Assembly: GCA_002494625.1 (NCBI GenBank)
Contig: DACH01000016.1
Span: forward strand, 109,257-133,256
Length of the DNA stretch: 24,000 bases
DNA from: Archaeoglobus sp. UBA234
Lineage (GTDB): Archaea; Halobacteriota; Archaeoglobi; Archaeoglobales; Archaeoglobaceae
Direction: 5' to 3'
Shown: piece after piece, positions 1 through 24,000 of the stretch
Position numbering within the stretch: position 1 is the first letter of the stretch
How the letters are laid out: each line of letters begins with the position of its first letter
Notes under the pieces: generated by a model
What the model was told of the DNA's origin: nothing
The model's input: the letters and a program-made list of their open reading frames with translations, nothing else
Database searches by the model: none
Made by a program: the position numbers and the translations under genes

Positions 1-236
1 GAGGAGATCACTCTATTCCCTTCAAGGTTACAGGAAGTGCTGGAAGTGTTAGAGTAACGCTGATACCTGGTCCAAAAGGACTCGGGCTTGTGGCAGGAGA
101 TGTCGCCAGAAAGGTTCTTGAACTTGCTGGAGTGAGTGATGTTTGGACATTCACCAAAGGAAACACAAGAACCACTGTAAACTTTGCAAAGGCAACCTTT
201 GAAGCTTTGAAGAGAACAATGTACATGAAGAGGTGA
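1..236 (+). CDS. rps5p: 30S ribosomal protein S5 (uS5), C-terminal part; the 5' end lies outside the window
   Basis: It is absent from the ORF track because it is open at the window edge. Reading from nt 3 gives [77 protein letters not shown], with stop TGA at 234-236. This is a typical uS5 C-terminal domain, and it sits directly upstream of L30-L15-SecY. Confidence 0.85.
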
Positions 237-241
237 GGGTT

Positions 242-700
242 ATGAGGTACTATGCTGTGGTAAGGCTTAGAGGCAGGCACGATATTCATAGGAGAATAAG
301 AGACACACTCAAAATGCTGAGGCTCCATAAGAAATATCACTGCGTCCTTATTCCTGAAAATGAATCTTACATGGGTATGCTTCAGAAAGTAAAGGATTAT
401 GTTGCCTATGGAGAAATTAATGCTGAGGTACTTGCTGAGCTTATAAGGAAAAGAGCAAGACTCGCAGGAAACAGAAGAGTTACTGAAGAATATGTTAAAG
501 AGAAGACCGGTATGGGTATAGAAGAGTTTGCAAAAGCAGTACTTGATGGAAAGGCAAAGCTCTCAGACATTGAGATCAAGCCAGTATTCAGACTTCACCC
601 TCCCAGAGGTGGTTTGAAGAATATAAAGTGGCACTATCCGCTTGGAGAGCTGGGATACCAAGGTGAGAACATAAACAGCCTTCTCTATAAAATGAGGTAA
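242..700 (+). CDS. rpl30p: 50S ribosomal protein L30 (uL30)
   Basis: The ORF is 233..700. ATG 242 (MRYYAVVRLRGRHDI...) is preceded by GAGGTGA. The N-terminus and the position between S5 and L15 are as expected for archaeal L30. GTG 233 is an alternative start. Confidence 0.9.
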   Translation: MRYYAVVRLRGRHDIHRRIRDTLKMLRLHKKYHCVLIPENESYMGMLQKVKDYVAYGEINAEVLAELIRKRARLAGNRRVTEEYVKEKTGMGIEEFAKAVLDGKAKLSDIEIKPVFRLHPPRGGLKNIKWHYPLGELGYQGENINSLLYKMR

Positions 701-721
701 TGAGTTGTTAGAGGTGGTTTA

Positions 722-1243
722 ATGCCTAAGAAAAGATTGAAGAAAATCAGAGGAAGCAGAACCTGTGGTGGAGGTTCACACAAGAACAGAAGGGGCAGAG
801 GTAACAGAGGCGGCTCAGGAAATGCAGGTTCTCTGAAACACAAATATATCAGGACGATAAAGGAGGGCTACGAGATAGGAAAGCACGGATTCAGAAGACC
901 TGAAAACATAAAAACAGAGTACAAATTAAAAAAGGACCTGATTGAGACACTGAGGGATTTGAGGAGTGATGGGAAGCTTGACAGCTATACTTACAAGTTT
1001 TTGAAATCAAGACCTGAGCTGAATGTTGGTGACCTTGATTTTATAATTGAGAAACTCTCACAACAGGGACTGGCAGAGGTTGAAGAGGGTGTTTTCTCGA
1101 TTGATCTTGGTGAAATTGGATACTACAAACTTCTCGGAAGTGGGACTGTTACAAAGAAGATGAATGTGAAAGTAGAATATGCCACATCTCTTGCGGTGAG
1201 AAAAATAGAGGAAGCAGGGGGGTCAGTAGAGCAGAGTGTTTGA
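722..1243 (+). CDS. rpl15p: 50S ribosomal protein L15 (uL15)
   Basis: The N-terminus is Gly/Arg-rich (KIRGSRTCGGGSHKNRRGRGNRGGSGNAG), typical of uL15. SD GAGGTGG lies about 5 nt upstream, and the gene keeps the conserved L30-L15-SecY order. Confidence 0.9.
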   Translation: MPKKRLKKIRGSRTCGGGSHKNRRGRGNRGGSGNAGSLKHKYIRTIKEGYEIGKHGFRRPENIKTEYKLKKDLIETLRDLRSDGKLDSYTYKFLKSRPELNVGDLDFIIEKLSQQGLAEVEEGVFSIDLGEIGYYKLLGSGTVTKKMNVKVEYATSLAVRKIEEAGGSVEQSV

Positions 1244-1395
1244 TCCTCTATATTTTATTCCTGAAATGGTTGGATTCAGCCTTACAGAATGGTTTTTATA
1301 CCAATCCTCACACACCTCATAAAACTAAAAGAACGATTAAAGGGATGGAATGATTGAAAACTGTAAAAAATCCGGATCATAAAAGAAGGTAACAG

Positions 1396-2880
1396 GTGAA
1401 AGTAATGGTTGATCATGTGCTTAGAGCTTTACAGCCTTATTTCGAGAGAATACCGAGTGTAGAGAGGCCTACAGGACATGTCCCTTTCAGGTCAAAATTC
1501 TCGTGGACAGTTGGAATTCTACTTCTTTACTTTTTCCTTGCAAGTGTCCCTGTTTTTGGACTATCTCCCGATTCAATAGATCTCTTTGAGCAGTACAGAG
1601 CCTTTTTTGCTGGTGCAACTGGTTCGATTTTAACTCTCGGTATAGGCCCAATTGTTACAGCTTCAATTATCCTCCAGCTTCTTGTAGGGGCTGGCATTAT
1701 AAAGCTCGACTTGACGAATCCCGAGGATAGAGCAGTATATCAGGATTTCCAGAGATTCCTTGTGTTTGTGATGATAGTTGTTGAAGCTCTTCCGCAAATC
1801 CTGGGAGGTTTTCTTAAACCTAACCTTGACATTGCAACATCCCTTGGAGTTTCTCCGGGCTTTTTGAGCGGATTGATATTTCTTCAGCTTTTCATAGGTG
1901 GTGTGCTTATAGTTTATATGGATGAAGTCGTCTCGAAGTGGGGTATAGGAAGTGGAGTTTCCCTTTTCATTCTTGCCGGAATATCTCAGTCTATAATTAT
2001 AGGTCTTTTCAACTGGATATCTCCAACCGGGGAAATGCCTCCCGGGATACTTCCAAGATGGATATGGATTGCACAGAACATTCCTGCAGAGCAACTGCTT
2101 ACTTTCTCCGGGATGAGCTATCTATTGTTGCAGGGAGGTATTCTTGCCCTTATTACGACCATAATCATTATCTTTCTGGTCGTTTTTGCAGAGGGTACAA
2201 GAGTTGAAATCCCGCTTGCCCATTCTCTTGTCAGAGGTGCCAGAGGTAAGTTTCCGATAAAACTGATATATGCAAGTGTTCTGCCAATGATCTTCGTGAG
2301 AGCGCTGCAGGCAAACTTTCAGATTCTTGGTATGATTCTTTACAACAACGGGATAACAATATTTGGCGAGTATGTAGACAATAAGCCAATAAATGGTTTG
2401 ATGTATTTCATCTCACCTATACGAAGTCCCTATGACTGGATACCATCTCTTGTAAAGCAGAATCCATACTTCGCAGATCTCCCTGTGTGGGCAATAGGAC
2501 TACATCTAATAGTAGATGCTGTAATTCTGGTCGCAGGTGGTATTTTATTCGCAATATTCTGGGTACAGACAAGTGGAATGGATGCAAAAACTGTGGCAAA
2601 CCAGATTGCGAGAAGTGGAATGCAGGTTCCCGGGTTCAGGAAGAATCCACAGACTCTCTTAAGGGTTTTGAACAGGTATATTCCAAAGGTAACGGTTCTC
2701 GGTGGAGCAGCAATAGGCGTTCTAACACTAATCGCCAACATGCTTGGGACTGTCGGAAATGTCAGTGGAACAGGACTCCTCCTTGCTGTGAGTATCGCCT
2801 ATAGACTTTATGAAGATCTTGCAAAGGAGCAGATGACAGAAATGCACCCGATGCTCAGAAGATTCCTTGGTGAGGAGTGA
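1396..2880 (+). CDS. secY: Preprotein translocase subunit SecY
   Basis: The 494-aa polytopic membrane protein has about 10 hydrophobic segments and follows L15. SecY-like segments include GIGPIVTASIILQLL and IPKVTVLGGAAIGVLT. ATG 1405, preceded by AGGTGA, is a plausible alternative to GTG 1396. Confidence 0.95.
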   Translation: MKVMVDHVLRALQPYFERIPSVERPTGHVPFRSKFSWTVGILLLYFFLASVPVFGLSPDSIDLFEQYRAFFAGATGSILTLGIGPIVTASIILQLLVGAGIIKLDLTNPEDRAVYQDFQRFLVFVMIVVEALPQILGGFLKPNLDIATSLGVSPGFLSGLIFLQLFIGGVLIVYMDEVVSKWGIGSGVSLFILAGISQSIIIGLFNWISPTGEMPPGILPRWIWIAQNIPAEQLLTFSGMSYLLLQGGILALITTIIIIFLVVFAEGTRVEIPLAHSLVRGARGKFPIKLIYASVLPMIFVRALQANFQILGMILYNNGITIFGEYVDNKPINGLMYFISPIRSPYDWIPSLVKQNPYFADLPVWAIGLHLIVDAVILVAGGILFAIFWVQTSGMDAKTVANQIARSGMQVPGFRKNPQTLLRVLNRYIPKVTVLGGAAIGVLTLIANMLGTVGNVSGTGLLLAVSIAYRLYEDLAKEQMTEMHPMLRRFLGEE

Positions 2881-2886
2881 TAAGAC

Positions 2887-3468
2887 ATGCCAAAGAGATT
2901 TATTTCAAGGTTTTTTTTGAGTCTTGGGATTGTTTTCTTCGTAGGCATACTGATAAGCGATAGTTTCAGAAAGGAACTTGCAAACCTCGTAGCACCTTTT
3001 CTCGATCCACTGGCTGAAGCCCTTCCGGTATATCAGGTCATTCTTGTACTGGCAATAATAACTGCATCCTATTCAACTCTGATTCAGAAATTTACCGTGG
3101 ATACAAAGAAACTCAAGGAGATACAGAAAAAGGTCATGGAATTCCAGAAAGAATACATGGAGGCTACAAAACAGGACAACAAATTTAAGCTGAAACAAAT
3201 GGAAGAGCAGAAAGCGGAGATCCAGCAGATGCAGAGTGAAATGATGGGGATGCAGTTTAAGCCGATGTTTTATACAATGGTAGTCACTCTCCCCATTTTT
3301 ATGTGGCTGTACGCACTAACAAAAAGTGAGAATATGGTAATTACCGTTCCATTTTCAGGGCAGATCCACATTGCAGATCCTGTTCTCTTCTTTCCCTGGT
3401 GGATCGTCTGGTATTTACTTTGTTCAATCGCTGTTGGGCAAATCATTCGAAAACTTGCCAAAATGTAG
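2887..3468 (+). CDS. DUF106-family membrane protein (archaeal YidC/Oxa1/EMC3-like insertase, MJ0480 type)
   Basis: The 193-aa protein has TM1, then a long Lys/Glu/Gln/Met-rich coiled-coil hairpin (KKLKEIQKKVMEFQKEYMEATKQDNKFKLKQMEEQKAEIQQMQSEMMGMQFKP), then two more TM segments. Its position next to secY and cmk is typical of the DUF106 gene in archaea. Confidence 0.72.
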   Translation: MPKRFISRFFLSLGIVFFVGILISDSFRKELANLVAPFLDPLAEALPVYQVILVLAIITASYSTLIQKFTVDTKKLKEIQKKVMEFQKEYMEATKQDNKFKLKQMEEQKAEIQQMQSEMMGMQFKPMFYTMVVTLPIFMWLYALTKSENMVITVPFSGQIHIADPVLFFPWWIVWYLLCSIAVGQIIRKLAKM

Positions 3469-3534
3469 CTTTTAAGTTGAAAACTTTAAAAAAGATAGCT
3501 TTAAAAATTATTAAGCCCATATAAAGGAGATAAC

Positions 3535-4110
3535 ATGGCGAGCGCGGGGAAATCAGAGGATCAAAATTCAGGAAAGATTGACGGGTTAAAGATAACAATC
3601 TCAGGTCCTCCAGGTAGTGGAACAACAACTGTTGCGCGCATTCTGGCTGAAAAGCTGAATCTACCACTCATCTCTGCTGGAGATATGTTCAGAAAACTTG
3701 CAAGAGAGAGGGGAATGACTCTCGACGAATTTGGAAGGTATGCAGATTCTAATCCTGAAATAGACATGCTTATAGACAGAACACAGAAACAGGAAGCAGA
3801 TGCTAAAAGGGAGTGTGTTGTGGAGGGAAGACTTTCAGGCTGGATGGTGGATAATGCAACTCTTAAAATCCTGATTTTTGCCAGTGATGATGTGAGATAC
3901 AGAAGAATTGCGGACAGAGAGAGAAAAACCTTTAAAGTAGCTAAAGCGGAGACTGAATTAAGAGAAAAAATAGAAAAAGAGAGATACAGGAAATACTATG
4001 ATATAGACATCGATGACTGGAGTATATATGATTTAATTATCAACTCAGGGCTCTTCACTCCTGAAAAGATTGTCGAGATAATTCTTACAGCCTTAGACAG
4101 TGAGCTGTAG
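3535..4110 (+). CDS. cmk: Cytidylate kinase, archaeal type
   Basis: It has the P-loop ISGPPGSGTTTVARILAEKL, then SAGDMFRKLARERGMTLDEFGRYADSNPEIDMLIDRTQ and a C-terminal YDIDIDDWSIYDLIINS. This is the archaeal Cmk pattern rather than adenylate kinase. Confidence 0.88.
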   Translation: MASAGKSEDQNSGKIDGLKITISGPPGSGTTTVARILAEKLNLPLISAGDMFRKLARERGMTLDEFGRYADSNPEIDMLIDRTQKQEADAKRECVVEGRLSGWMVDNATLKILIFASDDVRYRRIADRERKTFKVAKAETELREKIEKERYRKYYDIDIDDWSIYDLIINSGLFTPEKIVEIILTALDSEL

Positions 4111-4125
4111 TCTGCGAGGGATTTT

Positions 4126-5103
4126 ATGAAAGAAAAAAGAAATATGCTTACGAAGGAGGAAGCCTCTACTGATGAAAGCTATGGTTTTTATCCTTTTAAT
4201 CGTCCGATTGAGGAGTACATAAAGAATGGGGTTGTTTGCATAGACAAGCCATCAGGTCCAACGAGTCATGAAGTTGTGGTATGGGTGAGGAAAATTCTTG
4301 GTGTTAACAAAACCGGTCATGCAGGCACTCTTGATCCAAGAGTGACGGGAGTTCTACCTGTTCTCATTGAAAACGCCACAAAACTTGTTAAATTTCTTCA
4401 GACTTCGGGTAAGGAGTATGTAGGCATTCTTCGTCTCCATGGAGATGTTGATGAGAAGAAAATTCACGAAGTTTTCAACCTATTCAAGGGGAAAATATTT
4501 CAGAGACCCCCAATGAAGTCGGCTGTCAAAAAGAGGATTAGAATAAGGGAAATTTACTATTCTGAGATTCTTGAAATAGATGGAAGGGATGTTCTTTTTA
4601 AGGTGAAAACTGAGGCTGGGACTTATATAAGAAAGTTATGCACGGATATTGGAGAAGTCATAGGAACAGGAGCTCACATGCAGGAGTTGAGGAGAATTCG
4701 AACAGGGGTTTTTGATGAGAACTCAACATTTACGCTTCAGGAGCTTTCAGATGCATTCAAAATATTTAAAGAAACGGGAGATGAAACTTTTCTGAGGGAG
4801 ATAGTAAAACCCATGGAACTTTCAGTTGCGACTCTCAAAAAAGTAGTTGTAAAGGATACTGCAGTAGACGCACTATGTCACGGAGCAGATTTATCTGCAA
4901 GAGGAATATGCTATATAGAAGAGAATATAAATCCAGGAGATGTTGTAGCTATCTTTACACTGAAAAATGAGATTGTTGCACTGGGAAAAGCTCTTGTAAC
5001 CTCTGATGAAATGCAAAAGGCGAAAAGTGGAATCATGGTTGAAACAAATAGGGTTATAATGGATAGAGGGCTGTATCCGAAATCTTGGAAGACAGAGAAA
5101 TAA
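4126..5103 (+). CDS. cbf5: tRNA/rRNA pseudouridine synthase Cbf5 (H/ACA RNP catalytic subunit, TruB family) with C-terminal PUA domain
   Basis: The catalytic motif is KTGHAGTLDPRVTGVLPV (Asp in TLDP). It also has YIRKLCTDIGE and a PUA-like C-terminus (AVDALCHGADLSARGI...GDVVAIFTLKNEIVALGKA). ATG 4144 is an alternative start. Confidence 0.92.
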   Translation: MKEKRNMLTKEEASTDESYGFYPFNRPIEEYIKNGVVCIDKPSGPTSHEVVVWVRKILGVNKTGHAGTLDPRVTGVLPVLIENATKLVKFLQTSGKEYVGILRLHGDVDEKKIHEVFNLFKGKIFQRPPMKSAVKKRIRIREIYYSEILEIDGRDVLFKVKTEAGTYIRKLCTDIGEVIGTGAHMQELRRIRTGVFDENSTFTLQELSDAFKIFKETGDETFLREIVKPMELSVATLKKVVVKDTAVDALCHGADLSARGICYIEENINPGDVVAIFTLKNEIVALGKALVTSDEMQKAKSGIMVETNRVIMDRGLYPKSWKTEK

Positions 5104-5112
5104 ATAGAAAAG

Positions 5113-5123
5113 TTTTTGTTTTT
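5113..5123 (+). terminator. Oligo-T tracts (T5-G-T5) after cbf5
   Basis: The sequence gtttttgtttttg begins 10 nt after the cbf5 stop. Archaeal termination typically uses T-runs. This is an inference only. Confidence 0.4.
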
Positions 5124-5158
5124 GTCAGCCAACTAAGAAATCCTTCAGGTGGTGTGGA

Positions 5159-5512
5159 TTGGCAAGGATACTGATTGTTGATGACGAGGAAGCTATTAGG
5201 GATATACTCAAAATATTCCTTGGACTCAGACATACATATTTTGATGCCCGTGATGGGGTTGAAGCAGTTGAAGTTTATAAAAGAGAGAAACCAGATATTG
5301 TAATAATGGATATCAGGATGCCAAGGATGAGTGGAATCGAGGCTATTAAAAAGATTAAGGAGGTAAATCCTGAAGCAAAGGTCATCGTTCTTACAGCCTT
5401 TGCAGCTGGGAGAAAAGAGGAAATTTTAAAAGCTGGTGCAGATAAAATTCTTGAAAAACCCCTCAGAAAATCAAGAATTGTTGGAGCAGTTGAGGAATTC
5501 TTGGGAAAATAG
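5159..5512 (+). CDS. Stand-alone CheY-like response-regulator receiver (no output domain), paralogue 1
   Basis: The 117-aa protein has the acidic pocket IVDDEE, phospho-acceptor context IVIMDIRMP, VLTAF and LEKPL (conserved Thr and Lys positions). The start is TTG, so its exact position is uncertain. Confidence 0.85.
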   Translation: MARILIVDDEEAIRDILKIFLGLRHTYFDARDGVEAVEVYKREKPDIVIMDIRMPRMSGIEAIKKIKEVNPEAKVIVLTAFAAGRKEEILKAGADKILEKPLRKSRIVGAVEEFLGK

Positions 5513-5578
5513 AATTCTGGAATGATAAATTTAATGATAAATCGCAAATTTTATTATTGTTCAGAATATCCTTCAATT

Positions 5579-6355
5579 ATGGCTGCTGTTGAATTTGAAA
5601 AGGAAAACGGAATACTCTGGGCTAAACTCAACAGACCTGAAGCTCTCAATGCTATAAATGAGGATGTTGTTGAGGGGCTGGAAAAATTGGTTGAAAAAGT
5701 CAGAAATGAAAGAGACATCAGGGTTGTTATTATAATTGGAGAGGGAAAGGCTTTTTGCGCCGGAGCAGATATAAAAATGTTTCTGAGAAGTTCAACATTC
5801 GAAGCAAGAGAGATCATAGAAAGACTCGGAAAGGCTCTTGAAGCATTCGAAGATATCGATGTCCCGATTATTGCAGCGGTAAATGGCTTTGCACTTGGTG
5901 GAGGATGTGAGATGGCGATGGCATGTGATCTGATTGTGGCAAGTGAAAATGCCTTTTTTGGACAGCCAGAAATAAACATCGGTATAATTCCAGGTGCAGG
6001 TGGAACACAGAGGCTTGCAAGGCTTGTAGGGTGGAAAAAAGCAATGGAGCTATGCCTTACTGGAAATAGAATATCTGCACAGGAGGCAGAGAGGCTTGGA
6101 CTTGTGAACAGAGTTGTAAAACAGGAAGAACTCAAAGAGGAGGTACTCAAACTTGCCAAAACAATTGCTGAGAAATCACCCACAGCAGTGGGGCTTGTCA
6201 AACAGGCGGTTAATCGCGGGTTCAAAATGAGTCTCAGGGATGGAGTGGCTTATGAGAGAGATCTCTTTGCTCTATCCTTCGCCTCTGAGGATGCGAAAGA
6301 GGGAATGTCTGCATTCGTTGAGAAAAGAATTCCTGAGTTCAGGAAAAAACGATGA
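5579..6355 (+). CDS. Enoyl-CoA hydratase/isomerase (crotonase family)
   Basis: Motifs are AFCAGADI, ALGGGCEMAMACDL and FGQPEINIGIIPGAGGTQRL, so both catalytic Glu positions are present. ATG 5579 (MAAVEFEKENG...) is the likely start. The ORF opens at 5522, but the first 19 codons look non-coding. Confidence 0.9.
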   Translation: MAAVEFEKENGILWAKLNRPEALNAINEDVVEGLEKLVEKVRNERDIRVVIIIGEGKAFCAGADIKMFLRSSTFEAREIIERLGKALEAFEDIDVPIIAAVNGFALGGGCEMAMACDLIVASENAFFGQPEINIGIIPGAGGTQRLARLVGWKKAMELCLTGNRISAQEAERLGLVNRVVKQEELKEEVLKLAKTIAEKSPTAVGLVKQAVNRGFKMSLRDGVAYERDLFALSFASEDAKEGMSAFVEKRIPEFRKKR

Positions 6356-6361
6356 AGTGAA

Positions 6362-6994
6362 TTAATCACTTAAATTCTGAAATTCATTTATTATTGCATT
6401 TTTAACATCTTGTGGGATTGTTATATGTTTGCCATCCATAATGACTTCTACCACATCGTAATCCACAGTTTCTATGGGGGTCTCCAGAATCAGGTATCTT
6501 TTCCAGTTTGCCCCTTCAAGGCTTCGCTGGTATCTCAGTATGATTGAGAAAAGCCTCGAGATCATAATTTCGTCTCTCTCGCTCTGTGCACCCTGGATAA
6601 GTGAGCCAAAGAATTTTCTGTTCTGGGATGTTGTTTTTCCGATAACATTGACAAGAAAAATGTAGGTTTTTTCAAGTCCATGAATCAAAAGGAGTTCGGG
6701 AATTGCACTCATCAAAACTGTAAAGTCTTCCATTCCCTCACTGAGTTTGGAAATAAGAATACCAACTTCACTCAGGTTGTTTACATTTACATGTCTGTAG
6801 TTAGAGCTCTGAACAAATGAAAGAACACTTACTCTGTCTTCAACACCGGAGGAGTTCAAAATTGAGCTTATGACATCTGGTGGTTCCGATGCCACCCAGA
6901 TTACCATGTCAGAAATTGAAGTTGCAATATCGAGTAGGAGTAAAGAGCCTTCAGCTCCTCTGTCTGATATAAGCAATAATGAATTTTTTTTCAT
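6362..6994 (-). CDS. Hypothetical protein, probable truncated and degenerate KaiC/RecA-fold domain (no Walker A or B)
   Basis: By eye the 210-aa protein aligns with the KaiC-like ORF at 10909-11622 and with ArlH. SLLLISDRGAEGSLL occupies the Walker A strand-loop, without GK[ST]. FTVLMSAIPELL occupies the position of hhhhDS. The C-terminal KRYLILETPI...VIMDGKHITI resembles the KaiC R.L.V.K.R / GI.I end. The fold assignment is an inference. Confidence 0.45.
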   Translation of the reverse strand: MKKNSLLLISDRGAEGSLLLLDIATSISDMVIWVASEPPDVISSILNSSGVEDRVSVLSFVQSSNYRHVNVNNLSEVGILISKLSEGMEDFTVLMSAIPELLLIHGLEKTYIFLVNVIGKTTSQNRKFFGSLIQGAQSERDEIMISRLFSIILRYQRSLEGANWKRYLILETPIETVDYDVVEVIMDGKHITIPQDVKNAIINEFQNLSD

Positions 6995-7031
6995 TGGCTC
7001 TATTTTAATTATGGTTAATAAAATATTTTCG

Positions 7032-7274
7032 TTAGAGTTTTCCTGCTGACTTTGCTTGGGCTATAAGGTTTGCAAGATAGACGGGATATCTTCCTCCACC
7101 TCTCCTTTTAGCCTTTTTGACCTCTCCGACATGGACTTTTGCATGTTCACACCCGATATAGTGCATTATTGCTTTGGAAAGAGCCTCTTTAACTGTGTTT
7201 TCACCTGTAACCTCCTTTAACTTTTTTATTGTCTCATCCGACAGCTGGGTCTGAACTATCACAAACCTCTCCAT
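7032..7274 (-). CDS. Ribbon-helix-helix (VapB/CopG-like) small DNA-binding protein with a basic C-terminal tail
   Basis: MERFVIVQTQLSDETIKKLKEVTGENTVKEALSKAIMHYI fits a beta-strand plus two helices, as in the RHH/DUF2191 antitoxin-like pattern. ATG 7274 is preceded by GGTGATGAGG. The ORF could extend to 7319 through a Met-rich run. It lies 37 nt upstream of, and on the same strand as, 6362-6994. Confidence 0.55.
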   Translation of the reverse strand: MERFVIVQTQLSDETIKKLKEVTGENTVKEALSKAIMHYIGCEHAKVHVGEVKKAKRRGGGRYPVYLANLIAQAKSAGKL

Positions 7275-7304
7275 CCTCATCACCATCATCACAGTAATTT
7301 TTAC

Positions 7305-7319
7305 CATCATCATCATCAT
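7305..7319. repeat. (CAT)5 / (ATG)5 trinucleotide repeat
   Basis: The + strand reads catcatcatcatcat, and more CAT/CAC units occur at 7272-7292. The repeat lies at the 5' edge of the RHH ORF, in the divergent intergenic region. Confidence 0.9.
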
Positions 7320-7437
7320 TAATAAAGTTTTCGGTCGAAAAACAAAGGAACAGTTTGATAAATAACAATTTTAATAATGATAACCTTAGCTTAAGTATCA
7401 CAAAAACTTAAATCCTGATGGATAGAACTATTAATCA

Positions 7438-8016
7438 ATGACAGAGAAAATGCGTGTGGTGTGGGGTATCAGTGGAGCAGGAGATAGAATCGAAGATATA
7501 CTCGAAATTATGAAGAAAATCAGTGTTGAGAATAACGATGTTGAGATCAGGGCTTATCTTTCAAGGGCTGGAGAGCAGGTGATGAAGTTTTACAGAATTT
7601 ACAATGATTTGAGATCATCCTTTGAAAAGGTCTATGTTGAGAGGAATTCCAATTCCCCCTTTCTTGCCGGTCAGCTTCAGACAGGGAAGTTTGAGTTCAT
7701 GATTATCGCACCTGCAACTGCAAATACAACTGCCAAGATCTCACTGGGCATTGCAGATACACTGCTGACCAATTCTGCCCTTATGGGGTTGAAAGCCTAT
7801 GTTCCGCTGTATATACTTCCAACAGACTATAAAGTGGGAGAAGTTCTGACAAAGCTTCCAAATGGAAAACTACTTCGGGTAAGGGTGAGAAAAGAAGATG
7901 TTGAGCATGTTGAGAGGCTCAGGAAGATGGATGGAGTTTATGTAATCGAAAGTCCAGAAGAAATCCCTTTGGTTTTTGAAAAGCATCTAAAAATATTCAG
8001 GGAAAAAAGAGGCTGA
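7438..8016 (+). CDS. afpA: FMN flavoprotein of the PF02441 (HFCD-like) family, archaeoflavoprotein AfpA / dihydromethanopterin reductase-like
   Basis: The 192-aa protein has the N-terminal VVWGISGAGD nucleotide-binding loop and the IIAPATANTTAKISLGIADTLLTN signature of the flavoprotein family. Its size and single-domain build match AfpA rather than CoaBC. Confidence 0.65.
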   Translation: MTEKMRVVWGISGAGDRIEDILEIMKKISVENNDVEIRAYLSRAGEQVMKFYRIYNDLRSSFEKVYVERNSNSPFLAGQLQTGKFEFMIIAPATANTTAKISLGIADTLLTNSALMGLKAYVPLYILPTDYKVGEVLTKLPNGKLLRVRVRKEDVEHVERLRKMDGVYVIESPEEIPLVFEKHLKIFREKRG

Positions 8017-8079
8017 TGAAAAACCATCATCATGTGGGAGTTAGAAAAGTGTTATATTTGACTTTTTTAATCACACTTT

Positions 8080-8379
8080 ATGCTCAATGACAGGGATGTT
8101 CTCGAGTTCGTTCTTGCAGGTTATGAGAAACTCAGGGATGTTGCCCGTGAGGACGGAATGGAGGTAGATGAACTCGTTCTGTTTCTAAAAAATGAGCTTG
8201 ACCTTCACGAAAACTCATGTTTCAGAGTCAAAGTTAGAGGAATTATCGAAGATGGTGTAAAAGAATCGGATTCCGGTTTTATCCCTGTTAATACCAGTCA
8301 GAGCAGAAAAAGGTTAATGAATATCGTAAAATCAGGATTTGCATTGATAACCCACAATGAAAAAATTAAAGTAGTTTGA
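8080..8379 (+). CDS. Hypothetical small protein (99 aa) between the afpA-like gene and a receiver gene
   Basis: The ORF has normal amino-acid composition. It is co-directional with its neighbours, with gaps of 63 nt upstream and 18 nt downstream. I recognise no family. Confidence 0.5.
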   Translation: MLNDRDVLEFVLAGYEKLRDVAREDGMEVDELVLFLKNELDLHENSCFRVKVRGIIEDGVKESDSGFIPVNTSQSRKRLMNIVKSGFALITHNEKIKVV

Positions 8380-8397
8380 ATGAGTTGGTGATTCTGC

Positions 8398-8757
8398 ATG
8401 AAACCGAAGATTCTCTTGGTTGATGATGATGAGCTCCTCAGAGGTATTCTTGCGTCAATGCTCTCTGACTATCAGGTGATAGAAGCAGATAATGGCAGGA
8501 CGGCAGTGGAGCTTTTCAAAAAGCACAAACCTGATTTGATTCTAATGGATGTAATGATGCCGGTTATGGATGGAGTTGAGGCAACAAAACATATCCTCAA
8601 GGAAGATCCAAAAGCAAAGATTCTGGCAATAACAGCCTTTGCACCAATAAGAGGAAATGAAATGCTTGAAGCTGGAGCAATGGATATTATCACGAAACCA
8701 ATCACAAGGAAAAGGCTAAATGAAATAGTTAAAGAGTATCTTGCGATTAAAAGATAA
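8398..8757 (+). CDS. Stand-alone CheY-like response-regulator receiver, paralogue 2
   Basis: The 119-aa protein has LVDDDE, LILMDVMMPVMDG, AITAF and ITKPIT. It is closely related to 21161-21514, even at the DNA level (ATGCCGGTtATGGATGGAgTTgAGGCaACAAAA vs ATGCCGGTgATGGATGGAaTTcAGGCtACAAAA). Confidence 0.87.
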   Translation: MKPKILLVDDDELLRGILASMLSDYQVIEADNGRTAVELFKKHKPDLILMDVMMPVMDGVEATKHILKEDPKAKILAITAFAPIRGNEMLEAGAMDIITKPITRKRLNEIVKEYLAIKR

Positions 8758-8797
8758 TAAAAAAATTAAATCAAGCTAAAAATGTTAATAAATATTT

Positions 8798-10720
8798 TCA
8801 GGTTAAATCAAATTCAGTCACGACTTCCCAGGTGTTCTCATCGAAGACCACTATTTTTTCTCCGATTATATACATGAAATCATCTATGTAGAGTGCTCTC
8901 ACTGCAGGCATATCAACTGCCTTCTCGAGTTCTATTCCATTGGTGTAGGAGAATATGTATCCTCCACTCCCTCCAGGGAGGAAGAAAACTTCATGTTTTG
9001 AGTCCAGCAGGAAGGCATGATGGGTATTGAGAACATCACTCCAGTACTCCTTTAGAATGTATTTGTCAACCTCCTTAGGATCTGATGGGTCTGAGACATC
9101 AAACAGTGAAACCTTTACATTTGCACCCTCTTTCCCAATACCAAGAATTAAATCTTCTGAGATTGGATGGAGGTATGAGGAGAAGCCCGGTATTTTGAGT
9201 TCACCTTTGATTTCAGGGTTTTGAGGATTGGATAAATCAACGACAAAGAGGGGATCGGTCTGTTTGAAAGTTACTATGTATCCCTTGTCACCTATGAATC
9301 TGACTGCATAGATTCTTTCGTTCTCTCCGTAATCTTCTATTTTCCCAGCAATTTTTAACCTCTCATCAAGCACATATAGGTCGTTGGTATCTCTCACTGT
9401 GGTAGCAACCCTCAGGTAGCCATTATACTCATCCATCGAGAACTGGTTAAGCAGTCTACCAGGTATATCTCCAGCTGCAACTGGTTTTAAGTCGAGAGAA
9501 ACTTTGACTATCTGTGTTCTTTCGAACTCTCTTTTGTGCCTCTTCTCGTAGTCCATCATTCTGTTCCAGAATTCGTTTTCGAACTTCAGTCTTTCGTCCT
9601 TCTCGAGTGAGTTGATGTACTGCTCGATTATTACATTTATTTCCACAGACTTTGCCCTGTTGCTGATGTTGTAATCGAGAAGTTTTTCGACTCGCTCTAT
9701 GACATCCTCTGAAACAAGATCAGTGTTTTCTTTCAGAAAACCATACATGAGCTTAACCTGGTCGGGAGTTCTGTAGTATGTGATGTAGATTGCATTGGTT
9801 GACATGTAAACAACTGAATAGCCGGAAGAACCAATAAAAGAGGTCTTCTTTTCTATTTCTCCTGTTTCAGGGTTAATAACCATTACGTTGTAGGTTATAT
9901 CTGCCGTGACGGGCTCAGCGGGATGGTAAATGTCAGTACATTTTATCTCAACACTTTTTCCATTTACTGAGAGAGGTTTTATTGGGCATGGTTCGTAGTA
10001 ATCAATCCAGGTTCTTGTAATGAGGTATATTTTTCCATTGTAGAGCCTCGCAGACACAAAATTACTGTCTAAATCAATTTTCCATGACTTTTCTGGTTTT
10101 TCAGCGATTCTATAGGCTGTTATTCTGTCATAACCGAATATAACGAGTGTGTCTTTATAAAACAACAGGTTTCCGCTCTCATCAACCCCATAGAGTTCTT
10201 CCATCTCTTCTGGTGGAAAAGCTGAGATTATCTTTGTTCCCCTCTCTATTTCAGGAATGAATCTGATTGGATATATCCAGAAATTCGAGAGATAGAGTTT
10301 CTTCCCATCAGTCTTGACTATATCTGGTTCGTCTATTCCTGCAACCTGTACAGTGGTCGTTGAGACCCTTTCAGGAGTTGGAGCGTAAGAAGGTGTTGCC
10401 GCAGGTGTGGGCACAGGCGTTGGAGCAGGAACAGATGTAACAGATTTCTCAACAGCAATATCCAAGGTTATACCACCAGCAAATCTCGGAAAACCAATCC
10501 ATCCTCCATACATCTCTGAACTCTGGATATATTCTCTGAGTTCTTTCTCTGAGGAGAAATTAACAAAGCTCTCTGTAATTTTCTCGGTTTTATCTGGGGT
10601 AGGGGTTGGTTGAGGAGTTGGTGTCATACTATCAGGTTTATCTCCGTAATCTCCGATACAGCCGGCTAATATTACTGTGAGTGCTAATACCAGCATTATC
10701 AACTTTTTTTCAGAAATCAT
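8798..10720 (-). CDS. Secreted lipoprotein with C-terminal beta-propeller domain (COG4880 / Beta_propel-like)
   Basis: It has a signal peptide with lipobox (LVLALTVILAGC|IG). Two Pro/Thr-rich linkers are present (TPTPQPTPTPD and PAPTPVPTPAATPSYAPTP). The C-terminal region VVDLSNPQNPEIKGELKIPGFSSYLHPISEDLILGIG is typical of that family. The family call is from memory of the motif. Confidence 0.68.
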   Translation of the reverse strand: MISEKKLIMLVLALTVILAGCIGDYGDKPDSMTPTPQPTPTPDKTEKITESFVNFSSEKELREYIQSSEMYGGWIGFPRFAGGITLDIAVEKSVTSVPAPTPVPTPAATPSYAPTPERVSTTTVQVAGIDEPDIVKTDGKKLYLSNFWIYPIRFIPEIERGTKIISAFPPEEMEELYGVDESGNLLFYKDTLVIFGYDRITAYRIAEKPEKSWKIDLDSNFVSARLYNGKIYLITRTWIDYYEPCPIKPLSVNGKSVEIKCTDIYHPAEPVTADITYNVMVINPETGEIEKKTSFIGSSGYSVVYMSTNAIYITYYRTPDQVKLMYGFLKENTDLVSEDVIERVEKLLDYNISNRAKSVEINVIIEQYINSLEKDERLKFENEFWNRMMDYEKRHKREFERTQIVKVSLDLKPVAAGDIPGRLLNQFSMDEYNGYLRVATTVRDTNDLYVLDERLKIAGKIEDYGENERIYAVRFIGDKGYIVTFKQTDPLFVVDLSNPQNPEIKGELKIPGFSSYLHPISEDLILGIGKEGANVKVSLFDVSDPSDPKEVDKYILKEYWSDVLNTHHAFLLDSKHEVFFLPGGSGGYIFSYTNGIELEKAVDMPAVRALYIDDFMYIIGEKIVVFDENTWEVVTEFDLT

Positions 10721-10803
10721 AGCTTATATTCTGGGTTGAGTGGATATATAGGTTTTTAATTAGTTAGAAAATATATATAGTATCTTATAAACTAACTATA
10801 AAA

Positions 10804-10875
10804 CGGACCCGCCGGGAGTTGAACCCGGGTCTGAGGCTCCGAAGGCCTCCAGGATATCCGCTACCCTACGGGCCC
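10804..10875 (-). tRNA. tRNA-Arg (anticodon UCG), no encoded CCA
   Basis: This is a manual fold of the reverse complement GGGCCCG-TA-GGGT-AGCGGATA-TCCT-G-GAGGC-CTTCGGA-GCCTC-AGAC-CCGGG-TTCAACT-CCCGG-CGGGTCC-G. It gives a 7-bp acceptor stem, a D arm with A14/G18G19, a 5-bp anticodon stem, the loop C-U-UCG-G-A, and a T arm with GTTCAAC. The discriminator is G. Confidence 0.85.
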
Positions 10876-10908
10876 TGTTAGATATGAGGGTAGATCTCTT
10901 GGGTTGAA

Positions 10909-11622
10909 CTATATTTTTATAAGGGAGTCCATTTTTATACCTTTCTCTGTGATCTCGTAATTTTTTATGGTCTTGGGGACGAGAGCTTTTTTCAATTTTA
11001 GTATTTTAAACCTTCTCTGGATCTCGTTTTCGATCTCCTTTGTGGAGAGCTCAAAGACTCCTGTAGAGTGGTGTTTTATCTTGTTCTCTATGCTTTGCTC
11101 GTAGATTCCCTTTGTCATTAAGTTGAGAAAGACAGAATTTGTTTTCTTTGAGTATTTTGAAAGCTTTATCAGGAAATCTGAAACATCTTGAAGCTCGTAG
11201 TTTTCAATGAAATAGATAAGGTTGTTTATAATTATTCTGTCGAACATCTCGTTCTCGAGTATAATTTGTAAACTGCTGATTGGATCGTATATCACTCTCC
11301 TGATAAAACTCTTTAAATCTTCTTTGAATTCGATCCCCTCGCTTATTTGAGGGGAAAATAAACTCAGAATTGTAAGGTTATCAAACAGGTTTTTTGGATT
11401 TCTGAAATAAAGGTTGAAGTACTCTTTAGTCTCTTCGATTGTATCGTCAGTGGAGATGTAAAGAACATTCTCTCTGTTTTTTACACCTTCAAGTGCAAAA
11501 TGGAAAGTGAATATGTCCCCTCCACTTCCAGGCTCTTCAAATATCGTAATAATACTTCCACCCGGAATGCCACCATTCAAGTGGTCGTCAAGAGCATTTA
11601 TTCCTGTTCTATATATCCTCAT
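10909..11622 (-). CDS. KaiC/RadA-like RecA-superfamily protein with degenerate Walker A and B (predicted pseudo-ATPase)
   Basis: The N-terminus RTGINALDDHLNGGIPGGSIITIFEEPGSGGDIF matches the KaiC/ArlH pattern (TGI..LD..L.GGIP.GS...I.G.PG.GKT), but GKT is replaced by GGD (nt 11515-11532). The Walker B equivalent reads RIIINNL instead of hhhIDSL. The gene is divergent from arlB. Confidence 0.62.
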   Translation of the reverse strand: MRIYRTGINALDDHLNGGIPGGSIITIFEEPGSGGDIFTFHFALEGVKNRENVLYISTDDTIEETKEYFNLYFRNPKNLFDNLTILSLFSPQISEGIEFKEDLKSFIRRVIYDPISSLQIILENEMFDRIIINNLIYFIENYELQDVSDFLIKLSKYSKKTNSVFLNLMTKGIYEQSIENKIKHHSTGVFELSTKEIENEIQRRFKILKLKKALVPKTIKNYEITEKGIKMDSLIKI

Positions 11623-11758
11623 TTAAGTTTAATGAAATATTTGAGTATTTAACCTTACTGGATGGTGAATATTTGGAGTCATATGCTTTCAAAAATGAAA
11701 TTCTGTTGGAGAAATCACTTAATTGAAATTTTGGTAGTATAATTTTAACTTAGAAAAA

Positions 11759-11768
11759 GGTAATTACC
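11759..11768. promoter_or_regulatory. Perfect 10-bp palindrome GGTAATTACC upstream of the archaellin TATA box
   Basis: Seen directly. It lies 14 nt upstream of the TTTTATATA element and shares the GTAATTA/TAATTAC core with the inverted repeats at 21615 and 22073. Confidence 0.35.
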
Positions 11769-11782
11769 AAACATAAAAAAAA

Positions 11783-11791
11783 TTTTATATA
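11783..11791 (+). promoter_or_regulatory. Candidate TATA box (TTTTATATA, preceded by an A-run BRE-like element) for the archaellum operon
   Basis: The sequence is acataaaaaaaaTTTTATATActtataatg, about 84 nt upstream of the arlB ATG. It is the best TATA-like element in the 252-nt divergent intergenic region. Confidence 0.45.
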
Positions 11792-11874
11792 CTTATAATG
11801 TATCAAATTAACTGTTGACCATAGTGGTGGGAGTGAAGATATGAAAAATAGGTGTAAAGTCGCGAGGTGAAAGA

Positions 11875-12462
11875 ATGTGGAAAAAACTGAAAAGGGATGA
11901 AAGGGCATTCACGGGACTGGAAGCAGCAATCGTTCTGATAGCCTTCGTGGTTGTTGCAGCGGTTTTCAGTTACGTCATGTTAGGAGCAGGTTTCTTCACC
12001 ACACAGAAGAGCCAGGAAGTTGTGCATACTGGAGTTCAGCAGGCAAGCAGCAGTATTGAACTTTCTGGTGATATAATCGGTGAAGGTAACACAACAGCAA
12101 ATAGGTTAGAGAAAGTAAGAGTGTTCATTCAGCTAACAGCAGGTGGAAATCCTGTAGATATCAGTAAGACTCTGATTACAGTGACAACAGACGATGCTCA
12201 CCATTCATTCACACTGGGCAGTGTGGCAGATTCAAGTTACTTCAAAGTAGCGAATAAGTATGGTGGCGACTCAGACAATCTGCTGGAAAAATTCGAGAAA
12301 TTTGAGCTTGAAATAAATGTCACAAAGGAGGCTTTGGGTTCAAGTACAGATATTACAGCAAATGAGAAATTCCAGGTTGAAATCAAACCACCTCAGGGTG
12401 CCTCTGTTACAGTGGTTAGGACAGTACCTGCAAGTATCGACTCTGTAATGACCCTATACTGA
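11875..12462 (+). CDS. arlB: Archaellin (archaeal flagellin) with class III (type IV pilin-like) signal peptide
   Basis: MWKKLKRDERA|FTGLEAAIVLIAFVVVAAVFSYVMLGAGFFTTQKSQEVVHTGVQQASSSIELSG has a charged leader, a predicted peptidase site after Arg-Ala, Glu at +5, and the conserved archaellin hydrophobic N-domain. SD GAGGTGA lies upstream. It is the first gene of the arl cluster. Confidence 0.88.
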   Translation: MWKKLKRDERAFTGLEAAIVLIAFVVVAAVFSYVMLGAGFFTTQKSQEVVHTGVQQASSSIELSGDIIGEGNTTANRLEKVRVFIQLTAGGNPVDISKTLITVTTDDAHHSFTLGSVADSSYFKVANKYGGDSDNLLEKFEKFELEINVTKEALGSSTDITANEKFQVEIKPPQGASVTVVRTVPASIDSVMTLY

Positions 12463-12465
12463 AGA

Positions 12466-12495
12466 TTTTAAAAATTTTTTAATTTTATTTTTTTT
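12466..12495 (+). terminator. Oligo-T tracts (T6, T4, T8) directly after the archaellin gene; candidate partial terminator/attenuator
   Basis: The sequence ttttaaaaaTTTTTTaaTTTTaTTTTTTTT lies between the arlB stop (12462) and the SD GGAGG (12496-12500) of the next gene. Confidence 0.5.
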
Positions 12496-12507
12496 GGAGG
12501 TAAAAAT

Positions 12508-13251
12508 ATGGAGAACCTCGATCAGTCGATGATAGATGACATAATAGCAAGTGCTGATGAAGACTCACCAGAATCAAGAATAGATAGGCTTGAGGAGGAG
12601 ATCACCGAGATAAAAGGCTCCATAAAAAAACTGCTCCTCGATATTAGGGAGACTATAAACATTATTGAGAACCCCTTCCAGAGTATTCAGAGCATTGCAG
12701 AAAGTGTTGGCAGCGGTAAAGTTCAGGCTCTGCAGATAATTCCACCCGAATATTCTGAGCCAGAAAAAAATAATGAAGATATGGAAAAAGAAAGTGAACT
12801 CGATGAAGGGAAGGAAGAAAATATGCTGGAAGATAAACTTAATGTTCCAGAATTCACTCCGGAATTTAATAATCAGATGTGTCAGAGTAATTATGGTGTT
12901 AATAAGGCTGATAGATTCCAGGATCAGCCATTACAAGAACTGAAAAAGCTTGTAATTCCAATAAAACAGATTGACCCTTTGGCTTTATACAGTATCATAG
13001 AGTGGAGCAATGAAATGCTTGGTAGATACACCAAAGAAACCTTGGTTGAGCTTGTTGAAGTTTTTGAAATGGTTGGTTATATCTCCGGTGAGATTAAGGA
13101 AGTAGTTGTAAAGATAATTGAACTCCTGGATAGGGATAATAACCTTGATAATGCAATTGTAGATCTGTATAAGCTCTATAACATTTTAAATCCAGAGGAT
13201 GTATCCCTGGATTCTAAGGTTTTGAAACTTCTGCTTAATAATGGCAGATAG
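12508..13251 (+). CDS. arlCDE: Archaellum accessory protein of the ArlC/D/E (FlaC/D/E) type
   Basis: It has an N-terminal coiled coil (RIDRLEEEITEIKGSIKKLLLDIRETI), an acidic linker, and a C-terminal FlaD/E-like domain (LYSIIEWSNEMLGRYTKETLVELVEVFEMVGYISGEIKEVVVKIIELL). It lies right after arlB. Confidence 0.72.
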   Translation: MENLDQSMIDDIIASADEDSPESRIDRLEEEITEIKGSIKKLLLDIRETINIIENPFQSIQSIAESVGSGKVQALQIIPPEYSEPEKNNEDMEKESELDEGKEENMLEDKLNVPEFTPEFNNQMCQSNYGVNKADRFQDQPLQELKKLVIPIKQIDPLALYSIIEWSNEMLGRYTKETLVELVEVFEMVGYISGEIKEVVVKIIELLDRDNNLDNAIVDLYKLYNILNPEDVSLDSKVLKLLLNNGR

Positions 13252-13259
13252 GTGTCATT

Positions 13260-13736
13260 ATGGCGAGGGAGGTGATAACTACATCATTGCTCGTAATTGC
13301 AAGTGTTGTGGCGGTTGCAGCCTTGATTAATGCGGTATTTCCCTCTATCCATAAGATGACAAGCTCGTTTAACTCTTTAGCCAATAATATGGAAGAAAAA
13401 ATTGAGACCGATATGGATATAATATTCATAACCACAAACGGTAATTTCGTTTATTTCTGGGTAAAAAATACAGGCTCTTCCAAGGTTTCGCTGAGTTACT
13501 TCAACAATAGTGATGTCTTTATTTATTCGTCTTCAAACTACTGGCGTGCAGTTTTTGAAGGAACATCCAATCCAAGATGGAACTATACAGTTGAAAATGG
13601 GGATGGAGATGGATACTGGGACTCCGGAGAAACTATAAAGGTTACAGTTGAGTTTGATTCACTGCCAAGCGGTGAGTATAAGGTAACTCTCGTTTTGTAC
13701 AATGGCCTCTCTGTCTCGGATATTTTCTCGGTATAG
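13260..13736 (+). CDS. arlG: Archaellum protein ArlG (FlaG)-like
   Basis: The 158-aa protein has an N-terminal hydrophobic helix (MAREVITTSLLVIASVVAVAALINAVF) followed by a beta-rich soluble domain (FVYFWVKNTGSSKV). The G versus F assignment rests on N-terminus style (MA..E.I) and the G-F-H order known from Archaeoglobus and crenarchaea. Confidence 0.6.
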   Translation: MAREVITTSLLVIASVVAVAALINAVFPSIHKMTSSFNSLANNMEEKIETDMDIIFITTNGNFVYFWVKNTGSSKVSLSYFNNSDVFIYSSSNYWRAVFEGTSNPRWNYTVENGDGDGYWDSGETIKVTVEFDSLPSGEYKVTLVLYNGLSVSDIFSV

Positions 13737-13745
13737 GGTGATGGT

Positions 13746-14225
13746 ATGGGGATGGACACGGTGATAGTCTCAGTAGTTTCCATAGCTCTCATCCTTGTAG
13801 TTGCATACTCATTTGCAATGGAGACGAATAATCTGATAACATCAGCTCACAGTGGGTTCTCAAATCTCCAAAAATTAACTCTGAAGAAGATTAAAACCAA
13901 TATTGAGATTCAAAACATTTTGTGGAATGTAAGTGGTAATAACTACCTGAGGTTTAGTGTTGCAAATACAGGAGATACCAAACTGAGCAATTTTGAGCTG
14001 TGGGATGTGGTTGTTGTCAGAAACAACTCCACTCTGTACTTGAGTTATGGCTCAGACTGGATTGTTGATAGTATTTCCAACGATTCAATAAACCCGAATA
14101 TACTTGATCCCTTTGAAAGTGCACAGATTGAAGTTCGTATTCCTTTTGAAAGTGGTGAGAGTGTCATAATAAGGGTTTCCACTCCTAACGGGGTGGTTGC
14201 AACCCAGAGATACAATGTGGGGTGA
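13746..14225 (+). CDS. arlF: Archaellum protein ArlF (FlaF)-like
   Basis: The 159-aa protein has the N-terminal helix MGMDTVIVSVVSIALILVVAY and then a beta-sandwich-like domain (LRFSVANTGDTKLSNFELWDVVV). It directly precedes arlH, overlapping it by 4 nt if arlH starts at GTG 14222. Confidence 0.6.
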   Translation: MGMDTVIVSVVSIALILVVAYSFAMETNNLITSAHSGFSNLQKLTLKKIKTNIEIQNILWNVSGNNYLRFSVANTGDTKLSNFELWDVVVVRNNSTLYLSYGSDWIVDSISNDSINPNILDPFESAQIEVRIPFESGESVIIRVSTPNGVVATQRYNVG

Positions 14226-14230
14226 TATTA

Positions 14231-14956
14231 ATGATCGATAATATAGAGGAGGAAATTAAAAAATCGATACTTTCAAGTGGAAACAGCGAAATTGATAAAA
14301 AACTTGGAGAAGGAATTCCCTTAGGCTCACTGACTCTTATAGAAGGTGAGAATGACACTGGTAAAAGTGTACTCTGTCAGCAATTCATTTACGGAGGATT
14401 GAGGCAAGGACATAAGATTGCATATTATTCCACAGAGAACACAATCAAAAGTCTATTAATGCAGATGGAAAGTCTGAGCCTTGATGTTTCAGAGTTCTAT
14501 GCGTGGGGATATTTTCGAGTGTTTCCGGTGCATCTTGAGGGGGTTGACTGGACACCTAAGCAGATGAAAAGTATTCTCACGCTCGTTTCCGACCATATAA
14601 AGAGTATCAGAGAGAATGTGATAATGATTGATTCTCTGACAATGTTTACAACATATTCAGAGGAAGATGATATACTCGAATTTCTCACTAGGTTGAAGAA
14701 CCTGTGTGATAGGGGGAAGACCATTATGATAACACTGCATCAGCATGCGTTTAAAGAAGATACTCTTGTTAGGATAAGATCTGCCTGTGATTGTCATTTG
14801 TTTTTGAAAAAAGAACAGGTTGGAGACCGGTATGTGAGTGTGCTGGAGGTATCTAAAATAAGAGGAGCCAAGAAAACAACGGGGAATATAGTGAGCTTTG
14901 AAGTCCAGCCTGGTTTTGGGTTAAAGATAATCCCGATATCTCAGGCTCAGACCTAA
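14231..14956 (+). CDS. arlH: ArlH (FlaH), KaiC-like ATP-binding archaellum motor component
   Basis: It has EIDKKLGEGIPLGSLTLIEGENDTGKSVLCQQF (intact Walker A GENDTGKS), NVIMIDSLT (Walker B) and VLEVSKIRGA. The start is ATG 14231 (SD GGTGA 5 nt upstream) or GTG 14222. Confidence 0.88.
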   Translation: MIDNIEEEIKKSILSSGNSEIDKKLGEGIPLGSLTLIEGENDTGKSVLCQQFIYGGLRQGHKIAYYSTENTIKSLLMQMESLSLDVSEFYAWGYFRVFPVHLEGVDWTPKQMKSILTLVSDHIKSIRENVIMIDSLTMFTTYSEEDDILEFLTRLKNLCDRGKTIMITLHQHAFKEDTLVRIRSACDCHLFLKKEQVGDRYVSVLEVSKIRGAKKTTGNIVSFEVQPGFGLKIIPISQAQT

Positions 14957-14994
14957 AACTTTATATTATACATGATAATGACAATAACGATGAG

Positions 14995-16851
14995 GTGAAT
15001 AAATTGGCAACGGTCGTTGATGAGCTGAACTTAGGAATGGAGCAAAACAGATTTAAAAGTGGGATAGTTGCCAATTTCCCTTTTAGACCCAGAAAGATGG
15101 ATGATCATGATCATTCAAATCTCAAAACATGTAGTATATATAGAATACTTCCAAAGCTGATGAAAAAAGAAGTTGAAAGGAATATGCATTTGCTGGAATA
15201 TCTGCATGTTGTTCCGATGGATAAAATTGGTATTCCAAAGTTTATTCCCAAGCTTGAGAAAAAACATGGTGAAATCGAGAATCCAAATTTGATTTATCAG
15301 GCAAGTGATCAGATATATATTCACATCTATACGGACAAAAACGATGTCAGGAATTTTTACATTCCAATTGAACCCACTCTTTTAACTGGAGTTGATCTGT
15401 TACTTAAAGAGGTAGAAGTTAAGCTTGTAGATTTCCTCACAGAAATCGACTTCGATCCTGAGGATAAAGAGGAGAAGGAAAGAATCCTCAAAGAAGCTCT
15501 GAAAGAAATCTGTGTGATAACCAATGGAAGAAAAGTCGATGATTTTATAGAAAATGAAGAGGGTATTTTAAAACTTTTTATGAGGAATAAAAATAATGGT
15601 AAAAATGGGCATCATATTTATGTCACAAGAGAGCAGTATAAGGCACTGGAATATGCCATCATAAGGGATAAAGTTGGGTTGGGGGTTCTCGAACCATATA
15701 TAAGGGATAAACATATTGAAGATATCACATGCAATGGTTTAGGACCTATATTTATTGAACACAAGGTGTTCAAGGGTCTTAAGAGCATAATTGAATTTAG
15801 AGAGGAAGAAACTTTGAATAAGTTTATTATCAGACTTGCTGAAAGAATTGGGAAGCCGATCACTTATAAAGATCCGATAGTTGATGCAACCCTCCCTGAT
15901 GGCTCGAGAATCAATATCGTTTTTGGCAATGATGTGAGCAAAAACGGTAGTAATTTTACAATCAGAAAGTTCAATGAGACTCCTTTCAGTGTTCTGCAGG
16001 TCATTGAGAGCGGGGCTATGGACTACATGATTGCAGGGTATCTATGGTTGTTGATTTCAGAGGGGATGTCTGGATTTATATGTGGTGAAACTGCGAGTGG
16101 TAAAACCACATCGCTGAATGCAATTACTGCTTTTATATCTCCGGATGCGAAGATAGTCTCAATAGAAGACACTCCCGAACTACAGGTCCCACATAAAAAC
16201 TGGACAAGAGAGGTAACTCGAGGAAGTACGAGAGGTGGATCCTTAGGTGAAGGAAGTGGATCAGATGTAACAATGTTTGATTTGTTAAAGGCAGCTCTAA
16301 GACAGAGACCAAACTATATACTTGTTGGTGAGATTAGAGGTGTTGAAGGTAATATAGCCTTCCAGGCTATGCAAACTGGACATCCAGTTATGTCAACATT
16401 TCATGCTGCAACAGTAGAAAAACTAATTCAAAGGCTAACGGCTGAGCCGATAAGTGTTCCTAAAACCTACATCGATAATCTGAATTTCGTGCTGATTCAG
16501 AGCGCTGTTAGAAGACCTGATGGGCGGTTAGTGAGGAGGGTATTGAGTGTTAATGAGATCGTTGGATATAACCCACAAAAAGGTGGTGTATCCTTCATTG
16601 AGGCTTTTTCCTGGGACCCTGTGACGGATTCCTTTGTTTTTGGTGCATATGGTAGCTCTTATTTGCTTGAGCAGAAAATTGCAACAAGACTTGGAATTCC
16701 AACCAATAAGAAGAAGGTAATCTATGAAGAAGTTGAAAAGAGAGCAAAAATACTTCAAAAACTGCATGAGGAGGGTATTACTAATTTCTACGACTTTTTC
16801 AACACATTAGCCAAGATAAGAAAGAGTGGCATGCTGAAAATAGAATTTTAG
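14995..16851 (+). CDS. arlI: ArlI (FlaI), archaellum assembly/motor ATPase (type II/IV secretion NTPase family)
   Basis: It has Walker A GETASGKTTSLNA, SIEDTPEL, the Walker B region NYILVGEIRGVEG, and the His box GHPVMSTFHA. The start is uncertain (GTG 14995, TTG 15004 or ATG 15037). Confidence 0.93.
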   Translation: MNKLATVVDELNLGMEQNRFKSGIVANFPFRPRKMDDHDHSNLKTCSIYRILPKLMKKEVERNMHLLEYLHVVPMDKIGIPKFIPKLEKKHGEIENPNLIYQASDQIYIHIYTDKNDVRNFYIPIEPTLLTGVDLLLKEVEVKLVDFLTEIDFDPEDKEEKERILKEALKEICVITNGRKVDDFIENEEGILKLFMRNKNNGKNGHHIYVTREQYKALEYAIIRDKVGLGVLEPYIRDKHIEDITCNGLGPIFIEHKVFKGLKSIIEFREEETLNKFIIRLAERIGKPITYKDPIVDATLPDGSRINIVFGNDVSKNGSNFTIRKFNETPFSVLQVIESGAMDYMIAGYLWLLISEGMSGFICGETASGKTTSLNAITAFISPDAKIVSIEDTPELQVPHKNWTREVTRGSTRGGSLGEGSGSDVTMFDLLKAALRQRPNYILVGEIRGVEGNIAFQAMQTGHPVMSTFHAATVEKLIQRLTAEPISVPKTYIDNLNFVLIQSAVRRPDGRLVRRVLSVNEIVGYNPQKGGVSFIEAFSWDPVTDSFVFGAYGSSYLLEQKIATRLGIPTNKKKVIYEEVEKRAKILQKLHEEGITNFYDFFNTLAKIRKSGMLKIEF

Positions 16852-16860
16852 GTGTCAGAC

Positions 16861-18489
16861 ATGGAATTAGCCAACATCAAAAACCTCGCTATGAAATACA
16901 GAAAGGAGAAGAAACTCAAGGAGTCTCCCGGATTATTTGAAAGACTCAGAAAAATTAAAGAAGGCCTTTATTTGGATAATGATCTGCTTTTTATTCTCAC
17001 TTATATGGCGTCAATCTCAACAGCCCAGATTAGTAGAGATAAAATTTTTGAGAAGACCTCTGAGAAGGAAGAATATGCTCCAAGTACTTATTTCAGAAAG
17101 GTTAAAGATCTGGCGCAGAAATGGCATTATGATTATGCAACAGCATGTGAACTCATAGCAAAAAAGATAAAACATGAAAATTTAAAAAAATTGTTCAATC
17201 GGTTCTCAAACGCCATATCTGCTGGTGAACCCGATAGAGAATTTTTGGAAAAGGAATGGAAAGTTTTTAAGACAATAAGAAAAGATGAGTTTGAAAGAAG
17301 CCTTGAGTCCTTGAAGAAGTGGTCAGATGCATATACTGCTCTGATGGTATCAACTTCTTTGATATCAATAATAATCCTTCTTTCGGTTATAATATATAAT
17401 ATCGGGGATCCTGCTCGGACTTTATTCACAGTTGCTGGTCTTGTGTTCGCGATCTCTCTTTTTGGAGTTGGTTTTTTGTTTAAATCTGTTCCCAAGGACA
17501 TCAAGACGCATAACTTGAAAATAAAATCGAGAGAGCAAACAATTGTGTATAAATGGATGCCAGTCAGTTATTTACTTTCAGCAATTTTTGTACTATCAAT
17601 AACCGTTGTACCTGTTTTTGTTAAACCTGACTTATTTGTTTTTAATGATCTGGATTTTAAGGGACTGGGCTTGATTGCAGCGGGTTTAACCATGTTTCCA
17701 GTGGGATGGATTGGGAGAAAAGATGATATAAAAATAAGCAAAAGAGATGAGAGCTATACTGTCTTCATTAGAAGTCTTGGCGCCATAGTTAGTGGAGCAG
17801 GGGTCACAATCGCAGAAGCACTTACAAAAATTGACCAGAAAAATCTTGGAGAACTCAAAGAACTATGCTATCAACTTTACAAAAGATTGTCAATGGGTCT
17901 GGATCATCGTTTGAGCTGGGAGAGGTTCATTGGAGAAAGTGGGAGCTACCTGATTCATAAATTAACTAGTGTTTTTGTAGATGCTGTAGATCTTGGAGGA
18001 GATGCCGATACTATTGGAGAAATCGTTAGTTCATCAAATCTCGAGCTGGTACTCTTGAGAAAGAAGCGGGATTTAATTTCTTCGGGATTTATTAGTCTCG
18101 TTATTCCATTACACGTGGCAATGGTATCACTTCTGATGTTTATCAGCCAGATTCTGACAATTTTTTCTGAGCTAATTACATCGCTTTTCACGGAATATAG
18201 TATATCTGGTGATAAACTTGAGGAAATTCCAGGAGGTATATCTGGGATGAATTTGGGAATTTTTTCAGGCGTTCCGTTGGATGTGCTTGCTCAGTACACA
18301 GTAGTGGTAGTAATTCTTGTAACTATAGCAAATACTCTCGCTGCAAAGATCGTTAAGGGGGGAGCAAATTATATGGCTCTGTATTATGGCTCGATTCTTT
18401 TCACACTGTCTGGAATTATGATGATAGTTATCCCACCGTTAGTTGATATGGCATTTTCATTCCCATCTTTTGTAGAGGGAGGTGCATAA
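16861..18489 (+). CDS. arlJ: ArlJ (FlaJ), polytopic archaellum membrane platform protein (GspF/PilC-like)
   Basis: The roughly 540-aa protein has two cytoplasmic helical domains alternating with clusters of TM helices. It follows arlI immediately. ATG 16861 has TAGGTG 6 nt upstream, and GTG 16852 is an alternative start. Confidence 0.87.
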   Translation: MELANIKNLAMKYRKEKKLKESPGLFERLRKIKEGLYLDNDLLFILTYMASISTAQISRDKIFEKTSEKEEYAPSTYFRKVKDLAQKWHYDYATACELIAKKIKHENLKKLFNRFSNAISAGEPDREFLEKEWKVFKTIRKDEFERSLESLKKWSDAYTALMVSTSLISIIILLSVIIYNIGDPARTLFTVAGLVFAISLFGVGFLFKSVPKDIKTHNLKIKSREQTIVYKWMPVSYLLSAIFVLSITVVPVFVKPDLFVFNDLDFKGLGLIAAGLTMFPVGWIGRKDDIKISKRDESYTVFIRSLGAIVSGAGVTIAEALTKIDQKNLGELKELCYQLYKRLSMGLDHRLSWERFIGESGSYLIHKLTSVFVDAVDLGGDADTIGEIVSSSNLELVLLRKKRDLISSGFISLVIPLHVAMVSLLMFISQILTIFSELITSLFTEYSISGDKLEEIPGGISGMNLGIFSGVPLDVLAQYTVVVVILVTIANTLAAKIVKGGANYMALYYGSILFTLSGIMMIVIPPLVDMAFSFPSFVEGGA

Positions 18490-18490
18490 A

Positions 18491-19360
18491 ATGGATGTGG
18501 CGTTAGTAGTGGGTATCGTCATAGCAGGGGTTACGATTGGAGCTGTGACGATATACGATAGGTTTAAACAGGAAAAAAAGTTGGAATTTAATATATCCAA
18601 AAAAATAGTTCCAAATAAAGCTAAAATAAAGACTGAGTTTTTAAATAGGATTTTTGATAGGTTTGCCAGTTTCAGGATGAAAAGAGAAAGTGGAACTGAA
18701 AAAAAAGATGTGAGTGGATTAAAGGGTAAGTTTGCTCGATTTGGTACACTGTTCGGGAGATCAAAGAGTTTTAAAGGCTTTAGCTTATTTTCACCATTTG
18801 GATTCTTTAAATCAAGGCAAGAAAAGAAATTAAAAGAGATTGATGAGAAACTTGAAAAAGTTGTCAATGAAAGCCCGAGTTACAGGAAAAAAGAAGTTGA
18901 AATAGATGATTCGGAAGTTAAAAAAATACTAGAAGAAAAATTGGACACTTTCAATGTGGATGATAATCTGTTAAGTGAGATGGAAACTGCAGAGAGAGTT
19001 GATGACCTTAAAAGGTACAGTGACGAAATCGAATCTGCAGAAAATTTGAATTCAGATGTTGTTGTTGATACAGATGATTTGGATTTTGGTATTGATATTG
19101 CAAACATTGAAGATTCGAACGAAGAACTGGATGACGAATCTGTTGATGATAATCTTGGCTTAGAAATGGAAACAGTTGAAGTAGACTTTGATGACAAAGA
19201 TGAGTTGCTATCGTCTTTGCAAAAGGAAATATCCGTAAAAAAGGAAGAAAAACTAGATTTATTGAGAGATTTAAGAAATGAAAATTTGGATCTAAAAGAA
19301 TTAAAAAGAGAGCTTGAGGAGGTACTGGGAACACTCAGACTATATGCCAAAAGCTCCTGA
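18491..19360 (+). CDS. Unrecognised membrane-anchored protein: one N-terminal TM helix, a basic Phe/Gly-rich segment, and a long acidic coiled-coil-like tail
   Basis: ATG 18491 lies 2 nt after the arlJ stop, with GGAGGTG 8 nt upstream (GTG 18482 is an alternative start). The product starts MDVALVVGIVIAGVTIGAVTIY, then includes FARFGTLFGRSKSFKGFSLFSPFGFFKSRQ, followed by an Asp/Glu-rich region. I recognise no family. Confidence 0.6.
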   Translation: MDVALVVGIVIAGVTIGAVTIYDRFKQEKKLEFNISKKIVPNKAKIKTEFLNRIFDRFASFRMKRESGTEKKDVSGLKGKFARFGTLFGRSKSFKGFSLFSPFGFFKSRQEKKLKEIDEKLEKVVNESPSYRKKEVEIDDSEVKKILEEKLDTFNVDDNLLSEMETAERVDDLKRYSDEIESAENLNSDVVVDTDDLDFGIDIANIEDSNEELDDESVDDNLGLEMETVEVDFDDKDELLSSLQKEISVKKEEKLDLLRDLRNENLDLKELKRELEEVLGTLRLYAKSS

Positions 19361-19372
19361 AAGGGGTAACAT

Positions 19373-21142
19373 ATGGTTGAAAAAGAGAGTGTTGATAAAT
19401 TAGCAGTTGTAAAATGGTTTTTTCTGATCTTTACATTAATTTCAATTTTAGTTTTTGAATTATCAGCTGGATTATATTATTTAAAATGGAATGAAGAAAA
19501 GAGTATCTTAGAAACATCAGAAAGAGAAAGAGTCGAAAACGCGAAAGAGTATATTTCCAGTAGTCTATCATCATCATCTATCGATTTATTTGTTCTTTCT
19601 GAAAATAATGTATTTAAAGAAATTAAGAATAATGATGTGTTGAGAAATGATTTGATTTTTAGAATTTATATGTTAATCAAACTGAACGAAGAGTATGAGA
19701 GAATTGTTCTATTTAATGAAACTGGAGGGCAGATTTTGAGCATAACTGATGGAGGTTGGCATTCAAAGGAAGATTTGCGGGACAGAAAGTATCTCATTGA
19801 ACCGATGATTAAATCCCTCATTGACGAAGCTTTAAAACAGGAAGGAACGAATATGCTTTTTATTCCGGCTGATGAAAACGATGGACATCATGTCATATGG
19901 TTTGCAACCTCTGTAGCAGATTCGGATAACAGAAATGTTATAGCTCTTGAATATTCTGTTGACGAACTGATTTCCAGCCTTGCAAAAAGATTTGGTAGCG
20001 ACGATAGACGGTTCATTTTTTTAGATTCTAATGGGAGAATACACATTATAAAAAATAAAAATCAGGATTGGGACACAGTTGATGATGGTAAGATCATGTA
20101 TTATCTCTCTGAGGGGTGGAATATCATAGAAACCAAAGAAACAGGTCAGTTCTATATAGAAGATGGTCTGGTTACATTTACGACGATCTATCCACTCCAC
20201 TCTGCAAGTAGATACCTGAAAAATCTTGAATTCCCGAATAATAGTTATTTGATCTCTCAGAATAACACCAACGATTTAAGCTGGAAATTGGTCAGTGTCA
20301 TACCTAAGGAAAAGATAGACTCAATACGAAATAGTATCCTTATGGACTTTGTACTTTTTGATGCAATCATCCTTGGAGTTACAGGTTCACTCTCTTTGCC
20401 TCTTTCTTATTTTATAGAAAGGCGAAAGAAAGCCCAGAAAGAAATAGAAATGTATGCGGCGAGACTTGAAGAGAAAAACAAGATGCTTACACTTTTTCTT
20501 GATATAATACGACACGACTTAAAAAACCCTATCAGCGTTGCGTATGGTTACATCGATCTAATGGATTCTGAAAGTACCAGTGATGATGACAAAACCATGT
20601 TCGAAAAAATTAGAAAACAACTAAAAAAGGCGATAGAAATAATGGATAATGCGAAAAAACTCTCTAAGGTAGAAAATATAAAAGAACTTGAGAAAAAAGA
20701 AATAGATCTCAGGCTGTTAATTGATGAATTAATCACCAATTTTAAACTGAACTCAGAAGAACCTTCAATTAAAATTGAGAATAACATAGAGAGGAATGTG
20801 AAGATTATGGCGAATGACCTAATTGAGGATGTTTTTGCAAATCTGATATCAAATGCCATTAAGTATGCTGGTGGGGACAAAACAATTAGGATTGATTGTA
20901 TCGAAACAGATGAGTATATCAGAGTAAGGGTAATAGATTACGGTCCTGGCGTGGACGATGAGAGTAAAGAAGTAATTTTTGATAGATTCGAGAGGGGAGG
21001 TTTAACAGATATAACAGGGACCGGACTCGGTCTTGCGATTTCTAAGAAAATAGTTGAGCTTCATTCTGGGAAGATTTGGGTTGAAGACAACCCAGAAGGT
21101 GGAGCAATTTTTGTGGTAGAATTACCCAAAAGAACAGTATAG
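19373..21142 (+). CDS. Sensor histidine kinase (TM - ~280-aa extracytoplasmic domain - TM - HisKA - HATPase_c)
   Basis: TM1 spans about residues 11-37 and TM2 about 321-347. The H-box is FLDIIRHDLKNPISV (His381, nt 20513-20515), the N-box is LISNAIKYAGGD, G1 is IDYGPGV and G2 is GTGLGLAISKKIVELHSGKIWVE. The periplasmic domain has the size of a double-Cache/PDC sensor, but the fold is unverified. Confidence 0.9.
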   Translation: MVEKESVDKLAVVKWFFLIFTLISILVFELSAGLYYLKWNEEKSILETSERERVENAKEYISSSLSSSSIDLFVLSENNVFKEIKNNDVLRNDLIFRIYMLIKLNEEYERIVLFNETGGQILSITDGGWHSKEDLRDRKYLIEPMIKSLIDEALKQEGTNMLFIPADENDGHHVIWFATSVADSDNRNVIALEYSVDELISSLAKRFGSDDRRFIFLDSNGRIHIIKNKNQDWDTVDDGKIMYYLSEGWNIIETKETGQFYIEDGLVTFTTIYPLHSASRYLKNLEFPNNSYLISQNNTNDLSWKLVSVIPKEKIDSIRNSILMDFVLFDAIILGVTGSLSLPLSYFIERRKKAQKEIEMYAARLEEKNKMLTLFLDIIRHDLKNPISVAYGYIDLMDSESTSDDDKTMFEKIRKQLKKAIEIMDNAKKLSKVENIKELEKKEIDLRLLIDELITNFKLNSEEPSIKIENNIERNVKIMANDLIEDVFANLISNAIKYAGGDKTIRIDCIETDEYIRVRVIDYGPGVDDESKEVIFDRFERGGLTDITGTGLGLAISKKIVELHSGKIWVEDNPEGGAIFVVELPKRTV

Positions 21143-21160
21143 TGGCAGGGGTGAGAGAGG

Positions 21161-21514
21161 ATGTTTGGTAAAGGAAGAGTTCTGATCGTCGAAGATGATT
21201 TTGCTGTTGTGGAAATGCTTAAACTGATGTTGTCGGAGTATCATGTAGAGGTTGCGACAAATGGTTTCGAGGCTGTTGAAAAGTACAAGACATTCGAACC
21301 AGATGTTGTGCTTATGGATATAGTGATGCCGGTGATGGATGGAATTCAGGCTACAAAAGAGATTTTAAGTATTGATAAAAACGCGAAGGTTATTGGAATT
21401 ACTGCCTTCGGAAAGCATAAAGGAGATGAGATGCTTGAGGCTGGAGCCGTTCATATATTGGAGAAACCGATTACAAAAAAGAGCCTTACAAATTCGATTG
21501 ATAGGTATTTATAG
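21161..21514 (+). CDS. Stand-alone CheY-like response-regulator receiver, paralogue 3 (adjacent to the kinase)
   Basis: The 117-aa protein has IVEDDF, VVLMDIVMPVMDG (Asp53), GITAF and LEKPIT. It starts 18 nt downstream of the kinase stop, with SD GGGGTGAGAGAGG. Confidence 0.88.
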   Translation: MFGKGRVLIVEDDFAVVEMLKLMLSEYHVEVATNGFEAVEKYKTFEPDVVLMDIVMPVMDGIQATKEILSIDKNAKVIGITAFGKHKGDEMLEAGAVHILEKPITKKSLTNSIDRYL

Positions 21515-21537
21515 CTATTAAAAAATATTGCACTATC

Positions 21538-21558
21538 TTATTTTAATCAATAATTTTT
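21538..21558 (+). terminator. T-rich, AT-rich region after the receiver gene; candidate end of the long arl transcription unit
   Basis: The sequence is cttaTTTTaatcaataaTTTTTatt. These are the first T-runs after the tight arlJ-to-receiver gene string. Confidence 0.35.
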
Positions 21559-21614
21559 ATTAAGTTATCTCTAATATCTTACTTATGTTATTAGTGTTTT
21601 AGTTTTATTTAATT

Positions 21615-21634
21615 TAATTACAGAATTGTAATTA
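21615..21634. promoter_or_regulatory. Inverted repeat TAATTAC-N6-GTAATTA (extendable to 10-bp arms, 21613-21636) upstream of the wHTH gene; candidate operator
   Basis: The repeat is seen directly as tTTAATTACAgaatTGTAATTAAa. It is followed after exactly 18 nt by the TATA-like TTAAATAT (21653-21660), which lies 30 nt before ATG 21691. Confidence 0.55.
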
Positions 21635-21690
21635 AAAGTAAAATAGTAACAGTTAAATATAATTGTTATTGTTATCATGATGGGGGTGAT

Positions 21691-21972
21691 ATGATGCTCG
21701 AGGTAGAGTATGAGAAACAATCTGAAGCATTGCTGAAAGTGATATCTCGAAGTGGTATGAGTTCAATTCTGAGAAGCCTTGAAAAAAATCCACAAAGGTT
21801 CTCTCAGTTGATGTTTAAGGCAAAATTAAACCCTGGAATCCTCGATCGGCATTTGAAATCTCTGATGGAAATTGGGGCTGTGGAAAAAGATGGAGATACG
21901 TATATACTCACCAATAGGGGTCACAGACTCGTTAAGGCTTTGTACAGTCTGTTTGAAATATATATGGATTGA
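21691..21972 (+). CDS. Small winged-helix (ArsR/MarR-like) transcriptional regulator
   Basis: The 93-aa protein contains SILRSLEKNPQRFSQLMFKAKLNPGILDRHLKSLMEIGAVEKDGDTYILTNRGHRL, which fits helix-turn-helix plus a beta-hairpin wing. SD GGGGGTGAT lies upstream. Confidence 0.7.
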   Translation: MMLEVEYEKQSEALLKVISRSGMSSILRSLEKNPQRFSQLMFKAKLNPGILDRHLKSLMEIGAVEKDGDTYILTNRGHRLVKALYSLFEIYMD

Positions 21973-22072
21973 TTTTTAGAAGACTTTGTGTTATACTCTA
22001 ATTTGGGTGTTTGTGTCTTTCAACATTTTCTTCACTCTCATTTAGCAATCTAGAAGGTAACATCTCAACCTA

Positions 22073-22092
22073 TAATTACATTTTAGTAATTA
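22073..22092. promoter_or_regulatory. Second copy of the inverted repeat TAATTAC-N6-GTAATTA, upstream of the MCP gene; candidate operator
   Basis: The repeat is seen directly as aTAATTACattttaGTAATTAt (8-bp arms, 22072-22093). It is followed after exactly 18 nt by the TATA-like TTATATAC (22111-22118), which lies 37 nt before GTG 22156. Confidence 0.55.
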
Positions 22093-22155
22093 TCTTTTTA
22101 CAAGAAATTCTTATATACTTAAAATTAAATTAATTATTTAGTGAGGTGGTAAAGA

Positions 22156-24000
22156 GTGCTGGAAGTGGAAGATGCCAAAAACGGACCTAAAAAACGTAAT
22201 GTTAAAAGGAAAGACGAAATCATCAAAGAACTAGAGAAGGAAATAGAGACTCTAAGGCATAACCTGGAGGAAAAAAAGATTGAGATTGAGCGTGAGAAAA
22301 AAGCAGCAAAACAGGCTTATAAACTGATTGAATTAATTGCAAAGGAAATCCCCTCTCCAGTATATTTTGTTTTTACCAATAAGGAGGGTAGAATAGCCTA
22401 TGCAAACACTGAAATGGCAAAACTTGCAGGATTTGACGAGGTCAGTGACATAATAGGTAAAAGACCCTCAGAGCTTTTTGCTGTTAAAGGGAAAACTATA
22501 GCTGAAATCGTTGTAGAGACTGCAGAACCAATATTAAATAAAGAAGTCCTAATAGAACTCATAAATGGGAAGAAGATGTTTGCACTCGTTTCCTGCGTTC
22601 CGCTATTCATTGATGGAGAGCTTGCTGGTTCCTTAGGAGTGTTCACGGACATCACAAGAATACATAGTCAGGCGAAGGAAATGGAAGAACTCATCAATAA
22701 GATTCCTGTACCATTACTTGTTCTGGATAAGGATCATAAAATAAGGTACTGGAATAAGGCTGTAGAGGATTTAACTGGGGTAAATGCAGAGGAGATGGTG
22801 GGTACAAACAGACAGTGGGCACCATTCTACGATTCTGAAAGGCCTGTCCTTGCAGACATAGTGATGACAAACCCAGATGATGCGCACGAGAGATATCCTA
22901 ATGTGGAAAAATCAAACCTCGTAAGTGGTGCATTGTTTGCACAGGGTGAGTTCACAATTAACGGGAAGAAGAGATACCTCAGATTCACGGCAGCACCAAT
23001 ATATGGTGAAAATGGCGAGATTACTGGAGCAGTAGAAACTCTCGAGGATATAACTGATTTGAAGGAAAGGGAGATGGAGGTTCAGAGAGTTCTCGATTTC
23101 GTAGAGAAAATCATCAGAGATATGCCCTATCCTGCATATGTTCTGTTCGTAGATAGGGAAGGCAAGATAAGATATGCCAACAATGAACTCGCAAAACTTG
23201 CAGGCTACAACCACTCTAATGAAATAGTTGGGTTGTCACCCCATGATCTTATTAAAACTGATGGTAAGAAAACTGCTGCCGAAATGGTGATGGAATCGGG
23301 TAAATCTATCATGAATCATGAAACAGTACTGAGACTTGCAAAAGTTGAAAAAGATATTCCAGCCCTCATTTCAGCTGTTCCGATTACTGATAGAGATGGT
23401 AACATAATTGGTGTGCTTGATTTGATTACCGATATAACGGAGATCAAGGAGAAAGAGAAAGAGATAGAAGAAATGCTTGCTTACACTAGTAAATGTCTGA
23501 CGATTTTAAGCAACGGAATTAAAGAGCTTCAAGCTGGAAATCTTGATGTTAGACTTGAAAAGTTGAAAGATGATGAGTTTGGTGAAACTTTCGAAGTCTT
23601 CAATGAGTTTGCGGAGAGATTATACAAGATACTTGAAGGACTTGCCAGAGATATGAAGGACGCCACGAGTCAGATTAAAGAAGCAAATGAGGCTGTAAGT
23701 CAAATGAACGCTGGAATGCAACAGATATCCTCAGCATCTCAGCAAATAGCAACTGGTTCTGAAAATCTTTCAAGACTCGCTAACAATTCAGCTTCTGATC
23801 TGAAAGCTGCTGAAGAGATATTCAGAAGTCTCGATGAGTCGGCTTCAGAATCTTCTATTTATGCCTCTGAAGTTGTGGAAGATGCTGAGAAGACCAAAGT
23901 TCTCGGTGAGAACGCACTTCGAAGACTTACAACCATGATTGATGAGATTGAAAAGTCTGCAGAGATCGTTAGCTCTCTCAATGAGGCTGTAAAGAATATT
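22156..24000 (+). CDS. Soluble methyl-accepting chemotaxis protein (coiled coil - PAS - PAS - PAS - HAMP - MA signalling domain); the 3' end lies outside the window
   Basis: It is absent from the ORF track because it has no stop inside the window. The frame is open for 615 codons from GTG 22156, which has an in-frame TAA at 22150-22152 just upstream and SD GAGGTGG 7 nt upstream. The three PAS-like units end in TDIT/EDIT/TDIT motifs. The HAMP-like segment is LQAGNLDVRLEKLKDDEFGETFEVFNEFAERL. The MCP signalling-domain start is AVSQMNAGMQQISSASQQIATGSENLSRLANNS. No TM segment was seen. Confidence 0.85.
   Translation, partial: MLEVEDAKNGPKKRNVKRKDEIIKELEKEIETLRHNLEEKKIEIEREKKAAKQAYKLIELIAKEIPSPVYFVFTNKEGRIAYANTEMAKLAGFDEVSDIIGKRPSELFAVKGKTIAEIVVETAEPILNKEVLIELINGKKMFALVSCVPLFIDGELAGSLGVFTDITRIHSQAKEMEELINKIPVPLLVLDKDHKIRYWNKAVEDLTGVNAEEMVGTNRQWAPFYDSERPVLADIVMTNPDDAHERYPNVEKSNLVSGALFAQGEFTINGKKRYLRFTAAPIYGENGEITGAVETLEDITDLKEREMEVQRVLDFVEKIIRDMPYPAYVLFVDREGKIRYANNELAKLAGYNHSNEIVGLSPHDLIKTDGKKTAAEMVMESGKSIMNHETVLRLAKVEKDIPALISAVPITDRDGNIIGVLDLITDITEIKEKEKEIEEMLAYTSKCLTILSNGIKELQAGNLDVRLEKLKDDEFGETFEVFNEFAERLYKILEGLARDMKDATSQIKEANEAVSQMNAGMQQISSASQQIATGSENLSRLANNSASDLKAAEEIFRSLDESASESSIYASEVVEDAEKTKVLGENALRRLTTMIDEIEKSAEIVSSLNEAVKNI

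Follow-up and report, generated by a model that had tools for sequence, protein, structure and literature searches.

Where does the archaellum (arl) operon of this Archaeoglobus lineage end, and do the signalling genes that follow it have a part in controlling the archaellum? In the stretch of 24,000 nucleotides analysed here (the window), arlB to arlJ and the genes for an acidic membrane protein, a sensor kinase and a stand-alone receiver form a single run, all on the + strand. Signalling genes are dense in this stretch, whose approximately 27 genes include those for a kinase, a methyl-accepting chemotaxis protein (MCP) and three receivers that stand alone. The chance that a kinase/receiver pair would simply come to lie next to the arl genes is thus not negligible.

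The archaellum operon and its junctions

The run begins with a single arlB archaellin gene (11875..12462, +; Pfam Arch_flagellin, E=4e-44), which, by its alignment to the B1 and B2 genes of locus L001, looks chimeric between the two archaellins that stand in tandem in other assemblies. It is followed by an ORF (12508..13251, +) for a putative, divergent ArlD/E-like (ArlCDE-class) protein of 247 aa that has no TM segment. The match of this protein to Arch_fla_DE is sub-threshold (E=0.046; the orthologues in L009 and L010 give E=5e-4 and E=0.057, respectively), and its position equals that of the corresponding ORF in A. fulgidus. Next come arlG (13260..13736, +; Pfam Arch_flagellin, E=1e-15) and arlF (13746..14225, +; Pfam Arch_flagellin, E=7e-9), whose top NCBIfam matches are ArlG and ArlF, both under the cut-off. 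The remaining genes are arlH, for the KaiC-like ATPase (14222..14956, +; Pfam PF06745, KaiC-type ATPase, E=1.5e-28), arlI, for the motor ATPase (14995..16851, +; Pfam T2SSE, E=3e-37; 77% identity with A. fulgidus ArlI), and arlJ, for the platform protein (16852..18489, +; Pfam T2SSF, E=9e-19; 63% identity with A. fulgidus ArlJ). With ArlB, ArlF, ArlG, ArlH, ArlI and ArlJ all encoded together, the locus is a euryarchaeal arl cluster, and its order, arlB-arlD/E-arlG-arlF-arlH-arlI-arlJ, is the same as that in A. fulgidus (AE000782, ~944-965 kb).

The genes that follow arlJ are closely packed. The arlJ stop codon (TAA, 18487-18489) is located between an in-frame GTG (18482) and an ATG (18491), and GGAGGTG is found at 18478-18484. 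Gene callers placed the start of the acidic gene at the ATG on five other assemblies of the locus, yielding a product of 289 aa; the gap to arlJ is 1 nt. The acidic ORF stops with a TGA that ends at 19360, and the kinase ATG lies at 19373 after a 12-nt gap containing AGGGGT; the kinase gene stops with a TAG that ends at 21142, and the receiver ATG lies at 21161 after an 18-nt gap containing GGTGAGAGAGG. An earlier, sequence-only reading of this DNA had given the same coordinates, gene order and tight spacing, all of which are real, and the sibling genome has an identical arrangement.

We also examined signals for the start and end of transcription. The earlier reading held that T-rich sequence occurs solely after arlB and after the receiver, and this is so for runs of at least five T outside genes between 11600 and 21690. 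The tract after arlB (T6 plus T8; 12475..12495, +) is terminator- or attenuator-like, and is the longest intergenic T tract within 11600-22200. The receiver gene is followed by an AT-rich spacer (21515..21690, +) with TATA-like motifs and a T5 run at 21554-21558, which is probably both the end of the unit and the promoter of the following gene. Runs of T5 are frequent within genes (34 in 9.5 kb), and the lack of T runs in junctions of 1-18 nt therefore carries little weight. Those within the kinase gene (T5-T7, at 19418-19423 and 20016-20022) could attenuate read-through. Upstream of arlB, a BRE/TATA-like element, AAAAATTTTATATA (11778..11791, +), is placed 97 nt 5' of the ATG and agrees with RNWAAW-TTTAWATA at 14 of 14 positions, as a match to a consensus only. 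In a crude consensus scan, the 150 nt preceding the acidic gene, the kinase gene and the receiver gene each lacked a comparable match. Archaeal promoters may be located within coding sequence. The 1-, 12- and 18-nt junctions have Shine-Dalgarno motifs and are too short to accommodate a promoter or terminator; the three genes after arlJ are therefore most likely transcribed from the arl promoter by read-through, and the kinase and receiver would then be produced when archaella are produced. Co-transcription of the acidic, kinase and receiver genes with the arl genes is plausible on the strength of these sequence features.

The acidic protein and its family

The gene directly 3' of arlJ (18491..19360, +) encodes an acidic, single-pass membrane protein that belongs to an uncurated family. 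An AF2 model and the charge profile delineate a TM segment (residues 1-24), a basic region (28-110) and an acidic region (111-289), with a conserved C-terminal helical hairpin. No Pfam or NCBIfam family matched the protein. Nevertheless, 49 homologues and 58 representatives were found, with E values from 1e-121 to 1e-16 for Archaeoglobi members. The family, as we define it here, has an N-terminal TM helix, the motifs KEIDxxLExVV and NLLxEMETA, and an acidic linker; the window protein fits this description, and it also contains the family's C-terminal hairpin motif, DLISSLxKE...DLLRDL...ELxxEL. Residues L121, F233, D237, L239, K245, D256-R259, E270, E274 and L275 are invariant in an alignment of 47 family sequences. 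Between the window and the sibling genome, the protein is 96% identical, and dN/dS for its gene is 0.35.

The position of this gene is as well conserved as its motifs are. It directly follows arlJ in each of the ten lineages looked up, including A. fulgidus and Geoglobus, and in all 24 (about 25) of the metagenomic Archaeoglobi loci that were counted, i.e. those having an ArlJ at least 56% identical and enough DNA downstream. In a GC-richer tier of loci, in which ArlJ is 38-45% identical, the architecture and C-terminal motif of the protein are kept, and the gene resides between arlJ and cheF. The rule of placement that emerges is immediately 3' of arlJ, with a DUF4352 gene optionally intervening. 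By this comparison of gene neighbourhoods, the acidic gene, not arlJ, is the last conserved gene of the Archaeoglobi-type archaellum operon. The earlier reading had tied all three downstream ORFs to arlJ and looked to relatives for the same linkage. This linkage holds for the acidic gene at every locus examined, but not for the kinase or the receiver. The acidic gene, which had been treated as a passenger, represents the more useful result: it defines a conserved, unannotated family of membrane-anchored proteins that spans the Archaeoglobi and the GC-richer tier, with che genes often next in line. ArlC, ArlD and ArlE have no membrane anchor, and the link among motor, polar cap and chemoreceptor array is unresolved in the literature (PMC8978795); a conserved membrane-anchored protein encoded in the operon is thus a concrete candidate.

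Two known proteins invite comparison. According to the account of ArlX (FlaX) of Crenarchaeota given in PMC8978795 (citing Banerjee et al. 2012), that protein resembles the acidic protein in being anchored to the membrane at its N-terminus, in having a long cytoplasmic part that is helical and in being encoded within the archaellum operon. No sequence or fold similarity between the two was detected: the acidic protein matched no Pfam or NCBIfam family, and a Foldseek search of the PDB with it was empty. Further, the ArlX gene is positioned, in the same account, between arlB and arlG, whereas the acidic gene comes after arlJ and coexists with an ArlD/E-like gene. We therefore rejected the acidic protein as an ArlX homologue, there being no family or fold match and a different gene position. 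The second comparison was suggested by annotation, as a homologue in Archaeoglobus carries the JGI automatic name “pilus assembly protein FimV”. The FimV/HubP polar landmarks of bacteria resemble the acidic protein in having a membrane anchor, a long acidic low-complexity cytoplasmic region and a location near motility/taxis genes. This likeness is compositional only, and the acidic protein has neither LysM nor the FimV C-terminal domain; homology to FimV is unsupported.

The kinase, the receiver and the slot they occupy

The kinase gene (19373..21142, +) encodes a transmembrane sensor histidine kinase of 589 aa (Pfam HisKA, E=6e-9; HATPase_c, E=9e-27). Hydropathy places TM1 at residues 7-37 and TM2 at 318-345, with ~280 extracytoplasmic residues between them, and the H-box IIRHDLKNP marks a DHp domain with His381 as the phospho-acceptor; a sensor of this size and this histidine had both been proposed from the sequence. 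The N, G1, F and G2 boxes of HATPase_c are legible in the translation (NLISNAIKY, DYGPG, FDRFERG and GTGLGLAI, respectively). The extracytoplasmic domain is possibly Cache-like, judging from a weak match to dCache_1 (16.5 bits; cut-off, 45; E=0.0065) that is similarly weak in the sibling. We looked for a sequence match to the sensor in the PDB and found none, and its AF2 model has a mean pLDDT of 36, too low for use. Among 5.8 billion proteins, the sensor half has one homologue, and it is in the sibling genome (91% protein identity).

The stand-alone receiver (21161..21514, +; 117 aa; Pfam Response_reg, E=2e-24) retains the complete phospho-acceptor set, E11/D12/D13, D53, T81 and K102, when aligned with CheY and other receivers. 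The 24 kb contain three lone receivers that are paralogues; this one is 45-51% identical to the other two and ~40% identical to the sibling's CheY. Its score against NCBIfam CheY_Halo is 84 bits (cut-off, 200). Relative to CheY, it has indels in the segment before the conserved Lys, which would disfavour CheY-like docking on CheF. The sibling's CheY is itself 85% identical to that of A. fulgidus, and its gene is between cheF and cheB. The low identity, the sub-threshold score, the indels and a location outside the che operon led us to reject the receiver as a CheY orthologue. Between the window and the sibling, where synonymous divergence ranges from 0.05 to 0.35, the kinase is ~92% and the receiver 98% identical, with dN/dS values of 0.29 (exceeding that of the arl core) and 0.03, respectively; GC and GC3 values are not anomalous. 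By these sequence measures, the two genes make up an intact two-component pair on which purifying selection acts.

Past the spacer lies a gene for an HTH_45/ArsR-type regulator (21691..21972, +; Pfam), homologues of which adjoin arl clusters elsewhere (tblastn matches in L016, L021 and L022; an HTH45 match in L025). Next comes a PAS-MCP chemoreceptor gene, which opens the taxis block and of which the window contains the 5' portion (22156..24000, +), the rest lying beyond its end; its product is 94% identical over 445 aa to a 945-aa PAS/HAMP/MCPsignal protein of the sibling. On the sibling contig, the receiver is succeeded by the HTH gene, the PAS-MCP gene and then cheW-cheF-cheY-cheB-cheA-cheC-cheD-cheR, a complete che operon that starts ~4 kb past the receiver, beyond the window's end. 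The pair is wedged inside a motility-taxis supercluster, between its arl and che blocks. A. fulgidus, with its acidic-family gene in the same place after arlJ, likewise has a PAS-MCP gene and cheW-cheF-cheY-cheB-cheA-cheC-cheD-cheR downstream on the same strand, an arl-che adjacency already noted in the literature (bioRxiv 10.64898/2026.05.11.724246). It differs in having neither the kinase/receiver pair nor the HTH gene in the slot after the acidic gene, but instead a 223-aa HisKA-like protein with Asp in place of His and no kinase domain; its acidic protein, at 214 aa, is without the ~70-aa basic insert of the window protein.

What fills this slot varies by lineage: an MCP, an HTH gene, a flagellin-like gene, DUF4352 or the HisKA-like protein. 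The last of these, a cytoplasmic protein of ~225 aa that has no kinase domain and carries Asp in place of His, is encoded after the acidic gene in many Archaeoglobi, among them A. fulgidus and Geoglobus as well as loci L010, L016 and L024; a REC plus wHTH-like regulator occupies the slot in L086, L090 and L091. Conserved behind the acidic gene in Archaeoglobaceae, this HisKA-like protein joins the acidic protein as a second, uncharacterised candidate. In the nearest relatives of the window lineage (L006, L009 and L015; ArlJ 75-77% identical), the slot is taken either by an MCP and CheW or by an HTH and a flagellin-like gene. Of 10 acidic-gene contexts and 80 arlJ loci surveyed, none showed a kinase core or receiver immediately behind arlJ and the acidic gene. 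The conserved linkage that the earlier reading proposed as a check thus fails for these two genes, the sibling genome being the sole source of a homologue of the sensor half, and the pair is, as far as this survey of sequences extends, an insertion confined to one species-level lineage. His-Asp-type proteins do recur in the slot as non-homologous forms, so a functional tie to motility is still conceivable.

Possible roles in motility

We consider it somewhat probable that the locus is an Archaeoglobi-type arl operon ending in the acidic gene, and that an intact two-component pair has been inserted before the taxis block and is expressed by read-through. The acidic, kinase and receiver genes would be transcribed from the arl promoter. 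The kinase would then detect an external cue, autophosphorylate on His381 and transfer the phosphoryl group to the neighbouring receiver at Asp53. Having no output domain, the receiver must work through protein-protein contact, and its target would be a motility/taxis protein (ArlCDE, CheF, CheA or the acidic protein), a choice favoured on position alone. If the pair is co-expressed with arl, as is probable, it offers a natural test of direct His-Asp input to motility beside CheA-CheY-CheF; as a single species-level case, its general importance is limited.

It is also possible, though we think it rather unlikely, that the kinase and receiver are simply an environmental two-component system of the usual kind, one that came to lie in an intergenic gap tolerant of insertions and that regulates a process other than motility. 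The orphan sensor domain, the absence of the pair from all surveyed relatives, the differing content of the post-acidic region among lineages, the abundance of signalling genes in the window and the elevation of the kinase's dN/dS above the arl core are all consistent with such a chance neighbour. On the other hand, the same-strand 12- and 18-nt junctions with no promoter motif detected favour co-expression with arl, the sibling, at the synonymous divergence given above, preserves the whole arrangement under purifying selection, and HisKA or REC genes recur in the slot elsewhere.

The sequence-only reading went further, viewing the kinase and receiver as a dedicated phosphorelay, separate from Che, with a direct action on the rotation or assembly of the archaellum; in this version, the phosphorylated receiver would bind ArlCDE, ArlH/I, CheF or the acidic protein. 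We judge this unlikely. In its favour are gene junctions with arlJ and the acidic gene that resemble those of an operon, the site within the motility-taxis supercluster and the recurrence of non-homologous HisKA or REC proteins in the slot. A precedent exists in QarABC of Haloferax volcanii, a histidine kinase and response regulators that control motility and cell-shape transitions; it was found by a motility screen, and transcriptomics revealed altered expression of motility genes (PMC13464002). QarABC has no homology to the window kinase's sensor, as far as the sensor-half search tells. Against a direct phosphorelay are the restriction of the linkage to one species-level lineage, the different genes that the nearest relatives hold instead, the greater similarity of the receiver to two unlinked receivers of the window than to CheY, and the full pathway of Che, CheF and CheY that adjoins the pair.

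The CheY-CheF-ArlCDE pathway was reportedly described by Schlesner et al. in 2009. In it, the archaellum motor receives its sensory input through a phosphorylated single-domain receiver (Li et al. 2020, PMC7534055). The window lineage has its own cheF and cheY ~4 kb downstream, but the window receiver is paired with a membrane-bound HisKA kinase rather than with CheA. A bacterium, Litorilinea aerophila, has a cheY-homologue response regulator in its archaellum cluster (PMC12488501); as at our locus, a lone receiver is in or beside the cluster and an input to the motor has been proposed, but L. aerophila is without CheF and without an identifiable chemosensory system. [quoted passage not shown]

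A more speculative proposal, which we regard as decidedly improbable, is that the acidic protein is a missing part of the euryarchaeal archaellum motor that doubles as a docking site for DHp domains, with the kinase and receiver supplying a phospho-input to the motor that bypasses Che. By analogy with ArlX, the acidic protein might serve as a membrane tether or scaffold, or it might link the motor to the polar cap or chemosensory array. Its cytoplasmic tail could also dock DHp-fold proteins: the HisKA-like protein in Archaeoglobaceae and the sensor kinase with its receiver here.

Least probable of all is that the kinase and receiver replaced the HisKA-like protein, in which case the real unit would consist of the acidic protein and a DHp-fold partner. 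In support, 15 of the 24 surveyed loci have the HisKA-like gene behind the acidic gene, mostly with a 4-nt overlap; in the window lineage this gene is missing and its position is taken by a HisKA kinase; and the Asp of FLADRLRNPL aligns with His381. Against it, the alignment from a profile comparison was limited to 44 columns of DHp helix 1, with a probability of 12%, BLAST gave no match, the architectures are unlike (cytoplasmic in one, two TM segments in the other), and L006, L009 and L015 have neither gene, which makes loss followed by independent gain more parsimonious.

Gene order and junctions at the end of the archaellum cluster

The window has a GC content of 38.5%. Its 5' end is occupied by a block of ribosomal-protein and SecY genes, and an archaellum cluster begins at 11875 on the + strand. 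Pfam and NCBIfam matches identify arlB (11875-12462), arlG (13260-13736), arlF (13746-14225), arlH (14222-14956), arlI (14995-16851) and arlJ (16852-18489), all on that strand. The 247-aa product of the gene at 12508-13251 (+) is termed ArlD/E-like on the basis of its gene position and of Arch_fla_DE matches that, both for the window protein and for its orthologs, are sub-threshold. Three more + strand genes follow arlJ: one for a 289-aa acidic protein (18491-19360) that matches no Pfam or NCBIfam family, one for a 589-aa sensor kinase with HisKA and HATPase_c domains (19373-21142), and one for a 117-aa stand-alone receiver consisting of a REC domain (21161-21514). ArlI is 77% identical to its Archaeoglobus fulgidus counterpart, and the overall layout is that of the A. 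fulgidus arl-che supercluster, from which the window lineage differs by an extra kinase, receiver and HTH gene; the adjacency of arl and che genes in A. fulgidus has been noted (bioRxiv 10.64898/2026.05.11.724246).

The window carries one archaellin gene, whereas other assemblies of this locus (L001 and L014) carry two in tandem; the N-terminus of the lone arlB product resembles their archaellin B1 and the remainder their B2. Recombination that deleted the DNA between the conserved N-terminal regions could have produced the single gene, as could a collapse during assembly.

The sequence-only reading held that the archaellum operon continues without a break into the three genes after arlJ, and its junction coordinates all proved exact on re-checking. 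The arlJ stop codon (TAA, 18487-18489) is flanked by in-frame GTG (18482) and ATG (18491) candidate starts for the acidic gene, with GGAGGTG at 18478-18484; gene callers chose the ATG in five other assemblies of the same locus. Gaps of 12 and 18 nt precede the ATG codons of the kinase (19373) and the receiver (21161), respectively, and a purine-rich, Shine-Dalgarno-like motif precedes all three starts. The observation that T tracts are confined to two places also held: the only intergenic runs of at least five T between 11600 and 21690 are T6 and T8 behind arlB (12475-12495) and a T5 behind the receiver (21554-21558). Coding sequence often contains T5 runs (34 of them in 9.5 kb), and a terminator would not fit into 1-18 nt anyway. 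Within the kinase coding sequence, T6 (19418-19423) and T7 (20016-20022) runs on the sense strand mark places where some archaeal transcripts might end inside the gene.

A scan for sigma-70 promoters and hairpin terminators was dropped, as its counts were at shuffle level and it is inapplicable to archaea; it was replaced by a crude BRE/TATA consensus scan and a count of T runs. The consensus scan gave a perfect match 97 nt ahead of arlB and TATA-like motifs in the AT-rich spacers ahead of the HTH and MCP genes; the 150 nt before each of the three genes that follow arlJ contain no match. These features fit, but do not prove, one predicted transcription unit that would run to the receiver from arlB or from a secondary start past the arlB attenuator. 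We regard the chances for and against co-transcription of the kinase-receiver pair with the arl genes as evenly balanced.

An acidic protein family next to arlJ

The acidic protein belongs to a family that is, in our view, unrecognised, and that constitutes a more general and interesting result than the kinase-receiver pair. A single-sequence search returned 7 homologs, a profile search 49 (including proteins of A. fulgidus, A. neptunius and Geoglobus), and an exhaustive profile search of 1.84 billion representatives 58. The acidic gene is next after arlJ in all 10 lineages whose contexts were looked up, with a DUF4352 gene between the two in 3 of them. An ArlJ-only scan of genome contigs had found one locus, in the MAG 'Archaeoglobales archaeon B5_G16'; an ArlJ profile was therefore run against metagenome contigs, and the 80 arlJ loci it yielded were scanned with our own HMMs. 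Every surveyed locus with an ArlJ at least 56% identical and enough downstream DNA has the acidic gene after arlJ (24/24). The intervening DUF4352 gene (~204 aa) lies at 7924-8538 in locus L010, 8633-9247 in L016 and 9385-9996 in L021, and the same insertion is seen in L030, L031, L033, L035, L039 and L041-L044, which form a subset of the Archaeoglobi loci.

A more distant tier of loci, with ArlJ 38-45% identical and GC contents of 0.40-0.59, encodes proteins of 257-503 aa between arlJ and cheF. Their N-terminus is hydrophobic and is followed by a basic stretch, a KKIDxLLDxTV motif and an acidic linker, and they share the C-terminal motif of the acidic family (e.g., DDDLMASLKSE...SLIRDLKD...ELQKELE). 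This common plan and motif in a GC-richer tier suggest that the family reaches well beyond the Archaeoglobi. The ORF lies right after arlJ in L051, L052, L054, L055, L058, L059, L060, L061, L063, L065 and L066.

The window protein begins with a transmembrane helix (residues 1-24), followed by a basic segment (residues 28-110; 22 K+R vs. 7 D+E) and an acidic one (residues 111-289; 59 D+E vs. 26 K+R). Given the Lys and Arg residues after the helix and the positive-inside rule, the tail is probably cytoplasmic. An AF2 model built from 47 sequences (mean pLDDT 60) is confident only for the transmembrane helix and a C-terminal hairpin (233-263/268-288), and a Foldseek search of the PDB with this model gave no match at E ≤0.001. 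Cytochrome b562 and BRIL, which appeared in a PDB profile search, are spurious matches. The protein resembles ArlX in architecture only. Reviews point out that ArlC, ArlD and ArlE have no membrane anchor and that the way the motor connects to the polar cap is unresolved (PMC8978795); a conserved, membrane-anchored protein of the operon is thus worth testing. Literature searches by locus tag and topic, whose coverage was partial, yielded neither the acidic family nor a two-component pair at arlJ, and neither appears in the main text or searchable supplements of Makarova et al. 2016 (PMC4858521).

Loci L021 and L022 (GCA_030446425.1 and GCA_002494745.1; NCBI label 'Methanosarcinales archaeon') contain arlI, arlJ, the DUF4352 gene and the acidic gene, with glycosyltransferase and MFS genes rather than arlB-arlH upstream of arlI. 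Their ArlI is 85% identical to that of A. fulgidus, on which ground an initial reading as a different type IV pilus system is rejected; a split archaellum locus is more likely.

A kinase and receiver confined to one lineage

Two hydrophobic segments of the kinase, residues 7-37 and 318-345, enclose ~280 residues. The H-box identifies His381 as the phospho-acceptor, and the sequence also shows recognizable N, G1, F and G2 boxes. The sensor domain offers few clues: its AF2 model (pLDDT 36) was left out of the fold search, a sequence search of the PDB returned no match, and a sub-threshold dCache_1 match is the sole hint of a fold. Among 5.8 billion proteins, the only homolog of residues 1-345 is the kinase of the sibling genome L014. 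In the receiver, the phospho-acceptor set is complete (E11/D12/D13, D53, T81 and K102). The protein is ~40% identical to true CheY, from which it differs by indels in the segment before the conserved Lys; these argue against a simple CheY-like contact with CheF.

The window encodes two more lone receivers, at 5159-5512 (+) and 8398-8757 (+), which are 45% and 51% identical, respectively, to this one; their active-site residues are complete, they have the same indel pattern relative to CheY, and no kinase gene adjoins either one. All three receivers score far under the NCBIfam CheY cut-off, and together they suggest that the genome has an expanded lone-receiver family. Eighteen nt before the receiver at 8398-8757 is an ORF of 99 aa (8080-8379, +) in an operon-like arrangement, with no Pfam or NCBIfam family.

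The kinase occurs in identical form on several public contigs, including GCA_004367345.1. In L014 (a 255-kb JGI contig) the arrangement is the same, and the acidic protein, kinase and receiver are 96%, ~92% and 98% identical to those of the window. Compared with L014, dN/dS is 0.29 for the kinase and 0.03 for the receiver; values for the arl core lie at 0.02-0.10, and that of the acidic gene is 0.35. In GC and GC3 the kinase and receiver fall inside the range spanned by neighboring genes and give no signal of horizontal transfer. The pair is a real and maintained system, and it is very probably a functional two-component system.

Past the receiver, L014 encodes on one strand an HTH protein, a 945-aa PAS/HAMP/MCP receptor, cheW, cheF, cheY, cheB, cheA, cheC, cheD and cheR. 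Window positions 22156-24000 are the start of the receptor gene, with 94% identity over 445 aa to the L014 copy, and the L014 CheY is 85% identical to that of A. fulgidus. With the ArlI identity and the nearest species-representative genome, 'Archaeoglobales archaeon B5_G16', this marks the organism as an uncultured relative of the Archaeoglobi. The kinase and receiver therefore lie where the arl block gives way to the taxis block, and the canonical CheA-CheY-CheF route is encoded ~4 kb downstream.

The linkage to arlJ that the sequence-only reading drew for all three genes is conserved in relatives for the acidic gene but not for the other two: no kinase core and no receiver directly follows the arlJ-acidic pair in any of the 10 looked-up contexts or the 80 surveyed arlJ loci. 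Even in the nearest relatives (ArlJ 75-77% identical) the slot is filled differently, by an MCP gene and cheW in L006 and by a minus-strand HTH gene, a flagellin-like gene and a PAS protein gene in L009 and L015. One lineage alone has this kinase and receiver, a classical two-component pair appended to its archaellum operon.

His-Asp-type proteins at the same position

In two strains of A. fulgidus, in Geoglobus acetivorans, in the L010/L011/L016 lineage and in L024, the next gene after the acidic one encodes a HisKA-like protein of 223-234 aa, mostly with an overlap of 4 nt between the two genes; this gene also comes next in 15 of the surveyed loci. Examples are at 10642-11313 in both L018 and L019, 10639-11313 in L020, 9163-9867 in L010 and 8657-9334 in L024. 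HisKA is its sole Pfam match, there is no HATPase_c domain, and the H-box of all copies reads FLADRLRNPL, with Asp at the phospho-accepting His site. Encoded between the arl and che operons, it seems to be a pseudo-kinase or a DHp-only protein, so far uncharacterised, and we count this frequent companion with the acidic family as the more interesting result. Orthology with the window kinase is rejected, since BLAST found no match and hhalign set the Asp opposite His381 over 44 columns only, at 12% probability.

A third case is found in a more distant lineage (L086, L090 and L091; ArlJ ~35% identical), where a small acidic ORF with SEDELISSLKEVDKKEEEEEMDL, a weak match, comes after arlJ. In L091 (3422-4758) a 150-aa acidic ORF, a 276-aa REC plus wHTH-like protein and a MarR-like ORF lie in this order, as they do in L086 and L090; the 276-aa protein is a candidate transcriptional response regulator joined to the archaellum cluster. 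On at least three occasions, therefore, non-homologous proteins of the His-Asp type have come to lie behind the arlJ-acidic pair. Such repetition hints at a functional link; a permissive gap beside taxis genes could equally be its cause.

It is mainly this recurrence that keeps us from dismissing the idea, advanced from sequence, of a dedicated non-Che phosphorelay acting on the archaellum. That idea is partly supported: gene order, intact catalytic motifs and purifying selection speak for it, and the confinement of the kinase and receiver to one lineage speaks against it. In the mechanism that we consider most likely, read-through from the arl promoter would transcribe the acidic gene, kinase and receiver; the kinase would sense an external ligand and phosphorylate Asp53 of the neighboring receiver; and the receiver, having no output domain, would act by binding another protein. 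Position, and only position, favors a target in motility or taxis, and modulation of either process by the pair is a tentative proposal that we consider somewhat improbable. Known sensory input to the archaellum passes through CheY, CheF and ArlCDE (PMC7534055). Elsewhere, the two-component system QarABC affects motility in Haloferax volcanii (PMC13464002), and a lone cheY homolog has been reported in the archaellum cluster of Litorilinea aerophila (PMC12488501), where its role is disputed (bioRxiv 10.64898/2026.05.11.724246).

Makarova et al. 2016 (PMC4858521) described KaiC-like ATPases and HTH regulators in the vicinity of archaellum loci, which accounts for two further genes flanking the cluster. 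The gene at 10909-11622 (-), divergent from arlB, encodes a single-domain ATPase that is KaiC-like and ArlH-like, and its position is kept in the sibling; between it and a beta-propeller gene is a tRNA gene (10804-10875, -; Rfam RF00005, 57.6 bits). At 21691-21972 (+) is a small HTH_45/ArsR-type regulator, a candidate transcriptional regulator of the arl or che genes. Its homologs, at 51-55% identity, adjoin archaellum clusters upstream of arlB in L016 and after the acidic gene in L021 and L022, and the minus-strand gene that follows the acidic gene in L009 and L015 is likewise of the HTH_45 type.

Follow-up and report, generated by a model that had tools for sequence, protein, structure and literature searches.

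The window analysed, a stretch of 24,000 nt from Archaeoglobus sp. UBA234, contains an archaellum operon organised in the order arlB, arlD/E-like, arlG, arlF, arlH, arlI and arlJ, and the gene under study occupies the last position. The relevant features of the locus are the following.

12508-13251, ArlD/E-like gene of the same operon; genes at equivalent positions in three orthologues give sub-threshold matches to PF04659
16852-18489, forward strand, arlJ, encoding the archaellum platform protein, directly upstream of the gene under study (NCBIfam ArlJ/FlaJ NF004703, Pfam T2SSF)
18478-18484, forward strand, Shine-Dalgarno-like GGAGGTG read from the sequence within the end of arlJ, ending 6 nt ahead of the ATG at 18491
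18491-19360, forward strand, gene under study, from the ORF list and the sequence: ATG at 18491, 289 codons, TGA stop at 19358-19360
19373-21142, forward strand, sensor histidine kinase gene (Pfam HisKA and HATPase_c), starting after a 12-nt gap past the stop codon
21161-21514, forward strand, lineage-specific gene for a stand-alone CheY-like receiver (Pfam Response_reg), separated by 18 nt from the kinase gene

The identity of arlJ is secure, as its product scores 772 bits against NF004703 in the NCBIfam scan (cutoff 570). The arlJ stop codon TAA is at 18487-18489, and the ATG of the next gene begins 1 nt later. The GGAGGTG sequence is compatible with translational coupling of the two genes.

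Homologues of the 289-aa protein have been found in Archaeoglobi, Methanoregula and related lineages, including Archaeoglobus fulgidus, Geoglobus and many uncultured relatives, and their identity to it ranges from 96% to about 25%. In all the family-seeded loci reaching upstream (33/33) the gene is co-directional with arlJ and follows it, either directly or with a DUF4352 gene in between. Metagenome loci were also seeded with ArlJ, by sequence patterns taken from family-linked ArlJ proteins, and those with at least 700 nt downstream were considered. The family gene is present in 60 of these 63 loci (ArlJ identity 34-77%); in the remaining 3 contigs the sequence downstream spans just 907-1056 nt, which cannot accommodate the 420-aa form. 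The tight linkage to arlJ is therefore borne out by both sets, and absence beside arlJ was not seen at any fetched locus that extends far enough. In 62 of 65 non-redundant cases the family gene starts between -8 and +13 nt from the stop codon of arlJ, and weak or atypical members are likewise located downstream of arlJ. In one Methanosarcinales metagenome-assembled genome the gene travels with arlI and arlJ alone, in the order arlI-arlJ-DUF4352-family gene. In Archaeoglobi, Methanoregula and related euryarchaea the arl2-type archaellum operon ends with the family gene, and the gene at 18491 is the last arl-type gene of its own operon. Because of conservation and synteny, the gene is far beyond chance. 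Comparison with the closest relative gave dN/dS values of 0.35 for the whole gene and 0.12 for the region encoding the C-terminal hairpin described below, calculated on only 22 substitutions. A co-directional position conserved in divergent lineages and purifying selection both mark it as a genuine member of the arl cluster, and on these sequence comparisons the ORF is a genuine gene.

The family is conserved and so far unnamed. The preliminary description had recognised no known family in the protein, and the searches agree. Neither Pfam nor NCBIfam gave significant matches to the window protein or to two distant orthologues, the best scores being noise (DUF6435, 18.7 bits against a cutoff of 26.9; Ribonuc_2-5A, E=0.022). 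A sequence-profile search of the PDB returned only BRIL/cytochrome b562 noise (E>0.03, at least 0.037), and Foldseek found 0 matches in the PDB for the AlphaFold2 model, as expected of a mostly disordered model. Profile searches and single-chain structure prediction thus revealed no homology to an unrelated characterised family. The 2016 census of archaeal type IV pili assigns no arCOG to the A. fulgidus orthologue, and a literature search for AF1047 or AF_1047, the name of this orthologue by gene count, retrieved only unrelated papers and antibody catalogue numbers. The family is not mentioned in two 2026 preprints, one dealing with type IV filament systems of archaea and the other with archaellum/chemosensory coupling, nor in the papers on the Chloroflexota archaellum and on EarA. 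Rosetta-stone fusions were also sought and discarded: the longest member is 442 aa among the matches listed, and no extra Pfam domain is present in the members checked. Within the sensitivity of HMMER, none of the model archaella (Methanococcus, Pyrococcus, Haloferax, Sulfolobus) yielded a family member, and because of this absence it is not universally required.

The predicted protein is made of the parts listed below, all encoded on the forward strand.

18497-18556, N-terminal transmembrane (TM) helix, residues 3-22 (Kyte-Doolittle, AlphaFold2)
18557-18826, basic juxtamembrane linker, residues 23-112, net charge +16, pLDDT mostly below 50
18731-18820, Phe/Gly/Ser/Lys-rich stretch FARFGTLFGRSKSFKGFSLFSPFGFFKSRQ, residues 81-110, within the basic linker
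18833-18865, conserved motif 1, KEIDEKLEKVV, residues 115-125, inside a predicted helix (residues 103-126, pLDDT about 82)
18869-19186, acidic tether predicted to be disordered, residues 127-232, with D+E far above K+R and pLDDT 38-59 over most of its length
18965-18991, conserved motif 2, NLLSEMETA, residues 159-167, core of the first repeat copy (18956-19006)
19142-19195, second motif copy VDDNLGLEMETVEVDFDD, residues 218-235, the last of which overlap the start of the C-terminal module
19187-19354, conserved C-terminal helical hairpin, residues 233-288, with helices at 233-263 and 268-288 (pLDDT 84-90)

The TM helix anticipated in the preliminary description is supported both by hydropathy, residues 3-21 being the sole hydrophobic peak of the protein (19-residue Kyte-Doolittle mean 2.62), and by AlphaFold2, which models a helix at residues 3-27 with pLDDT about 82. 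Two residues alone precede the helix. The positive-inside rule predicts that the N-terminus is outside and the remainder of the protein cytoplasmic. Hydrophobic segments at the N-terminus, from one to three in number, are found in 222 of 231 family proteins; P0080, P0086 and P0102 are members with no TM segment. The window protein has one, members of the Methanoregula clade have two, and by the same rule both forms are predicted to place the C-terminal part in the cytoplasm. The succession of a basic stretch and an Asp/Glu-rich tail is also confirmed, as the charge of the linker is followed by a net charge of -33 over residues 113-289. About 85 alignment columns of the linker are found only in the window protein, P0001, P0002 and P0003; by this alignment the linker is largely a lineage-specific insertion, and most family members have no Phe/Gly/Ser/Lys stretch. 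Motif 1 recurs across clades, with L121 invariant and D118 and V124 nearly so. The tether changes in length and composition by clade, being acidic in Archaeoglobi, and Ala/Pro/Gly-rich as well as acidic in Methanoregula. In motif 2, which has the family form NLLxEMETA, residues L160, E163 and M164 are nearly invariant. The hairpin holds most of the conservation; it is kept out to Methanoregula-type members and on alignment is the signature of the family. It reads F-D-D-x-D-x-L-L-S-S-L-x-K-E-I...K-L-D-L-L-R-D-L-R, turn, E-L-K-R-E-L-E-E-V-L, and residues F233, D237, L239, K245, D256, L257, L258, R259, L261, E270, E274 and L275 are invariant. AlphaFold2 gave the same layout for the window protein and the A. 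fulgidus orthologue, with good confidence only for the TM helix, the motif 1 helix (about 24 residues) and the hairpin (about 55 residues); a short helix is seen at motif 2 in both models. As a whole the models are mostly disordered (mean pLDDT 61, pTM 0.16-0.18). The heptad-like C-terminus noted earlier is accordingly part of a predicted helix-turn-helix, and the long coiled coil that it had suggested is replaced in the models by the short hairpin on a mostly disordered chain.

A duplicated module had also been noticed in the tail. The two copies exist, but as a protein feature the duplication is marginal and lineage-specific. The best self-alignment pairs residues 149-168 with residues 211-230 (BLOSUM62 score 58), a score matched in 20 of 500 cases when the whole tail is shuffled and in 7 of 500 when the shuffling is local, and its significance in the sequence is marginal. 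At the DNA level the similarity amounts to a 15-nt repeat only (18955-18969 and 19141-19155). The first copy alone is conserved in the family; the second is not conserved outside the window protein and P0001, and is already diverging in the latter, a 96%-identical relative. An ancient internal repeat of the whole family was rejected, the duplicate not being seen in other members.

The layout of the protein recalls that of the crenarchaeal ArlX. Both are encoded in arl2-type clusters, both have an N-terminal single TM helix and a rest which is cytoplasmic (by the positive-inside rule in the window protein), and both feature helical, heptad-like C-terminal elements. Through its C-terminus ArlX binds ArlI and ArlH, and it is needed for the stability of ArlJ (PMC10117864, PMC8978795), the kind of role proposed below for the window protein. 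The differences are nonetheless marked. The arlX gene lies between arlB and arlG and replaces arlC/D/E, whereas the family gene always follows arlJ, and coexists with an ArlD/E-like gene wherever the locus reaches that far. ArlX has a large ring-forming coiled-coil domain, whereas AlphaFold2 predicts for the window protein no large helical or coiled-coil cytoplasmic domain but mostly disorder and the small hairpin. Sequence relationship to ArlX was judged through Pfam and NCBIfam, up to permissive E-values, and through the ArlD/E-like proteins, for which a census reports a link to ArlX, and no relationship to the ArlX or ArlC/D/E lineage emerged. When the family was aligned by hhalign to 23 ArlD/E-like proteins of the same loci the probability was 0.13%, which led us to reject both this homology and the possibility of a divergent ArlC/D/E paralogue. 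An Arch_fla_DE (PF04659) or FlaC domain was searched for in the window protein, P0025 and P0084, and nothing was found at E values up to 10. The general architecture suggested earlier, an N-terminal TM anchor plus a cytoplasmic helical part, is thus upheld, and the resemblance to ArlX is limited to these two features only.

The ArlC/D/E-type gene mentioned in the preliminary description is indeed present in the operon. ArlC/D/E and the window protein are alike in being accessory, cytoplasmic proteins of the archaellum that share an operon, evolve fast and frequently escape domain models. The former, however, are soluble and carry the Arch_fla_DE domain, while the family is TM-anchored and has no detected similarity to them. 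GspL/GspM and PilN/PilO, assembly-platform partners in bacterial type II secretion and type IV pili, are small single-pass membrane proteins encoded with a platform protein homologous to ArlJ and an ATPase. They link the membrane parts of their machines to the cytoplasmic ones, and their folded domain is periplasmic. The window protein, in contrast, is predicted to expose two residues outside, and its functional part would be cytoplasmic and largely disordered; the PDB profile search and Foldseek detected no sequence or structural match to these proteins.

A TM domain is missing from ArlC/D/E, and no anchor is known that would fix the euryarchaeal ring to the membrane (PMC10117864, PMC8978795). 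What holds this cytoplasmic ring in place is described as unclear in reviews, and a polar cap has been invoked as a substitute (PMC8978795). Since the family is unrecognised, is linked to arlJ, has an ArlX-like layout and occurs together with an ArlD/E-type gene, an extra scaffold or adapter, as first proposed, is the most sensible reading. We tentatively regard the window protein as an accessory component of euryarchaeal archaellum motors of the arl2 type, serving as a membrane tether or scaffold, an assignment that falls a little short of probable. Tight, probably translationally coupled expression with ArlJ would bring the membrane helix beside the ArlJ platform, and the charged juxtamembrane segment would keep the remaining chain on the cytoplasmic face. 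Being flexible, the tether would allow the hairpin, and perhaps also the two short motifs, to seize a conserved motor component in the cytoplasm and keep it at the platform in the membrane; ArlH, ArlI or the soluble ring of ArlD/E-like protein would be the likeliest candidates. The protein would supply in trans the membrane anchor that ArlX itself carries and ArlC/D/E lack. Because the tether is predicted to be disordered, recruitment or retention is likelier than rigid torque bearing.

Several observations speak against a tether. A disordered segment of 100-250 residues cannot rigidly transmit torque, and would be a poor stator anchor; the TM segment is missing in P0080, P0086 and P0102. The position of the gene between arl and che genes in many genomes and the absence of the family, at HMMER sensitivity, from the model archaella also count against it.

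A narrower formulation, which we hold as doubtful, sees in the family the anchor, so far missing, that attaches the cytoplasmic ring to the membrane in euryarchaea with arl2-type motors, the TM helix packing on ArlJ and the hairpin holding a soluble ArlD/E-like/ArlH assembly. If true, the function of ArlX would be split over two genes, one for a membrane tether and one for a soluble ring protein. This would account for the retention, at the platform, of a ring lacking TM segments, and would predict analogous unrecognised tethers in other euryarchaea.

The protein had also been imagined as a docking surface for the receiver encoded downstream, the best NCBIfam match of which is CheY_Halo (84 bits, under the cutoff of 200). 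The analysis did not support this. The pair of histidine kinase and receiver follows the family gene only in the window and in the 96% relative L007, and therefore the conserved parts of the protein cannot have evolved for the 21161 receiver. Elsewhere the next gene encodes a pseudo-HisKA protein (Archaeoglobi), CheF (Methanoregula) or an HTH protein, or is an unrelated housekeeping gene; the downstream kinase is not part of the conserved unit. A conserved partnership with it was considered and rejected: the A. fulgidus neighbour shares with the window kinase the DHp region alone (31% over 72 residues), has an Asp in place of the phospho-accepting His and has no ATPase domain.

The docking idea may be generalised, by supposing that tail and hairpin dock CheF, a CheY-like receiver or a (pseudo-)histidine kinase, linking sensory input to ArlJ/ArlI. 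The gene lies in many genomes at the junction of arl and che genes, a position equally compatible with a signalling role. The order cheF-cheY-cheB-cheA directly follows it in the Methanoregula clade, while in Archaeoglobi a pseudo-HisKA gene overlaps it by 4 nt and is followed by MCP-cheW-cheF-cheY; in the window, the kinase and receiver genes come after gaps of 12 and 18 nt. CheY-docking peptides of the CheZ/FliM type are short, acidic and amphipathic, and bind the alpha4-beta5-alpha5 face of the receiver. The conserved DDL(I/L)SSL of the hairpin presumably resembles such peptides (CheZ C-terminus, FliM N-terminus), and we count this in favour of a signalling adapter. Yet the downstream signalling gene changes between clades while the hairpin is nearly invariant, no signalling gene follows the family gene at loci L118 and L034, and the Methanosarcinales locus has only arlI-arlJ-DUF4352 ahead of it. 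Coupling, too, invariably involves arlJ; a che gene is never the partner. An adapter for signal input is unlikely on these grounds.

Less likely still is an electrostatic regulator or assembly chaperone, whose polyacidic tail would bind the basic, conserved loops that ArlJ has in the cytoplasm, competing with or timing the docking of the acidic ArlI N-termini, or would protect ArlJ during membrane insertion. It would fit a gene strictly adjoining arlJ and coupled to it, and a median net charge of -35 in the C-terminal two thirds of the 231 family proteins; positively charged loops of ArlJ have been proposed to bind ArlI (PMC8978795, PMC12488501). The best-conserved element, however, is the mixed-charge amphipathic hairpin and not the acidic tract, which is poorly conserved and in Methanoregula partly Ala/Pro/Gly-rich.

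A long predicted tether with a conserved distal, putative binding module could also link the motor membrane to the cytoplasmic polar cap, or form a charged brush organising the archaellated pole. This we deem very improbable. At HMMER sensitivity, the family was not found in Thermococcales and Halobacteria, where polar caps have been described, and the literature examined reports no polar cap in the lineages carrying it; a random coil of 100-250 residues would moreover be expected to span much less than 35-44 nm. That the ORF is spurious, a product of biased composition in the spacer downstream of arlJ, has practically no chance of being correct and is already refuted by conservation: E, K, L and D do make up 47% of the residues, and long antisense ORFs are present on the opposite strand, but hundreds of homologues, down to about 25% identity, have conserved motifs and keep the frame and the position, dN/dS is below 1, and the predicted TM helix and hairpin are conserved.

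In current models ArlB, ArlC/D/E or ArlX, ArlF, ArlG, ArlH, ArlI, ArlJ and the peptidase make up the whole archaellum. The family described here adds to these an extra conserved gene, always coupled to arlJ, which has so far remained unnamed and has no Pfam, NCBIfam or arCOG assignment. Models that serve to recognise and classify arl clusters should include it, and it is a testable candidate either for the ring anchor or for a new contact through which the ArlJ platform is regulated.

The family gene (18491-19360, + strand) starts with an ATG which, on reading of the sequence, lies 1 nt past the arlJ TAA and 6 nt past a GGAGGTG, and ends with a TGA (19358-19360), giving a product of 289 aa. 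It is the conserved last gene of this archaellum operon type, tightly coupled to arlJ. The preceding operon genes in the window are:

11875-12462, + strand, arlB (Pfam)
12508-13251, + strand, ArlD/E-like gene (PF04659 matches sub-threshold only, at equivalent positions in three orthologues)
13260-13736, + strand, ArlG as best NCBIfam match (E=3e-12, below cutoff)
13746-14225, + strand, ArlF as best NCBIfam match (E=2.6e-6, below cutoff)
14222-14956, + strand, arlH (Pfam KaiC-type ATPase, PF06745, and operon position)
14995-16851, + strand, arlI (NCBIfam, 725 bits)
16852-18489, + strand, arlJ (NCBIfam, 772 bits)

Because arlG precedes arlF and arlD/E is distant, the cluster is of the arl2 type, as in A. 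fulgidus, a layout reported for some Euryarchaeota in a 2021 review (PMC10117864). A second KaiC/ArlH-like gene (10909-11622, minus strand; Pfam KaiC-type ATPase, E=4e-24; NCBIfam ArlH, 42 bits, below cutoff) is found just upstream of arlB, divergent from it, and is conserved in L007, the locus of the 96%-identical relative.

The sole hydrophobic segment of the product spans residues 3-21. Residues 23-112 form a basic block (net charge +16), within which a Phe/Gly/Ser/Lys stretch is located at 81-110, and the rest is acidic (net charge -33). Hydrophobicity and charge counts bear out in full the membrane segment, basic stretch and acidic tail of the preliminary description. The duplicated module described in the tail is present, but weak: its best self-alignment scores 58, a value reached by 20 tail shuffles and 7 local shuffles out of 500 each, the DNA-level repeat is 15 nt only, and the second copy, conserved in no lineage but this one, has begun to diverge even in the 96%-identical relative. 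Two Ser/Phe/Leu-rich ORFs of 136 and 156 aa lie opposite the family gene (18457-18867 and 18880-19350, minus strand), the second being open in L007 too. They are best explained as artefacts, mirror-image by-products of the GAA/GAT-rich sense strand.

A single-sequence search with the window protein retrieved seven relatives only, and a profile search 49, including those of Archaeoglobus fulgidus, A. neptunius, Geoglobus acetivorans, G. ahangari and a Methanosarcinales MAG. Exhaustive HMMER analysis of 1.84 billion representatives yielded 79 clusters at E<=1e-3. The remote clade of longer proteins (about 420 aa, with two TM segments at the N-terminus) is that of Methanoregula, from which a further profile search gathered more than 360 proteins, each given source name being 'hypothetical protein'. 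In the single-sequence search and both profile searches, no member carries a precomputed Pfam domain. Among named genomes, Archaeoglobales archaeon B5_G16 comes closest (42% identity for the family protein, 75% for ArlJ). The 2016 census of archaeal type IV pili (Supplementary Table S4) lists the A. fulgidus gene (NC_000917 954206..954850, right after FlaJ) with no arCOG. Compared with the 96%-identical relative, dN/dS is 0.35 for the whole protein, 0.12 for the C-terminal module and 0.10 for ArlJ, values that are indicative only, substitutions being few. The family protein is almost certainly a genuine archaellum-operon protein.

In all 33 family-seeded loci reaching far enough upstream, the gene follows arlJ on the same strand, either directly or with a DUF4352 gene in between. 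A less biased test of position is a metagenome scan seeded with an ArlJ profile, restricted to loci in which arlJ is followed by at least 700 nt (ArlJ 34-77% identical to that of the window). The family is present in 60 of these 63 loci, and the three exceptions are uninformative, because the 907-1056 nt remaining are too short for the 420-aa form. The start codon is -8 to +13 nt from the arlJ stop codon in 62 of 65 non-redundant cases. A TM-less form in locus L116 also sits behind arlI-arlJ, and a weak match (E=7.6e-5) in locus L118 is likewise behind arlJ. The phyletic statement covers only loci fetched via the family or via related ArlJ proteins. The intervening DUF4352 (PF11611) gene, of about 204 aa, was found in a subset of lineages (L004:7924-8538, L011:9385-9996, L014, L015, L022-L024, L027 and L029), and may encode one more archaellum-associated protein, specific to these lineages.

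Downstream of the family member, gene content varies:

window and L007 only, histidine kinase, receiver, small HTH
Archaeoglobi, pseudo-HisKA protein, 4-nt overlap, Asp at the phospho-acceptor position, no ATPase domain
Methanoregula, cheF-cheY-cheB-cheA
L118, unrelated genes, opposite strand

As downstream genes differ by lineage, only arlJ with the arl operon is a constant partner; no signalling gene is. The docking surface for the downstream receiver earlier proposed finds no support, kinase and receiver being limited to the window and L007. A signalling role, with the protein docking CheF, CheY or a kinase as an adapter, would suit a gene at the arl/che boundary, yet is unlikely in view of these variable neighbours and of loci lacking signalling neighbours altogether.

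In the window, a sensor histidine kinase (19373-21142) and a stand-alone CheY-like receiver (21161-21514) follow the arl genes with gaps of merely 12 and 18 nt, and the receiver is followed by 176 nt of AT-rich spacer containing T runs (21515-21690). In this lineage a single transcript may cover the arl operon and a two-component pair of its own; the arrangement was seen only in the window and L007. In A. fulgidus (L010:10642-11313), at L004:9163-9867 and in many more loci from Archaeoglobi, the gene of the pseudo-HisKA protein (about 225 aa) shares 4 nt with the family gene. The protein begins with a domain that matches no family, continues with a HisKA-like helix pair whose H-box (DRLRNPL) carries Asp in place of the phospho-accepting His, and lacks the ATPase domain. 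From its sequence it looks like a pseudo-kinase conserved beside the archaellum operon; the 2016 census lists it as arCOG02369. A small winged-helix protein (window 21691-21972; Pfam HTH_45/HTH_5 in L007; NCBIfam Sso10a family, 43 bits, below cutoff) recurs by the arl-cluster end, on either strand, in L008, L011, L022, L028, L031, L036 and L042, and is a candidate local regulator.

The encoded protein is anchored in the membrane and largely disordered, with a conserved hairpin at its far end. Five elements are common to the alignments and to AlphaFold2 models of the window protein (23 sequences) and the A. fulgidus orthologue (63 sequences):

element 1, N-terminal TM helix (pLDDT 82-87)
element 2, basic juxtamembrane segment of variable length, with an insertion of about 85 residues in the window lineage that includes the Phe/Gly/Ser/Lys stretch
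element 3, short conserved helix K-E-I-D-x-x-L-x-x-V-V (pLDDT about 81)
element 4, long predicted-disordered segment with one conserved short motif, N-L-L-x-E-M-E-T-A
element 5, C-terminal helix-turn-helix of about 55 residues, carrying nearly all invariant positions

The invariant positions of the last are F233, D237, L239, K245, D256-L257-L258-R259, L261, E270, E274 and L275. Element 4 is acidic in Archaeoglobi, Ala/Pro/Gly-rich and acidic in Methanoregula, where D-P-F-L-S-L-S-G-x-E-F-D-x-G-L-L may be the motif's counterpart, on an unaligned comparison of the consensus of family alignment A3. A pTM of 0.16-0.18 in both models denotes lack of a globular fold. By the positive-inside rule, conserved parts are predicted to be cytoplasmic in one-TM and two-TM forms alike. 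Among 231 family proteins, 222 have 1-3 hydrophobic segments at the N-terminus, and the C-terminal two thirds have a median net charge of -35. Such charge is consistent with an electrostatic regulator or chaperone of basic ArlJ loops; the conservation pattern is at odds with it and makes this role rather improbable. A TM-less subfamily (P0080, P0086, P0102; L116:3612-4319) features the K-E-I-D-x-Q-L-E-E-L helix twice ahead of the conserved hairpin, its gene still overlapping the arlJ end; not all family members, therefore, have the membrane anchor.

The nearest known system is ArlX, though the likeness put forward in the preliminary description holds in outline only. Unlike ArlX, the family protein has no large coiled-coil domain in the AlphaFold2 models; domain search and profile comparison with the ArlD/E-like protein revealed no sequence relationship to ArlX or ArlCDE; and operon position differs, the family gene coexisting with ArlD/E. 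Identity with ArlC/D/E was rejected for the same lack of relationship and the same coexistence. Bitopic partners of bacterial platforms differ from the family protein, which has no extracellular domain. A polar-cap or pole tether is speculative and very improbable, as the family was not detected by HMMER in lineages with described caps. A spurious ORF arising from biased composition has practically no chance, being refuted by conservation across the family.

The TM helix would be placed at or near the ArlJ platform, and the tether would give the hairpin and short motifs the freedom to bind a conserved partner in the cytoplasm. That the hairpin hardly differs between Archaeoglobi and Methanoregula suggests that this partner is a slowly evolving one (ArlH, ArlI or ArlJ), not the fast-evolving ArlD/E-like protein. 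An isolated arlI-arlJ-DUF4352-family set in a Methanosarcinales MAG (L011 and L012, 5960-10663) points in the same direction, having only arlI-arlJ-DUF4352 ahead of the family gene. Archaellin, arlD/E, arlF/G and arlH genes were not found near this set, whose neighbours on both sides are lipid and glycosyltransferase genes. Either it belongs to a split arl cluster, or it is a leftover or serves a new purpose. Since the tether is disordered, recruitment or retention is favoured over rigid torque bearing. By analogy with the logic of ArlX, the favoured though tentative reading is a membrane tether that recruits or retains a cytoplasmic motor partner, and the family is classed as a new group of accessory proteins for a known machine, the archaellum.

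Follow-up and report, generated by a model that had tools for sequence, protein, structure and literature searches.

Few transcription regulators of archaeal motility have been described, namely EarA of Methanococcus and Pyrococcus, the Arn network of Sulfolobus and CsmR of Haloferax, and no work dealing with an archaellum regulator of Archaeoglobi was found in the literature. EarA, known from Methanococcus maripaludis and Pyrococcus furiosus, is a small stand-alone winged-helix protein (about 110 aa). Its gene often adjoins the arl or che cluster or lies between the two, and the protein activates the first archaellin promoter from short TACA-containing repeats (TACATA or A(C/G)(C/G)TACA(T/C)) set at a constant distance immediately upstream of the BRE (PMC10665913, PMC5512572, PMC10117864). 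EarA corresponds to arCOG03422 and pfam07381 (PMC4858521; supplement of PMC10665913), and its gene is almost always accompanied by that of a SAM-dependent methyltransferase bearing a dimerisation domain at its N-terminus (arCOG05058; PMC4858521). ArnR and ArnR1 of Sulfolobus acidocaldarius activate archaellin expression through boxes with the inverted repeat TCGAC-N5-GTCGA, located between -43 and -84, upstream of BRE/TATA (PMC6396743). CsmR (HVO_1209) of Haloferax volcanii is a small winged helix-turn-helix (wHTH) protein whose gene lies next to those of archaellin; ChIP-seq places arl as well as che promoters in its regulon. CsmR has the semi-palindromic motif TATCA-N4-TGATA, whose position is defined with respect to the TATA box, and the KaiC-like gene cirA adjoins the Haloferax arl genes (PMC13286277). 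EarA, ArnR and CsmR all bind motifs with a defined position beside the BRE/TATA elements of motility promoters (PMC10665913, PMC6396743, PMC13286277).

The 24,000 nucleotides of Archaeoglobus DNA analysed here (the window) hold an archaellum-chemotaxis supercluster in which, as with EarA, the gene of a small wHTH protein lies between the arl and che clusters. Its principal genes are the following.

11875 to 12462, forward strand: arlB, archaellin (Pfam Arch_flagellin, E 4e-44)
19373 to 21142, forward strand: membrane histidine kinase (Pfam HisKA and HATPase_c)
21161 to 21514, forward strand: stand-alone receiver response regulator lacking a DNA-binding domain (Pfam Response_reg, E 1.6e-24)
21694 to 21972, forward strand: winged-helix regulator gene, 92 aa (Pfam HTH_45 and HTH_5; alternative start at 21691)
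21973 to 21977, forward strand: T5 run directly past the wHTH stop codon
22156 to 24000, forward strand, running past the end of the window: PAS-PAS-PAS-HAMP chemoreceptor (MCP) gene, assigned from its Pfam domains

The archaellin gene opens a tight run, with gaps of less than 50 nt, that extends to position 21514 and consists of arlB, a 247-aa gene, arlF, arlG, arlH, arlI, arlJ, a 292-aa gene and the genes of the histidine kinase and the response regulator. A KaiC-like gene is divergent from arlB. The wHTH gene follows this cluster (11875-21514), adjoined on its upstream side by the receiver gene, and precedes the MCP-che operon; in an orthologous contig (L005, L006) the MCP gene is followed by cheW-cheF-cheY-cheB-cheA-cheC-cheD-cheR. 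The histidine kinase is a candidate for the signal input. Translation of the wHTH gene more likely starts at the ATG at 21694 than at 21691, since the latter position is GTG in an orthologue with 90% identity and gene callers give a protein of 92 aa. The T5 run resembles known archaeal termination signals and is likely an oligo-T terminator, in which case the wHTH gene would be a monocistronic unit.

A preliminary description of this DNA had reported two perfect copies of the dyad TAATTAC-N6-GTAATTA, each with a TATA-like octamer 18 nt further on, in front of the wHTH and MCP genes. Both exact copies (21615-21634 and 22073-22092) were recovered by scanning the window, and so was the spacing in both promoters, with octamers TTAAATAT and TTATATAC lying 30 nt and 37 nt upstream of the reported starts at 21691 and 22156, respectively. 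The promoter of arlB contains a third site, which had been overlooked: AACTTAG-N6-GTAATTA, then 18 nt, then TTATATAC, spanning 11747-11792. The predicted elements of the three promoters are listed below.

11747 to 11766, no strand: predicted operator 3, arlB promoter, AACTTAG-AAAAAG-GTAATTA (PWM score 17.4)
11785 to 11792, forward strand: TATA-like octamer TTATATAC of the arlB promoter, starting exactly 18 nt past the right half-site
21613 to 21636, no strand: predicted operator 1, a 10-N4-10 repeat with the core TAATTAC-N6-GTAATTA at 21615-21634 (PWM score 23.8)
21653 to 21660, forward strand: TATA-like octamer TTAAATAT of the wHTH promoter, 18 nt past operator 1
22073 to 22092, no strand: predicted operator 2, MCP-che promoter, TAATTAC-ATTTTA-GTAATTA (PWM score 20.1)
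22111 to 22118, forward strand: TATA-like octamer TTATATAC of the MCP-che promoter, 18 nt past operator 2

In its fuller form, site 1 is a perfect inverted repeat, TTTAATTACA-GAAT-TGTAATTAAA, with the inner core TTACA-N4-TGTAA. When up to two mismatches were allowed, the two exact dyads were the sole matches in the 24 kb, where shuffled sequences predict 0.14. The regions around them have the dyad and the TATA box alone in common, and an origin as a duplicated segment or mobile repeat was rejected because the intervening and surrounding DNA is unrelated in the two. A structured RNA reading of the intergenic regions was dropped as well, there being no Rfam match at E up to 1. The direct repeat TATCTTA, to which the preliminary description had also drawn attention, is present in the window but not conserved in the 90% orthologue; it was rejected as a functional element and is probably due to chance. 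An imperfect dyad over the wHTH TATA box is present too, its comparison being limited to near-identical relatives.

The arlB site has a degenerate left half, which deviates at 3 of 7 positions, and includes the palindrome GGTAATTACC (11759-11768). The arlB and MCP promoters have the identical octamer in identical phasing, and the PWM score of the arlB site exceeds the maximum among 181 background promoters. The whole arrangement of AACTTAG-N6-GTAATTA, 18 nt and a TATA box is kept in the arlB promoter of a distant locus, L068. The site is also unchanged in a closer relative, L052, which is uninformative alone because its arlB promoter is 98% identical to that of the window. Only three intergenic gaps of more than 60 nt exist between 11.6 and 24 kb, and each has a site; all three promoter regions of the supercluster thus contain one.

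Since the in-window statistic is post hoc, independent loci are the real test. Conservation in the 90% orthologue extends over the dyads and from there down to the ribosome-binding site, while the DNA upstream of the dyads has diverged: operator 1 is identical, whereas operator 2 has a single changed spacer base below 100 nt of heavily diverged sequence. Conservation of the dyads in orthologous intergenic regions, which the preliminary description had proposed to check, is borne out at this distance. The pattern derived from the window was then sought, with up to two mismatches, in an independent set of 43 Archaeoglobi loci (655 kb), and 21 matches were found in 10.1 kb upstream of wHTH homologues versus 1 in 65 kb of other intergenic DNA. 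This corresponds to an odds ratio of about 135 (p about 1e-17, a value inflated by the phylogenetic relatedness of many of the 44 promoters) between two classes of similar AT content (0.68 and 0.62), and it argues against the chance frequency that the preliminary description had named as evidence against an operator. An unbiased search for 8-mers ranked GTAATTAC first, in 13 of the 44 promoters versus 0.21 expected. Altogether, the dyad recurs at an equal distance from the TATA box in about 25 promoters belonging to at least six different synteny contexts, with the wHTH gene, the sole feature that these promoters share, as their common denominator.

The spacing between dyad and TATA box is conserved along with the dyad. 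At the offset of the window octamers, the promoters of homologous wHTH genes have TTAAATAC, TTATATAC or TTATATGA. Because the strict TATA consensus TTWWATAW proved too narrow for a phasing test, the hexamer TTAWAT was used in its place; in independent promoters it occurs 17-19 nt past the dyad in 10 cases and 31-33 nt past it in 7, with few occurrences elsewhere, the second position reflecting tandem arrays in which the dyad lies one 14-bp register further upstream. The 18-nt spacing was found in 21 of 28 curated sites. With the TATA box and BRE predicted from sequence and positional conservation, a dyad that ends 17-18 nt upstream of the TATA box would lie just upstream of the BRE, its centre near -58 from the predicted transcription start.

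The pattern is not uniform among relatives. Some paralogue promoters contain tandem arrays of three cores, and one group of paralogues (L010, L015, L020) has an extra GTAATTAC palindrome between the TATA box and the start codon. Motility-linked paralogues of Archaeoglobaceae often have no strong dyad in their own promoters. When "motility" promoters were first compared with the remaining promoters in a fully automatic way, no significant difference was seen (p 0.37); the list was replaced because it consisted mainly of mis-called ORFs and of genes other than the first of their operon. With a hand-curated list of operon-leading promoters, for which curation bias is possible, the PWM, trained only on wHTH promoters outside the window, ranks the arl and che promoters of other genomes above the 181 background promoters (Mann-Whitney p 8.5e-7). 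Among 80 metagenome loci with archaellin genes, a search for an adjoining earA-like small gene found a member of the wHTH family in L068 alone, and no conserved cluster of small wHTH proteins beside archaellin genes emerged.

The 92-aa protein matches HTH_45 (PF14947; 46.2 bits, cutoff 25.5), as do all 42 of its homologues examined, and HTH_5 (PF01022; 39.9 bits, cutoff 22). Its AlphaFold model (pLDDT 90) consists of four helices (residues 2-17, 22-31, 36-43 and 47-59), a beta hairpin (63-66 and 69-72) and a further helix (74-91), and the best Foldseek matches are the dimeric regulators NolR, SmtB and HlyU (probability 1.0, TM-score 0.7-0.8); as modelled, the fold is of the ArsR/SmtB type. Together with a dyad whose half-sites are 10 bp apart, this fold suggests that the protein binds DNA in homodimeric form. 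Across the 42 homologues the recognition helix does not vary; it includes a family-invariant histidine (His53 in A1 numbering), one of two histidines in a translation with zero cysteines. Several paralogues per genome have the identical recognition helix, so individual paralogues cannot be assigned to individual sites. Cultured species with members of the family include Archaeoglobus profundus and A. neptunius. The proteins recovered by a profile search among 1.84 billion representatives were unnamed metagenomic ones, and the name "ArnR1-like winged helix" appears among the UniRef matches. The window protein is predicted to regulate motility, and its family has yet to be studied.

Several features of this system recall EarA: the gene lies between the arl and che clusters, and the window dyads contain TTACA at a fixed distance upstream of BRE/TATA. 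In the arlB promoter, too, a site lies at a fixed distance, 18 nt from the TATA box. This site is a 20-bp inverted repeat that shares only TTAC(A) with the EarA motif, in contrast to the direct repeats of 6-9 bp bound by EarA, and window sites are also found in the promoters of the regulator itself and of the che operon. Membership in the EarA family was rejected by means of the Pfam model, since PF07381 has no match in the window protein at E up to 10 and no SAM-dependent methyltransferase gene adjoins the wHTH gene in the window or in the related loci examined. Among the 42 family members only 3 match PF07381 (best E 0.12), and a search for homologues seeded with the distant subfamily A3 retrieved ArsR-like proteins of Thermoproteota, EarA not among them.

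Comparison by Pfam and by description shows ArnR to be similar in having a wHTH of the HTH_45 type. It differs in being a membrane-bound one-component regulator with HAMP, a sensor and two C-terminal transmembrane helices, none of which was found in the window protein, where the wHTH fold fills all 92 aa; its motif is different in sequence, and it belongs to crenarchaea, where che genes are absent. The window resembles the CsmR locus in having a KaiC-like gene near arlB, and the core of site 1 has the same layout as the CsmR motif; CsmR is set apart by description as Lrp/AsnC-like rather than ArsR/HTH_45, by its control of cell shape and by its lineage, Halobacteria. The succession alpha1-alpha2-alpha3-alphaR, beta hairpin and alpha5, and the HTH_5 match, are shared with ArsR/SmtB proteins (NolR, SmtB, HlyU, CadC). 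Members of that family are homodimers on inverted repeats and are commonly autoregulated. The window protein differs from them in having no cysteines and none of the canonical Cys/His residues for metal or redox sensing in alpha3 or alpha5, and in its setting of archaeal BRE/TATA, with a site upstream of the core promoter and predicted motility targets. NF053610, the NCBIfam model of the Sso10a chromatin proteins, scores 43.5 bits against the window protein, below its cutoff of 60, and the long antiparallel coiled-coil helix at the C-terminus of Sso10a was not found, the corresponding model helix having about 18 residues.

The reading that we favour, with a probability of roughly 65%, is that the dyad is the operator of the 92-aa wHTH protein, an autoregulated regulator, most likely an activator, that couples archaellum and chemotaxis. 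The central idea of the preliminary description, an operator for a dimeric wHTH protein in phase with the TATA box, gains comparative support from the enrichment, the phasing, the invariant recognition helix and the predicted ArsR/SmtB fold. Its proposal of autoregulation plus control of the chemoreceptor gene is also in agreement with the comparative evidence, but was too narrow: with the additional site at arlB, and with the MCP gene at the head of a full che operon, the predicted regulon is the motility apparatus rather than one chemoreceptor. A homodimer would sit on the dyad just upstream of the BRE, contacting the inner core TTAC-N6-GTAA with half-sites one helical turn apart, at the promoters of the arl operon, the wHTH gene and the MCP-che operon, and the presence of sites in all three promoter regions points to a dedicated regulator. 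Activation is the most likely sign, since archaeal factors that sit upstream of the BRE are usually activators. It would probably be brought about by aiding the recruitment of TFB/TBP, with positive autoregulation, as with EarA and ArnR.

An opposite sign, with the same protein and the same sites, is unlikely but has several points in its favour. An ArsR-like dimer, or an array of them in a 14-bp tandem register, would occupy the DNA next to BRE/TATA, blocking TFB/TBP or bending the promoter, with negative autoregulation and with the arl and che operons kept off until its release by a signal. Repression is the classical role of ArsR/SmtB proteins, and most of the relatives SmtB, CadC, BigR, SqrR and NolR are repressors. 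The three-core arrays of some paralogue promoters would suit such a mechanism, the extra GTAATTAC between TATA box and start codon is in a repressor-type position, and Haloferax genes with promoter-proximal CsmR peaks go up in the deletion strain (PMC13286277). The three window sites, however, are clear of BRE/TATA and of the predicted start, ending 18 nt upstream of the TATA box, and a site upstream of BRE/TATA is in the position typical of archaeal activators (PMC5512572, PMC10665913, PMC6396743); nor is a ligand-release mechanism evident, given a protein that lacks cysteines and a canonical ArsR metal-sensing site.

It is distinctly improbable that the dyads, though real, are bound by another factor (a paralogue encoded elsewhere, an unrelated transcription factor, or an abundant AT-hook or chromatin-type protein) of which the wHTH gene is merely a target. 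Paralogues with the same recognition helix could play this part, and the sub-threshold similarity to Sso10a is accompanied by a match to PDB 1r7j (E 2.7e-6), which spans the wHTH only. Yet the dyad follows the wHTH family through at least six unrelated contexts, which is how an autoregulatory operator classically shows itself; there would be no reason for an unrelated factor to act on all the paralogues, and the 14 conserved positions and conserved phasing speak against a chromatin protein. We give hardly any credence to chance palindromes or a generic promoter-upstream sequence: intergenic DNA is AT-rich, strings such as TAATTA look like TATA boxes and the pattern was picked post hoc, but against these stand the expectation of 0.14 matches per window, the 135-fold enrichment relative to intergenic DNA of similar composition, the fixed distance to the TATA box, and dyads that are kept while their flanks diverge.

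The favoured mechanism, an autoregulated dimeric wHTH protein on a dyad, is itself conventional. It would give Archaeoglobi a testable regulator-operator pair, with a site of 20 bp in a fixed promoter geometry and with three promoters forming a regulon that would couple filament synthesis with chemotaxis, and it would add another independent case of differing winged-helix families binding just upstream of BRE/TATA in archaellin promoters. A more ambitious extension, possible but rather doubtful, is that the protein is the master motility regulator of Archaeoglobi and their relatives in place of EarA, one phased operator turning on both the archaellum and the entire chemotaxis operon as well as the regulator's own gene. 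Its activity would be set by the adjoining histidine kinase and stand-alone receiver, with protein-protein contact in place of a DNA-binding response regulator. Several paralogues that share recognition helix and operator would regulate one another in a network, which would link motility to other loci, such as those beside Elp3-like, PolD and helicase genes. In related loci, the neighbours of the wHTH homologues are radical-SAM, PALP, MFS, UPF0058, helicase or PolD genes.

The window houses an archaeal archaellum (arl/fla) cluster, in which the archaellin gene is followed by a gene for a 247-aa protein, arlF, arlG, arlH, arlI, arlJ, a gene for a 292-aa acidic protein, and genes for a histidine kinase and a receiver. 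The features considered here are as follows.

8398-8757: second stand-alone receiver gene, upstream of the arl cluster, after a 99-aa ORF (region 8080-8757)
10909-11622, minus strand: KaiC-like gene, divergent from arlB
11875-12462: archaellin gene (arlB), first gene of the cluster
12508-13251: gene for a 247-aa protein, after arlB, no significant Pfam or NCBIfam match
18482-19360: gene for a 292-aa Asp/Glu-rich protein, overlapping the end of arlJ, no significant Pfam or NCBIfam match
19373-21142: histidine kinase gene, directly ahead of the receiver gene
21161-21514: stand-alone receiver gene, without a DNA-binding domain, directly ahead of the wHTH gene
21691/21694-21972: winged-helix (wHTH) gene, 92/93 aa, between the receiver and chemoreceptor genes
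21973-21977: T5 run, directly after the wHTH stop codon
After the wHTH gene: PAS-HAMP chemoreceptor (MCP) gene, extending past the window edge

The 247-aa protein gene keeps its position in Archaeoglobi arl clusters (33-42% identity), the 292-aa protein has only a sub-threshold match, to DUF6435, and no family match was found for the 99-aa ORF. The T5 run is probably an archaeal oligo-T terminator that separates the wHTH transcript from the MCP-che promoter.

Two exact copies of TAATTAC-N6-GTAATTA noted in the preliminary description are present at 21615-21634 (site 1, ahead of the wHTH gene) and 22073-22092 (site 2, ahead of the MCP gene), and the reported step of 18 nt from each dyad to a TATA-like octamer (TTAAATAT or TTATATAC) holds for both. 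They are the only matches with up to two mismatches in 24 kb, versus 0.14 expected; the observation is real and clearly non-random. Site 1 is a perfect 10-N4-10 inverted repeat (21613-21636). The dyad and TATA box are the sole elements common to the two regions, the rest of their sequence being unrelated, so duplication was ruled out as their source. No Rfam family matched the dyad region. In the contig of a 90%-identical orthologue, the genes cheW-cheF-cheY-cheB-cheA-cheC-cheD-cheR come after the MCP gene, and site 2 is therefore predicted to control the whole chemotaxis operon. An exact GTAATTAC palindrome at 3337-3344, inside the ORF at 2887-3468, is probably due to chance, since it lacks both a partner half-site and a nearby TATA box.

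When three mismatches were allowed, a third site (AACTTAG-AAAAAG-GTAATTA, 11747-11766) was seen, which includes the palindrome GGTAATTACC. Exactly 18 nt separate it from TTATATAC (11785-11792), ahead of the archaellin gene; octamer and phasing are identical to those of the MCP promoter. Between 11.6 and 24 kb, just three gaps between genes exceed 60 nt, and all three contain a site. On the minus strand, a GTAATTAC palindrome (11760-11767) is followed after 18 nt by TATA-like TTATACTA (11742 to 11735), towards the KaiC-like gene; because of this phasing, a single core might serve both divergent promoters.

In the 90% orthologue (loci L005-L008), both dyads are unchanged, and so is the stretch between each dyad and the ribosome-binding site, except for one spacer base in site 2, while the intergenic DNA upstream of both is strongly diverged. 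A direct repeat of TATCTTA (21534-21540 and 21575-21581), previously listed as a feature, is present in the window but reads TGTCTTA and TGTTTTG in the orthologue, and so is probably due to chance. The start codon assigned to the wHTH gene at 21691 is indeed ATG in the window but GTG in the orthologue, which makes 21694 the likelier start.

At E 1e-3 or better, homologues of the wHTH protein make up a compact family with about 270 representatives among 1.84 billion proteins, those with named sources being mostly from Archaeoglobi/Archaeoglobaceae, and the recognition helix RFSQLMF...LNPGILDRHLK is invariant across 42 sequences. Several paralogues occur per Archaeoglobi genome, in at least six conserved contexts (loci L009-L051) that include an Elp3-like radical-SAM/GNAT gene, a PALP enzyme or MFS transporter, UPF0058 plus a helicase, PolD DP2, and arl or che clusters. 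The paralogues in non-motility contexts all have the identical recognition helix and mostly the identical upstream dyad. Across 43 loci from Archaeoglobi genomes, the window-derived pattern with up to two mismatches has 21 matches in the 10.1 kb upstream of wHTH homologues, whereas the remaining 65 kb of intergenic DNA has 1 and the 580 kb of coding sequence has 4 (odds ratio 135, p 1e-17, enrichment p-values being inflated by the relatedness of the promoters); despite this relatedness, the signal spans several unrelated synteny groups with the wHTH gene as their only common element. In an unbiased k-mer search upstream of the homologues, GTAATTAC was the most enriched 8-mer (13 of 44 promoters, 0.21 expected), followed by TAATTACA. 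Many promoters carry three cores in 14-bp register, such as TATAATTAT-GTTTTT-GTAATTAC-AGTTTT-GCAATTG. Hexamers matching TTAWAT are found 17-19 nt past the dyad in 10 cases and 31-33 nt past it in 7, where the dyad is the upstream one of a tandem, and at almost no other distance; the spacing is 18 nt in 21 of 28 curated sites.

At motility promoters beyond the window, 17-18-nt-phased dyads were found ahead of arlB in L049 and ahead of che operons in L049, L014, L016 and L031. A distant relative (L068), whose archaellin is 52% identical to that of the window, has AACTTAG-AAAAAA-GTAATTA, then 18 nt, then ATTATATA in its arlB promoter, and thus keeps the left half that looks degenerate at arlB in the window; an additional TAATTAC-N6-GCAATTA lies further upstream. 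With a PWM trained on non-window wHTH promoters only, 11 non-window promoters leading arl or che operons, curated with some risk of selection bias, outscored 181 background promoters (Mann-Whitney p 8.5e-7). The highest background score was 17.1; within the window, the arlB promoter reached 17.4, the MCP promoter 20.1 and the wHTH promoter 23.8. Run fully automatically, the motility-promoter comparison gave no significant difference (p 0.37), since its set contained mis-called ORFs as well as genes not leading operons.

The wHTH protein matches HTH_45 (46 bits) and HTH_5/ArsR (40 bits) in Pfam, and its AlphaFold model (pLDDT 90) has four helices, a beta hairpin and a C-terminal helix, with dimeric ArsR/SmtB-type NolR, SmtB and HlyU, then Sso10a, as top PDB matches. 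It has no cysteine and therefore no metal or redox site of the classical kind. The inner core TTAC-N6-GTAA would suit a dimer whose recognition helices are spaced by one turn. The earlier proposal of a dimeric wHTH operator phased to the TATA box, with autoregulation and chemoreceptor control, is supported, and is here widened to a three-promoter motility regulon in which binding is predicted.

The favoured reading is that the wHTH protein activates the arl and che operons and its own gene, because the operator, which stops 18 nt short of the TATA box and about 11 nt ahead of a 7-nt BRE, occupies the position typical of archaeal activators such as EarA, ArnR and Ptr2, while archaeal repressors overlap the BRE/TATA or start site (PMC5512572, PMC6396743). 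With transcription predicted to start about 25 nt past the TATA box, the operator centre would lie near -58; the wHTH gene would be under positive autoregulation. The main rival is that the protein acts as a repressor at the dyads, as ArsR-type proteins usually do; in one paralogue group, moreover, the stretch from TATA box to start codon holds an additional GTAATTAC palindrome. In L010, L015 and L020 this second palindrome reads GTAATTACAATTATTGTAATCAT, and its repressor-type position suggests that autoregulation in that group is dual-mode. In the window, the wHTH promoter contains no more than a weak relative of this palindrome (AATTGTTATTGTTATCATGA, 21661-21680).

Functionally closest to the activator proposed here is EarA, a small wHTH protein encoded between arl and che, whose TACA-containing motifs keep a fixed distance to the BRE, on its upstream side, at the first archaellin gene (PMC10665913, PMC10117864). 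EarA belongs to arCOG03422 and Pfam PF07381 (PMC4858521); PF07381 has no match in the window protein and matches in just 3 of 42 homologues (best E 0.12); the methyltransferase gene near-constant beside earA is absent at the window and the related loci examined. Membership of EarA was rejected on both counts. ArnR/ArnR1 likewise combine an HTH_45-type domain with an inverted repeat upstream of the BRE, but are membrane-bound and multidomain (PMC6396743). CsmR of Haloferax controls arl and che via TATCA-N4-TGATA beside the TATA box, but is Lrp/AsnC-like; in Haloferax the KaiC-like regulator CirA adjoins arl genes (PMC13286277). A 2016 survey listed untested ArsR-like regulators (arCOG03067, pfam12840) near flaB genes in euryarchaea (PMC4858521), and pfam12840 is not among the top families matched by the wHTH family. 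No published description of the family or of the dyad motif was found in the literature. The predicted regulator would belong to a known type, wHTH proteins whose phased operators lie upstream at motility promoters of archaea. Speculatively, the histidine kinase and the receiver without a DNA-binding domain (19373-21514) are candidates for signal input to the wHTH regulator. Histidine kinase or response regulator genes also adjoin motility-linked wHTH paralogues in L038, L044, L047 and L049.
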